A stretch of 64,000 nucleotides of DNA from Klebsormidium nitens (taxonomy: Eukaryota > Plantae > Klebsormidiophyceae): positions 62,001 to 126,000 of the forward strand of contig DF236962.1 of NCBI GenBank assembly GCA_000708835.1, in the 5' to 3' direction. The notes under the pieces were generated by a model. That model was not told the DNA's origin and did no database searches. It saw nothing but the letters and a program-made list of their open reading frames with translations. Numbering within the stretch: position 1 is the stretch's first letter; each line of letters begins with the position of its first letter. This document shows, one piece after another, positions 1 through 64,000 of this stretch. Both the position numbers and the translations under genes were made by a program.

Positions 1-1510
1 AGAAACGTTTTAAAGACGGTGTTGACATCAAGGAATCTACCACACTTTTCAATGGCAAAAAGCTGTCAAAAGGAAGCAAGAAATTGCAGATGCAAAGTCT
101 GATCACGAAGGCAGCTCCTTTCGGTCGAGAGCACGTTCTCATGGTCCAACGCAGTCGAACAGCTAGTATTCGCAAGCCTACGACCGTTCCAGTGTCTCCA
201 ACTCTTTGGACAGGTGAGTTCATCTTGACAGGTTCATGAATTATGCTGGCTTCAGATTGTCTAATTCCAGAAAAGCCACGTTGATGCGCATGCACAGTGC
301 GGACTTCTTTTCAGAGAAGCAGAAATTGTTCCGCTCAGACAAAGTCGACCTGACGACATGTTATGATTGTCACACAGCTGCAAGAGCAAGATCAAGAGCA
401 GCCAACACTTTTGAGAAGGCCTTTGCAACGGATGGAAATTCCGCTTCAGCATGTTCACCGTCGCTTGGCAAGGCTCCAGCATCACACGAAGATCTTCGAG
501 CGAAGGAAAGCCACACCTCCACAGGTATCGAGTTGGCAACTGACATTCAAAGCAGTAGCTTCTCCAGCACAGAGGAGTTTCAGCCTGATTCCTAAATCCT
601 TCACCGCATGATCGCAATTGTCATCGGTAGTTTCATCAAGCGTTCATAAGCATCGAGCTTTTTGCAGAGATTGCGTTTTGATGACCGGTTGATATCGTCC
701 GAAAAGATTATCTGACCAAACCTGTGTTTTTAATCGATGTACGGAACCTGAAGCGTGGCGGTTGCCTCAGTTGAGCACGTTTCGTGACATCGCAGATTAC
801 CCCAAGCTTTCAAGCGTCAACCTGAGATTGAAGATCAAGTCTCATTCCAAAATTGTTTCGCCGATCCGTGGGGGTGCCTTTGGCGGTGTGCTCAAAGAAG
901 GCGTGCGACCTGCTTCATTGTCAACGCCTGTCCCGTCCAAGATGAAGAAGGCCACAGTATTTAGCGAAGGTAATGTGATCCCGGCTTTCTGAAAACTATC
1001 AAAAGCTCAACGATCTTCTGAACTATTCTCGCCAGGTGGACAGAGTAAGACGTATCACTCAAACAAGAAGTTAAGAAGGGATTCCAAGAGGTATGTTGAC
1101 GGGCTTGTATCACAGTTGAGCCTCAAAGCACACCTGCTCATTTTAAGACTGTCCTGTCGGAAACTGCACAAGAGTTTTCAGGAAAGAGGGAGTGGATTGG
1201 CGCGTCGTCTGATAAACCATCCTAACGGTGACAAATGAATCTCGCGCTAAGCTCTTCAACTTCTAGGCAAATCGAGCTCACTATACTGTTTCACAGGGCG
1301 TGAGAAAGCTTCTCCAAGAGCAGTGTCTAATGAGACCACTCCGACTCACAAGCGCCTCCCGAGAACCAACCTCCGACCTGCCACAGGTATTTTAGCTGCT
1401 CATAAGTTCTTCCGCAATAAGACCTGGATAGGGGCAAGTGAAGCTCTGATTGCATATAGTCAACGACGCAAATCATCAGAGGATCTTTCTGGTGCGAAGA
1501 CGCACTAGTC
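1..1510 (+). other. Possible partial or degenerate coding region of unknown product (5' truncated)
   Basis: Open frames 3-212 (KRFKDGVDIKESTTLFNGKKL..., ending at a cag|gtgag donor) and 762-970 (ending at aag|gtaatg), plus two short frames each containing WIGAS (1193-1207, 1425-1439). No consistent spliced model could be built. Confidence 0.25.
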
Positions 1511-3094
1511 TTGATTGTTGCAAGGGAGTGCGAATTCTTTGAGAGATTTCTCATGCAGTACGGGTCTGCTTTTATCCTGCAGAAGAGCGAGCACGGACAG
1601 TCAGCTTCAAGACCGCAGCAGACCCTTCGCTCTGGCGCCGTTCATCTTTCGGGTGATGTGGCTAGGTTCTGAGTCGATGCTCGAACAGTCAAGCAAGCAG
1701 ACCGTGCTTTAACATAGTCGATCGGTTTTATTGACGCATAGCAGATCGAAACTGCTTGTAAATCAAAAATTTGCGTAAGGCGATATAACTACGCGCCGGC
1801 TGGGCCAGCGAAACGTCCCTTTTTGGAAATAAGAAAGATCCGATCATTCTGATGGAGTTGTCGAAACATTTGTGCAGTGTATATGTCAATTGGAGTGCGA
1901 AAAGAAAACATGTGTGTTAACAATTTTGAGTCCACTATACCGTGTCTTAGTCTGCGTTTGAACATGTGCGCATGCGCCCGCACTACGATCAGGTAAATGG
2001 CAACGAGCATGGCAGCATATGCATCATGCAGTCACCATGCTATGCAGCACCGATGCAGTCGCTGTACAAGTGCCTCGATCGTGCCTGTAAGACGTGGCGA
2101 CCGTCAATAGGAATCATTGGCCATACCCTCTTTCAGCTTCAGTCTCTAGTTCATGGCCATCATGCATGCAATATTTTGTAATGGAAAGGTTATTATCCTG
2201 CAGTGCGCTTGGATTATGCTCAGCACAAATTCGGATTACTCATTCTGCCAATGACCACGGGGACCGCTCTTCACTTGCATCAATAATGTGTTCAATCACT
2301 ATCCTATTGACAAAGCACAACATCTACTTTGTCTACATTGCCACAAATGGACTATCAAATCGTACTGAATCAAATTTCCGAATAAGTTAGGAAACGAAGG
2401 CTATCCTAACCAGAATGAGCGGAGCCGATTTCGAGCAGAGAGATGAAGTCAAGCATCGAGTTCAAGCTCCCTCGCAAGCAGGCTCTAGTCACTAGCAATC
2501 CACGTGATAGAATTCTATGTTCCAATATTATGCCTCTGCCGCAACGCTTTCTATGGTTGACTGGGCCGTATTTCTCAAAATCGTCGAGTGCAAAAGTTGA
2601 GTCTACATTCCTGTCGCAGCATTATGATATCTAGGAAAACGCTGCAATGTAAAAGATGGTGCACATGTCAAAGAGAAGTTGTTGGAGGTTAAGGAAATCA
2701 GCAGAGGACAAATATTCTCTCCTCCTCGTGTGTTGCCTCAAGCTTTGCAACCGCCCCAGAGTTTGCACAGATCTGGATTCTGCACCAACAGATTGGCTCA
2801 CCACCTTCAGCCGCCTTGCCGTACAAATCTTAAAGATTGCTTCTGGAGACAGAGCAGCACACAGCAAGCATACAGCGAGAGGCATTAGGCATCAAAATTG
2901 GTTAATCAAAACCTAGACTGTTACATCATTACTCTTGTGTATGCGCGTACTAAGACCCAACCTTGGCCCCGAATCTGAGCGCCAAAGCTTCGATGTGAGA
3001 CAGGGGTGCACAACTCACCTTCTTAGAAGGACAGCGCCCACCCAAAGTGATCACGATTGGCAGCCCACTTCTTTTACAATTGGTTGCAAAATCT

Positions 3095-4595
3095 TCAATC
3101 ATTGCTTTCCCGGACATTCTTGGTTCCTTCAACGTCTAGCAACGATGACAAATTTGAATCGGTCTTTCCACTCCTGGCTGCGCCGTGAGTTTTTATCCAC
3201 CACCGCGCATGATGGTGTCTGAGATAGTTGTGGACGTAAGCGTGCTCGTTAAAGTGCATCAGCTTGCGCTGCTTTTCTACAAAAGCTGATTGTCCATCTT
3301 GACTCACTCGTTGTATGGCTTCTTGACTTGATGCATGAGCTTCCCCGTCTGATGCGATGTCAGGGGAGGGACCCTGAGGCGATTCTAGCTGCACACTACG
3401 CCTATCGTTCAAATTCTCAACATCAACAATCTCTTCAGGATGCTTCATCCTCTTCGACCGATCACTAGTTTCTACATCGCCACTTGTCCAGATCGCTGTG
3501 GTTTCAAAACGAATCTGATCAGGCTGCGGGACCATCACTTCTATACTTTTGACCCTTTTACTAGCTTCTGGTGGGCCAGCTTGATCCTCACGATCTGGAC
3601 CTTTCTCCAGCAGACTTGAGGAAGGTTCACTGAAGGACCCCGCCGTTGATGTCACACGGTCTCCAATCTCATTGCCTGGTATATTGGAATGCGATTGTGG
3701 TGCGCACTGTCCTCTTGCGTCTACTTCAGTTACTGCCAGACTCATTCGTGACAGCTTATCTGACAATTCCTGCTCGGCCAGCTTCTTTTGCAGCAGTACA
3801 AGCTCCTGTCTGAGCTTCTCGTTCCTCGCTTCATGTCTCCTTCCTTCTTCTAGATGTTTCTGCCTCTCCACTGCCCAGCGCAGTTCTTCTCTTTGCCACC
3901 GCTGTTCCTCCCGCCGATTCAAGGCCTTCTGGTCTGACAAAATGGTCGCTTCGTTTCCATCTGGAAGCAGAGCAGACGCTCTCACTCCGGAAAGTACTCC
4001 AATACCTCTAGCGGAGGCGTGCATGTTCTGAGGCTGAGCAGCATTGCGTTCACTCAATCGCAACAAGCCCATTCTCCAAGCGATGTTCTCATAGTCTGGC
4101 CGCCTGAGACTGCTAGAGCAATATATGCTGCCAGTGATGCAAAATTCAGAAGGGAATGCTGCCACCAACGCCATCATGTGCGCCATCACCTTCAACTTCT
4201 CTTTGTGCTCAGCGAAGATTGCCTGCATTGGGGCTGAAATTTAAAATGGCAACGTGACACGTGTAGGTATCATGCATGCCCTGGTGAAAAGATGGTAATG
4301 GTTCTTAAACTTCTTTGCCCAGCCTGCAAACCGCCATTGAACGGCAGTCACCGGCGGCCGAGTTTACGGGTCCAATAACGGCGCCGGTTATCATCACGCG
4401 CAGCCGTTTTCCTCCACACAGACTGCACTCTATCGTTACCGCTCTGCTTCTTGAAAGTGAACTGTCGATATGTTGCCATTGAGTAAAAAGGGCGTCCTGG
4501 GACCCGTCACGCCTCGGCGACCACAAACCGCAAATATGGGCAAATTGGTCGCTGAGCCAATACTTCAAGATGCATTGTAGTCCGTCCGATGACAT
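3095..4595 (-). CDS. Hypothetical protein with central coiled coil and disordered acidic region; 3' end may splice on to 2631-3140
   Basis: ATG at 4595; exon 4595-4311; phase-0 intron 4310-4223 (GT..TGCAG); long exon from 4222 in the 377-aa ORF. E/R/Q/K-rich helical stretch (REEQRWQREELRWAVERQKHLEE...). No family recognised. Confidence 0.55.
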
Positions 4596-4770
4596 TTTCC
4601 CTCAGGACTCCTTTAAATACCTGAGGCTGAGGCTGCAGCCTCAGGTGACCTCGTGACTTTCTTGTTCTTCAGAGTGACAAAGCGTAGATCTGTCTTTCAC
4701 ACCTCTCTCGTGCTTGGCACTAGAGACGCCTGCACTTGTATCCATCGAGATTACCTAGCAATAAAAAGCC

Positions 4771-6779
4771 ATGAATTCTCTCATGCTTCTCAGCCGCAGT
4801 ATCGGTGGCCCCTGTTTTGAACGGGCATTGGGCAATTTAATGCGGTGTGCATGCGTTGCGCAAGATGCAAGATGCCAACAGCCGCAGGATGTGTGCGGAA
4901 AGCTGATTGGACCCGCATTCATGAGCTGGCTGGATCCTAGGTTCCAGGGGGCAGGAAATGCATCCTTGAAAGCTGTATATTCAGCAGGAGAGGCATCAGA
5001 AACTGTAGGAAGTGTTCATCACTTAGCAGCTGGACAGTCTAGGCAGCAGCAGGTTAATGTGGGGAAGACCAGCACATCTGGACAATATGGTCACCTTCAG
5101 GCTGCAAGATCAATGCAGGAGAGTCATGTATGGACATCTGCCGGCATCGGGTTCAGAAGGTTCTCAACCATTGGGGAAGTGGATATAAGAGAGAAGGTAT
5201 GTCAGTGAAGCATCAAGCGTGGTCACTAAACGCGCGAAGGGCGCTGAAGATCACATACAGCTTTTGCCCCTGAGAACTACAAAAGTCAGAGCTCAAGGAA
5301 AGTCGCGCTTGACTTTGACCAGGAGGACCATTCGAAGTTTTGCCAACTGTATGGCAGCCATCAACGACCAGAGGCTGCTCAAAACGATCAGATTACTGCC
5401 TGTTCAGTGACGGATTATCTGAAGCAATTGATTGATGTCTGTCCCCTGGAGGTAGTGCACCAGACGATTTTCGGACGCGCCTTCATGCTCGGTTGTTGCG
5501 CTGCCAGCACAATGCATAAACGAACTGAGACTGAGGTGGATTCAGCATGGCACGTGAGAGAAGAGACATCAGACAGCATGAGCAGCTTTTGCTGTTATAT
5601 GCGGGAACATCTTTTGCAGCTTGTCCTTGATTTTGACAAGTTCAGAGTAAGGCTGCGGCCAACATCAGACCCTCAGGATGTCTGGAGATGCACACCTATG
5701 GTTTCAATTGTGAGCTGCATCTTTCATTTGGGCTGATTTGCCGACACTCTTACTGACTGCCGCTGCGTCAACTCTTTATTCAGGTGGAGGACATCAATAC
5801 CAAGTTTGCTGAGGCTCGGGAGGAGATTGATCTGGCTATGGAAGCCAAGGACACTGTCTTCTTCAATGAGGAAGCCCTGGGCGCCAAAAAGTTGGTGGGT
5901 TGCTGTACTTGGCTAGGCTTCAGTTGGATCAGGAAGGCATGTTTGCTTGAAACCAAAAGGGGTCACCTGCTTCAACTCTCATGAAAAATTCTACTGTGTT
6001 CTAGGCTGAGAGGGCTTCACAAATACTGCACTTTGACGCAATGCATTCAACAAGTAACCCCAGATTCTTCATCGGCGAAGTGGTCTGATAACCGGTCCTG
6101 TTATAAATGGATCTGCTCGCGCCACAAGACTGGACACATACGTCAGCTTCGTTTTGAGACTTCCCACTGCAACATCAAACAGAAGTGAAATCTTATCTTG
6201 GGTGTCTGTCCCCCGCCCTAATGCTCTATAAAAAGCAAGACAATTTGGAAGGCAGTATTCTTGCAGATTGACGGTTTGGTCAGTCCAGAAAAGCTGAGCA
6301 GTCCGAAGTAGAGGTTCTCCGATTGGGACCTGTTCCTTGCAGAGTAGTTGGGGCCCAGTCTATCTGCGGGACACTTTTGGTGAAGCTGTCGTCAAAACCC
6401 AATAGCAGTTTTCTGTGTCCTTCTCGTCCCTCTGCTTTTCCTAACCTTGTCTTCACACTTCTTTTTTCGACCTACGTCAAGGTGGCGGAGCATGGGTGTC
6501 AAATAGATACCGAGTGTAACTCCTCAGCTGGATAAACATAGTCTTGCTTGCATTGTATAGCAGTGATCTGGCTGTGAGTTTCGAACACAGAATGATGTCC
6601 GACTTATGACTCACATGACTCGTCTTCCCCTTCCTCAGGTCGAGGAAGTGCTGGAGGAGTTCAAAAGTCTCCTTGACCAGGTCGATGAGCGAAGACGAGG
6701 GGAGCTCCAAAGATCGATGGGAATGAAGATGGAACAACTGAAAGCAGAGGCCGCTCAGTTGGACGAGGCTTCTAGTTAA
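4771..6779 (+). CDS. Plant 'embryogenesis-like' conserved protein with probable organellar transit peptide
   Basis: Exons 4771-5196, 5784-5894, 6639-6779, all phase 0. C-terminal VEDINTKFAEAREEIDLAMEAKDTVFFNEEA...LQRSMGMKMEQLKAE matches my recollection of the Arabidopsis At1g71730-type family. Confidence 0.8.
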
Positions 6780-7671
6780 GTCTGCCGTCTGAACACAGTC
6801 TCGTTCATCGGGCAAGTATGATTGTCCATTCACTCAAAGCGGAACTTAGCGCAGAAAAACTAGCAACTTAAGCAAGTACAGCACGATTCCTGTACCCAAT
6901 AAAGCTAACACTGGGAAGCTCAAGTAAGACTCGTATCGCAGGACAATTGTGAGCAAGCTCACCGTGCCTGCCGGCCAGATTCAGTACACGAGTGACCTAA
7001 TCGAAAACACAATTTATGCAGCCGGATACAACGTGCCTATGTTTCATAGAAATTGGCTAAAACTCGAGAGATATTAGTTCAGAGTAGCTTGTAGCACTAA
7101 GCGTATTCTGAAAGCCGGCTCACCCCGCGGAGCCATGCAATCAATATATTCCATGTGCAAAAACGCGCCGGTGGTCCGCCACCAGACCCAAGCGGTCCGG
7201 CCATGGCTCGTACAATGTTTCATGATTACGCACTGGCTGTAAAGTTGATTTTCGACGCTTTCGCAAGATGCCTTGCAACATGTGTCTGCCAGAATGGTCG
7301 TCCTGTCTCTCACTGGATGCTATCGTACCAGAGGTTTCGTTACTTGTCCGGCTAGGAACCCGTTCGTGTATGCAGCATTCTTGAACAACGTCTGCAAAAG
7401 AGCACAGCATATTAAGCGCCTTCATCATTTCGTACGCACTACACAGAAGGAAGTGAGGTCCCCGATATACTTGCTTAGTTGCCCCTTTTTACCGATTCAA
7501 AAGCCCGGATAGAGTCGTAGATGCAGCAAACGGGATCTGGTAGAGTGACTGGCACAGCAGGCTCCTCAAATCAATGGTCGACAACCGAAAGGGCTCTGAA
7601 TGCACACTCCAAATGCGCACTGACTACTCCGACAAAGCTTCCTTTCTTCTGTAGAGGCCTTCTAAAACACG

Positions 7672-10600
7672 TCATGCAACTAACTTGGTCGAACACCAAT
7701 CCAATGGAAGCATGCACAGTGCACAGAGCGATCCGCTAGCAATCGAGAAAGAGCAGGAATCTGGATGTTTTGCCGCATCGTGAGTCAATAATATCTCGTG
7801 GAAGAACGACAAGCAATTTCGTGAGTTCCCGAGTTGTCTCACCAGGTGGCTTTGCAGTTCGATCCGCAACGTCTTCATGCTAGGATCCTCCGCTGTCTGC
7901 CCCTCGCTGGCGTCCGTTTTCAGTGTGGCCGTGATCGTCTCAAGCATCCTATCAAGAGCTGCAAAAAGCACGCCAAAGTCTCAGCGAAAACCTCAAAGTG
8001 CTCGTAATGAAAAGGCTGCGATGAAAAGCCAGGTTTGACGTAAAACCGCGTTGCAAAGAGCCAATTGCACTCGGTCGTCGGCAGTTTAGGAACGACCCGG
8101 TAAATATCGCATGGCTCCTTTGCACCTGGGAAGCCCTGCTCTTGACAAAAGGAAGGTGTGTTTTTATTCCGCTGGATTAGTCTCCTTTCTCCTCTTTCTA
8201 CGGCACTTGCAATCTGTCAGATACACCTCTTGCAAGCTCAACTGCTAGCTCTATCACCAAATGCAATTATTCTTGAGTGGCCAGATATTACGCAACCACT
8301 GTACAGATAGTCGCGTCAAGAGGTACGACTTTCCACACCGAAGATCTCAATTACCCCGAACAACAACAAATATACGCAAGGACTTCGTCGACACTTACTT
8401 GCCGTCACGTTGTCCCCTGCTGGCGCCTTCGTCACAGGCCCTGTCGACGTTGGCCCGTTCGCTTTCTTCCCCTTGGCCGCAGGCTTCGACTTTGGTACCG
8501 GGGGCCCTGCCAGCGCACTTTCCGACCCCCCCGTTTTTGCAGAAATGGCTTCCTCGTCCCCTGCTGGCTTTGATGACTTTTCTGAAGGGACTGGTTCTAA
8601 AGCGTACTGCGCTAAGTCTGCTCCGTCCTTTCCCAACACCAGCTCGGCTTCTAGGTCGACATAGACGGGCTCGCGCCCTAGAGACCGCAGGAACTTGTCG
8701 AAGTCGAGAGGGGCAATACCTGCAGAAAGAGCGACAGCAGGATTTCGAAGCTGAAAGGATCTTCGCATCTGTAAATAATAATTGCTGGCAACCCCGATAT
8801 TCGTATACACTGTCCACAATTCCAATTCTTTAGCGATGAAGCATTGTCGCCGTCAACGAAGACTTCTCCGATAACTTTTCTCGGCGCGCCGAGGGTATCT
8901 GTTGCCAGAGATTTTCGTCGATATTGAGGCACCACGGCGCCGTGCGACCTGCTCATGTTTACGCCTTGTGATCCCTTATCTGGCGACGGACAGCACTGTC
9001 AAACAATGTGCCAAGGATCCTTGTGTCTGACGGAGATGGCAAACTTTTGCGAGGAACCAATTGGACGCCGCCAGAGTCCTGACACCGCACGAGATGACAC
9101 TTTCACCGGACTGAAGTCAAATTCGAATGACCATCCCAGTCCCAGTAGTGCTTTCAAACAACTACGATCATGCAAAACTTCTCAAGAGGCGTAACTTTTC
9201 TTCGAAGACAGGCTGCATCAACATCGATTCAATAACTTGAAAGTGGAGCCATGGTCAGTTGATTTTGACAAAGGGACAAATCAAATGCGTCATCCTTCTT
9301 CAACGACTATGTAATGGACATGTTATCCCTCCTGCCTTCCAAGTGGGGTAAACTTACCTGTGGTTGCGTTGTTCGTGAATGGATGGTGGTAGACTTTGGG
9401 TTTACTCTGCAGCTTTTTGTCCAGAAGTAAGGCCACAGGCTTTGCGGTCTCGTTGAATACAGCAAACGGAGTAGCAGAGCCAAGCGGTACCTGCACAAGT
9501 ATTGTGTGCACTTAGGTTAAGCTCCAAGCCTGTTTACCGGTTTGTAGTAACCTCTTTAGCTGCTATCAGGAGTGAAGGCTTTCTTATGCAGATTTTCAGA
9601 GCTAGACAAGCATTCACACATCCTGTGAAAATTCATTCGTCAATCTTCCATAGGTGCTTTGAAAGTTACGCCCCTGGATTGCCACCAGACACAACGAGGC
9701 AGACACACCGAGTCAGTGAGATCTGCTCGCTCCTCTTAGTGAAGCATCAAAGTTCAAACTCCATTGTCAGGCGTGATTAGATAATACTCTATAGCAATCT
9801 TTGCTTACCTGCAGCACGGCCCGCAAGGTCTCCTCTGGCGCAAAGCGAATGCCGCTCTTCCCCACCCCCAGCCGCAGCGCAATTTTCTTCATGTCCACAG
9901 TGGTGGACACGAGCGCACTGATCAGGTACAGCCGGTCCTTCTTGTCCTTCAGAAACAGGTTCTTGCTCACGGCGTCCTGAATGTCCTTGCGTTCCTTGAA
10001 GTGCTCCGCCTGCATGGGAGCATGTTGCGTTCATTTCAGCAATGGCCTCTCCCAGCTTTGACTGATTCTCTGAGAGGCTGAGAGGTGGAAGCGAGCCCAC
10101 GAATGTGGCGGAACTGCAAGACAGTGCGTGCGTAGAGGCGACCAGTCTGTAAATGCTATGTGACCAGCCAGAACTCACAACGGCGAGCAGCGCTTCCCCC
10201 TGACGATTAAAGAGCACTTTGCGTCACTTGACATCCTCACATAGTCCAAAGCTAGAAATTGCTGACATGGAAGTCAGCCACGCGAACCAACTAACGAGCA
10301 TGGGCAGCAAAATGCAATTTTTTGACCGAAACAGCTCGACTCTGGCAAGAGCCAATTGTTAGCACCTCCACTGCAAGGTGAAGTCTTCTGAAAGCAGCGG
10401 TCTTGACGGGGAGCTGTGGTCACCTGTTCAGAAATCAATTCACACCTACATACATCTTCTTAATGTGAGAGTCCCCTAAAATGCAGGCTTGTGATCCCTC
10501 ATTACAAGGCTGGGCAATCCATCAATCTTACCTGCGCTTCTACGGTCATGACTGGAGGGTGTTCATGGTTCTCAGTATCTATCCCTTGCGCCTGCATTTG

Positions 10601-10808
10601 AAGCACGATAAGGTGTCAAGACCTAGTCCATTGGCAGTAATAGAAGCACAAAGCCTGTTTTCAAACCGCTGGAATGAAAGTGATGAATTATGCTGCACCA
10701 ATTGCAGGGCACATACTTCAATCTCGTCAGTCTCAGCATGTGCTGCCTTACCGCCAAGTAAGATAGCAGCTTCTCCTTGGCGGCCTGAGCAGCTTCCAGA
10801 GTCGTCAT
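7672..10808 (-). CDS. YbaK/ProX (PrdX, PRORSD1-like) aminoacyl-tRNA editing domain protein with plant-type C-terminal extension
   Basis: Phase-consistent exons 10808-10752, 10591-10532, 10009-9809, 9490-9358, 8719-8399, and ~7970 onward. Motifs HEHPPVMTVEAQ, SKNLFLKDKK, GSATPFA, HPFTNNATT. Exact stop uncertain. Confidence 0.88.
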
Positions 10809-11281
10809 GCTGGCAGTTCCAGTAGCAGGAGTGGTGGCCCCTGCCGAACCGTGGGCTCAAAGAATTGCAATCTGAAGCAACCGCGAAAGAAAGCCGTCGT
10901 ACACGTCTCTTGCCTCTGATACTTGTTGGGCGCAGCTTTTGAGAGAGCGAAGGGAGAAGGTTGTTTCAAAATCTGGCGCAATTTTGCGCCGCAAGCTTGC
11001 TGGTCAAAACAACGATGAAGAAGTGGCTCTGTCAAGAAGCTCTGCGCCACTTCAATGTGCATCCTAATCCTTCAAGTTCACCTTTGCTGGGTCGTCCAAA
11101 GTGACGTCTCTTCTGCAAGGCAGGCAACGGTGAGAAGAGTGAGCTGCTTCCGAAACTTACGGAAAGCGACCACCGCGCAGGGTTCGCTTGAAGTTCTAGG
11201 GGGTCTCAAAGTTTCGGTAATGCTTCGGAGCAGGCCGTCAACGGACGCCCGTCATCTCTGCTCATGAAACATGTCGTAGGC

Positions 11282-11290
11282 AAACCCTAA
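11282..11290 (+). promoter_or_regulatory. Telo-box (AAACCCTAA) in the divergent promoter between the PrdX-like and INSIG-like genes
   Basis: Exact AAACCCTAA at 11282-11290, between ATGs at 10808 (-) and 11419 (+). Confidence 0.4.
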
Positions 11291-11418
11291 TGCGACCGCT
11301 CACCACCGCTCAGACTTCGCATTCGCGCTAGCTTACATTGGAAGGGCGCCCAGTTGGAAGCTGAGCGGTCCATTGAAATTGAATTTTCAATAAAGATCAG
11401 CGATAAGATTAGCTTACA

Positions 11419-13079
11419 ATGGATTCCACCGCTTTTCAGGGGTATCGTCCGACCTGCATCTTTTCTCCTTCACAATGTCGGCGCTTCGTTGAAAGCAATG
11501 TCTGCCAAGAAAGTTGCAGCATGTTGCATGCTCTGAAGTTCGGCTACAGAAGAATTTGCTGGCAAGAACCAGCTGGTATTAAGAGGGGCAGCTTTCAAAG
11601 GCGTCGAAGCTGGCAAACAGGACTTTTTCTCCAACAAAGCAAGCTCGCTCGTTGCAGCTTCCTCAAGTCCACACCCGAGGACTTGGGCCATATAGCAGAC
11701 AGTTCACAGCGCCCAGAAAGTCTACAAAAATTTGGCGCTGGGCTTGGATCGTGGGAGAGTTTGACGTGGCGCCTGGTGGCGCTGTGGGGCTCGGGAGCCA
11801 TTCTTGGGCCGCTTCTCGACGGCCGTCACTCCACCCACAATGTTCTGCATTATGAAAACCCAACGGTAAGCTGCGGCGAGCTTGCACTTTTTATGGATGT
11901 CTCGACTGCTTGAGATCCTATCTTGCAGCGCATTTGCGATTGGTCCGCATGCACTTGGGCTGTATCAATGAGAGGGAAGCCTGAAAGACTACTAGCTTGA
12001 TGGTGCCCTCTCAGAACTTACAGCCTGGTTCATAACAGCAACTCGTTCTCCTTACTGACGCTCTAGATTGACTGCACCTCGGATATGCTGGTGGTCATGT
12101 TTAAGAATGTTAGTATGACTGTATCTCAAACAAGCCGGTGGCTGGCCGTGTTCAAGAATGTTGATGTGGTTCTGGTCGTCCCGTTGCTTGGGCATCTGCA
12201 GCAATCAAAGTCAAGACTGGCCATTCATAAAACGAAAGAGACTACTCACAGTTCATATGATCCAGGTTATCCGCCTGGGCAGCTTCTTCCAACTGGAAAC
12301 CTGCTGGTGGGTGCCCCTGCTCTTCGGAGGCGCTGCGGTCATCCTGGGCATTGGGCATCCCCTACTAGACTCCATCGATCGCAAATCAGAAGCGCTTTCA
12401 CAGCTTGAAGCTACATCACAACTAGCGGGTCTGGAAGGAGGAGCGCCCATTAGAAGTTTTCTAAGAAAGGAGCCTACGGGCGGCTATGCTCCCTCCTGGT
12501 CCTTTGTCTTGATCAGCATCGCCCTCTTTGCGATGCAATACGATCTGAGCGGTGTCTTAGCGGAAAAGGCTAGCAGCGGCGAGCTCTCGTGGACTGCGGT
12601 GAATCTAGCCCTGGCGGGGACTGCAATTGCTCATTGGGCCACCTTTGACCGAACTAGAAGCGGCCTTTTTTGGGCTGCGCTGACGGCGACAGTGGGCCCG
12701 CTCGTGGAGATTGGTCTGATCGAGGGCCTGCACTTGTACCACTACACGCATCCCGACGTCTTTGGCATCCCGCTCTGGATCCCGTGAGTAGCTCGACTCC
12801 CCACTTGACAGACTCTAATTTGTCCAAGCGACTGCCTATTTCTGTGCCTTTGCTCAGAGCACTTCCGTTTGAATCATGAAATATTTCCTACTACTTAGAG
12901 ATCGAAGGTCCTTTGACTGGGAATGACTTCTGGAGCTTCGAATCTTGTGCAATCGAAGAGTTTCTGTCATAAGCCTTCACCCTGATCCAATCAACATTTC
13001 CGATTTCAGGTGGGTCTACTGGTGCGGGGCTCCTGCCGTTGGAAACCTCGGCCGATGCATACAAGCCGGCCTCGACTGA
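11419..13079 (+). CDS. INSIG-like (insulin-induced protein family) multi-pass membrane protein, probable plastid transit peptide
   Basis: Exons 11419-11865, 12266-12783, 13010-13079, phases consistent. GAILGPLLDGRHS, WWVPLLFG, GPLVEIGLI, LYHYTHPD and WVYWCGAPAVGNLGR motifs fit plant/cyanobacterial INSIG-domain proteins. Confidence 0.78.
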
Positions 13080-14757
13080 CAAGGTTCACCCCAAGCTTCT
13101 GTCTCTAAGTATAGCGTTCTGCTTAGGTCTTCAGGCAGAACTGTGCCTTTGAGAATGAGGACGAACGAGTTGCGTAATGACTAAGAGTTTGCAGAACAAA
13201 TCGACTTGATCGCAGGATTTGTAAGAGAGTCGCGCTCGTGCAGTTGTCCCGCAGGCCAAATCATATTTTTGACCGATAAGATCCTAGTCTGTCTCAAGTG
13301 CACGTTACAGCAGAGATTTAAGGCCCTAGAAACCAATACTTGTGTGGTCTTCTGGAAGAGTCTTACAACTGCATCTCGATAAGCGTCGGACCGTATCATT
13401 CTGATCATATATAGCATTTGCGTTCGTGCAAGCACAAGAAACTCAGTCCTGATTCGGAAGCTAGCACAAGTCTAAAAACGCCAAACTGTTCTACGTTCAT
13501 GCTTGAAGTTTTTCATATCTATTCCATCAATTCATCATTCAGGATGCGGTCCTGTGGGATTGATTCCTCCCATGTATCTGTGGGCATTGATGATGTCACC
13601 CAGCCCTCTTCTTTCTGACTGAGGTGCGCTGATAGATGCAGCAACGTATTTGTCGTGCGGCGTGCATGTCGAGCGATTGCAGTTGCGCACGATTGACACT
13701 ATGAGATTTTTCTAAAATCGAAAGCCGACCGGCGAGACGGGCGCGTGGTCTTTGCGCCTGATGGCGTAATCATGCACATGTACAGAATTTGAGAGCAACA
13801 TTCTGCCAACAGTCGTGTCTCAATCGAGTTATGTTTTGTGTTGTGCGTACTAAATGGCTTCTCTTATGAGGAGGTATCCGAAGATTGCGGCTCCATGTAT
13901 ATCGCAAGCAAGCATGGCATGATGGCCAAAGACTGTGTCCGATCGATAAACGTCTGCTGCAACAAATCATCATGCACCATCGCATGATGAAGCTTCATGT
14001 ACAAGGCTTTGACAATCACGGGCAAGACCAGAAAGTTCCATCATGGAATCTGGACACGATGTAGCAATCAGAATCTTGTTAGCAACTTAGACACATTGCG
14101 ATTCCAGACATTCTCTTGACGCGCAGTAACAAAGGCCTTTATGTCCGATCAGAAGTTGTTCGACTTTTGAGATCCCTGCAGCTAAAAATTAGAACCTCGC
14201 AACTAAAAATAGTCTTACAGAGGAGCGTTACATCCAAATCACTAGCAGCCCTGATCTGAACTTTTATTCAGGAACCTAAGCGAGTCCTTTTTCCGGGCTG
14301 ACGGTGCACGGCCTGCAGTAAAGAGAGCTACGAAGCGTATAAAAAGTTCCAGGAGATCGATCTGCAAAAGCATGCGATAGCAAGGGTTTCATCACGAGGG
14401 CGAATAGATGAGTAACAGTTGTGTGTGATCAGTTCGTTGGCACAAGATCAGAGTTGAAATCAGGGGCTTGCACGTTTTCTGAAGAGGTTGCTCAACACAT
14501 GGAAGAACCGGATGAAACGAAACAGAAAATGTTCAGGGATTTCGTTTTTTCTTTTGTTTTCGTTTTTTAAGTTTTTGTGGGTCATTTTTCTTGCGGCTGA
14601 TGTCAGTTCGTCGATCTGCATAAGTACTCGAGAGAAGTACTTGAGAGAAGAGAAAACAGTGGTTCAGCCTTGAGACCCTTCCCGATCTCAAGCATCCATC
14701 CTGCAATATGTGCCAGACACAAGTAAAGTGGTAAGCTTTCTGGTTAACAAAAAGAAT

Positions 14758-16599
14758 TCAGTCAGAATCAGAGATTGCCCCTCGACGGCTCGTCGGCAGC
14801 TTAATCATCTCGAGGGTCGCGTCGAGCGGGCCCAGGTTTTGACAGTCCTGCGGAGAGGAGACGACAGGCACGAAGGGGGGCGTCAGCTCTCTTCTCTCGA
14901 GGGCCCCCCAGTCGAAGCCGTGGAACCAGGGGTGGTCCCGGATCTCCTGCAGGCCCTTCTCGGCACCGATCCTGCGGTCGGGATCCTTCTCGAGCAACCG
15001 GGTGAGGAGGTCAGTAAGGTCAGGGGAGAGGTTATAAGTGGGGATAGAGACGGGTTTGGGGCCCCTGAGCGCAGCGAGGAGCTGCTTCCTGTCTTCTGAG
15101 TGGTCGTAGGGGTAGCTCCCGGTGATCACCTTCATCAGCACTGCACCGAGAGACCAGACGTCAGCGGTGAAGGTGTAACCAAACTGCAGGCTCTTCGCGA
15201 CCTCGGGGGCCATCGTACTGAGAGTGCCTGCAGAACCCCGGGCAACGCCGTGGTGGTTAGTCTTAACCAAGAGAGAGTTATCGATGAGTGTCGCATAACC
15301 GAGGTGATCCAACATGAAGTTGGCGGTCTTGATGTCCCGGTGCATGTGCCTCGTGCTGTGAATGTGGCTCACTGCAAGCACGAGACATGCGAGATAAAAC
15401 CGGGCGTCAGACTCAGAGAGGACGCGCGCGCGCGCCACGTGGCTGCTCGGAAGGCCGATCCTGTTCAAGAGAGTCGTGACAGAGCCTCCCGGAAGAAACT
15501 CCTGGAGGAAGAAAGTGGTGCGACCGTGACGTAAGGTACGAATGTGGCGGCAGATAAAGGGGCGAGCGTTAGAGGTCATGAACTCAGGGAAAGTCTCGGA
15601 ATCGAAGGGAACGGGTTTAGTCTGCGTGATGAGGTCAGCCATGAGACCCTCTTTCTGGGGGCAGTAGTTGGGGCTCGCCTGGTGGTCCACCTGCTTTAGC
15701 ACAAAGAAGCGGTCAGAGGGAAGGTGCTTAACCAAAGCGACAGCACCAAAGGAACCCCTCCCGAGCATCCTGACGACCTCAAAATCTGCGAGGTCTAAGT
15801 CGTCGAGGAGAGAGAGGCGGTCAGAGAGGGGAGCGGCGAAAATGTCAGCGAGAACGAGCTCTGCCACAGCCTCTGCAGAGATGAAGTAAACGATGACGTC
15901 AGATTCTGCGACGAACGCAGAACGAGACGGCTCCAAACCCCCGAAACCCTGTCCTGCGGTCAAGTCAAAGTCGGAGGGCACGATCAGAGGGTTATCGACC
16001 GAGAGGTTAAGCACAGAACCCTGAGCCAGGACAAAGACGCCAGTGCCTCCGCTGGGGCAGATGACGTCACCGGATGAAAAGGAGCGAATGCTAAAAGAGC
16101 CGATGATCGATTCCAGGGTGTTAAGATCCAGTGTATGCAGGGAAGGGACGGCTGAAAGGAGGGCTCTGCGGAGGGCAGTCTGGTCGAGAGGTGACGTCAG
16201 CATCTGAGGGAAAACGTCAGCAAAGTCAGGCACACCCTGGAAAGATACATCCGTGTCAAAGCTGGTTGTGCTGTCCTGAAAGTCGATGTAAGAGGAGGGA
16301 GTAGGAGGTGAGGTGACGTCAGCAGTGGAGCAATCAGGAAGTGCAAACTCAGGGATGGTCACCGGCTGAAGAAGAGGTGTGAGAGCGGAAGTAATAGGGC
16401 GGGCTATAGGCCTCAAGGAAGAGGGGTGGACAGCAGGGGAGTCACACAAAATGTTAGCAAGTCCCCTGTTGCTCAAGTACAAAGCAGCAGGGACACGCGG
16501 AGCACCTTGAGTGGCCCTCCTACTGAAGGGACGGGACAGAGTCGAGAAGCCAGCACACGCTACAGATCCTACCGCTGAAAAAACAGCGCTGAAAGCCAT
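14758..16599 (-). CDS. Intronless AGC-family (PKG/PKA-like) Ser/Thr kinase with degenerate cNMP-binding domain; DFG replaced by DNS
   Basis: 613-aa ORF with LGRGSFGAV, VLK, HRDIKTAN, APE, DVWSLG and AGC tail HPWFHGFDW...PPFVP. Upstream cNMP-like segment (SFSSGDVI...VFVLAQGSV...GQGFGGLEPSRSA). Confidence 0.88.
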   Translation of the reverse strand: MAFSAVFSAVGSVACAGFSTLSRPFSRRATQGAPRVPAALYLSNRGLANILCDSPAVHPSSLRPIARPITSALTPLLQPVTIPEFALPDCSTADVTSPPTPSSYIDFQDSTTSFDTDVSFQGVPDFADVFPQMLTSPLDQTALRRALLSAVPSLHTLDLNTLESIIGSFSIRSFSSGDVICPSGGTGVFVLAQGSVLNLSVDNPLIVPSDFDLTAGQGFGGLEPSRSAFVAESDVIVYFISAEAVAELVLADIFAAPLSDRLSLLDDLDLADFEVVRMLGRGSFGAVALVKHLPSDRFFVLKQVDHQASPNYCPQKEGLMADLITQTKPVPFDSETFPEFMTSNARPFICRHIRTLRHGRTTFFLQEFLPGGSVTTLLNRIGLPSSHVARARVLSESDARFYLACLVLAVSHIHSTRHMHRDIKTANFMLDHLGYATLIDNSLLVKTNHHGVARGSAGTLSTMAPEVAKSLQFGYTFTADVWSLGAVLMKVITGSYPYDHSEDRKQLLAALRGPKPVSIPTYNLSPDLTDLLTRLLEKDPDRRIGAEKGLQEIRDHPWFHGFDWGALERRELTPPFVPVVSSPQDCQNLGPLDATLEMIKLPTSRRGAISDSD

Positions 16600-17225
16600 T
16601 CTCTGAAAGACCCTCGCCCTTTAAAACGGAAGATGCTCTGAGAAAATTCTCAGATGTAGACCAAAGTGAAAAGGATTATACTGGGACCTTCGTGAGAGAG
16701 TGTACGCTGTGTAAAGAGAATGTGAAGCAAAGCTGAACTTTGCTTCTATTTTCTCTTTAGTCGTTCTTGAATTTCTTCTGCTCCTTCTTGTTTCCTGTAA
16801 GAGTAAGATATTCAAAGAGAAGAGAGTCGTTCCGTATCTCACTAAAAGAGAGAATAGATAGCAGAAAGGAGGAAGAACTGACTCTGTTTTTACGTGTTTT
16901 CATTTTTGTTCTGTTTTTGTTTCGTTTTGTCTTCTTTTTTCCCTTTATTACCCTTTTGAAAAAGTGATTTTCTACCTCTGTTCTAAACAAGCAACAGCTT
17001 AGCAAACAAGAACTTCAGACAAACACAAGAAGGGACCCAAAGAACGAAACAACAGCGCAAGATTGTCAGCAAGGTTCAGTTGCTTCTCCTTTTCTTTTGA
17101 TCTCCCTTGCTTCTGACTCTCTTCGGATTCGCTCAACTCCTTGGTCGCCTGCAGAATGCTCTCTGAGAATCTTCAGCAGCAGAAGAAAGGGCTTGTCTTG
17201 AGTCTGTCAGAATTCCAACACTTCG

Positions 17226-17296
17226 CTCTTTTCTCTCTCTCTCTCTCTCCCTCTTTTTCTCTCTCTCTCTCTGTCTCTCTCTCGCGCTCTCTCTTT
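17226..17296. repeat. Interrupted (CT)n microsatellite
   Basis: Directly visible ctctct runs. Confidence 0.9.
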
Positions 17297-17639
17297 CGGC
17301 CCTCTCGACCTGCAGAAAGGAAGTCGCTTCTCTTTATCTTGATCGCCTGCAAGCAGTCGCCTCCTGACAGCCTGGAGCGCTCCACAGAAACGCCTCGATC
17401 TGCAATCAGAAGAAGATGAGAAGTGACAACTTTCTCTCGGATTTGAATTCGCTTGTATCTGCATCAATCTATAAGCTATTGAGATTAGGATTGGGGCACC
17501 GGCCTGCTGACTTGGCGAAGGAATGTCCAGATTTTGAATCAGAACCTTTGAAATGTCCATGTGGCTAGGGCCCAAGACTCGATGCGCTCCACGTGTGCTT
17601 CCGTTGGATTGCGGCCGCCTGGCCCCACCTAATCAGGGT

Positions 17640-17890
17640 TTAAGAACGTCTGGTGCCGCGGGCGGCGCGCGCAGGCTTTGCGGCGGACGCGGGGCCGGCG
17701 AGGCCGCGGCCGGGCTTCCTGTAACGAAGACGCGGCCGCTCCCAGCGTGTAGCTTATCGCTCAGTGAGGCGGTGGCGGCCGCGCCGCCCACGGTTCGCCT
17801 AGTCCAACGCGGCCGCACCCGGCCACTGCGCTCGTCACGTCATGATGCGGCCGCCGCCTGCCTGTCCGCTCGAGCCCTAGCCTAGCCTGT
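17640..17890. promoter_or_regulatory. GC/CpG-rich island, candidate promoter
   Basis: Very GC-rich; four GCGGCCGC octamers at 17732, 17775, 17809 and 17847. Confidence 0.4.
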
Positions 17891-19352
17891 CCGAGATATT
17901 GAGGCAGCAGGGAGGCAGCCATGCAATCCTCGGCCGCTCATGGGCTTGCCAAGTTAGCCCCCCAAAGGGTGGGCGCCGGCCTGCCCACGCCTAGCTGAAG
18001 GGACGGGTTGGAGGTCGCCTCTCAAAACGCACAGGAGTACGTTACAAACGGTGGCCTGCTTGACGCCTGGTCAACGGTAGAATCATCCTCCTGGGAACGG
18101 TGAAGGGGTGGCTAAATGGTTCCCAACAGAAATCTGATTGGAGCGGGCTGTTGGAGGGACTCTCGGGATCAAATTGAAGAAACCAGCCAAGATTTCGCCA
18201 GACGCTCTACTCAGACACGTCGCGACTTTTTACCTTACCCGGTCAAATGCTCGCGCTTGGTCGCTGAAGACTCTCAGTTTCGCCTCTCATGCATTTTCGC
18301 AACAACTTCCTTCGTCTGAGCCACAAACGCAAGGAGCAATGATTTGCGTCCTTGTTATACTTCTGGTGGCTTTTCGAAAAGTAACGCCCGACATTCTACT
18401 TGGACTATAGCTGGCTTGTTTAAAGCTTACGTGTCTAGCAAGACCAGTGGTTGTGACGTGACAGGGGTTTAGGAAGGTGCACTCTCGTGCGAGAATCAGG
18501 CTGGAGGCTGGAGGCATGCTCCCGCCTGCCAGTATGATTTACCAAAAGGTTACAAGAACGCGCATGCACACGTTGTTTCACGGCGCGCCGTTCATGCAGG
18601 TGAAATGTTCTTCTCTTACGCTATTTCTTGTCAAAGGTCTCGATTGCGGTCATCTGCGGCAGTGACGGCGTTACCGGTATCTTCGAACGTACAAGAGGCG
18701 CGCGGCGAACCGCCGCAAAGGGCCCCACCAGAGCCAGCACAAGCAAGCCGGAGGGAGCAAAGTAGCCTCTCGCTAGCACCGGTAGGTTTAGGCTGCTAAT
18801 CAGATATATTACAGGGACAATCAACCGTGGTTTCACCTTTCCAAAAGGCTGTCACCGCCCAACCACTTCCTAGCCAGACTACACTCAGCCATAAAAATCC
18901 ATGCATAATATCATAAATCACTGTGGCTCGCCGTCGTGCAAACAACATGGCCATTAGCTTCTCTGATCGTTCCCCCATCTGTATATAAGGGTAATTTCTC
19001 ACCTTCGAAGTTCGATATTCGATTACCAGATTTGACTACTAGCAAATAAGGACGATCAATCGCCAGACCGACACGATCGGGTGGATCGAAGATTACGGCC
19101 TCGGAATCATCCCTGCCAACTCAGTTGTCACATCTACTAAACTCGTCACCGTATAACAGAAGTTGCTGAGTAAAATCGTCCCCTCCGTGCACGGTCGCGG
19201 GGGTTTCAAGAATAGCAATGCACTCTGCATCTGCAGTGCCGCGCCCAAAGGGCCAAGAAAAATCAGGCCGGCGCGATTCATAACGGATCGTTAGCGGTTT
19301 TCTCAGGCAGCAGGCGCCAATGATCATTGAAGTATACAAGGCGTAAGAAGAA

Positions 19353-20417
19353 ATGAAAACAACAAGCGCCGAAGACGTTCCGCTTTGCAGAAGGAAAGAG
19401 ACGGAGCCCACATGTACACGTTCAAGTTTGGCCGAGGAATCTGTATGTTTGCGGCGGGATTCAAGAAGCGCCTTCAAGTCTCGCCTCAGGCAGCCTTCTG
19501 AATGGGGTAAGCACAGGCCACCTGATTGTCAAGGAGAAGCGAGAGGTTAGCTGCGGGTTTGCGGTTTGTCAAGATGCATTTATGCTGCACTTTAAAATGC
19601 TGGCATCCGGAGCGAAAATGAAAACTTGGAGACGGAGGAGGATCCTGGCTTTCATGGGCCCCAGGTTTTGAATCGCCGCAAAACAGGTCTGCAAATACGG
19701 GGTTTGCCGGAGAGAAATTTCCAGAGCGGGACGAGCGAAGTAAGCCTTCGCAATTCAAGCAAAACCATCATCTCATCTCCGTTGCCAAGCTGGCTTTCCT
19801 CGCGGATGCAGGCTGAGGAAGGAGTCGTCCAAACTGGTTTCGACACGTGGCCAGAAGAGGACGACGAAACTTTCGATGTCTCAAGGCCCACTGGTTCTCG
19901 GACCCGGGGGTTTGCCTCTCCTCAGAAAACTAGATTTGCTGCGGTCCCTTTGGAAGATAACGAGATCTCTTCGGAGAATTGGCTGGAAAAGTGTAGATCT
20001 GCATCCCGGCAGGGAGAGCTCATGAGAAGCCGAAGCTCGTCTTTTGACTCCCATTCGCACCCAGTTGGTAGCCCCACGAATTTAGAGTACTGGGGGGACG
20101 AGCTGGGCTTTGCACCCGGGGAAGAAACCCCAGACGTGACCGGTTCACGGGAAAGCTTCTGGACTGATACTAAGGTGGAAGACGAAGAAGCAACTTGGAA
20201 GGAGGAAGCTCCGGCCAGGGGAAAGGAAAGGCAGTGGTTGAGGCGTCGTCTTCCGGGGGGGAAGTCTGTTAAAATTGCTCTGGCTGATGGTGGGGGAAAG
20301 TATGCCTCTGTAGAAAAGGCGGAGGGCAGGGTTGTACAGAGCATCATACGGTTTGGAAAGAAGCCGACGCTTATGCTGGTCTACGCGCGGCTTATGGCAC
20401 TTGAACCTGTGAACTAA
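19353..20417 (+). CDS. Orphan protein A (paralog of 22980-23929)
   Basis: Exon 19353-19506, phase-1 intron (gtaagc..aaacag), exon 19687-20417. Shares SPLP..MQAE, RRLPGG and C-terminal beta-rich motifs with protein B. Confidence 0.55.
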
Positions 20418-22204
20418 GGTGAGGTACAGAAGCAGAAAGATGTACCAATTCAATTGTCCACACGCGAAATTTTGCTTCTAAAAATGCTTTGTAAAGGATC
20501 TGGTGATCTAGCCTAAACAGACAGGATACCCAACATGATATTCTGTTGTTATACTTCACAATTCTTTTTCTGTGGACAGATTCTTGCACAAAAAGCTGGT
20601 AATTGCAATCCGCCCATGTGTTGAGACACTAAGTTCTCTGAAAACCTGCTTGCTACTATTCTGTGATGATCTTGGAGGCGTGTACGGAGGGTATAACAAT
20701 AGATATGCAATGATACCCTTCTCGAATCTTCTTCTATTGTCACCAGTCACTCAAGGGATCCCTTTGATTTCAAACCGTCTTGGCTCCCCGCCGCGGCTTC
20801 GACCAAACGGCTCAGGAGCTCGAATCGCCTAGCACGACAAGTAACCAATGCTACAGAAACCGGAAAGCTTTCGTTTGGGCGAAAATTGCTGAGTCCCTTG
20901 TCATTGCCCATTGTGATTGCACGTTTTGCCGGCGTGGCAGGAGATAAGTACTTTGGTGGCCCTTTCAAAGATTCATACCGACGTGTGCAGCCGGTTCAGT
21001 TCTTTCGTAAGAATCCCAGATCCAATGAAAAGCGTCTCATAGAATCTCTCCTTGTACACGGTGTTTTTAAAGGTGCAACGCGGACCGTGTATGTTTGAGT
21101 GTATCCTGACACGGAGCTTCTGACGTTCGTAACACGTGCAGGCATGGCAGAGCGTGTATAGGATATTCTCGACGGGATGAGAAGAGAAAGACAGGAACCT
21201 TGGGAATCCTTTCACTCGGCAGGACGCTCAGCGGCTAACAAAGCAGATTCTTTAGCGAGCAACGTCCAAGAGCGAGGTCTAGTTTTATGTGCATGGTTTG
21301 GACCTGGGGTGTAGTCGTCAAAACCGGGGATGCAGATTGAAGTCAAAGATACATTCCACAAGAGTGTCGTTTGGATCATTTGGAATGACTGAATGGAAGA
21401 GTGGATAGAGTGAGTGTTCTCGGATTAACTGTTCGTTGCTGGTATTATTGGGCTTGGCGATAATAGGTCCGGCAGACTCTTTTTTGATCCCTGCGTCAGC
21501 ATGAAGTAAATACTTGCAAGAAGATGCTATAGTCGAGATTTACAAGTAGGCCCTGAGCAGGATGTTGGTTTCAAACTGTGCCGATGTACGATCCACTTTG
21601 TAAAGCGTTGAGATTGAAACAGAGTTTCACATCCAGAGTGCAACACTCGGACTTCCCGGATTCTTCATGGGCTCTGTGGAATGCAAGGGAAATCGTGACA
21701 TAGCACCTGCTCCATAGCCTGGATTATTGACAACGGTTCATTCGATGGTTGCACTTAGCTACCGATGTAATCCAGCCCTTTTGATCAGAAGGTCCAAGCT
21801 TTATACTTGCACAACATGTTGAATGATGGGCAGTCTCGTGCACTTCTTTCAGGGCACGCACTTACTCGGCCGTTATTGTCACCTCTTTTATGAGTGTCAG
21901 ATTAGAAAACAAGGCTTTACTAAGGGCGCGGATCCGCTGCGGTGGTTGCCAAAATGCGGGAAAATGAAAACGTGGACTTCAGGACAGAATGATCGCGGCT
22001 GCCAGAATCAAAGCGCGACCAAGGCACAAGCCCAAACCAGAACTTTTAAAGTTGGATTGATTGGCTTAATTCGTCGCACCGTTAGATCCAGGAAGGTGAA
22101 TAAAGCCACAAATTTGAGTCCGCGCCCGCAGATTCAGCTCGCGACGAGATGAATAAGGGACGCGTCCCGGTCCGAACCGAGACGAGTCACTGCTCCTACA
22201 ATCT

Positions 22205-22214
22205 GCCACGTGGC
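22205..22214. promoter_or_regulatory. Perfect G-box decamer GCCACGTGGC
   Basis: Palindrome ~770 bp upstream of the orphan B ATG; function untested. Confidence 0.25.
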
Positions 22215-22979
22215 ACGTTGAGCATTACACGGTCGGGACGAGCTTGCTTTTGAGCCACTTAGAATCAAGCCGCAGCCATTGGCCATTCTGCAGAACGGGC
22301 ATGTCAATCAAGGCAAGACGAGGGAGAAAGAAGGCCCGCGAAAGGCGTCTCTCTTGGAGGTTTGTCCCTCCCTATTTCGATCGTTGCTGCTGCTTCTGCC
22401 GCCATGCGCGTCTGCCGCCGCGCCCCCGACTCCGTGCGCGGCGGGCCGCGCGCGCTTTCCAACCCGTTCGAGTGAGCATCGGTCACCTCGAATCCCTTGG
22501 AACCTCCGTCCCGCAATCTGCTGCAAGTCGGGGGGGTCAACCGATGTGGCCGTCAGGTGCCCTTTCGACACCTCGGCTGGGAGGAAAGCCTAGAAATTGG
22601 GCCGGTTATTGGGGCGACACCATCGAACCAGATTGACTGAGGTTTGGTCTCCTTCGGGATGGAGTGTCTTCGACGTGTGTTGTTTGCTTGAGCAAGCCGT
22701 TGAAACTAGGGAACCGGATCATGATACACTGGCAGGCCTGACGCCAAAAGCGCGGATCGACCATGTTCATCTGTTCCAACATTCCATCAGCAGGCCCGGG
22801 AGTCGAAAAAGAGGGATCAGTCGCTATCAGTTCCGCCAAGTGCGTCCGCTAACGATGACGTGGGCTGTGGCGAAGGATCGGCTCTTACACAGGCCTTTGC
22901 TTGAGCAGCAACACATGCAACCCAGCTAAAGAGGCAGTTCTATCCGCATGACCTGAAAAGCAACGCCTGGCGCTCCCTG

Positions 22980-23929
22980 ATGTCAAGCGGAGGCCGCTCG
23001 GTTGACTGGGGGCTAGCGAAGGCAGTCAAGAAGCTTCTCTGTTGCTTTTCGGGTGACTCTCGACAGGAGTTTGAGGACGCAAAAACAGACGAGAAGCCTG
23101 TCGCTGTCCTGTGCGTTATGCGGAAGAGGCGTCCGTTTCAAAAGGTGGCGGAACCGGGAACCTGCAGAACTCAATCTGGGCTTTGCTCCCTGAGAGATGT
23201 TTCTGGAGCAAGACAAGCGGACTGACAGGTAACGGATCTAATCCCACCTTCCGCTCTCCATTACCAGCCAGCCGCCTTACCACCCCCATGCAAGCTGACG
23301 AGCGAAGTACCCAGTCTGGTGAGGACGCGTGTGAAGGTCACGCGAGGAGAGGTGACGAGTCCGGCTGGGCTGCTCGTCTTCCGAAACGCATATGCTTTTG
23401 TATCGCCCCTCCTCCGAAAGTGTTCTCTGCAGTGTCCTTGACGCTAGACGAACCCCACCTTCAGCAGAGGTCAAAAAAACTGAGGTCAGATTCTCGACAG
23501 GTCGGCAAAGGGGCAGATGTCGATACGAGCTTGGGTTCGTCTGTTGGAACAGAACTGGGAATCAGCTGCCCAGTTTACGAACACAGTATCTCGAACAGCT
23601 TGACAGTTCCGGAGCCGGAAGGGTGCAGCCCAGTGGTTCGAGAACCAGATTTGCCAGAGCAAACAGATTTAGAGCAACATACGTGCTTCCAACTAGGGCA
23701 AGGGTGGCAGAAAAAAAGATCCTCAGAGTACCCAGCACGACGTATCTTTGGAGGGAGCAAAGGGCAGCAGGCTCTGGAAAAGGGGGATTGGCTGGCGGTG
23801 GGCGAGCTGAGCTTGATCACTGTGAGAAGATTCGAGTGCACGGTTGAAGAGAAGGTGATGTACGCGGGTGGTGAACCGACCACTGTGACCGTCTACACGA
23901 ACCCTTTAGGAGGGGATCCGGCAGAATAG
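22980..23929 (+). CDS. Orphan protein B (paralog of 19353-20417)
   Basis: Probable exon 22980-23052 (phase 1) and exon 23229-23929 within the 272-aa ORF; motif similarity to protein A. Confidence 0.55.
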
Positions 23930-24980
23930 GGTGGGCACTGGAAAACCCATCTGCAGTGGAGCTAGATTGGGTACTCTTGCTGAGCCTTCTCTACGAAACT
24001 GGTGATTGTGGCGAGGAGTACGTTCAGGAACTGTGCTGTGAGAGCCTGCCAGCTGTTCTCAGCATGGTCGAACGTGTGAGGAACACGAGAACGGACTCCG
24101 ACAAAATCCTGTCTCGAACTTCCAAGCTCATCCTCTTTGATACGAATGGGTCTTGCTGAGTAGCCAATCGGACGATACTGCAAAACCTAGAAAGCAGAGC
24201 TTGATTTGTGCTCTGACTTTAGTGCAATTAGAGATGCTCATGTTGTCTCCGTGCAGAGGTGGCTTGTGGGGGTCACAAAGCACGAGCGGAAGTGCAGTAA
24301 AGGCTGGCACCGCGCAGATGCGCGCAGCCGCGCTCAGCAGTAGATAATTGCCGTCTGTCTGACGACGTTAGAAAAACATCTCGAGTTCTGGCTTTAGTTC
24401 AAATCTTTCGTCTTGTCAATTAAGTCAGAATGCAGCTGGTGCCTAGTATTGCAAAGCCACAGTATAATCCTCTACGAATCGGAGTTTTATGCGTATTAGC
24501 TAGAACCGCAAACATGTGCATTTTACGGACCGGCCAGCTCGCTGCAGTCCAGTCACTACGGTGCTGTCGTCGGTTAACATGCATGCATGAAGGACACTAG
24601 GCAGAAGACGTGCCTGCCGCGCCCATGCACAACCAATTTAGCCCTCCCGGATTGCACCATGCACAACCAATTTCACGTACTGTATGCCCCAGTTTCCAGA
24701 TCCAGGAACATGCTACATTCATATTTAGCAGATTCTGTGATATATATGTCGCACGCAAGCTAATATGTCGATGAAGGTCATCGAACTCACCGGAGTACAC
24801 AAAGCAGTATGTATATTTAAAATCAAACTCGCTATAACACATTTCATGTGCTTGTGATTCAATCAGCAAGAGCTCTTTTGCTGGCCGAACAATGCAACTA
24901 CCAGATTGCATTCAATCAGCAATTGATTGAACCAAGTAAGAAACAGTCCAACGCTTGACTCTGATGTGTCCGAGCAAGTA

Positions 24981-27900
24981 TTACCTCGTTTCCTTAGCTG
25001 ACTCTTCGTTTTCTTTACTCTCCGGGGCCACTTCACGAGCAGAAACATTTTCAACAACATCAGCATCGATTTCCACCGTCTCAAATTCACTAGAGTTTAC
25101 ATCTGGAAGAGACACCTCCTCTCTAGAACCCGCATCAAGGACGTCTCCTTCACCCGGCGCCTTCACCGGCGGCTCATTCGATGCATTGTTCAGCTCCACC
25201 TTCTCCTTCTGTCCGACGTCCAGTATATCCCCTCCCCCAGGTTTCTCTACCGGAACCCTTGATGGTGCGCTTGAGCTTGCGCCTCCGTCTACCGAGGACC
25301 CTTCTGCTCTCCCCCGACCACTCGTGCTCTCCCCCGCACTGCGACCCGCAGCTGGTAATCGGGACACCGTTGTCGTGGCAGCCCCGGAACCGCTCAACCC
25401 CGGGAGGTGGTCCGCAGAGCTGCTGCGCACCTTCTCGATCGCTTCATGCACTCTCGCCGTATACGTCTCCTGCAGGTTCTCGTCCTGGGGGGGTGCGTTT
25501 TCCCTACCCCGGCTATTTGAGCGGGTGGTTTTGGAGGGGGGAAGAGGAGGGGTGGCAGACCTGCTGGGCGGTTTGCTGTCGGGTTTGCTGTTATCGGCCT
25601 CGGGACCGGGGCTGGAGTTTGGGAGATCCCCCCGGAAGTCTTTGAGGCCGTCCGACATCCCGCTGAGCCCCCGGTTATAGTCCTTGAAGCGCAGGAACCA
25701 TAGCTGCGGGACACGTGGGGAGATTCTAAACGCAGTCTTGCATGTGTCCGTGCGATCCCCACACATGCGTGGCTTGGATGGCAGCAATGGCATCCGACTA
25801 GAACGTTCACTAGAGTCTGTCATCTAGCGCCGCTATCAGACAGCGGGGAAGTCCAAGCGAACTTTTTTTGCACGAGCATCGGCAAAGTCAAAGAAGAGAA
25901 TCATCAAAAGGTGCACACGATGTTCTGTTCAACGAGAAAAGGAATTCCCTCGTCCAAAGGAATGCGGACGGAAGGGAAGCATCAGCAGAAAGCCGAAGCC
26001 TTCCACATCGTGTTGCTGAAGAGAAAAGTCATCAGTTCTGCCATTCAGGCACGCTTCCGGAACGAACTTACCTCGTCACCATTTTTAAGGGAGACCTTGA
26101 TGTACCGCTCTTGCACCAGGGGCTGGCTCCGGAGACCCTCTATACCAGTCACCTCCACCCAGGGAACCACCAACTATAAATTCCCAAAGGGAGCGAACAT
26201 GTAAGCGAAGGAAAGGCGCTTTTTAGACATGTAAAGTAGTCACCCAGGGGACATCGAGATTTCCAATCGATTAACAATATCGGAAGAATATCGGAAGAAG
26301 CATACATTCTCAGCATTAGCCTGCTATGGTGAAGCGCGACGGGGTCAAAATTGAATCACATCAGTGTCGTAGAATTTGCCGTGCAGAATGTCACGCAGGG
26401 GGCTTCACTAAAGTGCGAAGATGGCACGAAATGGCACGAAATGGCACGAACGTTCCAACTCGCTTGCAAGCCTTTGACCTGCCCTGCATTCGTGAATGAA
26501 AAACGCGCGCTTCTACCGGGAAGGTGCAGGATGTGAGACTGATGAAGCGACCCCGTGACCTTCGAATTTCCATACGGCGTATATGCAAAAACTTGACCTG
26601 CAGGAAAGTCGTGTTAACGTACTCTCACTGCTGCCAAATCGGGGAGCTAATCTGGATCCCGCAAACTGCGTAGCGACTCCAAGCAGAAAAACGAGAGCGC
26701 GCACCTTGTAGGTAGCCTGCTCGCTGTGGCCGTCCACGGTTGGATAAGCCACGGGCTTGTCGGAGCTGAACGCTATGCTTTTGTTGGATTGGTAGACAAC
26801 GCCAGGCAGCGGTCCGGCTTCGGTGTTCAACGAGCATGCGTAAGCTGCAAAGGAAAGCTCAAAAGTGTCACTGCCTCCTTCTGCGAGATTGAACATCTCG
26901 CAAAACGGTTTGTGAAGAAGCAATCCCAAAGAACGCGCTGCACCACTGGCCCGAAAGCTGGACGGACCCTCTCGACGATCCTCTTTCGCAACAGGCGGGT
27001 TGCCAAATCAAGACAAGTTTTGCCCGTACACTGTAGGCGATCTTCGCAGGAAGTCAGTCTTACCAATCTCGAGCTCCTCTTCCGGCGGTGCGTTGAAGTG
27101 CTTTCTCCAGAACGACTCAAACACCTCTGGCGTGATTGCCGCCACTTCAGCTGCATGGTAGACCGCAGGAGGTTTCAGCAGTTGCAAAAAGAGGATGAAC
27201 AAACAAGCGGATAGCGAGCTCAAAAGTTACGAGGCTCGATTACTCTGATCGATTCTGTCTACACGACGGCACGTTCGAGTATGGAACGACGACTCAGCAG
27301 CCAAGACACAGCAGAAAAAGCGTGCCGATACCTTTGAGAAGGTGAGAGGCGGCGGCAACATCTAGACTTAACTCCGGTCGTTTCGTTTTCCTCCAGGTGC
27401 GAGTCAGGCAAGAACAGAAGAGGCCCCGACATCTTACCTGACGCTTGCTGGGCGCTCTCGACCATGGCCATGACACGGTCCCGGCGGCGCTCGCCGCGTT
27501 TGTACGCATTCTCGACGCTGGTAGCAATACGGCCGAACGTCCGGCCCATCTGAAGAGATGATTCAAACAAGCTTTCAGCAACCAGAAGCGGGCAACACCA
27601 GCTCAAAGTTGACGCCTTCCCTCGAAATTCCTTCAAGCCCCAAGACTGAAACCGTGGGATCGTGTCACCAGGCAATGCTGAAGGGGAGAAATACGATGGA
27701 TCGAGAACCAAAATTGTACTATATCTCAAGGTAGCCATCAATGCACTTTAGCCTGTTGCAGGTGCACGAAGTCGCGGCACCTGGCCCGAAAATCGAGTAC
27801 AAAGCTTTCAGCACCATGCAGAATTTGGAAACAGGAAAAGCTACCGGACACCCAAAACGACATGGTGATTTGCCAACAAGATAAGCAGTGTGCAAGCGGA

Positions 27901-30154
27901 AGCCCCACCTCTTTGGCATATGGTGTCACGCTCTGGAACCAGCCCCCCTCCTGCTGGTCTCTGCCCCCGCCTGGCTGGGCTGTGGGATGCTTCTTGCCTG
28001 AAGACGAGACCAGCTGCCACTTATTCACCAAAAGACGGTGAAGTTGTTCGTACAAGGCACCAGCATATGCAGTTCTGCCTAGCTTCGACCTACTTCTTTA
28101 GCTCAATAATCAGGCAGTATTGGCGATCCATGACAAATTGCAGGTGATGCCAGTTCCTTCTCTCAATGTTAGGTCCCATGCCAAACGGACTTAACCTTCC
28201 ATTGCTTGAGTGATAACTCCCATGTATAGTCAAGTTACCAGGTCCAAGTAGACATGTAGCAACAGAAACTTACCTAAGCCAGAGCTCCGCTGCTGCTGGA
28301 ATGCCACCCACTCCTGGAACATACATAGTCTCATGTCAGACTGTTTTGTAAAATGATGTGCGTGTCACTTATGGCCTACCAATGTGCTGAAACAACAAAG
28401 ACAGGTTTAACAAACTGCATCTTGACATCGTCTTTTGCAATAAGAGTCAAGCCCCGAACAAATCAGGGTATGAAAGCTGGACCGCAGAGAGTAGTTACTA
28501 GCTTGTCGTTACCTGCGGTGACATCATGTCAGGAGTCGGCATCTCGCCCCGCTCCAGCATAGCCAGCCCTTTCTGGTAACCCGTCTCGTCAGATAGATCG
28601 ACCTTGTCAAACTTGCCAGATGAAGACTCGCCATCCAGTGTTTCTGTGTCTTGCAGATCATCTGGGAGACACGTGAGCACGAGGTCAGAGGCAATCCAAC
28701 CTCGTTTCTGATCAAGTTGATAATTACGGCGAACACCACCAAATGATACAAAGAGTCAGGTCCCTGGTGTCGACATGGGACGTCTCTACATGATTGTCTT
28801 CTTCCTTCAGTCTTCAACATCAATCCATCTAGCTGTGGCGGTCCTTCAAGTCCTTCTGTACTGATTCAGCACACGTCTCGGATTCACAGCAGTTTTGGGC
28901 GGCTCGGACAGTAGCGGCAAAATAAGAAGTCCCTGTGACAATGTTTTGGATCCCACTGAGATATGGATGAGCCTCTTGGATCAATCCCGATTGGTTTGTG
29001 ATCTCAATCAGGCATGAAGAGATTACACCATCTGACGAGCACTTCGAAGCGCGCACACGCTCACCAGGTAGTAGCCCCCCCCCTGGTGCCACAGGCTTCC
29101 CAAACCTCAGTACCCCACCTTCCTCTCCTATTGGTTCTTGAATGGCGATCACAGGTGGTGCTTGTCCCCCCCTCATGAGCGAACCAGGCGCCGGGTACCC
29201 CAAGGAGTCAGCATCAGTAGGGGGGTGCAAAGTAGGGGCAGCAGAGGAAGGAGTGTCTGATGTAGCTAGGGGAGGGGCAGGAAAAGCAGGGATGACGGCA
29301 GGACCTGGAGAAACCCCCGTATTCATCAGTCCTGTGATAGATCAGATTGCAAGCAACTAGGTCCCCATCTTCATCCAGAATGCTTCCAGTCTCATACTCA
29401 CACATTAAGTGGCAGTGCACCACTATGCTGCAAGTTTGCTGCACCGCTCCAAGAAACAATGACACAAAACTTCCTAAAATGAGAGTTACGGAAGAGATGA
29501 TTGTACAGAACTTGTGGGGTCGGTGTTCAAAGACTGACTGCATGCTACCAGTATCCTGCAGGCCAAAGCTTCACAATTAGATAGTATAGGATAGTTTGAA
29601 CATTCTTCAATCTGTTGAAATTGCTGATCACAATTGACTAGCGGACAGTATGGGCATAACAAATCAATGCACGCACCTGAAGGAGGAGTTGAGGTGGGAG
29701 TCACTTCAGGAGTTGGCGCATTAGATGCATCTACTGCCTCCTGCCTTTGCTTCAAGGCTTGCGCTGCAGGCGAAATGGGAGGAAGGGCAGCCACGGCTGG
29801 AGAAACTGAGATGCCAGGGGATATAGTCAGTGACGGCCTTCTGCTAGCTGATCCTGGTACAGACTCCTGATCCCCATTTGGTCCTGATCGATCCCCGGGT
29901 GCTCGAGGTCTAGAATCCTTGGACGCTGGGCCATTGCTCTGAGTATTCAAAGTAGCTCCATCCACTGCTTTTGCACCATTTGCATTGCTCAATTGCACAT
30001 TTCCCTCCAAATCGACTTTGTCTTCAGCTGCTGGATTGATGCTGGGACCGTCTCCTGCATGAACGACCATATCGGCTGCAGGTTCGTCCAGCGATACTTC
30101 AGATAGCTCCCCCTCGGGATCCTCCATTGATGCATGCGGCTGCGTCTCTGCCAT
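24981..30154 (-). CDS. GEM-like GRAM-domain protein with long Pro/Ser-rich N- and C-terminal extensions
   Basis: Ten phase-consistent exons: 30154-29677, 29331-29065, 28661-28513, 28313-28274, 27997-27909, 27549-27438, 27150-27064, 26844-26705, 26173-26072, 25703-24981. GRAM core: FWRKHFNAPPEEELEIAYACSLNTEAGPLPGVVYQSNKSIAFSSDKP...TYKLVVP...ERYIKVSLKNGDELWFLRFKDY. Confidence 0.85.
26421..26450. repeat. (ATGGCACGAA)x3 intronic tandem repeat
   Basis: Three exact 10-bp copies. Confidence 0.9.
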
Positions 30155-30465
30155 TATTTGGTGCAGGCAAACAACAATCTGAAGAAATGCAATCACGAAT
30201 TTCAGGACTTCAACAGGTGGTAAGTAAACAGCCTGAGGGCCAGGCTGAGCTGGCTTGGGCAGGGCGATCAGCCGCTGGTTGTATCCATACCAGATTCTGC
30301 CCGGGGTAAATCACTGAGGATTATCCTCAGGTGAGAAAAGCCCGGTAAACACTTCCCCGGCTGCATGAATGGAGCTGAAAATCCCGCCTAGTTGAACACC
30401 TCCCCAGAATAAGCAACATCCTACACTGACAGGCGCTTCTGCCAACTTTTGGCCAATTTGATAAA

Positions 30466-33400
30466 ATGGGAGGGGTTGAGAGCAGCCCTGGCGGGGCGGA
30501 AGACGGCCAAAGCGGGCACAAGGAGGTGGTGAGGAAACGTACTTGTTCTCACTTCTGCTGAAATCGACAAATGCTCGTGTTTCTCATGGGAAAGTGACAT
30601 CGACCTTGTTGCACCACCAATTAGAACAGAAATGCAATGCTTTTGAGTCAAACAGCTTTCAAGCACTGTTTGCTGGTGGCTGAATCAGCAGAACGGCTGC
30701 CCTGAAAGGGCCAGCGTGCTTGGTGTGCTGCTGCCAGATCTCAGAAGTGAGCGCTAATGTCAGATGCCATCTCAACATGAAAACTGCTATCCACGGACTA
30801 ACACCACTCAGGTATCCATACTGCAATTGTGCAACACTCCTCAGCGCCTGAGGTCCCTTAAAGTTCCTCTTTGGTTGCTCGCAGGAACGTGGAGAGGGGC
30901 TTACGAAGCACCCGCCCAGTCCGGATAAACCAAAGGTCCAGTTGACCCATGAGAAGCCCAGCGTTGAGGACTCGGTGGCTGCAAAAATAGTTGAGCAGGG
31001 GGAAGAAATCCTCATTCAGGTGACTCTCGTCTTCTGCACGCCTTTTTCATCGAGAACCGCGTTACAGCGAAGCCAACAGTCATGCCACCTACCTCTGTAA
31101 CAAGAGAGCCTTTGTCCGGTTGCTGTGCCTCGTTTTTCCACCGGCGTCCATCAATACCAGCGCGATTATTGTGATTCCGTACAACGCCCATGGCGCCCAA
31201 TTTGCTTCCCTTATGTATCCTCCCTTGAAGATGATGACACCTCTCTGCATTTTCAGTTGTGTATTTCCTGCTTTTGACTTGGTGCAGGGTTTCAACTGGG
31301 AGTCCCACCACCGTAACTGGTACCAGACGCTGCTCGAGAAGGTGCCAGAGCTGAAGGCTGCCGGCTTCACTGGCATCTGGTTGCCTCCAGCCTCAGACAG
31401 CCTTGCACCGCAGGGTGAGTTTCTGTGGCCAATTTGGGTCGACAACTCTTACACTATAGGATGTGACAACTTGTCGTCTTCCTCCTTTTTAAATTCTTTC
31501 CTTGATCTATGTTATTGTTGCTTGGAAAGAACTGGCGGGAAACGTTGAGGGTTCTCAGAAGTTACTCATGATCAGAGCCTATGATACTCTGCAGGGAGCT
31601 TGGTAGTCAAAAACTCTTGCGAAATTCGTTGCCTCCGGCAGTTTCACCCTGCCGCTACGCCAGTGATACATCCACGACTCAATCTCCGGAATTTGATTGG
31701 ACTTTTAAGTAGAAAGGAAGACTTTTGGCAGCGTTTCTCATTGAATTCTTGCAGGCTACCTTCCAAAAGACTTGTACTGCCTCAATTCCGCCTACGGCTC
31801 CTCCGACCAATTGCGCCACCTTCTCCGCACCCTGAAAGCTGCCGGCATACGGCCAATAGCAGATATTGTTATCAACCACCGGATTGGTTCCGCCCAGGGG
31901 AACGGAGGGCAATGGAACCGGTACGAAGGCATGAGGATGGCTTGGGACGAGACCGCAGTCACCTCGGACAGCTACGGGGGGCTGGTGAGCTTCTGCAGCC
32001 TTTTTGGTGCCAGTTTTGTTCGCCGATCACACCCTCTTTGCAGTCGTGGATCCACGAAGAACTTGTTCACATCTGTTGCAGCATGGGAGGGGAAAAGTAT
32101 GACGAGAAAAACTCCTCTTTCACACTTCGACAAAAGCGGGCATGCAATGTACAGGCTACGAAGCGCCTCCTCTGATCGCTCTTCTTCTGTCATACCACAT
32201 ATTTTTTGGACAGAGCCTTTGAAGTATCTTCGCTGCAGGTCTCGTGAAAGGCAAGCCATAATTGTTCTTTGCGAAGATTCCAAGCAGCTGATACAATTTA
32301 GCTCAACCGGGTTCGTCTTAGCAGAACATCCGTTTGTGCAGGGTAACCCCGGGACGGGAGAGACTTTCGAGGGCGCCCCGAACATCGACCACAGTCAGGA
32401 GCACGTGCAGCAGGACATCACTGAGTGGCTGCGCTGGCTCAAGGACGACGTCGGCTTCTCGGGGTTCCGCTTCGACTATGCCAAAGGGTACGTCCAAGGG
32501 AATGCTCTGGCTGTTGCGCGAAGGTGTCCTGTTTGTTTTTATTCAAAGCGAAGTCAAACAAGTCGGTTTGATGTCGAACCTTTTGCTGGTCTGTTTGAGG
32601 AACGCTCCACTGACGAAGCGACAGGAGCCGGATCAAGGCGACTCGCTGGGTGATATTGGGCCCTATTTCATAGCTCTGCGTCACGGTCTTCCGGTAAAAA
32701 CTGTGTCCACGACACACATCCTTTTCAACGCGGTGTGACTCTGACGAGCCCTCTCGCTTTCAGCTCTGAATGACGACTTCGTAGAGTTTTCTACTTCACT
32801 TTTCCTTCTACACAATCCGACGTCATCGAGACTTCGTTCTTCAAAGCCAGCTCTTTTGAAAAGCAGGAAAGTCACCTAAGCCATAAGCAGCTCGCTAATT
32901 ATAGCTGCTCTAGGCGACAGAAAATCATATCTTCAGGCAGCAGGTTCTGTCTTATTCCCCGTTCACTTGACTGCAACACCGTGTTCTTATTCTGACCGCT
33001 CCTTTGCACCCCTGGCAGGTACAGCCCCGACTTCGTGAAGAAGTATATCGAGGCGGTGCAAACCGACTTCGCCGTTGGCGATTACCGGGATGCTTTCGGC
33101 TATCTTAGGTGAATGCAACACCGTGTCCTGATGTCGACCGCTCTTTTACACCTCTGGTGCAGGTACAGTCCCGATTTCGTGAAGAAGTACATCGAGGCCG
33201 TGCGCCCCGATTTCGCCGTGGGCGAGTACTGGGATGCCTGTAGCTACGGCCCCGAGCCGGAGAGCGTGCTGGAGGCCAACCAAGAGGAGCACCGGCAAAG
33301 GATAGTCGACTGGATAGACGGAACAGGAGGACTGGCTTCCGCGTTCGATTTCACGACCAAGGGGGTGCTGCAGGTGAGTCCTCTTCGGCTCTTGTTCTGG

Positions 33401-35343
33401 TAACATGCTGGGAGCAAACACGTAGAATTTCCGTTGTCCGCTGCTTGATGTCGAGGACTCTGGCCCGGCCGGAAGGAAGCATGTTGACCACAACCGTTGC
33501 AAAAGTCGTAGTCACAGCCGAGTCTGGTCCCCAGGTTAACCAAGCTGTCAGTAATCCAGCCTCCAAGAGAACGGGAGAACCTACATCGCTTGCTCTGCTT
33601 CAAGATCAGACCTTGCCAGCATGGAAGATTCGATTTGACACCTTTTGCGTTTCATGCAATGAGATCATTAAAGCCGTATTTCACTAGACGTCTTGGCATT
33701 GAAGAACCGACGCAGAAGGTCTTCGGCTGTGAACCAGAACGTCGCTCGACGATCCGTTGCAGGGGGTTGCCAAGCGACGACCGAACAAGCCTTAGACGCA
33801 AACAATTGCACAGACAGTACCGTTGCTGCTTCACTGGAAGGACCGCGGCCTATCTGGCACGCAGCTGCGGGTCAAACCACGACTGCTGATACGGACTGTT
33901 CATCGCTACATTGCAGAAATTGAGCACGTTTTCCCACGGTCCTTATCAAACTTTCCGTCCATAAACAGTCGCGTCCTAACCCGTGCATCTGAGATTCCTT
34001 TGCTGCAGGAAGCGGTCAGCAAATCTGAGTACTGGCGGCTGAAAGACGACCAAGGCCGGCCGCCTGGCGTCATTGGGCTGTGGCCCGCGAGAGCAGTGTC
34101 GTTCGTCGAGAACCATGACACGGGCTCCACGCAGGTGAGGTCCCGTCCGCCACAGCTTTGACTTGAGTACACCGCTCACGTCACAAGGTGCTTGCGCTCA
34201 AGAAGGTGCTTACCACAAATTGTATCTAGAACGAGTACGGCTGTTCGATGAAGAACAGAACCGCAATCCTGTAAGGGAAGAGTGATCTGATATTGTTTAA
34301 GGCGAGGGAACGTCAGAGTTCCGATGTTGTCCTGTTCTTGCACCGGGATCGCTTGCAGGTTATTTTATTCAGCTCGAATCCGTTCTGATTGATTATCGTG
34401 TTTCCAGAACCACTGGCCATTTCCCAAGGACGAAGTGTTGCAAGGGTACGCGTACATTCTCACGCACCCGGGAGTGCCCACGGTCTTCTACGACCACTAT
34501 TTCGAATGGGGGGGCGAGATGAAAGCTGCGCTTTCGCGTTTGGTGAGGCATCCCACATCCTTGCTTTTACGTCAGAAGTTTTGTCTGCATGGGTTTTGGA
34601 CTTGACAGGAGGGTTGGTGACTTTCTATGTTGAGTAACTGTGGGCCTGCTGAGACGAAGGCTGATACAGGCAGCATCCAGGGCCCTCAAAAAAGTCTGCT
34701 ACTAAGTCTGCTTTGATTAGCCTCCTGTCAAGACAGGGAAGGTCATGAAACTCAGTTAAGACTTGAGCGCCGTCTAAACACTGAAAGGCCACGGACAACG
34801 ATCTACGTCAATTGTTCGTGCGCACGATTTTGAGGATGGATGATTTCATCGACGACGCAGCTTGTCACAGTGCTTGGGAAGCGTTGCGGGTGTCTGGTCG
34901 TTGGAAGTTTCGATTCTTTGCCTCGACTTTGAGTGGAAGTTGAGAGACATTGTTTGAAAGACATGTCTGTTTAGCTTGATGACCAGTAATTGTTCAACAT
35001 ATCTGTCCGCAGCACTTTTCACTGCAATTGTCAACACTACGATTAAGGAAATTAGCTTCGGAACTTGAGCTTCTGCTTTTTGGATGCAGCTTTTCGGGTT
35101 GAAGTCTCACCGAGATTCTGTCTCTTTGCGTTGCAGATACAAATACGACGACAGCAGCACATCACAAGTCAAAGCACGGTTCATATTCTAGAAGCGGCAT
35201 CTGTTTATGTTGCCGAAGTAGATGACTGTACATTGATGAAGCTTGGAAAAGAGGATTGGGCACCTCCAGATAATCAGAAATGGTGTTGGGTACACTCAGG
35301 AAGAAACTACTCAATCTGGACGAGAGAGAAAAAGCCGCCCTGA
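30466..35343 (+). CDS. AMY2: Alpha-amylase, GH13 plant AMY2-type
   Basis: Exons (30466-30528), 30764-30811, 30885-31019, 31288-31414, 31755-31984, 32342-32487, 33163-33373, 34009-34134, 34408-34542, 35137-35343. Motifs [48 protein letters not shown]. First exon is tentative. Confidence 0.93.
33019..33108 (+). other. Duplicated 90-nt partial exon of AMY2 (potential in-frame cassette exon)
   Basis: [29 protein letters not shown] versus [24 protein letters not shown] at 33163. Flanked by gcag| and |gtgaat; phase 2 at both ends. Confidence 0.75.
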
Positions 35344-36155
35344 TCTGTCACCCAATGCTAAGGCCTCTACTTCTGCTCGTGGTGTTTGGGTTTCTCCTGC
35401 GCAATGCTGTTGAGCTTCTGAGTCTTTATAGCTCATCTTAGGTTCGCGTTCGATAAGATTCTGGTTGACTTGGATCTGCTAATGATGCACACTAGCGGCC
35501 ACCTTCGCGATAGGAGTGGCCGCTTGTCTCCACATGGGGATGTGATGTTGTGGGATTCGAGACGTGCAACTCATTGAGCATGCAACGTGCGTTAAAAAGC
35601 ATGCCAATACATGATGTCATGACGATCAATATGGTTCTTTTCACAATGATGAATTCTGCGCGAACGTGATGGATGTGCCGTTGGCCATAGTTCCAGAGTA
35701 ACATTACGGCTGTCCCTTCACATGCTGATGAAAGAATGTCGAAACCACATTGCAAAGACGTGTTGTGCATAGTTCTGACGGTACTGCTTTTATGCTTTTG
35801 CTGACGACGGGCCCTGGCCCCGCATGCCAGCATGCTCCCCGAGTCCTATTCTGAGGGAGTTCCCTCGTCTGTAGCCGTCCGATAAGATTGTCTTTATCGG
35901 ACGTTGCATCTTGTACAGCGGGTCACCATCAAGAAAACTTTTGAGGAATCGTACGGTTCCTTTTCTCCAGCTGTCCATCAACGGCATCACTACACCACCT
36001 GGCTCTAGCTAAGAGCTGCACAGTGCGGCGGCGCAAACCAAGTAGAGCAGCAGATCATGGTGGTTGCATTTCGTGCTGTTTAATTAGGCGCATTTCGTAT
36101 AGCCCTAGGGGTCCACAAGCTTCCTTTTTTGAACATCTGAACGTGTTCAGGCCCA

Positions 36156-38544
36156 ATGGTGCCATTTGACCTTCACATTGGGGGCCACTCTATCCCGGGG
36201 CAGCAGCTTCTGCCTGGTGTGGACCCAAGCACCCTCACAACTGGCAGCTTGAAGGCATTGCTGGGGCTGAAGCTTCACGTCCCTCCCAGGAATATTGTGC
36301 TCAAGCTGGGGGGGTGGCGGCCCCTTTCCGCAGACGAGTCTGTCCAGGGACTTTATCACCTAGCAGCGGAGACAATTGATCCCGAAACTCGCCTCTTTGA
36401 CCCACCTAAGGTCGTCTTCAATGTGGACACAGGACGCCTCTACTATCGTCAGGGCGAGGGAGCTGCGAAAGTGGAGCTGAACGATGAAGAGGGTCTGGGG
36501 GCCAACTTTGTGCTGGACAAGCTGGTGTTTCACCTGAATGTGAGTGGCGAACAGCATTTGGAGTGTAGGGAAGAGAATCTCAAACAGAACCTCTGAAGTA
36601 GTTTGCCTGAAGAAGACTGCTTTGAGGGTTATAGAGCAAGCAGACGGATTGTACTTACCTTCGCTTGTTAAGACCATGCGTGCGGGCATTGGCTCTATCT
36701 CCTTTGAATGTCCCACTGAGTCTTGGGGGTTCATGATACACAACGGGATCAGAACAAAGTGTTCATGATGCATCAGGAGTTTGGAACCGATCAATGACGC
36801 TAGATTCTCAACTTCGCTAAGCGTCGGAGAACTTTGGGCCTAGGCCAACATTAGTGAGGGCTGGTGGCCATATGGAACGCTGTTCAAGCGTAGGGGATTG
36901 AGTAGGCTTGCTCTGGGGCTGTCCTTGACCCTCTCTTATCTAAGAAGTTTGGCAGGATTTTAGGCGGTTTTCTATGGATTGAAGACATGGCAGTCAGCCA
37001 ACGAGAAGATGCCTCCTATGTATCAAGAGACTGTACAGCGTCGTCATCTTGTATTTCAAGGTCATAAAGTACAAGATTATTATCCTGAAATTGTGACATC
37101 AAAGCTGTTACAATAACAAGGTTCGTTCCTTATTCTCCATTCCGAGATCCTTTCAGCAGTTAATGGAAACCAACCCATGGCTCAGTCTTCTGGTGCCACT
37201 AACGCAGATAATTGAACCGTCAGACTCGCTGTACCCGCACTAGATCCCCACTCACATTCCCCTGGATAAGCCGATCCATTCTGCTCCCTCATAACCGTCA
37301 CCCCGCACCTGTTGCAGGTCAAAGTGCGACCTCTTCCAGAGGAGATTCTACCAGGTGGAGGAACCATCATCGCACTTCTCCTGGGCCTCAACAACGCCGT
37401 TGCGCGCCAGTTCACCTTGATCACGATCACCAAAAGCACCACGATTGGGGACCTGACGTCATACATCTCTCAAGAAGTGGGGGTCTCCCCGAGCGACCTG
37501 CTCCTGCAAACTGGCAACGTCCTCCTCGACAAGCAGAACGCAAGCGACACCTGCTCGCAGGCGGGAGTTCAGGCGGGGTCTGTGATCATTGTCCGATGCC
37601 GCGAGTGGGGGCACATAGTGCTGTACTGCAAGACACTCACCGGCAAAACGCTGATTCTGAGATGCTCCGGTGAAGACACGGTCAGCGAGGTGAAGAAGAA
37701 GATCTACGATCTGGATGGTTATCTCCCAGACCAGCAGCGGCTGATCTTTGGCGGGAAGCAGTTGGAGGATGAGCGGACCCTTCAGGAGTACGGCATCCAG
37801 GACGAGGACACGATCCATGTGGTGCTGCGGCTGCGGGGGGGCATGCTGCACTGCTCGAGTGAGTCTGATTGAACGTTGAGGTCTTTTCAGATTGTAACTT
37901 GTGCTGATAATCTTTTGTAGCAGAAGTTGTAAGAAAGGTGTACCTTCAGGCAACATTTTGTGGTGTCTGGGTGGCCATCTTTCAGGCGACGCGTGTCGTT
38001 TGTTGGAGGTCTACAGACCTTGTCTCAAACTCGGCTGGTATCTGTTCCGATCCTTCCGGACAATCTGGTGACATCGAAGTGTCAAGATAGGGGGATTCAA
38101 CTAATCAAGCAAGTCGGACAGAGCCGGAGTTCGCCGTCAAGTTACCACGCCACTTCACTAAAGGAGCGTCAAGGGGCCAGTAGACGACCCCACTTTTGAT
38201 CAGCGTCAGCTTGCTGCTAAGAAGGCCATTGTGCAGAAATCACTGACAATTGACGCGCAAGTGATTTTGGCTTGGCTCTCTGCGCAGGTGGCCGGATCGA
38301 TCTTCAATCTCTGTGTAACATGACAACGGAACTGGAGGTTGGGATGGTATCCGGCGGAATCTGCATCGGTCATCGGAATGTCCGAGTGGACAGAGCAACG
38401 GAAGCTGGTCAAGTGAGCGCGGCACTGGCGGAGCTTCACAACGAGACACAGAGAAAGGTGCGTGACCTGGAGGCGATGAAACGGGAGATCGAGCAAGCGA
38501 TCGCAACTCTGAAGCAGAATGTTTACCGTGAAGGATCTGCTTGA
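36156..38544 (+). CDS. Multi-UBL/ubiquitin fusion protein, copy 1 (LRLRGG, K48 retained), ~393 aa
   Basis: Exons 36156-36539, 37318-37858, 38288-38544 (phases 0, 1). Ub domain CKTLTGKT...[19 protein letters not shown]...VLRLRGG followed by MLHCSSGRIDL. Confidence 0.85.
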
Positions 38545-39544
38545 GATTTGTACATAGTATCCGTCGTCAGGCGAGCCTTCCGTCATCCAGCCATGCGCTC
38601 TTGTACAGCTAAGCGGGGTCCTGACGTGGTGCACAGTTTGAGACAGTTGTAATAATGTCTTCGACTTTTGGTTAGTGGTAGGTGGTTGTCGAGAGTTCAT
38701 AATGTCCTCTACATGCGCTCTCCATTATATGATCTAACCATTGAGGCTGAAGACGTCTAGCCAAATGTACAACTTTTTTCTGATGTGTATATAGGGCGAC
38801 ATTAACCATCCATACGAGTAGACGTGGGTGAACCTCAAGGCAAATTCTTCTTGTCACATACCCTTACTCTTGCTTCAGTCATTGCAGAAAGTAATGCCGA
38901 AGTTATACATCCAGCTGGTCGCCTCTTGCACATGATACACTGGCTAAAGACGAATCATTCTTGAGGCTGCTTATCGCATATGTGCATGGTGCATGCGGGT
39001 ACTAGATCATGAATGCATCATTGTAAGATATCCTTAACTTGAATGGCGGTTTCGCTAGCTAGCAACTAGTCCGTCGGATGGTGAATTGGGCAAATGCTTG
39101 CTGTTGTTCCAACGCGAGACGCGACTTGGTACTGCTGCATCAACGAGCTTGCACGCTTTTGGATCGTCGGTGCACGCGATATGATTGCAACGGACACAAA
39201 TAAGGTCATGTTATCGAGCGATCGATTTGAGATCATCTGCTCACGCTGCAGCTGACGATTGGCTGCACTAAAGTTCTCACTTGGTACGCCTTAGTTTAAA
39301 AAAGACAGTCTGTTTAAAGACGGAATAAACTTAGTTGTGATACAACTAATATATACGCATCAGCAGCTTCGACGGCCCTGCACTATACTCGTCATGATCT
39401 GGACGACTCTTGCTATATTATTTTCAGTCCTTCAAAGGCCTTTACATATATACAAGCCAAGTTCTTGCCAGCCTGACCTGCAGGCTCTGTACCAGACACG
39501 CGCCTTTCAAAGTTGGCCGATCAGATCCAGCCACGGCGTCCGCT

Positions 39545-42450
39545 TCAAAACATCAACTGCCTGGCAAAGAGCTTCCGTTTCTTTGCCGCCCACTCTCGCA
39601 ATTTTCTCTCGTTTTCTCCTTCGTAAAGAACGGCTAAGGCCTCGCTCAGTCGACGGGCATCCATGGTTCCGTCGACTCGAACAGTTCGCTTGCCGATGCA
39701 GTCTCCTCGCTGCACCATCTTGACCTCGAGCTGCCAGAGAGTCGGCGCTCGCAGATGCTCGTAATCGATCTTGCCACCTGAGGATTGACGTGACAAGCAG
39801 ATCTCGTGATGGTTTTCGGAAATTTGCTTCCCCATTTCATCCACGGATCACATTCCAATTGGGTACGGTGATGTCTGTTCTCCTCAATCTGACTTGGACT
39901 TCCTGAAAAATGATGTGTGTTCTGGCTTTGGAGTCTCCTGCGGTCAGAGCAGGTCAGACTCCTTAGACAGTCGGACATCTGTCGGGACGCCATCTCATGG
40001 TCGAGACAGGATCGTCCAACCGGGTCAAGAAACTGATAAATTTCGATCACTTGCAGAAGGATCATCAACAGACCAAGGAAGAGGAACAATAGCTCCGAAA
40101 GGTTTATCGTGCTCAGCAACCAATCAACATGCGTCTTCGTAGGACCTTCTTTTCCAAGCTTCAAGATCTGACGTCAATACCATCCCCTCGATTTGAATCA
40201 AGACAGGGTCATGCTTCCAACCACAACGGTAGGATTCGGTACCGTTCCCGATCTGAGACGGCTGAGACGGCTATTGACCATGCCTTGCAAAAAGCTTTCT
40301 CCTCGACAATTGAGGAGAATCTAACCAGACGGAAAGGTTTCTGCGAGTATTTCGCTTCCTGAAGAAAAGTTTCAAAATCATTCTGAACTCGACTGCCAAC
40401 TTTCTTTCTCACGAGGCTTCATTTTCTCCAAAAGAGGCTCTTTTGAACTCTTTGAGCCAGGTGCAACAGAGTGACGGTCATCAAAAAACGCTCACTCGAG
40501 CAGTGCAGCATGGCCCCCCGCAGCCGCAGCACCAGGTGGAGCGTGTCTTTGTCCTGAATGCCAACATCCGCCAGGGTGCGCTCATCGTCCAACTGCCTCC
40601 CACCAAAGATGAGCCGCTGCTGGTCAGGGGGGATCCCCTCCACATTCTGGATCATTTCCTTGAGCTCTTCAATGGTCATACTACCCCTGCAAGGTTTCAA
40701 CTCTATTGTCTTCCCCAGCATTGTCTTGCAGAAGAGAACCATCTCCGCTTCATCCCCCTTCCCAACGACCCTCCTGACAGTCAGAAAGGACAGGGACTGA
40801 ATCCCGGCCTGCCAGCAGAACTTGCTCTGGGTTTCGCCGTCCCTTAATCTTCTGCCGTTTGCCAATTGCACTAACTGCTCGCCTGGGGGGATCCCCGACT
40901 CTTTGAAAATCAATGACCTGAAGGCCTCGACTGTCGTGCTTCTGTTGATCGTGGTCAGGCTGATGTGGCGCGTGATGGCATCATTGGGGCCCATGACAAG
41001 GACCACAACTGTCCCTCCTGTCCCGGCCCATGGTGAATACCGCGAGGGGAGGGGTGCAGTGCTCACCTGCGAAGGCAAAGAAAGAACCTGAGCGTTTGAT
41101 AACCGGCGTTTGAATTTTGGGGATACAAAGGTGACTCCTTGCAGAAGTTGCTGTTTGACCCAATGGAACTCAAGATGAGATGCTGCCAAAAGTTTCGAAG
41201 AGAGTCCTATTAGGGACACCTGTGTTAAAAGACATGTTAAATGCTTCTGGGAGACTACGGCTTATCAGTGCACTGTGAGGACACTTCGGAGCAATCACCC
41301 TTGAATAGGACCTGATGTCATTTCTCCAATGTTTCTGTATACATGCAACTGGTTACCGTTGACAAGAAAGGTCCTAGTGCCCATTGCTCAAATAAAGCTC
41401 GTGTTGCAGTCACAAGCGGGTCTGCTGGCTTTGAAGATCCCTCACACTGAGCTCCTGTTGTTCCGTTTGCCATTTGAATGTCAGAAATAGTTGGCAATTC
41501 CTGCGAGCAGCAGCTGTCTTCACGTTTGGACCTTAGGAAGCAGATACTCTCACTGAAAATAATTTGCCAGGGAATCCAGGAGGATGACAAAAGCTCCGAG
41601 CGTCCGGTGCTCCCAACTTCTCCCAGATCCAAAGCAGCAGAAGACAAAAAAGTATCAGCTTGAATTCTACAACAAATCTGTTCAGTCATACTGATACAGT
41701 AATTGGCAACACACATTTAAGGGAACCCGCTGGCCACCATCAGGTGAACCCGCTGAAGTCGACTGTATTGGCACGACACCGTACTTTCATTGCTGCACGT
41801 ATCTAATTACCTGCATTTTGTGGGACTGTGGCCATGCCCAGGACAGTGGGCTTGACTTTTGAAGGGGCAGTCCCCTTGATGTAACAAGTTGCATTCAGAG
41901 AGAGCCACAACGTAACTCAATCAAAGGCGCGTTTGAAGGGGCTATGAGTATCCTTCACAGGAGCTACAGCACACCTACAGCAGGACCCTGATCAACTCTT
42001 GCTTCTCTTTGTAGACTTGAGGCTCACCTTCATATGTAGCTCCAGCTTATCCAGCGCGCATAACTCAGCAAGCCCTTCCTCATCTTTCAGCTCCATGCAG
42101 TCTGCCGCACCTTGCGCCTGCTGATGAAATACACGCTTCATGTCCACATCAAATATGAGCTCCACAAGACGGACGTTAGAGGAATAGTAGTCTGCTCGGC
42201 TTGCTATGTTGTCCTCGCCTTCCCATGCAAATTGCTCAGAATAATGCGGGAAGACATCCTGAATGCACTCATGGTCTGAGAGCGGCCGCCAGCCCCCCAG
42301 CAGGAGCTTCATATCCCTAGAGGAAATGCACAGTTTCACCCCTAGCAATGCTTTCAGAGACCCCGCGGTGAAGAACTTGAGGTCCACACCGGGCAGGACC
42401 TGTTGGCCGAGGATGCATCGGCCCCCAATGCGCAGCTCAAACGCCACCAT
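39545..42450 (-). CDS. Multi-UBL/ubiquitin fusion protein, copy 2 (LRLRGA, K48R, frameshifted tail), ~408 aa
   Basis: Exons 42450-42028, 41066-40496, 39777-39545. GGC>GCC at 40512-40514; the homologous tail [18 protein letters not shown] lies in another frame, ending at 39507. Confidence 0.78.
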
Positions 42451-43719
42451 ATTGTAATACAGTCTACAGGCTTGAATATGGCGGTTTGACAACCACCATA
42501 CTTAATAACACGACTATGCCAAGAAACTATGCCGTTTGGACTGCAGCTAGCTGCAATCTGGGCTGCAAAACCAAGCGCCAAGCAGGCGCCAAGCATTTGG
42601 CCTGTATAATCTGTTATCGGCGTGGGTAACATTGGTTGCGCTGCGGATGATCCCTGGATGATCCCTCAGAGTCACCCACTGTTGCATGTTTGTCCTTGAC
42701 CGTACGATTGACTGGACACAATTTTCGAGTAAGTAATCGACGGCTTGGATCCACCAATGGTGGTGGAGGATCCGCAATCCCGTGAACTCGGCGTGAGCCG
42801 CGGCTTTCTCACATGAGCAATCCCGCAGCTAGGATGTCCAGCTGACAGTGAGAGGGAGAGAGGGAGACTCGTACGTCCACTCGTTGGTTAGCAACGATGA
42901 GCTAGGAGATGAGATCAGATCGCCAGCTAGGCTTCGCAAACAGACCGAGTTAGTCTGCGGCCCATCTGGCGGCTGAAGATCGATGCTGCACAAAGAACGA
43001 CGCACCATCACCGCGCATTACGTCCATGCCCAGCTTATATAATAGCTCAAGTATTAACACAACAAATAACTTGTGGGAGCGGATAAGCGGTTCAAGTTGA
43101 AAATCTGCATACTCTGCATGCGAGAGTCCACTCATGATCAACTCAGAATATGGCCCAATGGTGCGTGGCGGGATGATGGAGTGATGGGGGGATGATTATA
43201 TTTCAAGATTGAGTACGTTGTGGAGTTGCAAGTCATTGGCAGTGCGGAGATAACTTGGATCATCATGCCTTGATATCTCGTGCACGTGGCACGCACTCGG
43301 TTTCGCGAGCGACTTGACAGAAAGCTGCTTGATGAGACGTGACTCGGCTTGCTCAGCAAGCTCGTCTTTCCTGTTTTATGGGCGAATCACAACCCGGCCA
43401 ATCTCGCCGCTTGAAAGCAGTTTGATGCATCCAAGGCCATGGCTGGAGGGCACAGCTACGACAATCCTATTCCATTTTCGGTACGTTATGCCAGTAGTGG
43501 GCCCATGTTAGTCAAACAAGACAATGATGATCTATTCAGTTGAAACAAATGACCCAATTAAAATGTATCAGATGCTCTAATGGCCAGGCTGCAGCTAGCA
43601 ATTTGGACACATTCTTTAATCATACCGTGATCATACCTCCTTGACGACCTTTTCAAATATACAACCAAATCATGCCTGACGTGCGCTGTAGAAGAAAACG
43701 TAGACTAATTTGGAACAAC

Positions 43720-46648
43720 TCAGATCCTAGTCACAACATCCAAGTGCGCTTTCTGCTTCAGCGCTGCGATTGCTTGCTCCAGCTCCCGTTTCTTTGCCTC
43801 CAATTCCCGTATGTTCTCCTCTTCGGTGTGAAGCCCGGATAGGGCCTCGCTCAGTCGGCCCGCATCCGTGGTTCCATCTATTTGAACAGACCGCTTGCCG
43901 ATGCAGACCCCTCGCTGAACCATCTTGACCTCGAGCTGGCTCGTTAGCGCCCGGAGCTGCTCGAGATCAATCCTGCCACCTGAGTAAAACGGTGCGAAGA
44001 TCAGGCCTTTGGAAGGCATAGAGCTTCTAGTTGCACACTGCAAAATACTTGATTTGATTACGGTCCGATCCGTCAAAGTATTTTCTGTCCTTATTGATCG
44101 ACCTTACTCCCTGAAAAAGTTTTGCTTGAAAAGCTTTGCTTAATCTCGCTTGAAGACTGACCCGGTGGTATACACGCTTTGCAGCCGCATACGTATATTT
44201 GTCAAAATGGCGTTATGTACTTGAAAGTACGAGGGACTGTTGAACGGCCGCTCCGGGAAGGATTCACACTCGCCAGGACTCGGATGACAAACAGCAAAAG
44301 TGGGAGGTACATGATGCTCGCATAAGTGCTCCTGAACCTTGAATGAGCAAGAAACCTTGACCCGTAGTAGCTCCAGGCCTCACGTCAGTTTCCCTTCCTA
44401 CATCTAGGAAGAAAAATGGAGAAGTTTGTGTCCGATTCCATGTCCGACATCGGACGGCAGTCAAGGATCCGAGCAATGAATTCTGTCTATGACGAATATT
44501 CGGCTGAGGGACTTAGATTGTCTATAACGAATGTCCTTTCAAGCTTGTTCTGGTAAACGTTGTGCGCAAGAAAGATCACAATTGTGAACGCTTCCTCGAC
44601 TCTGCAATTCTCGATTGACAAGCCTTACTTGACACGTGGTACATGCCTCCTCGCAAGCGCAAGACCAGATGCAGGGTGCTCTCGTCTTGAATGTTGTAGT
44701 CCGCCAGGGTGCGCCCATCCTCCAGCTGCTTTCCCGCAAAGATGAGCCGCTGTTGATCCGGAGGAATGCCCTCCATATCCTGTACAGCTGCCTTGAGCTC
44801 GTCAATGGTCATGCTACTCCGGCAGTGCCTCAAGTATATTGTCTTCCCCGTCAGCGTCTTGCAGAAAAGAAGCATCGTCTCTTCCTTCCCCTTCCCCACG
44901 AACCTTCTGACTATGAGAAAGGACCGCGACTGGATCCCCGCCTGCCAGCAGTACTTGCTCCGGGGGTCATTATCCACTAATCTGCTGCCGTCTGCAAAAT
45001 GCAGTAATTGCTCGTCCAAGGGTATCCCCGTCCTTTGGAAAATCATTGACTTCAGGGCCTCGACCGTCGTGCTTTTGTTGATCGTGCTTAGGCTGACGTG
45101 GTGGGTGATGGCATCGTTGGCGCCCATGACAAGGACCACCACCGTCCCTCCTGTCCCTGCCCATGGCAGGTACCGCGAGGGGAGGGGCGCAACGGTCACC
45201 TGCAACAGCAAGAGTAGAACTTTGCAGGTATGGTCACTTTGGTGGCTGGCCAGGTTTCTGCTGATCTACTTGAAGGACATTCTGCAGCCAACTGTATAGG
45301 ACCACTTTGACAGAATTGCGAGATAGAGATGCTGCAATGTATTTAGAAGGACCGTTAGTATTGAAGACATCTGTAAGGGAACATCTGAACATCTAAAACA
45401 TCTGAACACACCACTTATTCTGGACAAGGTCTGCAGTCACATCCGGAAACCTTCGTCAGACCAGAAGCCATTGTGTCACTTGGTCCAAGGGTACCACATT
45501 TCTGATAACTTGAAAGAGTGGTTGCAGTAGACACTGATTGCAGATTGACAATAAAAGACCTATCTGTTCACTGCTCAAAGAACAGGCGTCACATGGCATT
45601 CACGAGCACTCAAGCTGGCTTTCTAAAGATTCTCCATGTTCGGCTTCTATTGTCCTACTTGCAACAACTCAGTCATCAAAATAACTTGACTGGTCCTTAA
45701 GTCACCCTTAAGTCACTGCACCATGCTTCCCTTTAAGAACATGGTAAGCCAAATTATTGAAAGAAAGAACCTGCCATTAGACTGCAGGAGGGTAGTAAAA
45801 GCTCCGATTGTCAGCTGTTGTTCCCCTTTGTCCTCGACATTGAGCAGTAGAAAAATGGTTTTTCACCATGCGGGTTTCGTAATCCCAATTCTCTCGCAAA
45901 ATGTCCAATCACACTCTCACAATTCGTGGAATCGCAAGAGCACAGGGCTTTGGCAGGCCAACATTGCATCAACCAGCTGAGATTGCCAGCTGCAGATTGG
46001 CCTGTCACCTCTAGTATGGTCCTCATTGCTCGCAAGCTCCATGGTCAGATCTGCTGACGACTGGTCTTGAATCTTAGGGCACCCCCCCTCAAGATATGAC
46101 CGATTCGGAATAATGCAATGGGTCTTCTGGCAAAAAGGCAATTAAAGGGGCCACTTTCAGGGATTAAAGCAGGATACAATCAAACCCCAAGCAATGTTCC
46201 TTCTTTTGGAGGACCTGAGTCTCACCTTTATATGTAGCTCCAGCTCATTCAGCGCACAAAACCCGGCAAGCCCCTCCTCATCTTTCAGCTCCATCTCTGC
46301 CGTACCTTTGTCCTGCTCATAGAACAGGCGCCCGGTGTCCACATCAAAGATGACCTCCGCGGAGCGCAAAAGGTTGGAAGTATACTGTGCTGCTGAATTT
46401 TCTGCACTATCCTCGCCTCCCCATCTGGACTGCTCATAGTACTGCAAATAGAGATCCTGGACACGCTCATCGTCTAAAAGTGGCCGCCAGCCCCCCAGCA
46501 AGAGCCTCATGGTTCTGAAAGAGATGCACAGCTTCTGTCCCAGCAACGCTTTGAAAGCTCCGGCAGTAAGGATGCTGGGGTCCACACCAGGCAGGACCTG
46601 TTGCCCGGGGAGGCATTTGCCCCCCGTGTACAGCTCAAAGGCCACCAT
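43720..46648 (-). CDS. Multi-UBL/ubiquitin fusion protein, copy 3 (LRLRGG, K48 retained), ~417 aa
   Basis: Exons 46648-46226, 45199-44629, 43979-43720. Ub residues 34-76 differ from plant ubiquitin only by K63D; then [14 protein letters not shown]. Confidence 0.88.
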
Positions 46649-47040
46649 GCTGCACGGATTTGCTAAGCTGGCTTTGTTACTCCATCTGTTTCCTGGCCAA
46701 GCAATGGCCCCCTTGTTATGCTCTTCTTGCACCTGGAGTTCAAACTGCAGAACTGCTGAGCAGGAGCCGAGCAGCAGGAGCTGCCCTGCGTAGCAGCATG
46801 ACGTGTCTACAACGGCAACAGGGGAATTGCGTGATCCCTCAAAATCTCAATTCTTGCCCTTTCAAAAGAAACGTCCGATCGTTCGATACGTCATCGACGG
46901 CCCAGTCTGCGCCCCAAGAGCTGAGCAATTTGAACGTCCGATTGAAAACATCGGGATTGGACGGCTAGCACCAGTGGGTTTAGATTCAGAGCACAACGAA
47001 ACCAGACCGCTTCATGATCCTTCAACTTCAAGCCTGCCAG

Positions 47041-47124
47041 GGCCGTCGAGCCAACGGGCGGCGCAACATTTCATTGAAGCCAGCTGGCCATGAATTGCAA
47101 GGCCGGCGAGCAAACGGGCGGCGC
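47041..47124. repeat. Two copies of a 24-bp GC-rich motif at 60-bp spacing, upstream of UBL copy 3
   Basis: ggccgtcgagccaacgggcggcgc (47041) and ggccggcgagcaaacgggcggcgc (47101), 22/24 identical. Confidence 0.7.
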
Positions 47125-47914
47125 CGCTTCCCGCTCTTGCAAGGCCAAATGAAGCTTTCAAGGCGCTCTTCCTGCAAGATCAGCCCCGCTCCGCAATTCC
47201 TGGGGCAGTCGATCCGACAGTTGAATTTCTTCGACTTGGCTCCAGGAGGCTCGCCATACACACTGTCAGACGTTGTAACCACGATGAAACCGTTGCATCC
47301 GATACGTCACAAAGAAGGCACTGGCGTATCGGCCGTACATATTGTTACAGTTTGAGACAGTAACGCCGGTCAGCGATTCTCCGATCTAGTGCCAGAAGTC
47401 ACGCACACAGTCATACTCATGGAGCGATCATCCGACCGATCCGACCAAGAACTAGATGGCTTCAATCACACTTCAATACTATTTCTTTCCATGGCCATTT
47501 TAGTGTACCATTGTATTTGCCTGCGAGAACATTCAGCTGCGAGGGAGGCATAATTAAGTACTCTCAAATGAAACTACTTTTTTACAAACCCGCCAGGTTT
47601 ATTGAGTCTCGTTTCACGCTCATCAGCCCAGGATCCAATTCGTCCATGAAGGCAAAGTGCTGAATCCAGGAGATCAGTAACGCCCCGATGGATCCGCAAT
47701 TTCAAACATTTCTAGACGAAAAGCAGCGAGACTTGTTCTTTCTGGCGACCGACTTGCGCTTCTTTAGGATCTGCTCATCTATACACTGGCACAAATCTGC
47801 TGCAAGCGTTGAAGTAGGACTACTCGATCCTCACTACTGCTTCTCTGCGTATGTTCGCGTGCCCGTTCTGCTTCAGCGCCTCAATCGCCCGTTCCAGCAC
47901 CCGTTTCTTCGCTT

Positions 47915-50835
47915 CTAACTCCCGCACTTTCTCCTCAGTCTCTTGTGAAGCTGCCTGGCCAAGGCCTTGCTCAATCGACGGGCATCCGTGGTTCCATCGA
48001 TCCGTACAGTCCGCTTGCCGATGCAGACTCCTCTTTGAAACATCTTGACCTCAAGCTGGGTCGTCAGCGCTCGCAGTTGCTCGAGATCGATTCTGCCACC
48101 TGTTAACACCAGCGTGATGATCAGACCTTCTGAGAACCTGAAAGCATTGAAATGCACTCGCATCCTCGTGACCGAGTCAATCACGATCGAAATCGTCAAG
48201 ACTTCGTTGTTTCTTTGATCGACTCCCTGAACGAAATCCGGATATTCACGAATCTGACTCGCGGATAACTTAGACACGATACTTACCGAGCTTTTTAGAC
48301 ACCGCACACATTTGCCTGCCAAAACTACGCTTTGCATCAAGAAGCACGTCCGCAGGTGAGGGACTGGTGCTCACCACTTTCGAAGGAACTTCAATACGCC
48401 GATGTTAGAACCAGATTATTGGACTGAGGGTGTGTCGAAAAGCAGTCACTACAGAACTTTGGCAAGACTTGAACCGCAAGGCAGGCTTGGGAAGATTGAG
48501 GCTGGCTACCTTCAAATCAGGTTCCTACATCTGAAGGGAAAACTGAGTACGCTGCCTAGAAAACACATTCGTCGTGTCACTGTTTCCGACGTTAGAAGGC
48601 TGAATTGCACCAGAATTGATTCCGAGGACTACTAGACTATTTGACCCGAGATAAGAGAGACTCTTGACGGAAAGATTCTGCATCGCGCGAACGCTTTTGG
48701 TTCGAATCAACACTAATGAAGCCACAAGAGCTAAACTGAGCGACTCTTTAATCAATGTCGCTTCTAGCTAAGACTGTTTCCAACGGAGATAAAATCTATA
48801 CCGGTGAATGCATGTTCTGACTTGCATGACAGGGCACTCGAGGGACGCCGCTCACTTGAGACGTGGTACATTCCCGCTCGCAGGCGCAGGACCAGATGCA
48901 CGGTGCTCTCGTTTTGGATGTTGTACTCCGCCAAAGTGCGCCCATCCTCCAGCTGCTGCCCCCCCCAGATCAGCCGCTGCTGGTCCGGGGGGATAGTCGT
49001 TTTCTCCTGGATTGCCTTCTTGAGCTCGTCGACGGTCAGGCAATGCTTCAACGTTATCGTCTTCCCCGTCAATGTCTTGCAGAAAATTTGGCCCATTTCC
49101 CCTTCCTTTCCCATCCCGACGCACCTGTCCACTGTGAGAAAGGACTGTGACTGGATCCCCGCCTGCCAGCAGTACGTGTTCCGGGGGTCCCCATCCACTT
49201 TGACTCTACTGCCGTCAGCAAAGAGCAGTAACTGCTCGTCCAAGGGAATACCCGTCTTGTGGAAAATCATCGACTTGAGATCCGCGACTGTCGTGCTTCT
49301 GTTGATCGTGGTTAGGCTGACGTGGCGCGTGATGGCATCCTTGGCGCCTCTGACAAGGACAACCACTGTTCCATTTGTCCCTGCCCATGCGAGAAACCAC
49401 GGAGGGAGGGGCGCGGAGGTCACCTGCAACAGGAAGAGTATAAGCAATTGAAGTTGCTTCCTTGGTTGGCTGGCCAGACAAATTGCGGATTCAAAAAGGT
49501 GACTTTCTGCAGCAATTCACTCTCTGCAAACCTTGACTGAATTGCGACGTAGAGATGCCGCAAATCACGAAGACGAGGTCGCTTCTCGATGATAGCTGTA
49601 AAAGTCATGTAAATGTAAACCACTCATGTCTGGTGCAGTCTAGTCTATTTCTGGAACACCACTGCTTAGAAAGGGAAACCAAGGCAAAACGTCAGATTAT
49701 TGGATGTTCCTGATGTATGCAAGACTGTGAGATTGGTCACATTTTGAACTGTTTGCAGAACAAGAAAAGCCCTCTTTGCACTACATGAGTACTTGCAAAA
49801 GCTTTACACGTGAGTCAGGAGCCCTCTGCTGGTTTCCAAAAGATCCCTCACTTCATGCTTCCACTATTCTACTTGCAACACCTCCTTTCTAGGATTATTG
49901 CATACTAAACCTCAGATGAGATTTGCCGACAATATTGGGCCCTACGAAGAAGATACTTTCATTGATATTGGGTTGCCAGGACAGGCTATCTGAGCGGATT
50001 GCAACAGCCCCTAGCATTCGCTGTCATCCCCGTTGACCTTGATTTTGAGCAGCAAAAGGACTAGTCTTTTCATGTCATGCTGTCAGCATAAATGCGACAC
50101 GTGACCCTGAGCAAGCTTACTCATGTATTGCATGAGTACATGTGATGGCAATGCAGAATTTGACAGGGAACCAGCAGGTCGCTATGTCATCCAGCTAAGG
50201 TTGCCAGATTGGCCTGACTCAGTGCTGCCAGTCACCGCTGCAGAGTCTGCATTGCTTGCATGCTCACAACGTAGGTCTGCTGACCGCTGGTTTTAAACGT
50301 GAGGGCAGCCCCCTTTATGTGACTAACTTTGTACAAGCCACAGCGTAATCTGGTGAAGGTCGGGAGCTAAAGCAGCTTACAAGCAGGTTCTTTTGGCACA
50401 CCTGAGTCTTACCTTCGAATGCAGCTCCAGCGTATCCAGAAAACAAACTGCAGCAAGCTCCTCCTCATCTTTCAGCTCCATTTCTGCCGCTTGCGCCTGC
50501 TGATGAAACAAACGGCACCTGTCCACATCAAAGACAACCTCTGCGGAGCGGGAGAGGAAGAGATCATACTTTATTGCTGACTTCCCTGAGTTAGTCTCAC
50601 ATCCCGGCGTGGTTTGGTCACAAGAGTACTCCACATAGAAATCCTGAACGCGCTCGTGGTCTGACAGCAACCGCCAGCCCCCCAGCAGAAGCTTCATGTC
50701 TTTGGAGGAGATGCAGAGCTTCCTCCCTATCAAAGCTTTCAGAGCCCCTGCGGTGAGGTCCTCGGGGTCGACATCAGGCAGGATCTGTTGCCTGGGGAGG
50801 CATCTTTTCCCATTGCGCAGCTCCAAAGCCACCAT
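47915..50835 (-). CDS. Multi-UBL/ubiquitin fusion protein, copy 4 (LRLRAG, K48Q, frameshifted tail)
   Basis: Exons 50835-50413, 49423-48856, 48099-47915. Ala codon at 48875-48877; 1-nt loss near 47944 leaves [25 protein letters not shown]... in another frame, ending at 47820. Confidence 0.78.
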
Positions 50836-51099
50836 GATACACTCTGCAAGCTTCTTCTCACACCAAGAAGGGCCAAGGAAGGGCCGAACAACAATGCTCA
50901 ACGTTTGATTTATCCTATGGAAATGAAGTAACGAACATGAACAAAAAGAAGCGCCAAGCTTTGCATCCTCTTTGCATGGTAGTAATACTAGACCCCGATG
51001 ACAATCGAGATCCGGATGATCCCTTACCAATGCTGACTCTGCATTCGAAACTGACCGTCCGAATGACTGAATTTTGCAATCCCGTAGATCGGACGGCTT

Positions 51100-53127
51100 C
51101 GATCTACCGCTGCTTGACCGTCCGATCGAATAGCTTGACGGCTGGCACTACTCTTAGAGCCTTAGTACCCACCTCTACCCAGCGCGTACGGTCGGCTGCG
51201 CGGCCGCTGCGCAGAGGAACTGTCATGTGTCGGACTCTGGAGACGGTAAGGCCTATCTGCTCAAAGCAGATTTGCGTTTCACGACAGCAATCTGACAACG
51301 AATTGCTAGGCCGATTGTTTCCCTCGCGGAAGGCAAGGAGGCTGCTCTGCCATGGAGCGCCGCTTTCCGCCACCTTAGCCTGAGTAACTTATATTATTTT
51401 GCTGACATTGCACGCACTTGAGAGTGAAACATGCCCCCCCGCAGGCGCATCCCCGTGCGGTTCGTGTTCTCGTCCTGAACGTTGGAAAGAGCTAGTGCCT
51501 GCCCGTTCTCCCGGTTCTTTCGCCGAAGCCAAGCTGCTGCTTGTCCAAAGACTGGACTTCCAAGCCTAAGATCATCGCCTCGATCTCCTGGACCCTATCC
51601 GTACTGGCAGTACATTGCTTCTCTGGGCCCCTAGACTCCCCCATGACCGGTCGAAAGACCCCTACTCAAGCTTCTCCTGCAGGCTGGCCGCCCCTACTTC
51701 ACTCTGCCACTAGTTGGCCCCGTACTAATAACCAACCAAGTTATCATCGGGGTACTGCAGGAGCAATGTCGACGTCCGTTAGAGGATCCCCGTTTCATTG
51801 AAGGTCTGTTAAAATAGGGCTCCACCTGGTGACAGACGTCGATCGCGAGGTAGCTTCTTCTGTGACGTCACGATTGGAACCCAACAGTAATGCTACGACC
51901 GTCCCTTCGGCTTCGGCCTAGGTTGGTAGCAAACTCTCCGACGGCAGGCGCCACGTGTCGACCTGCAGACGTCGAGTTCCTTGTCGGTTTACTTCAGCTT
52001 GACAAAGAAGACGATTGAATCAGCGCTAGCAAGGTCAAAGCAATGCCAAGATATTGAAGCAGCAGCCCCATTAAGACGGTACCTGGATACCAAACAACGC
52101 CGGCACAGGTTGTGCGGCTTGTAGAGCCCTCTGCTGTTGACTGGCTCTTGGTCATCTGGAGGGGAAGAATTAGATAGCGAAGACGTAGAAGGGAAGAGTA
52201 AGAAGCTTTTGCTTTTGAAGGGGCCCTTTTTGAAGCAGACTGGAAGAAGAGCAAAGACTACTCGAGAGATCGAACCCAGTCGATGCATATGCCCGAACAA
52301 CGAAAAGCTCGTGAAAGAGAAGAAAACAAAGAAGAAAGGAAGAAGGAAAGAAACTCCTCACCACAAAGTGAGGGGGGAAAAGGGATTCAGATCCACAACT
52401 TGATGACTTGACTTCGTCAAAACGGCAGTTCTTCTCGGGTTGACTCTTGAGATTTGGAGAGCCGATCGCGATGAGCGCCGATATTTCGAGTACCATACAG
52501 CTTCTTGCGCGTCAATCAGATTACCCCGGCTTCTACTTTGGACCAAGAAGATACCATCTACAACCATCATAGGCGAGCTGTTCAATTGTTTGATGACGCG
52601 AGCGCAAGCAATCTGAAAGCATCACGTCTTGCGAGCGCATTGCCATGACCTCAGGCCCTCGACAAAGAAGAGGCAATGCGCGAAGGAGAGGCCGTCGCAA
52701 TAAGGCTACAATTCCGAAGGGGCGCTTGGAACCGCCAAAACGCGCATGCTGCTCGTTTCTCACCGGCAAACTGGTACAAAAAAGGACCTCCAAGGCTTTC
52801 GTGCCCCTCTTGCCCTTTGTGTCACAGCTCACAACAACGTCTTTAGTCCACGTCGTACTGCACGATTCTCACCGTGGGAAAGGCTGGCCTTACACGGTTA
52901 TGATCTTTCCCAGATACTTGGCATAGGAATCTTGAACGCCTTTGCTCGGAGAAAGGGTGGCATCCGTCCCTCTCTAGATCATAGCTCGGGAGGAAGGTGG
53001 AGCTTCCAAATCAAAGACTTCAGCAGGTCCCTTGCCGGAGGGGGCGGGGGTCCACCCCGGGCAGCCCCTGCTGCCCGCGGCCATAGATCCAGTTGCCGAT
53101 ATTGATGCACAGTTCAAACGGCAGAAG
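51100..53127 (-). pseudogene. Fifth, disrupted copy of the multi-UBL/ubiquitin fusion gene
   Basis: Exon-1 relic (LPFELCI...GQQGLPGVDP; LLKSLIWKLHLPP; VQDSY; VQYDVD). Exon-2 relic 51962-51418 (VDTWRLPSESLLP*..GTVVALLLGSN; DRVQEIEAMILGLEVQSLDKQQLGFGE; ENGQALALSNVQDENT..MRLRG/MFHS|gt) with stops and frameshifts. Weak exon-3 relic below 51375. Confidence 0.75.
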
Positions 53128-54267
53128 TGCGGCCCCCAGTTACTACCGCGCTGGGGTCCAAGAGATAGAAATTCCTTGATAGATAAGGAGACTTTGCCAG
53201 TGAATAAGCAATTGAAGGGTACGCAGGCGGTCCTAAGCCCTCATGTAAGCTGTTCCAGGACTTGACCCAGAATCTCGGCTAACTGGAGACGTTTACGCAA
53301 GTGAGGACGATGTCTGGTTGTCGCGGCTCATATCTAGGATCCTAGGGTGTGTACTTGGCCTGGTTTATTTTGAGCCGGGGGTTATCAGCTGTCATGTGGT
53401 GACCGTTGAATCTCAACGAGATTGAACTACAATAGAAATGTCGTCTCTCGGGTCAGCAAAACTGGACGGACGGCAAAATAGCCAGTCCAAAACGACATCC
53501 GCAGTTTACAGAAGTCTGCAATTGGCGCTTTGTACCCGACTGGAACCAGCCAATGCTAGCAAACGCTGTCGAATCTGCGTCTTGGAGGTAGCCACTAAGC
53601 ACGTGGCGGGATCTCAGACGGTGCATCGCGCTGAATTGACGATTTCGCCACGGTTCAGCCCGTTGATTTGTGCCCATTAAGACAGGCCCACAAACATAGT
53701 GCTTGGAGACTGACTGCGTCACTGCATGATGCGCAGGATTCCTACGGATCTCTATAGAACACCTTTAGCAGGGTTCGCGTACAATAGACGTCAGCGACGC
53801 CTTCATGGCGAGCGCAATATGTAGTCCAACTGAGACACAATACTTTTTTTCTTGTAATAGTTCGCACATGAGTCTCAAGAACGTCATGTACTGCGTGGTT
53901 AAGAGAAACGCCTGGCACAATCATAGAGCCTGCAGCATGTGCAAACATCAGAGTCGTGCAGCATTGGTAACACCGTGTTGTACGTGTCATGCGTACATAT
54001 GACCATCGCTTTGCCACAAGAGCGTTGACTTACAAAGTCTCCCATCACGTTATGCATCTTGCTATACAAGTCCAATCGTACGAAATGTTGAAGCATAATC
54101 CCGACTCTTGTCGAATCCCTCCTGATCCGAAAGCTGTTTTCTGGTTGTGCCTTCAAAACAAACACGCGGATGACCAGACGCCATACGCTGAGATCAACAG
54201 CGGATTTTCAAATCCGTCGAACGTATGAAGAATGCCCTTTGGCATGAATCGTACAAGCAGTCACTCT

Positions 54268-54805
54268 CTACTGATTGAACACATCAATCAGACGGTGATT
54301 ACTGGAGACAACGAACACGGCCTTCCTGAGGCGCACCATTGCAGGACTTAGACTTGACGAGTCTAGTGAAAGATCCAGGAGTCTAGCAAATGCTCCTGCA
54401 CAAGCCATATTCAATCCTCTATCATCGTTGCTTCCGCCCGAACAAGATGCAACCATTCTTAAGATCAAGTCAAGGTGCTAAAATCACCTCCTGCGTGAAC
54501 TCTTTTACGAGGTGATCAGTTCCCGAATCTGCCTCCGAAGCGGTTCCGAGCTCAAGGGATGCTTTGAAAACCTCAAGAACCATACGCTCAAGCTTTGGAC
54601 GATTTTTAATGGCGCTTGCACTCTCCTTTGTGTCCCAGTCTCCAATGAGAGGCCTGAAATGGGAGGAGGAATTTTTTGGGTCAACCCTCTCAATCGGGTA
54701 ATCAGCAGCAGGCAGCTGAACGCTGTCGTTACAAAGAGACATGAGCTTCTCGCACCCGTCGAGTCTTTCAACGGTGAGACCTGACAATATCCTTGTCTCT
54801 ACCAA
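54268..54805 (-). other. Coding-like fragments downstream of the MYND exon (further exons or degenerate paralog)
   Basis: Abutting ORFs 54470-54805 and 54268-54468 with helical-protein composition; could not be joined in phase to the MYND exon. Confidence 0.3.
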
Positions 54806-55047
54806 GAAGCATCTACAGATCCACGGATTAACGTGGACCCTAAGTGTCTCTGAAGTTGTTACAGGGCTAACGCACGCCAGTACAGCGCTTGTAAGAGCAG
54901 CCTTGGCAAAGAAAAGACTTCCAGCTCGGAGTAAGATTCAGGAGAAGCGTAAGACAACATGGGCTGATTGGCAAACTCATAGGGCACACTTCAAGGCTAC
55001 AAGTGATGAGAGGTACGGCTGTGTATGTTACAATGTAAGGGAGCTAC

Positions 55048-58000
55048 CTGGCAAGCCTTCGAGCAGTACCGCACACGTCCGCAGCCGCCGCACTTGTTGA
55101 ATGTCCCTTTTGAAACCTCAACGACATCTTTGGCGCAGTCCTGCAGGAAAGAATACATATGGCAACTTCGTTCATTGCTCAGAGTCATAGAGAGGTTTGG
55201 CGGCTATTTCAGCTTTCCTACTTCAAACTCATGTGCCAGGGCCAGAGACGAACCGTTCTGTTATTTATAAGCTTTATGTGGAAAGCCATCCGACTGGGCA
55301 CAAAATCTTGGCGTCATACGAGGACGAAAACCCGAGCAGGCCATATAGGCAACCCGAAATGAAATCTGGATTCAGCTAGAAGATTGAAAAGCAGCGCGAC
55401 TTTCAACTTGAAACCCGACAACGGAATCTAACTTGCACAGCGTCCTTTTGCAGAAAAGGCATTTCTGGAGAAAAACCTCCATTAAGAAACAGACCCAAAA
55501 GGTCATTCCAAGAGCCTCACCGGATAAGCGCACTCTTCGAGCCCGAATCTCTCGGCCAGCATCGCCCAGACTCGCTTCGCGGTCTCCTGCAGGATCGGCA
55601 GCCACGTGGCCACACCGTGCAGGGTTGGCGGGTAGCAGTCCGCGAGGTAGCTTGAGGCCGCGGCGCGCGTCCGCAGGACGGCCGCGGAGAAGCCGATGCC
55701 ATCCGCGGAGACGACTTCGGACACGAAGCGCTCCTTGAGCGCGGCGTCGCCGGCCGCGCGGTGGAGCGCGCGCCCGAAGATATCCAGCAGGTTTGGAAGA
55801 GCCTCCGTCGTCTCGTGCCACGTGTCGCGCTCGTCTTCGTCCAGCGTCGTGGCGACGATGAGCTCCGAGATGGGCACCCCCTCGATCGGCTTCCGGTCAT
55901 CTTCCGGGTGGACGTAGCACAGCCGGAACTCGCCCCCGCGGAACACGCTCGAGAAGTGGGCGTAAACGCCGCCGAGGCAGGCCACCAAACCCGCGGCCAC
56001 GGGGATCAGGACGTCGGAAACGACTTCGGGCGCCGCAGACAGCGTCTGCAGGACGATCGCCGGGCAGAAGGGGTTGCTGCGGGTGCGGCCCTCGCCGAGC
56101 GCCACACCCAGCGCGACGTCCCCGCCTTCGATCGCGCGAGCGGCCAGCCGCGCGACGCGCATCACAGTCCCCGAGGCCACGAGCGCGGCAGCGCCGCGGT
56201 CGATCTCGTCCGCCATCGCTGCAACGAGCGCCTCATACGCGTCCCCTTCCAGCCGCTCCTCCTCTGGCAGCAATTCGAACGCCTCTAGTCTTGCAACGAG
56301 AGCGGGGGAGTACTCGGGGAGGAAGAGCGCGAGCGACGCCAGGCCCTTCCAAGCCATCCCGGTGTTACTCCCCCCCTTCACTTCGTCCTCTTCGATGGTC
56401 CGGACCGCCAGCTCCACCAGTGCGTACCGGTGCCGATACTTCCGCCCGGGGACCGTTTCGAACGCCGCAAACAGGCACTGCATCAGGTCCTGCCGGTCAT
56501 GCCGATCGAGCGCCCCGTAGTCGCGCGCCGCCCACGCCAACAGCCGCGGGCCCATGTCTTCCAAACCCTCCGCGTAGAACATGTTATACTGGGCGACGCG
56601 GCCGCGCAGTTGCGCGGGCCCGCCGCAGCCGATAAAGACCATGAGGACGGTCAGCGCCTCTTTAGCTTCGAGTGACAGCTGGCAGCGCGCGCCGCGCGGC
56701 AACGCGGCCGTCTCGTTCTCCAGCGCGCGCATCACGACGTCCGGGGCTCCCTCTGCAATGAGGCGCTCGTACTTGTCGACCTGGGCAAAGGCCAGCTCCG
56801 AAGCGACCAAAGCATACAGACTCTTTACGATGAGAGTCTCGAGGGTTTCCGCGTCCCCCTCTCCCGCCTTCAACTTCTTCAGCAGGTCCAAGGCCTCTTG
56901 AAAGGCTGCGCGGCTCTTCTCTTCGAGTTCCTGCTCTTTAAGGCGCTTTTCCGCGGGGTTCGCTTCCGTCAGAGAGCTGATCTGCTTCAGGCGGAACTCC
57001 GTGCTTTGCCAGATCTTTTTGAACGTCCCGATGTTTGCCACGTCCACCTCGAAGAGCGCGTTCACACCGTCGCATATGTTCGTAACAACTGCGGGCGTGA
57101 AGATCTCCCTTCCGACAAATTCATCCGCAAGGAGAGAAATCACCTGCACGAGTGCCATCAGGGCCGTCAAGTGACACCCCGCCTCCGGCGCGTGCGCGGA
57201 CGCGGCCGCGCGCCGCAAGAAGCTGAGGACGTCCGAAACCCAGCACGCCCACTCCGCCGGTCCGACTTGTTCGGAGGCCCATTCCCTGGTCGGAGCACCG
57301 TCCCGAAAGAACGCGGCAACGGCTTCGCAGACGTTTTGGACCAGGACAATCGAAATCAGGAGGCGTAGCGTATTAGAGGGCGCGGGATTGCGAAATGGGA
57401 TGAGCTTGAGGAGGGCGGGGAGCAGCCCGCTGTGCAGAGCTTCGGTTGTGAACTCGGGTGTGTGCTCGAAGAGGTGTCTGGTGAGGTCGAAGGCTAGCTG
57501 CAAAACCTCCCACGGGCGATATTTTCGGGTTCCTGCTAAGTAGTTCTTGTGGGGGGTCGCACCATCGAGGAATCGGCTATTCTCTTGAGGGAAGACGTCT
57601 TCGAAAAACTCGGCTACCAACGGGGCGATGTCGGACGCGTCGAACTGCAAAGGACCAAGGTAAGCTGTGGCAAAATTTACAAGCCGTGACGTGAAAGCTA
57701 TGGTTGAGTGCGTTTCTTTTCGACCTTCCACAGAATGCCATCATGACTTTCGCGAAAGAACGAGGCAGAACAAGGGTTCTGTGTTGGATATGATGCGGTA
57801 AGAGATTCCCGAGATCTTTGACTTCGCTCTCTTTGTTTCGCAGTATCAGCACCACAGTGTTTGACGCCTTGGACTTTTCAAATGTCTGTGGCCTCGAAGA
57901 GCGTGTCTCGCAAAGATTTTGAACCACTGTGAGGACTGACAGCTTCGTGGACAGAGTTCAAGAGTTGACGAGATCGAGGTAGAAGAGAGTTCGAAAGAGA

Positions 58001-59617
58001 CTGCAGTAGCTGATGCCCTCAGACACGGTGACCACAGCCTTCAAGAAGCTGATCACTTTGTATAAGGTGAGCTCTTACCTGTCTGGAGAATGGTGGGATA
58101 CTAGCCAGTCGCTCCAAGCAGCCGACGATCTCTGGAAGGAAGGCGTTGGTGTCGGCTTCTTCAATGAGCAATCCGAATAGCGCTCTGACCACGTCCTTGT
58201 TCGCCGTCAATTCCAGTACCTGCGTTACAAGAAAAAGCTCTTATGGACTTAGGTAAGTTGGCTGAACCAGAATCACCACGGTTGCTGCAGCTGAGGGTAA
58301 ACTACTGATACTACTGTAGTTGTGTGGCATCGTCAGACAGCATTCGCGGTTCAATCATGAGCAACAGGCCTAGTCATATAAAGAGTCTAGGAGTTACAGA
58401 GCAAAATCGAAACCAAGAGCAAGAAAAGAAGAATCAAGAAGGGACACAACGTCCTGTTAACAGGAACGCGACAGTCTATGGTTATTGCCCTCAACCTTTC
58501 GACCCGTTCGCAATCAACTTAAGTCTTATGTCTAGGTGATCTACAGGGTTATATCAAGTCGGCACACATAAGCAGGCTGCTGGTATTTCCCTATCCACTA
58601 TATGTCAGAGTCTTTCAGAGAACCTCTTCTGTCAATTTTAAACAAGCACCAAAAAGCTATTTGCATGGCCAAGAGGCTAGTAGCAAGATCTCTTCATGGA
58701 ATTCGATCCCCCCTTCGTGAATCAAAAGATCCTTGCCTGCTTGTACGCCGGACTGGGGTCGATTTGCAGTGTCTGCCACTGGTTCCCTGCGCCGCGGCCA
58801 GCTGATGGGCTGCCCTTGATCTCGTCGACCAGTCCTCTTAGCTCAGAGACTGCGCGAGGCCGCATCTGGCCGGAGGATAGCACCTTGAGATATTTTGCCG
58901 ACGAGCTGCCCACACCAATCCTGGAGTCTCGCTGCATTCAAGATGGAGTTGCATGAATTTTGCTCAGTAGGGTGCTAGCAGTTCTGATAATGGTGGTCAT
59001 GAGGGTCAGACAGGTGGAATAGCTTGATTCATGAATGAAATAAAGAGCAGTAAGCATGACCTGGTGCATGCTCTCGGTGAGAAGGACATACTAAGCTAAG
59101 CAGAGGCAGGAGCTCGTGGCATAAGCCAGAAGCGGAAGGACAACCTTATCTAGAAACTCAATACAAGGGCTGGCCACTCAGAATATAGATAGCACCTCAA
59201 TTCCGGAAATGGTGATGAGGAATCCCATAAAGCAAGCCCCCTCGCAGAAAAATAAAGTACATACGCCGAGGCCTTCGACCTTGCATGATCAATACTCTCG
59301 CATAAACGAAACCCCGTATTACCCTGATCAATTTTTCTGACGCCTCTTTCTCTTGAGCATGTATCAGCGAGCGAGCACAAGAGAGCAGGGTCGATCTCTC
59401 AGACCAGATGTTTCTACTTTCTTACACATCTCAAAGTTACCCCAAGCTCAGTAGCAAGAAGACTTTCTGCTGTGAGAGATTTTAAGCAGGCGAAATAACT
59501 GTCTCCGCTCGACCCACCTTGCTCCTCGTCATTTCCCTTCCTTAAATACCCTATGGAGCTTGGAAGGGACACCAAGCGCAAGACGCCGTTGAGATCTTCA
59601 GGTTGGAGATCGACCAA
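55048..59617 (-). CDS. Large alpha-helical (ARM/HEAT-like) protein with C-terminal MYND-type zinc finger; both ends uncertain
   Basis: Phase-consistent exons 59617-59426, 58931-58737, 58219-58079, 58000-57928, 57664-55521, 55140-55048. Spliced CAYP|DC...KCGGCGRVRYCSKACQ is the first part of a MYND finger. Confidence 0.72.
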
Positions 59618-60598
59618 CTAACTTCAGTCCTCTCTCCTCAAGAAGTGCTGAGAGCATCATTCGATCAGCGCAGGCATGCACACTCTGATGAGAGCACCTT
59701 AGCGCCTTCCTTCCATCCACAGGCGCCTGCGAAGTTTGCTTCCGGAGTCAAGGAGGTGAAACGAAGCTTGTAATCTTACGGGAGGCCGGTTTAGAGACAT
59801 TCACGATTCAGAATCACGCCGCTTGGAACCTCAACTGACTTCAGTCGTACCAGGACACCAATTTAACTTCGTTCGTCAACACTGTTGCAGATGTCCTGTC
59901 TGACCTGCTTCAACCCGGTATGGGCCGCGACAATGGACCTGTCTTACAGTCATGGGACTACCGCTGCATAAGCATGCGTGCGGCCGGTGCACGGATGATC
60001 ACGCGTCCCTGGCCGGATCGACTGCACGCAGGCTGGTGCGTGAGTTGGAAACTCACTTTGACTATGCAAGCGTATACTGACCATGCGGTCTGCAAAGGGA
60101 AGCTAACGTCATCGAATGCAACTTGATACACAAGAGGAGGAAATTTTCCGCATTATTAGCATGTCAAGAGGTAAAGCGCCCTCTCCATTCAGTGCATCCA
60201 GTGCTGAAATACGCTCAAGAGTGACAGCTAATTGTTGCGCGGCCGGCCGCCACAACGCGCGTAAGAGTACAATTGTTGATCAGTGGTGCGCGTGATCAGA
60301 AGATATCATTGAAGAACTGCACAAGTCTAGGTATCACGCATGAGGCAATCGCCACGCCAGACACTGAGCGTATATATATGGCCCAATCTTCGTCTTGCGT
60401 GCACTAAGTCACGGAGGCTCTTTTTTGCATGTCCTCCCGAAGGCAGTTGAATGTTGATCTCGTTATGCGTCATGCCTAGATAGGCTCTCAAAAGTTGTGG
60501 GCACTCCATTGAGTTTCAAGCAACGGATTCTCATGATACAAAGAGACTCTTTGGTTCACTGTACAGGCAGAGCTCACTCAAGCGGCAAAGAAGCCACG

Positions 60599-63396
60599 CT
60601 ATTGAGACTCGGCGTTAGGCGCGGGCGGTAAGAGCCCCCTACGCGAGGCGTTCTCGTACAAGGCTATTGCCGCCAGGGCTTTCGAGTCGGCGGTCGACTT
60701 CCATAGGTCCTCATATGGGACCACCACCAACTGAATTAACTCTCCGTGGTCTTGGAGGCCGGTCTGCTTCCCCTGGAGGTCTTTGATAACCTGCAACACA
60801 AAAAGGAATATGTAATTTAACCGCCGCTTGACAATCCGTAACACAGTCACGGATTGCAGGGTCCTGCATTGCAACATCGTCAGAAACGTAACTTTCCTTT
60901 CGTCGACTTACTCACATTTCTCGGAAACGTGCTTGACAACCTGCATACAGCGGTACAAGCTGAAGCCTTGATCTGGGCTCGATGCGTACTCCGCGTCAGC
61001 AACCGCAGAAAATTGTGCTGCAGTCTCCTCGTTTACGGGTTACCGGTATATTAGGAAGAGGGACAATGATGTTATCAGATTGAGAGGTCTCGGACGAAGA
61101 CGAATTCCTAAGGATCGGCCGTAGCTTTCAGTACACCCTAAACCTGGCCATGATAAATCTGCTGGGAACTCTTGAGAAGGCCGTGCGTTGTGCTCATTGG
61201 GCCCGAAATGTTACAGCGATTCAAGTCGACTTGTTTCACCCCTTTCCAAATCCAAGTCAACGGGTAAGCAATCATCGTGTCGTGTCCTACTTCATAAACT
61301 GCTCAGTACGTTCGGCTTACGAAAACAACCGAAGCAACGGCGTCCGTCAACCCCTCCTAGAGATTAAAGGCGCATACGAGCAGGAAGCTCGTGCAAACAC
61401 CACAAGTGTTGGTGACTCTGTGTTCTCCGAGAGATCAATCGGAAGTACTTTTTGCTTGTTGAACAGGTCAGCTTTCAACTTGGAACGTGATCGAATGATC
61501 TATGTTTGAGACAGCCCACCTTTGCATCCACCTTCGCTCTGTACAACATGAGCCCGATCTCCTCGTCTGAGCCACCCTGCCGATGCACGGAGGAACGAGT
61601 GGACGAGTGAGTACCAAACCGTGGATCCGTGCGCACTGGAACAGAGCCAAGCACAAACCGCACAGATACCTAGTCCTAAAGTTCTTGAAACTACGCCGAC
61701 AACGAGTGTGGCACGGAGCAAGGTGACCTTCGTGGGGGAGCAATCAGAGAAACAGTCTACAAACTCCATAATGCATAGAGCCTCTCGCTTGAGAGCCCAA
61801 GTTCAAACCGCCTTTTACAAAGGCTTCGCATCTTGGGGCGGAATCGTCGCCGTTGATAATGACAGCGAACACGAGAAAGCCCCTGACAGAGCAAGAGCTC
61901 CACTGACAGAGGCTCAGACAGGGTTGCGTATTGTATCGCGGTACCGAGCGGGCGGAAGAACTAGAGCGGCAATTCTCATCCCTTACCGGTGACGGCAGCA
62001 TCCTCCGCCCCGTGCTCTCGTCGAGCAGCGCCGTCAGGTCCACCAGGTCGGAGCCTTTGATGTGAATGCCCACCTCCTCCTCAACCTGCAGAAGGCGTCT
62101 AGCTTCTAACTATGACTCCATTTTACAGCGTCCCTTTTGCAAGATCTCCAATGCTCTTCTTAGTGAAGCACTACCAAAGATGCGGATGAATCGCAACATG
62201 GTTCAGAGAAGGATGGGAGAGTCACGGGCACGAAGCTATAGCGCGGCGTCGTCCAACCAGAAAGCGACAGCACGGAAAGCAATAGGCCACCAACGGTGTG
62301 ACAATGAATTGAAGTCCACTTCCTCGCACATACCCACAGCGATGTTTCAAATCCAGATTCCATACCCTAAAAGATTATGATTGGAACGGTTCCACCGGAT
62401 TCTGAGGTGCCCTAGCAGACTCGTTCTCTGGTGGGGTGTGTACGAAGCAGCCTCCTTCCTTCCGGTCAAAGCATGCAACCCCACAATAAACCTCCAGAGC
62501 GCAACCCCCATAGTCCTATCACACCACATGGCAGATTTTCAGCAAAGGCGGCACCTCTTTGGCGGCCGTCCCGCTGAAGTCCCCCTCGTCGTCGTCCAGC
62601 ATGCCAGCTGGCAGCTCCTTGAGCGCCCGACCCACGGGAACCCGCGCCTGCAATAAACAGCGAGAGATTCTCTTTATCAAGCAGCCACGTCATCAATCGT
62701 ACGGACCAAGCTGACGTCGCACACTAAGGCGGGTTGGAACCCTGTTGGAACGGGTTTATGAAGGATCCGGGACGTTCTGATTACAGGCTGGGTTAAGGAA
62801 GGTCAGTGTCGCGGCTTCAGCGCATAAATTCAGACTCTCTCACCCTTGACTCTTTATGGCGGTTCAGAATACAGAAGACACGCGATCACTATTGAGACAA
62901 CAATTCGAGGGAACTCCAGATGACAACTTCGGCTCAAGTAGTAAAATCCCCAAGTGCTGCTCAGAAGAACTCGTGTCGGGTTCGCCGGAAGTGGCGCTCA
63001 TACTATATTCTTACCAACCATCTGATCTCAATGCCGCCATTACCGGTCCCTCGTTTCAATGATCGCTATGAGGCCCTTGCAGATGACCATTGAGGAGTTC
63101 AAGGAATGCTCCGAAGAGAGATCAGCGGATGGCCTGAAGCTCGATCCGGGGCATGAAGCATGCTGTCCGACATCTGCTTAAGAACCTCCTTTCTGACCAG
63201 CTTGAGATTGTCATGGCAGGTTACATCGCGACCTTAGAGTTTAAACCCTTAAAACCTTAAAACCCCTGTAAGATGGATTTCGCATATCTTATAATGTCCG
63301 TACCTGCTCTGTCAGGACAGCCCACGTGCGGCCCTCCGCCTTCAACAGCATGAGGATGCCCACAGCGCCTCCGCGCGCAAACACTATCCCCGGCAA
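60599..63396 (-). CDS. NUDX14: Nudix hydrolase, ADP-sugar pyrophosphatase (plant NUDX14-like); 5' exons not found in window
   Basis: Phase-0 exons 63396-63304, 62647-62555, 62085-61987, 61576-61520, 60790-60599. LPGIVFARGGAV, Nudix box ELPAGMLDDDEGDFSGTAAKEVEEEVGI, SPGGSDEEI, TADSKAL. Confidence 0.9.
63234..63266. repeat. Short degenerate telomere-like repeat (TTAAAACCC-like x3) in NUDX14 intron
   Basis: tttaaacccttaaaaccttaaaacccc. Confidence 0.45.
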
Positions 63397-64000
63397 CTGC
63401 AGACGCATTCATTGGAAATGCGGCTTGACTTAGACTATAGATGCCGGATCGGGAGGTAAAAGCTTTACCAAACGTCGGTTCTAGGGGGCGGAATATCAAT
63501 GGGGCAGCAGTGTAGAACGATGTGAGCAGAACAGGGTTCCCAACTCTCCGAGAGTTGAATGTTGCTTCTTAGCGGCTCGTAAGATCTAGCAATTCCTATG
63601 CCTCGCCCCGTTAAAGACCAATGAGCTCAGTGGGAGTGCAACACATGCACAGCGGCAGATAGAAAAGACAGATTAAAAGACAAAGTAAGGAAGCCACGGG
63701 TTCGCAAGAACCGAAAGCGCAAAGCGTACTTGGATGCAGTGTTGTAAACACGCGCAACACCAGAAGCAATATAGGATCCGGTTTGCAGTGAGGCCCTTTT
63801 GAAGGACCCTGTCCAAGGTGACAAAGCTGTGGCATCAGAAAAAAACCGACATTATCTGAGCGCCGCCTCATGGCCCCCAACTAGTCCGCATCCTGGCCAC
63901 AAAGAGCATTCTTCTCAAGACAAAGCTTGACCGGGGGCTCTGTCAACAGAATTAAATCAAGAGAGGGCAGATCTTTCAACCTCGTTCCGCGAATGATTTC

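Follow-up and report, generated by a model that had tools for sequence, protein, structure and literature searches.

Gene organization of the locus

The window analysed here, a stretch of 64,000 nucleotides from the land-dwelling green alga Klebsormidium nitens, carries four paralogous three-exon genes, c1 on the plus strand and c2 to c4 on the minus strand, together with the dead relic of a fifth copy (Table 1). This inventory, the three-exon layout and the order of the domains had all been proposed by the initial annotation and are borne out. The spliced models of c1-c4 are exactly identical to annotated K. nitens proteins, and at the junction between exons 2 and 3 the third exon opens with SGRIDLEQL, in agreement with the motif described earlier. 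In c2, the terminal ubiquitin ends in LRLRGA and carries K48R and L8M, and the tail is frameshifted after ...AAKKR; c4 shows LRLRAG and K48Q, with a tail frameshift between 47957 and 47936.

Table 1. Coordinates of the genes, relic fragments and c3 sub-features in the window.
Feature	Coordinates	Strand	Product, type or basis
c1	exons 36156-36539, 37318-37858, 38288-38544	+	393 aa, P0008; intact type, K48 kept, full tail
c2	exons 42450-42028, 41066-40496, 39777-39545	-	408 aa, P0007, annotated 'ubiquitin C'; degenerate type
c3	exons 46648-46226, 45199-44629, 43979-43720	-	417 aa, P0006, annotated 'ubiquitin family protein'; intact type
c3 N-terminal domain, residues 1-141	46226..46648	-	probable beta-grasp fold, insertion of ~30-50 residues
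c3 linker and UBL2, residues 142-250	44873..45199	-	diverged ubiquitin-like domain, no terminal Gly-Gly cut site
c3 ubiquitin-derived domain, residues 251-327 ending LRLRGG, plus Met328	44642..44872	-	PF00240
c3 suspected gene-conversion tract	44688..44793, upper end provisional	-	canonical-ubiquitin RNA contigs
c3 junction LRLRGG / MYHVS(S)	44629..44664	-	predicted deubiquitinase cut site; codon map
c3 exon 3, tail, SGRIDLEQL... to stop	43720..43979	-	AF2
c4	exons 50835-50413, 49423-48856, 48099-47915	-	391 aa, P0001, 'hypothetical protein KFL_000130185'; degenerate type
Relic fifth copy	51430..53076	-	tblastn with c3 domains, frame scan
Relic N-domain fragment	53076-53026	-	tblastn with c3 domains
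Relic UBL2 fragment, in-frame stop inside	51905-51780	-	tblastn with c3 domains
Relic ubiquitin end, ...MRLRGGM(FH)	51519-51430	-	tblastn with c3 domains

Transcription and splicing

The c3 introns 43980-44628 and 45200-46225 and the c4 intron 48100-48855, all with GT..AG ends on the minus strand, are precisely absent from RNA contigs of four studies, so that these introns are spliced as modelled. All three exons are bridged by single RNA contigs, one of which (1609 nt) covers all exons of c3, and spliced contigs join the ubiquitin end of exon 2 to the SGRIDL... start of exon 3. Copy c3 has the highest representation in RNA contigs, the depth of c4 contigs being about one tenth of it. The spliced contigs of c4, of 1.6-1.7 kb and from four runs, show zero differences from the genome, and the frameshift in its tail is therefore real. 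As for c1, a fraction of 0.48-0.62 of its words is present in 20 RNA-type runs, against an exon share of 0.47, and this word content points to its expression.

Domain architecture

The last domain before the tail is derived from ubiquitin. In c3 it matches PF00240 with an E value of 4e-32 and 110 bits, against a cut-off of 25.4 (P0006, residues 253-324), and c1, c2 and c4 also pass this cut-off; its best 60 of 60 sequence matches among solved structures are ubiquitin (mono-ubiquitin, E 5e-32). It keeps L8, R42, I44, K48, H68, V70, R72, L73 and R74, including the E1-contact residues of our residue table (R42, R72, L73, R74), and has substitutions at K29, K33 and K63. RUB/NEDD8 is barred from the ubiquitin E1 by an Ala at position 72. 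Arg72 is found in 9 of the 10 tabulated copies, the remaining one, the degenerate L004, having Pro, and for this reason the last unit is not a RUB.

LRLRGG followed by a predicted flexible junction is present in c1, c3 and eight relatives and absent in c2 (RGA) and c4 (RAG). The c3 junction lies next to the exon 2 donor (44629/44628); residues 322-341 around LRLRGG-MYH have an AF2 pLDDT below 50 and are modelled as flexible, and the model (pTM 0.35) displays no confident packing between domains. An intact LRLRGG in frame with an unrelated polypeptide, on one mRNA, is the general signature of ubiquitin fusion precursors, and the family shows it. Cleavage after Gly-Gly would free a product of 303 aa from c1 and one of 327 aa from c3, each with LRLRGG at its end.

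Each chain contains at least two beta-grasp domains, the ubiquitin domain and UBL2 being firm and the N-terminal domain probable. The second UBL attributed to exon 2 by the initial annotation does have a ubiquitin-family fold: UBL2 aligns with the ubiquitin domain of the family at 95% by hhalign (E 2.8e-8), matches ubiquitin chains by phmmer and is modelled with a pLDDT of 62-84. The N-domain, encoded by exon 1, has no Pfam match, no PDB sequence match and no sequence match to ubiquitin, and hhalign aligns it with UBL2 at 34%, in the correct register. Its AF2 model (pLDDT 50) follows the order beta-beta-alpha-beta-beta, and the top 50 of 50 structural matches by VIA-align are UBLs, with Z scores of only 4.3-5.6 on this low-confidence model, Z below 6 being the range which the tool itself labels common. 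These matches include domains of ISG15, FAT10, OASL and parkin, and the look-alikes in the Atlas belong mostly to the ubiquitin clan. These weak but uniform matches make a beta-grasp fold with an insertion the probable structure of the N-domain. The first two units share 20-35% identity with ubiquitin, or a similarity below detection, and neither ends with RGG (...LELHIK for the N-domain, ...VGKGKEETM for UBL2).

The tail, about 90 residues long, is unrelated to ubiquitin by hhalign, and Pfam scans and a PDB sequence search recognised no family or function for it. It had been described as helical; the AF2 model indeed contains a long helix (371-416), but this is preceded by a beta-hairpin (344-366), so the tail is not purely helical.

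Distribution and selection

A search with the tail profile among 1.84 billion representatives retrieved 13 proteins with E values of 0.001 or lower, of which the best 10 are family members and the other 3 long multi-stretch matches. Over the billions of proteins searched, tail and N-domain are confined to Klebsormidium-like algae. The family statistics given here are drawn from 14 copies and perhaps three to five organisms.

The family is under purifying selection, with dN/dS of 0.3-0.46 overall and about 0.3 in every domain of the intact copies. The two extra UBL domains have values of 0.23-0.65. The tail, with 0.08-0.39, is the most constrained part outside ubiquitin and is still about 40% identical in the relatives furthest removed; it is therefore not a throw-away propeptide. 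These values weigh heavily against the genes being a functionless decaying remnant of a polyubiquitin gene. The clear ubiquitin origin, the relic and the several frameshifted copies would suit such a remnant, yet intact copies persist in at least four clades with constraint on every domain, four studies show robust expression and splicing, and the tail and N-domain are conserved though they are not ubiquitin sequence. We consider this explanation largely refuted and very improbable. Birth and death of copies, as first suggested, is nonetheless real, as seen from the relic fragments and from the position of the degenerate copies on the tree.

LRLRGG, K48 and, directly after Gly-Gly, M-[YLF]-H are present in every one of the 10 intact copies, which represent four clades. 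Elsewhere in the protein, identity drops to 31-60% in the most distant clade, depending on the domain, and LRLRGG-M-x-H is kept even where the ubiquitin domain is only about 60% canonical. The four degenerate copies (c2, c4, L005b and L004) have all lost the Gly-Gly or Arg-Gly-Gly end, through at least three independent events. Three of the four have lost K48, the tail is frameshifted or stopped in c2, c4 and L005b, and the M-x-H register is gone in L005b (VYY) and L004 (MMSH). Each degenerate copy adjoins an intact one and has the longer branch, that is, it evolves faster.

A candidate ubiquitin-fusion precursor

The best reading of these data, to which we give a probability of about 0.5, is that the locus belongs to a lineage-restricted, transcribed family of ubiquitin-fusion precursor genes of Klebsormidium-type algae, whose product would be cut after Gly-Gly into an N-terminally extended ubiquitin of 303-327 residues and a separate tail protein. 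In an intact member, one chain would combine three beta-grasp units, of which the first two are diverged and not separated by a cut site. The last unit, through L8, I44, H68, V70, R42, R72 and LRLRGG, keeps the surfaces used by deubiquitinases and by the ubiquitin E1, along with K48, and is followed by the predicted flexible junction and the conserved tail with its predicted beta-hairpin and long helix. General deubiquitinases would then cut after Gly-Gly. To our knowledge, every natural linear ubiquitin fusion is cut after Gly-Gly by general deubiquitinases, and Bachmair, Finley and Varshavsky reportedly found in 1986 that in vivo cleavage of such fusions tolerates any residue after Gly76 except Pro. 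Judging from the sequence, cleavage at this site is fairly probable.

The first product would carry a free LRLRGG end and could be activated by the ubiquitin E1; ubiquitin tagged N-terminally stays competent for conjugation. It might become linked to target proteins, as a bulky tag mimicking a linear chain that cannot be cleaved. Such conjugation, suggested by analogy with ISG15 or FAT10, is a tentative and rather doubtful proposal. The second product would be the free tail protein, with a new unacetylated N-terminus Met-[Tyr/Leu/Phe]-His, and may have an independent role; one precursor probably gives two functional products. The stress or anti-pathogen role suggested by the initial annotation gains no support from the sequence and transcript comparisons made here. 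Copies that lose the cut site would also lose the coupled features and then decay. The uncleaved form may nevertheless be useful in itself, because the degenerate copies have dN/dS below 1 and c4 is expressed.

The same features of the junction and tail could be read differently, ubiquitin being a cleavable carrier and the tail the payload, as in the ubiquitin-eL40 and ubiquitin-eS31 fusions and the ubiquitin-NiSOD fusions of marine algae. The fusion would then serve to produce and supply the tail protein of 90 residues, whose N-terminus would be defined and unacetylated, and the triple-UBL piece set free would act as a chaperone or be a by-product, in either case unconjugated. The constraint on the tail (dN/dS 0.08 between c3 and c4, about 40% identity in the deepest clade) argues for this, as do the M-[YLF]-H invariant in all 10 intact copies, with its register lost in 2 of the 4 copies devoid of the cut site, and the damaged tail that accompanies cut-site loss in 3 of these 4. 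Algae, moreover, commonly fuse ubiquitin to unrelated partners (PMC6332867). This explanation leaves unaccounted for, however, the purifying selection on the two extra UBL domains and the joint loss of K48 and Gly-Gly, and its payload has no recognisable family or function; we regard it as unlikely.

Suspected gene conversion in c3

Very highly expressed RNA contigs of canonical ubiquitin match the c3 tract with no listed difference and then diverge into QKES. Loose contig ends lie at 44688 and 44691, where the continuation decodes CAG AAG GAG TC, and the depth over the tract reaches 6,877 against about 700 alongside. The comparison of c2 with c3 gives a dS of 1.57 for this segment and of 0.39-0.70 elsewhere. 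The contrast drawn by the initial annotation between a conserved terminal ubiquitin and diverged outer UBLs stands as a pattern, but the near-canonical state of the c3 ubiquitin may come partly from gene conversion with polyubiquitin genes and not from selection on c3.

Conversion of this kind also figures in another reading. The whole protein could instead work uncleaved as a multi-UBL adaptor, its three ubiquitin folds docking on the proteasome or on ubiquitin receptors and its coiled-coil tail oligomerising or binding cargo, with LRLRGG kept by descent or by polyubiquitin gene conversion. Since part of c3 is identical to canonical-ubiquitin transcripts and this segment is a dS outlier, conversion could maintain the ubiquitin-like sequence; besides, c2 and c4 retain open frames with dN/dS of 0.46, c4 is transcribed and spliced, and internal UBL domains that always stay uncleaved are widespread, e.g. 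those of OASL and parkin. The suspected tract stops, however, at codon 62, upstream of LRLRGG, and LRLRGG-M-x-H is kept in all intact copies of the four clades, including those with the least canonical ubiquitin domains. The junction is predicted to be flexible and exposed, and cellular deubiquitinases are expected to cut an exposed LRLRGG-Met junction, which counts against an uncleaved adaptor. Copies without Gly-Gly also sit on longer branches, as decay predicts. An adaptor of this kind thus seems improbable to us.

Comparison with known systems

As a ubiquitin-fusion precursor, the Klebsormidium family resembles ubiquitin-eL40, ubiquitin-eS31 and other algal fusions in having an LRLRGG-ended ubiquitin in frame with an unrelated C-terminal polypeptide, for which deubiquitinase cleavage would be expected. 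Other algae encode diverse ubiquitin fusions, and some of these, as in Bigelowiella, place several ubiquitin units of differing sequence before the partner (PMC6332867). In Klebsormidium, by contrast, the partner is neither ribosomal nor of any known family, two conserved, strongly diverged and uncleavable UBL domains precede the ubiquitin, and the family is limited to Klebsormidium-type algae. A ubiquitin-ribosomal fusion is rejected, as Pfam scans of the full-length protein and of the tail gave no ribosomal family at E up to 1 and the PDB search gave no such match.

ISG15 and FAT10 mimic linear di-ubiquitin, and ISG15 is first synthesised as a precursor whose C-terminal extension is later removed. 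Like them, the Klebsormidium chain contains several beta-grasp domains with no cut site between; the last of these ends in (L)RLRGG or GG, which in the intact Klebsormidium copies the predicted cleavage would expose. It differs by having three domains, not two, and an extension predicted to be a conserved folded domain of 90 residues, and it is not known to have a dedicated E1, E2 or E3. Of the ISG15-like tandem-UBL modifier initially proposed, the tandem beta-grasp chain therefore holds and an ISG15 origin does not, the last domain being ubiquitin-derived. Descent from ISG15 or FAT10 is rejected on the ubiquitin matches of that domain, all 60 of the best 60, and on the narrow distribution of the family.

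RAD23, ubiquilin/DSK2, OASL and NUB1 are structural neighbours of the N-domain and carry uncleaved ubiquitin-like domains as docking modules, but they are adaptors without a terminal LRLRGG followed by an extension. Pfam detects no UBA, STI1 or other partner domain in the Klebsormidium proteins, and a UBL-UBA shuttle of the RAD23/ubiquilin type is rejected, with no UBA family at E up to 1. The initial view that the genes are not polyubiquitin, ubiquitin-ribosomal fusion, RUB or RAD23 thus agrees with the lack of ribosomal and UBA matches in Pfam and with the retention of R72. With polyubiquitin and the 'polyubiquitin-like' and ubiquitin-RUB genes of plants, the family has in common head-to-tail ubiquitin folds in one reading frame, and with polyubiquitin also a Met directly after Gly-Gly and a suspected exchange of sequence with canonical ubiquitin genes. 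Polyubiquitin itself is rejected, given the ends of UBL2 and the N-domain without RGG and the N-domain without ubiquitin sequence match; unlike in polyubiquitin, the cut site is on the last unit only and introns separate the parts.

Gene copies and their transcripts

A single gene layout occurs four times between 36.1 and 50.9 kb, according to ORF listing and frame scans, and a broken fifth copy lies beyond it; the array of four paralogs plus a relic described in the initial annotation is thereby confirmed. Judged by the splice sites in the DNA, every copy has three exons, with phases that are identical throughout, and the exon 2 donor interrupts a Ser codon, so that the mature protein reads on into SGRIDLEQL. 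Translations of the four spliced genes (c1 to c4) do not differ by a single letter from annotated K. nitens proteins. Public records thus already hold these genes but under generic names, which hide a distinct, unstudied architecture.

Features of the array, its transcripts and its surroundings
Feature	Position	Strand	Remarks
Copies c1-c4	36.1-50.9 kb
c1		+	P0008, 393 aa
c2		-	P0007, 408 aa, annotated 'ubiquitin C'
c3		-	P0006, 417 aa, annotated 'ubiquitin family protein'
c4		-	P0001, 391 aa, annotated 'hypothetical protein KFL_000130185'
Relic, broken fifth copy	51.4-53.1 kb
Tail-to-tail order of c1 and neighbour	36156-42450		also in L003:1-4700
Pentatricopeptide-like stretch of c3	43828-43923	-	P0006 residues 350-381
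c3 introns	43980-44628; 45200-46225	-	GT..AG
c3 introns crossed by low-depth contigs	43950-44656; 45172-46251
c4 intron	48100-48855	-	GT..AG
Suspected conversion tract	44688-44793	-	very highly expressed canonical-ubiquitin contigs; dS outlier
Antisense frame, c3 exon 2	44766-45299	+	177 aa
Antisense frame, c4 exon 2	48804-49451	+	215 aa
INSIG-like membrane protein	12158-12787	+
Protein kinase	14758-16599	-
Alpha-amylase fragment	31772-32653	+
Open frame, no Pfam family	55503-57731	-	742 aa; where G+C in the window peaks (0.61)

Four public runs, of four studies, supplied contigs for alignment to 43600-49550. These runs carry the label 'RNA?' and their contigs behave as RNA, skipping introns. 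The gene models of the initial annotation are borne out for c3 and c4, whose splicing is visible in contigs of all four studies: the tabulated introns are skipped exactly, one 1609-nt contig carries all three c3 exons, and contigs of 1.6-1.7 kb carry all three c4 exons. Intron sequence is found at about 1-5% of exon depth. Low-depth contigs running through both c3 introns represent either unspliced precursor or some intron retention. Contig depth, a crude measure, is about ten times higher for c3 than for c4. Over exon 3 of c4 the genome and the contigs show zero differences, and the frameshift in the c4 tail is therefore real rather than an assembly error. In the case of c1, twenty runs, belonging to seven studies, contain 0.48-0.62 of the words sampled, for an exon share of 0.47 in the queried stretch, which suggests that this copy also has a spliced mRNA.

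Domain architecture

In each protein Pfam recognizes a single ubiquitin-family domain (E between 1e-29 and 4e-32) and finds no family over exon 1 or exon 3, where only sub-threshold noise appears at E up to 1. The sixty best solved-structure matches of the ubiquitin domain are all ubiquitin (mono-ubiquitin, E 5e-32); it carries a one-residue insertion, and its residues 34-76 are almost identical to ubiquitin. The preceding domain, UBL2 (residues 142-250), has a weak sequence match to ubiquitin chains, reaches a probability of 95% in profile-profile comparison with the ubiquitin domain of this family, and ends without RGG. By these comparisons it is a diverged ubiquitin-like domain.

The exon 1 domain (N-domain) has no sequence match. 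With hhalign, its residues 26-61 fall, correctly in register but at just 34%, on the part of UBL2 with the helix and the third strand, and residues 103-141 on ubiquitin 40-75 at 10%. Modelled alone with AlphaFold, it reaches a poor pLDDT of 50, with a beta-beta-alpha-beta-beta order followed by a disordered insertion. Foldseek returns no match for this model at E up to 0.001. Exhaustive VIA-align places ubiquitin-like domains in all 50 top rows (Z 4.3-5.6, rmsd 2.1-2.7 Å over 61-66 residues), ISG15, HOIL-1L, OASL, Dsk2, parkin and FAT10 among them; this uniform list comes from the exhaustive VIA-align run only, not from Foldseek. Look-alikes in the protein Atlas belong mostly to the ubiquitin clan. 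This evidence indicates, with moderate confidence, that exon 1 probably encodes a beta-grasp with an insertion of about 30-50 residues. The anatomy proposed initially, two ubiquitin-like units ahead of a ubiquitin, was right, the beta-grasp nature of the first unit being probable.

The full-length model has a mean pLDDT of 59 and a pTM of 0.35, UBL2 and the ubiquitin domain being its best parts (ten-residue means mostly 62-86). The 20 junction residues 322-341 fall below pLDDT 50, and by this prediction the junction lies exposed. Beyond it, the model has a beta-hairpin at 344-366, then a helix of 46 residues (371-416). This hairpin-plus-helix look recalls a degraded fourth ubiquitin repeat, an origin that we reject, the hhalign probability against the ubiquitin and UBL2 profiles being 0.1%. 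The tail also matches designer pentatricopeptide proteins (phmmer, E 2e-12), and a stretch of the c3 protein looks like a consensus pentatricopeptide repeat. Yet no single stretch is significant; the score adds up weak matches, over about 22-32 residues, to the numerous identical repeats of those proteins. We treat the likeness as probably due to chance; an origin in a captured pentatricopeptide fragment is possible. In the protein Atlas the tail has no usable feature match, and its structural matches are generic long helices only. Judged by these searches, it is a member of no known family.

A narrowly distributed family

A profile of the four tails, run against 1.84 billion representative proteins, gave 13 matches. 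The best 10 are c1, c2 and ORFs corresponding to exon 3 of family members in other assemblies; the remaining three score weakest and are long matches in multiple stretches. When 5.8 billion clusters were searched with a wider tail profile, 11 short ORFs came up, all in a small number of Logan, JGI and ENA assemblies. Word-index searches with the N-domain and UBL2 returned Klebsormidium proteins only, including a 418-aa K. subtile transcript, and scans of metagenome and viral contig collections returned no relatives. The family is narrowly distributed and expressed.

The contigs behind the relative ORFs contain ten further gene copies of the same three-exon layout. Two of these contigs, L003 and L005, come from a Klebsormidium-like sample. 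Five others (L001, L004, L006, L007 and L008), from two JGI metagenomes and another run, form a clearly more distant clade; in comparison with c3, identity is 31-40% for the N-domain, about 37% for UBL2 and about 40% for the tail. In the JGI metagenomes 3300060284 and 3300060285 the copies lie on different contigs (L001, L004, L006, L007), and three of them are intact while one is degenerate. Being multi-copy and turning over is therefore a trait of the family and not a peculiarity of K. nitens. The convergent order of c1 and its neighbour is also present in L003. The L003 gene at the position of c2 is intact (LRLRGG-MFH, full tail), so that the decay of c2 looks recent and species-specific.

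Features kept and lost together

Ten copies are intact (c1, c3, the K. subtile transcript, L001, both L003 copies, L005a, L006, L007 and L008). All ten keep the LRLRGG end and K48, and in all ten the residues after Gly-Gly are Met, one of Tyr, Leu and Phe, and His. In nine of them, otherwise strongly diverged, no conserved string is longer than this junction, H(L/V)V(L/V)RLRGG-M-x-H; L008 has LILRLRGG instead. The predicted cut site is lost in four other copies.

Changes in the four degenerate copies
Copy	Ubiquitin end	K48	Tail
c2	RGA	K48R	frameshifted
c4	RAG	K48Q	frameshifted, at another place than c2
L005b	LLGG, then VYY	K48Q	in-frame stop
L004	PLGAA, then MMSH	kept	no break seen

A maximum-likelihood tree of ten rows has four groups, of which three have good support. 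L004 and L005b each have an intact copy as sister, c2 and c4 group with c3 and K. subtile (support 93/96, inner branching without resolution), and every degenerate copy has the longer branch. As the four bear different mutations, decay has occurred independently at least three times, and the relic is its end state. Pairwise dN/dS is 0.32-0.46 over full-length proteins. It stays below 0.7 in each domain and falls to 0.08 for the c3-c4 tail; purifying selection has thus acted on all parts through most of their history.

Gly-Gly, K48 and the integrity of the tail are lost together, which argues that they serve one function. The coupling of Gly-Gly with K48 would fit a conjugated, chain-competent unit, and that of Gly-Gly with the tail and Met-X-His would fit a released tail with a role of its own. 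Even without conjugation, ten intact and four decaying copies make up a clean natural experiment, in which the shared fate of Gly-Gly, K48, the tail and its Met-X-His start points to the working needs of the precursor.

A putative two-product precursor

Cellular deubiquitinases cut linear fusions after Gly76 whatever follows, proline excepted, and an N-terminal extension does not keep ubiquitin from being activated and conjugated. Both steps, the deubiquitinase cut and conjugation, suffer when Gly75 or Gly76 is changed. The residues known to be important for recognition by deubiquitinases and E1 are all kept in the intact copies. As the prediction also has the junction exposed, cleavage into two products is expected. 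The cut after Gly-Gly would yield an N-extended ubiquitin of 303 aa (c1) or 327 aa (c3) and a tail of about 90 aa. Of the modifier proposed initially, this predicted product stands. The conjugated-unit and tail-release readings may both hold, and for this reason we prefer a putative two-product precursor to a modifier with a disposable extension. To ISG15-like conjugation of the putative N-extended ubiquitin we give a probability of roughly 0.3. On a target, its di-Gly remnant would be identical to that of ubiquitin, and ordinary remnant mapping does not tell the two apart. The tail deserves attention equal to that of the ubiquitin-like unit.

To our knowledge, tandem-UBL modifiers (ISG15, FAT10) are known in vertebrates only, and our literature search found none reported in plants or algae. 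Klebsormidium belongs to the streptophyte (charophyte) algae, the source group of land plants. A bolder proposal, which we regard as unlikely, is that of the first multi-domain ubiquitin-type modifier outside vertebrates: a triple beta-grasp unit of about 300 aa would be freed and attached en bloc via LRLRGG, and a coiled-coil tail with an ATCUN-form start would be freed with it. Once attached, the triple unit would act as a ready-made linear-chain mimic resisting deubiquitinases. Should the intact copies be cut and their triple-UBL unit conjugated, a pre-assembled chain-like tag would have been invented independently, and the family would offer a tractable system to ask what such tags are for. 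The family is well suited to direct tests.

As regards the tail, a free Met-hydrophobic N-terminus can act as a degradation signal in yeast, which is a lead for its start. A further lead comes from the invariant His at position 3: after cleavage only, Met-X-His would have the form of the amino-terminal Cu(II)/Ni(II)-binding ATCUN motif, X-Z-His (defined in PMC10515390), exemplified by the N-terminal peptide of human Ctr1 (PMC9117721). Such a start would echo the ubiquitin-NiSOD fusions of marine algae.

Algal ubiquitin is fused to many partners, some fusions having several non-identical ubiquitin units (PMC6332867). Our genes share this general kind, ubiquitin fusion or UBL precursor, which is already known. 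New are their partner, the lineage and the pair of conserved UBLs ahead of the ubiquitin; we found no literature report of these gene identifiers or of this architecture.

Suspected gene conversion and genomic surroundings

Conservation of the terminal ubiquitin, pointed out initially, holds, with a caution for one stretch of c3 that may come from polyubiquitin. In the bin 44595-44793, RNA depth leaps from about 700 to about 6,900. Contigs without listed difference to c3 stop at 44688 and 44691 and continue with CAG AAG GAG TC, that is canonical ubiquitin Q-K-E-S where c3 has Q-D-E-S (codon 62/63). Moreover, dS between c2 and c3 is 1.57 in this segment and 0.39-0.70 in the others. The comparison suggests that canonical polyubiquitin sequence was copied into c3 by gene conversion. 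Alternatively, a match of a few dozen bases in a perfectly conserved, codon-biased stretch could be a coincidence. The window contains no canonical polyubiquitin gene, and the suspected tract ends upstream of LRLRGG.

The antisense frames over exon 2 of c3 and c4 show no sign of being genes and are probably a by-product of sense-strand codon composition. Nothing was found in favour of the stress or anti-pathogen role suggested for the array. The long ORFs elsewhere in the window comprise the INSIG-like, kinase and amylase-fragment genes of the table and unknowns. As the divergent copy in L004 has a kinase upstream of it, synteny is possible. Among the long ORFs of the window there is no ubiquitin-pathway enzyme (E1, E2, E3 or deubiquitinase).

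Follow-up and report, generated by a model that had tools for sequence, protein, structure and literature searches.

A tandem array of triple ubiquitin-like genes in Klebsormidium nitens with two relaxed, probably uncleavable members

Architecture of the array and of the encoded proteins

Four neighbouring three-exon genes, here called c1 to c4, are found in the window, a stretch of 64,000 nucleotides from contig DF236962.1 of Klebsormidium nitens (assembly GCA_000708835.1; Table 1). All eight introns run from GT to AG, and the models of c2, c3, and c4 are identical, residue for residue, to the NCBI proteins P0001, P0003, and P0004. The three-exon splicing is validated by P0002, a transcript from K. 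subtile. P0001, P0003, and P0004 are singletons in their sequence clusters, each drawn from a single contig, and the collections searched contain no K. nitens transcript contig of these genes. Adjoining c4 on its upstream side is a fifth copy, recognised from tblastn remnants and their translation. It contains stop codons, retains 35–50% identity, and is a truly dead copy, in contrast to c2 and c4.

Table 1. Positions of the four genes, their ubiquitin sites and their lesions in the window
Feature	Position	Strand	Details
c1, intact	36156–38544	+	E1 36156–36539, E2 37318–37858, E3 38288–38544
c1 K48 codon	37756–37758	+	
c1 Gly-Gly codons	37837–37842	+	
c2 (P0001, 408 aa)	39545–42450	-	E1 42450–42028, E2 41066–40496, E3 39777–39545
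c2 tail frameshift	39560–39574	-	5 nt (TTTGC) replacing one codon; new stop 39547–39545
c2 gene-conversion tract, source c1	40490–40565	-	ubiquitin C-terminal third, MLHCS, splice donor
c2 Gly75-Ala76 (G76A)	40512–40517	-	GGG GCC
c2 K48R codon	40596–40598	-	AGG
c3 (P0003, 417 aa), intact	43720–46648	-	E1 46648–46226, E2 45199–44629, E3 43979–43720
c3 Gly-Gly codons	44650–44645	-	
c3 K48 codon	44731–44729	-	
c4 (P0004, KFL_000130185, 391 aa)	47915–50835	-	E1 50835–50413, E2 49423–48856, E3 48099–47915
c4 stretch beyond the frameshift	47820–47941	-	ancestral frame open and conserved to stop 47822–47820
c4 tail frameshift	47942–47943	-	1-nt deletion (C of an AAC codon); premature stop 47917–47915
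c4 Ala75-Gly76 (G75A)	48872–48877	-	GCG GGA
c4 K48Q codon	48956–48958	-	CAG; TTG (Leu) in orthologue L4
Decayed fifth copy	51299–53118	-	tblastn remnants and translation, with stop codons
Remnants of the decayed copy		-	E1 53076–52924, middle UBL 51905–51774, ubiquitin end 51519–51397

The proteins share one layout, with an N-terminal region resembling a ubiquitin-like (UBL) domain, a middle UBL, a true ubiquitin domain, and a tail of about 85 residues. Exon 2 of all four genes matches Pfam family PF00240 with 99–110 bits (cut-off 25.4; E values from 1e-28 to 3e-32). The conserved tail begins with MxHxSSGR, followed by a β-hairpin and a leucine-zipper-like helix. LRLRGG is retained internally across paralogues separated by a dS above 1.7, and the Gly-Gly pair ends the UBL module in c1, c3, Lc1, X, L4, P0002, and P0155 (the relatives and paralogue are described below). 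It is absent from c2, which has GA, and from c4, which has AG.

In Pfam the tails belong to no family, the sole match being a sub-threshold hit of c1 to DUF4226, and none is a ribosomal L40 or S27a extension. Searches of PDB sequences returned tail matches that were zipper-like or summed over repeats; a resemblance to designer PPR proteins (E value 1e-8) was rejected as a repeat-summed artefact in which no individual stretch passed by itself. In the ESM Atlas, the tail had no match that could be used and the N-terminal part had weak β-grasp leads only, and a scan of JGI metagenome contigs with a tail profile gave no match. The HMMER search with an exon-2 profile was swamped by polyubiquitins (150 of the 150 matches listed are multi-repeat ubiquitins) and is uninformative on the distribution of the family. 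An AlphaFold2 model of P0003, for which five sequences were aligned, is poor (mean pLDDT 49.7) and was used for the outline of secondary structure only. So far, the family has been met only in Klebsormidium.

As a working model, the intact members (c1, c3, and the relatives) would consist of three β-grasp modules, the last being the true ubiquitin domain. The simplest reading of the retained Gly-Gly is a deubiquitinase processing site, where a cut would release a triple UBL ending in Gly-Gly, plus the tail. The long-term retention of internal LRLRGG suggests that intact members may be processed after Gly-Gly and conjugated by E1, E2, and E3 enzymes. ISG15 and FAT10 are tandem-UBL modifiers made as precursors, and the layout is similar, with several UBL domains in one chain and extra residues beyond the last. 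As in ISG15 and ubiquitin, the last domain ends in LRLRGG and the trailing residues would need removal to expose Gly-Gly. In contrast to ISG15, which has only a few residues after Gly-Gly, there are three modules and a long, conserved, zipper-like tail; the likeness is one of layout. The arrangement also resembles ubiquitin fusion genes, where a true ubiquitin domain with LRLRGG directly precedes another polypeptide, and the junctions of polyubiquitin repeats, where Met directly follows Gly-Gly. Unlike in the L40 and S27a fusions, the extension is non-ribosomal, without a Pfam family, and ubiquitin is the third module and not the first. The domain further departs from ubiquitin in fusion genes in having lost K63 in c1–c4 and K29 in c2, c3, and c4.

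Altered ubiquitin residues and tail frameshifts in c2 and c4

Around positions 48, 63, and 75–76 of ubiquitin, c1 reads FGGKQL, IQDED, and LRLRGG, and c3 reads FAGKQL, IQDES, and LRLRGG. The corresponding motifs are FGGRQL, IQDKD, and LRLRGA in c2 (K48R and G76A) and IWGGQQL, IQNES, and LRLRAG in c4 (K48Q and G75A). K63 is missing from all four copies, and alignment inspection finds K29 missing from c2, c3, c4, X, and L4. Each Gly change is a single G-to-C substitution within a run of G (GGC to GCC in c2, GGG to GCG in c4). The two genes differ in their wider divergence: among residues that are otherwise invariant in the family, 19 of 106 (18%) are altered in c2 and 4 of 91 in c4. One of the four is G75, the sole such residue altered in exon 2 of c4. 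At these overall rates of loss, the probability of both genes being hit at the two Gly sites is about 0.03.

Both genes also carry one frameshift in the last exon, which removes the final 19 (c2) or 38 (c4) ancestral codons. Outside the frameshifts there are no stops, and every splice site is kept. The motifs of the four copies, the absence of K63, the terminal-coil frameshifts, and the preservation of splice sites and of frames of about 400 codons had all been reported in the first-pass annotation, and each agrees with our reading of codons, alignments, and gene models.

At the c4 deletion the orthologues read CAC AAC GAG ACT, and c4 reads CACAAGAGACT; the relatives' copy-4 sequences L004 (ENA) and L4 (SRR) both show AAC GAG ACT in a single frame. 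A rescue of c4 by programmed frameshifting or a micro-intron was rejected, because the orthologues' exon is uninterrupted there and no slippery heptamer is present at CACAAGA. In c2, the ancestral frame beyond the shift is open to the position of the ancestral stop (39509–39507) and has degenerated, with 11 of 19 residues differing from gene X by our own count. Judged from these downstream frames, degenerated in c2 and still conserved in c4, the two frameshifts differ in age.

We consider it improbable that one or both of the frameshifts, mainly the c4 deletion, are assembly errors and that c4 is intact but for G75A and K48Q. The K. nitens reference is a Newbler assembly of 454 and Illumina reads (PMC4052687), the frame beyond the c4 deletion is open and conserved to the ancestral stop (omega 0.21), and a close relative reads straight through the site. 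However, the base that c4 lacks, a lone C flanked by AA and G, is outside any homopolymer, which makes a 454 homopolymer error unlikely, and the truncated model of c4 has been accepted in public annotation. In c2, the strong divergence of the downstream frame and a tail omega of 0.64 fit a real, older shift.

Relatives and the order of events

The K. subtile transcript P0002 has K48, K63, Gly-Gly, and an intact tail. A related genome (Logan SRR23617307) contains a copy-1 orthologue, a copy-4 orthologue (L4), and a third gene, X. On the syntenic contig of the relative, the c1 orthologue has K48, Gly-Gly, and an intact tail, and next to it, in convergent orientation, lies a gene whose motifs are AGKQL, IQKEST, and LRLRGG and whose tail is intact; the gene at the position of c2 has kept Gly-Gly. 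L4 is a full orthologue of c4 with Gly-Gly and an intact tail, but with K48L. L004, a contig from the ENA, aligns collinearly with c4 at 81% identity over 566 nt that include non-coding DNA, and its tail is in one frame. Across these relatives (P0002, the copy-1 and copy-4 orthologues, X, and the ENA copy-4 tail), Gly-Gly is present where known and all tails are intact; the K. nitens paralogue P0155 has also kept Gly-Gly. The Gly changes and frameshifts of c2 and c4 are therefore derived, independent, and recent.

The tree pairs c3 with c4 and places c1 as the outgroup. We rejected the view that position by itself makes X a clear orthologue of c2, since dS is 0.58 between X and c2 and 0.57 between X and c3, and the tree is a near-polytomy. 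Between c1 and its L001 orthologue, dS is 0.41 and omega 0.21.

The first-pass annotation had described Gly-Gly loss, K48 loss, and tail frameshift as co-varying across alternate copies, with two independent hits on the same functional residues. The independence holds for the Gly changes, which lie on different branches while the relatives keep Gly-Gly, but the tree gives no meaning to the alternation of copies. The association holds in part. Gly-Gly loss and tail frameshift coincide on the same two of the nine family members scored (chance 1/36 = 0.028), while K48 falls outside the package: it is gone in four of the nine, two of which, L4 (K48L) and P0155 (K48Q), still have Gly-Gly (p about 0.17). 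The loss of K48 is older than the Gly changes and separate from them.

A gene-conversion tract in c2 gives a further point in the order of events. Within it, c2 is of the c1 type at 8 of 8 informative sites, compared with about 8% elsewhere in the gene, and its last 45 nt equal K. nitens c1 except for the G76A base. This pattern indicates that G76A arose in c2 after a recent conversion from c1.

Selection on c2 and c4 and the fate of the two copies

Branch omega is 0.46–0.54 for c2 and 0.52–0.54 for c4, compared with 0.21 for c3, 0.22 for L4, 0.26 for X, and 0.13 for c1. Taken together, c2 and c4 have a dN/dS of about 0.5, and the other branches 0.24 (p = 2e-4 to 3e-5 for foreground versus background). 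Omega = 1, named in the first-pass annotation as a sign of simple decay, is rejected for the two branches jointly (p = 0.002–0.009) and singly (0.007–0.034). These results are unchanged without the conversion tract and on an alternative tree, and the pairwise dN/dS of c2 and c4 is 0.42–0.43.

The roughly two-fold relaxation proceeds domain by domain, in the N-terminal domain of c4 and in the tail of c2. In c4, omega is 1.4 for E1, 0.35 for E2, where the intact orthologue L4 has 0.31, and 0.21 for the tail in its conserved frame (omega = 1 rejected, p = 0.039). The c2 tail is relaxed relative to background (p = 0.003). By our own alignment count, c4 has gained about seven in-frame indels since its split from L4, versus one frameshift.

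That c2 and c4 are long-dead pseudogenes in simple decay is highly improbable. Tail frameshifts and the loss of functional residues are common to the two genes, omega is doubled, 18% of the family-invariant residues are altered in c2, and a dead copy lies in the same array. Yet neutrality is rejected on both terminal branches, every splice site is intact, and the relaxation is domain-specific and not uniform. Neutrality over the whole branch would produce 5.5–7.8 stops, and none is seen in about 380 codons (probability of no stop 0.0004 for c2 and 0.004 for c4). A late neutral phase of the whole gene, as an explanation of the omega of 0.5, is weakly disfavoured by simulation (probability of no stop 0.05 for c2 and 0.10 for c4). 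The selection signal falls between the expectations for a decoy and for early pseudogenisation.

A tentative alternative, which we consider less probable than not, is that c2 and c4 are selected variants, namely uncleavable, degradation-resistant ubiquitin-fusion proteins. Lacking Gly-Gly, they would stay one chain, and the absence of K29 and K48 would spare them the ubiquitin-fusion-degradation route. They would then persist and might act without covalent attachment, for instance on deubiquitinases, receptors, or the partners of their intact neighbours, by occupying them. K29 and K48 are the lysines through which uncleavable ubiquitin fusions are degraded (PMC9703124), and K29 is absent from both genes, as well as from c3, X, and L4. 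Parallel hits on the Gly pair are hard to obtain by random decay at the observed loss rates, all indels before the tail are in frame, the exon-2 core of c4 is as constrained as that of its intact orthologue, with G75 among the few invariant residues changed, and omega = 1 is rejected. Against this, GA and AG have been seen only in K. nitens, with Gly-Gly kept in the c4 orthologue and in the gene at the c2 position, overall omega is doubled, and the c4 frameshift deletes a helix previously under purifying selection. Since G76A in c2 postdates the recent conversion from c1, there is no sign of a long-kept uncleavable state, and since K48 has been lost with Gly-Gly intact in L4 and P0155, its loss is no response to Gly loss.

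The junctions of c2 and c4, G76A or G75A, recall the Ub-G76V reporters and UBB+1. UBB+1 and other uncleavable ubiquitins are engineered or misread proteins that are neither cut nor conjugated. Different from these, c2 and c4 are natural germ-line paralogues, and their ubiquitin module is internal and not N-terminal and lacks both K29 and K48. We think it unlikely that they are natural, selected, UBB+1-like internal-ubiquitin fusions, long-lived for want of both K29 and K48 and serving as non-covalent competitors or regulators of the processing or conjugation of c1 and c3. If they were, the loss of K48 would be a permissive first step, making the loss of Gly-Gly tolerable.

We favour the explanation that c2 and c4 are real, relaxed, and probably uncleavable paralogues in a tandem birth-and-death array. 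Selection on them is weakened yet present, and they therefore look like genes losing or shifting function, not like dead genes or proven decoys. With about even confidence, we think that these partly redundant copies are losing the ability to be processed and conjugated, in early functional decay or reduction and not in the making of a dedicated decoy. In this favoured scenario, K48 would have been lost in an earlier, separate step, and the single G-to-C changes would be recent and independent events within the K. nitens lineage. G75A/G76A ubiquitin is the standard non-conjugatable control (PMC3003321). From established ubiquitin biochemistry, the altered junctions should cleave poorly and leave the UBL non-conjugatable. 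The tail would have been truncated after the Gly change or already before it: in c2 as an older event, with the tail by then free of constraint, and in c4 as a very young deletion.

Lineage-specific lesions, raised omega, conversion, and a decayed copy in the array are features shared with young pseudogenes of birth-and-death families. Unlike such pseudogenes, c2 and c4 have an omega significantly below 1, no stops, no splice losses, and a core constrained as in intact orthologues.

A full-text literature search found no paper on this family, and the putative tandem-UBL modifier system of Klebsormidium appears to be undescribed. Few known residues are as conserved as K48 and the Gly-Gly end of ubiquitin. 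Natural paralogues in which they are lost and the remainder of the domain stays under selection are therefore test cases of a rare kind, and for c2 and c4 the orthologues show which states are ancestral, in what order the changes came, and how strong selection has been. Of wider interest is that a streptophyte alga has a triple UBL whose internal LRLRGG is conserved and whose tail is zipper-like.

Gene architecture and relatives of the array

The four ubiquitin-fusion copies (c1–c4) in this window of Klebsormidium nitens DNA are paralogous three-exon genes, with c1 and c2 facing each other tail to tail. Every intron donor is GT and every acceptor AG, phases 0 and 1 are kept in all four copies, and the exon junctions of a full-length Klebsormidium subtile transcript (P0002, EukProt) match our models exactly. 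Translations of c2, c3 and c4 are identical to the K. nitens proteins P0001, P0003 and P0004 at NCBI (440,711-bp scaffold). For c1, the matches of word-based searches include no annotated K. nitens protein, even though the gene seems intact and its orthologue is conserved; the public record may lack the gene or model it differently.

The copies share 60–85% identity in exons, and their introns are not alignable. Exon 1 (128–141 codons) falls in no Pfam family and has weak beta-grasp look-alikes. Exon 2 (180–190 codons) encodes a divergent ubiquitin-like domain (UBL) and a true ubiquitin domain (PF00240, 99–110 bits). Exon 3 encodes a tail of ~85 residues, predicted to form a beta-hairpin and then a long helix, which gives weak matches to GCN4/HY5-type zippers. 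The middle of the c3 tail, like other tail exons, resembles the pentatricopeptide-repeat consensus. A designer pentatricopeptide-repeat protein (PDB) matches the tail with E 1e-8 by repeat summing, where no single stretch passes, and the likeness is probably due to chance. Full-length proteins were taken from database records (P0001–P0004, P0155); exons were otherwise searched singly.

Coordinates of the array and of features discussed in the text (window positions)
Feature	Position	Strand	Remarks
Array of four three-exon genes	36156-50835	c1 +; c2, c3, c4 -	gene models
c1	36156-38544	+	
Segment syntenic with contig L001	30463-38558		
Conversion tract, donor c1	37790-37865		
Conversion tract, recipient c2	40490-40565		last ~22 codons of exon 2
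c2 tail frameshift	within 39574-39560	-	5 nt replace one codon
c3 tail middle	43860-43920	-	repeat-like stretch
c4 tail frameshift	between 47943 and 47942	-	1-nt deletion
c4 F45W together with G75A	48956-48970, 48872-48877	-	
Dead fifth copy, upstream of c4	51299-53118	-	remnants of all three coding parts, stops, 35-50% identity
Dead copy, exon 1 remnant	53076-52924		with stops
Dead copy, middle UBL remnant	51905-51774		
Dead copy, ubiquitin-end remnant	51519-51397		reads ...MRLRGGMFH

In word-based searches, family members were found only in Klebsormidium-type sequences. A fifth intact K. nitens paralogue, P0155 (409 aa, on another scaffold of 400,242 bp), carries Q48, R63, LRLGGG and an intact tail, and the K. 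subtile transcript has K48, K63, LRLRGG and an intact tail. Two further contigs contain the tail only: L003 (Logan SRR20627847), whose tail is similar to that of P0155, and L004 (ENA ERZ23789742).

A relative (Logan SRR23617307) provides further loci of the family. Its contig L001 is syntenic with the window and contains a c1 orthologue (Lc1) with K48, D63, an intact di-Gly and an intact tail (dS 0.41, omega 0.21). Gene X lies ~1 kb downstream, convergent like c2; it reads AGKQL, IQKEST and LRLRGG, and its tail is intact. The remainder of X is on contig L002, which shares an overlap with the L001 end. L002 also contains the full c4 orthologue, L4 (grouped with c4 at 100% bootstrap), which reads LIYAGLQLE (K48L), D63 and LRLRGG and has an intact tail. 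The array layout differs between the two organisms: in the relative, X has L4 head to head on one side and the convergent c1 orthologue on the other, whereas c2, c3 and c4 of K. nitens are in tandem on one strand.

Lesions in c2 and c4

All motifs listed in the first-pass annotation are found: GGKQL/LRLRGG in c1, AGKQL/LRLRGG in c3, GGRQL/LRLRGA in c2 (G76A) and GGQQL/LRLRAG in c4 (G75A). K63 is likewise absent from all four copies: the residue there is D in c1, c2 and c3 and N in c4. It is established that conjugation is blocked by G75A and G76A, which also hinder cleavage by deubiquitinases, and that K48R prevents K48 chains. Ubiquitin with G75A/G76A serves as a non-conjugatable control (PMC3003321). 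F45W and G75A, combined in c4, also occur together, along with G76A, in a ubiquitin scaffold that was engineered as a binding protein (PMC3961674). We take this sharing to be a coincidence; by analogy, it suggests that the ubiquitin fold tolerates F45W and G75A. Position 45 is variable in the c4 group (W in c4, Y in L4).

Both annotated frameshifts are present in the assembly. Since they lie in the last exon, they shorten the protein and would presumably escape nonsense-mediated decay. L004 and c4 align collinearly, with non-coding DNA included (81% over 566 nt), and the c4-specific insertions are shared. The tail of L004 reads in a single frame, which shows that the c4 deletion removed the C of an AAC codon. 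An assembly error in c4 would agree with the conserved downstream frame, and a 454/Illumina Newbler reference (PMC4052687) leaves room for one, but the missing base lies outside any homopolymer. The lesions are genuine in the assembly and independent of one another.

From the states of the relatives, the di-Gly, K48 and the intact tail are ancestral, and the two Gly substitutions (G76A and G75A) and the two frameshifts arose within the K. nitens lineage. The lesions had been proposed to co-vary, yet they do not form one coordinated set: loss of K48 is older and decoupled, having occurred also in L4 and P0155, which both keep the di-Gly and the tail. Judged by the codons (CAG in c4, TTG in L4), the K48 loss in this pair is ambiguous between one event and two.

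The end of c2 exon 2 carries a gene conversion tract from c1, being c1-type at 8/8 informative sites, compared with ~8% elsewhere. The tract resembles K. nitens c1 more than Lc1, which places the conversion after the species split; D63 and the MLHCS junction of c2 derive from c1. The final 45 nt of the exon are identical to those of K. nitens c1 but for the single base that creates G76A, which thus arose after this recent conversion.

Constraint on the altered copies

Selection was analyzed by maximum likelihood under a Goldman–Yang codon model with branch-specific omega (own script). Exons were aligned one by one before their columns were combined; the two Logan contigs that carry exon 2 of X, with a 30-nt overlap, were merged over this exon for alignment. 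Fitted to the four window copies, the best tree is ((c1,c2),(c3,c4)), with omega of 0.46 for c2, 0.42 for c4, 0.20 for c3 and 0.23 for c1. In a seven-sequence set (c1, Lc1, c2, c3, c4, X, L4; 384 codons), terminal-branch omega is 0.52 for c4 versus 0.22 for L4, 0.48 for c2, 0.21 for c3 and 0.26 for X. The c2+c4 foreground has an omega of 0.52 against a background of 0.24 (p = 2e-4), and the neutral value of 1 expected for simple decay is rejected (p = 0.002). The result is robust to omission of the conversion tract and to a tree in which c2 is constrained as sister to X (foreground 0.51–0.57, p = 3e-5 to 6e-5; rejection of omega = 1 at 0.009 to 8e-5). Pairwise dS is 0.55–0.69 among the c2, c3/X and c4 lineages and 0.41–0.48 for the species split; these lineages are slightly older than the split.

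The relaxation is distributed differently in the two copies. In c4, omega is 1.4 in exon 1 (p = 0.0035 versus background; not different from 1), 0.35 in exon 2, equal to L4 (0.31), and 0.21 in the tail when the ancestral frame is read across the deletion. In c2, the tail has 0.64 (p = 0.003 versus background; not different from 1), exon 2 0.33 and exon 1 0.49. The c2 frameshift is placed in a tail that had lost constraint beforehand. The Gly changes and frameshifts are recent, and the frameshift of c4 is so young that conservation persists in the frame beyond it.

In simulations, a terminal branch that was neutral throughout stays free of stop codons with a probability of 0.0004 (c2) and 0.004 (c4); if neutrality is confined to a late phase just long enough to account for the excess omega, the values are 0.05 and 0.10. 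By our own count from the alignment, c4 has acquired ~7 in-frame indels and one frameshift since its split from L4.

Status of c2 and c4

Among residues invariant in eight other members, 19 of 106 are changed in c2, 4 of 91 in c4 and 5 of 92 in c3. At those rates, the chance of striking either Gly is ~0.33 for c2 and ~0.09 for c4, jointly ~0.03. The main alternative, that the uncleavable state was itself selected, draws on G75A being the sole such change in c4 exon 2, that is, on G75 as the one invariant core residue altered there. Destruction of uncleavable ubiquitin fusions normally proceeds through two lysines of the ubiquitin moiety, K29 and K48 (PMC9703124), and c2 and c4 have neither. 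However, neither GA nor AG occurs in any relative found, giving no sign that the state is maintained, and we consider such selection rather unlikely. Cleavage at LRLRGG is presumptive for any family member.

Neither c2 nor c4 looks like a long-dead pseudogene, and relaxed, domain-specific constraint holds in both copies. The explanation we favour, at about even odds, is partial redundancy: c2 and c4 would only recently have been deprived of processing and conjugation competence, and would now be undergoing early decay or a reduction of function.
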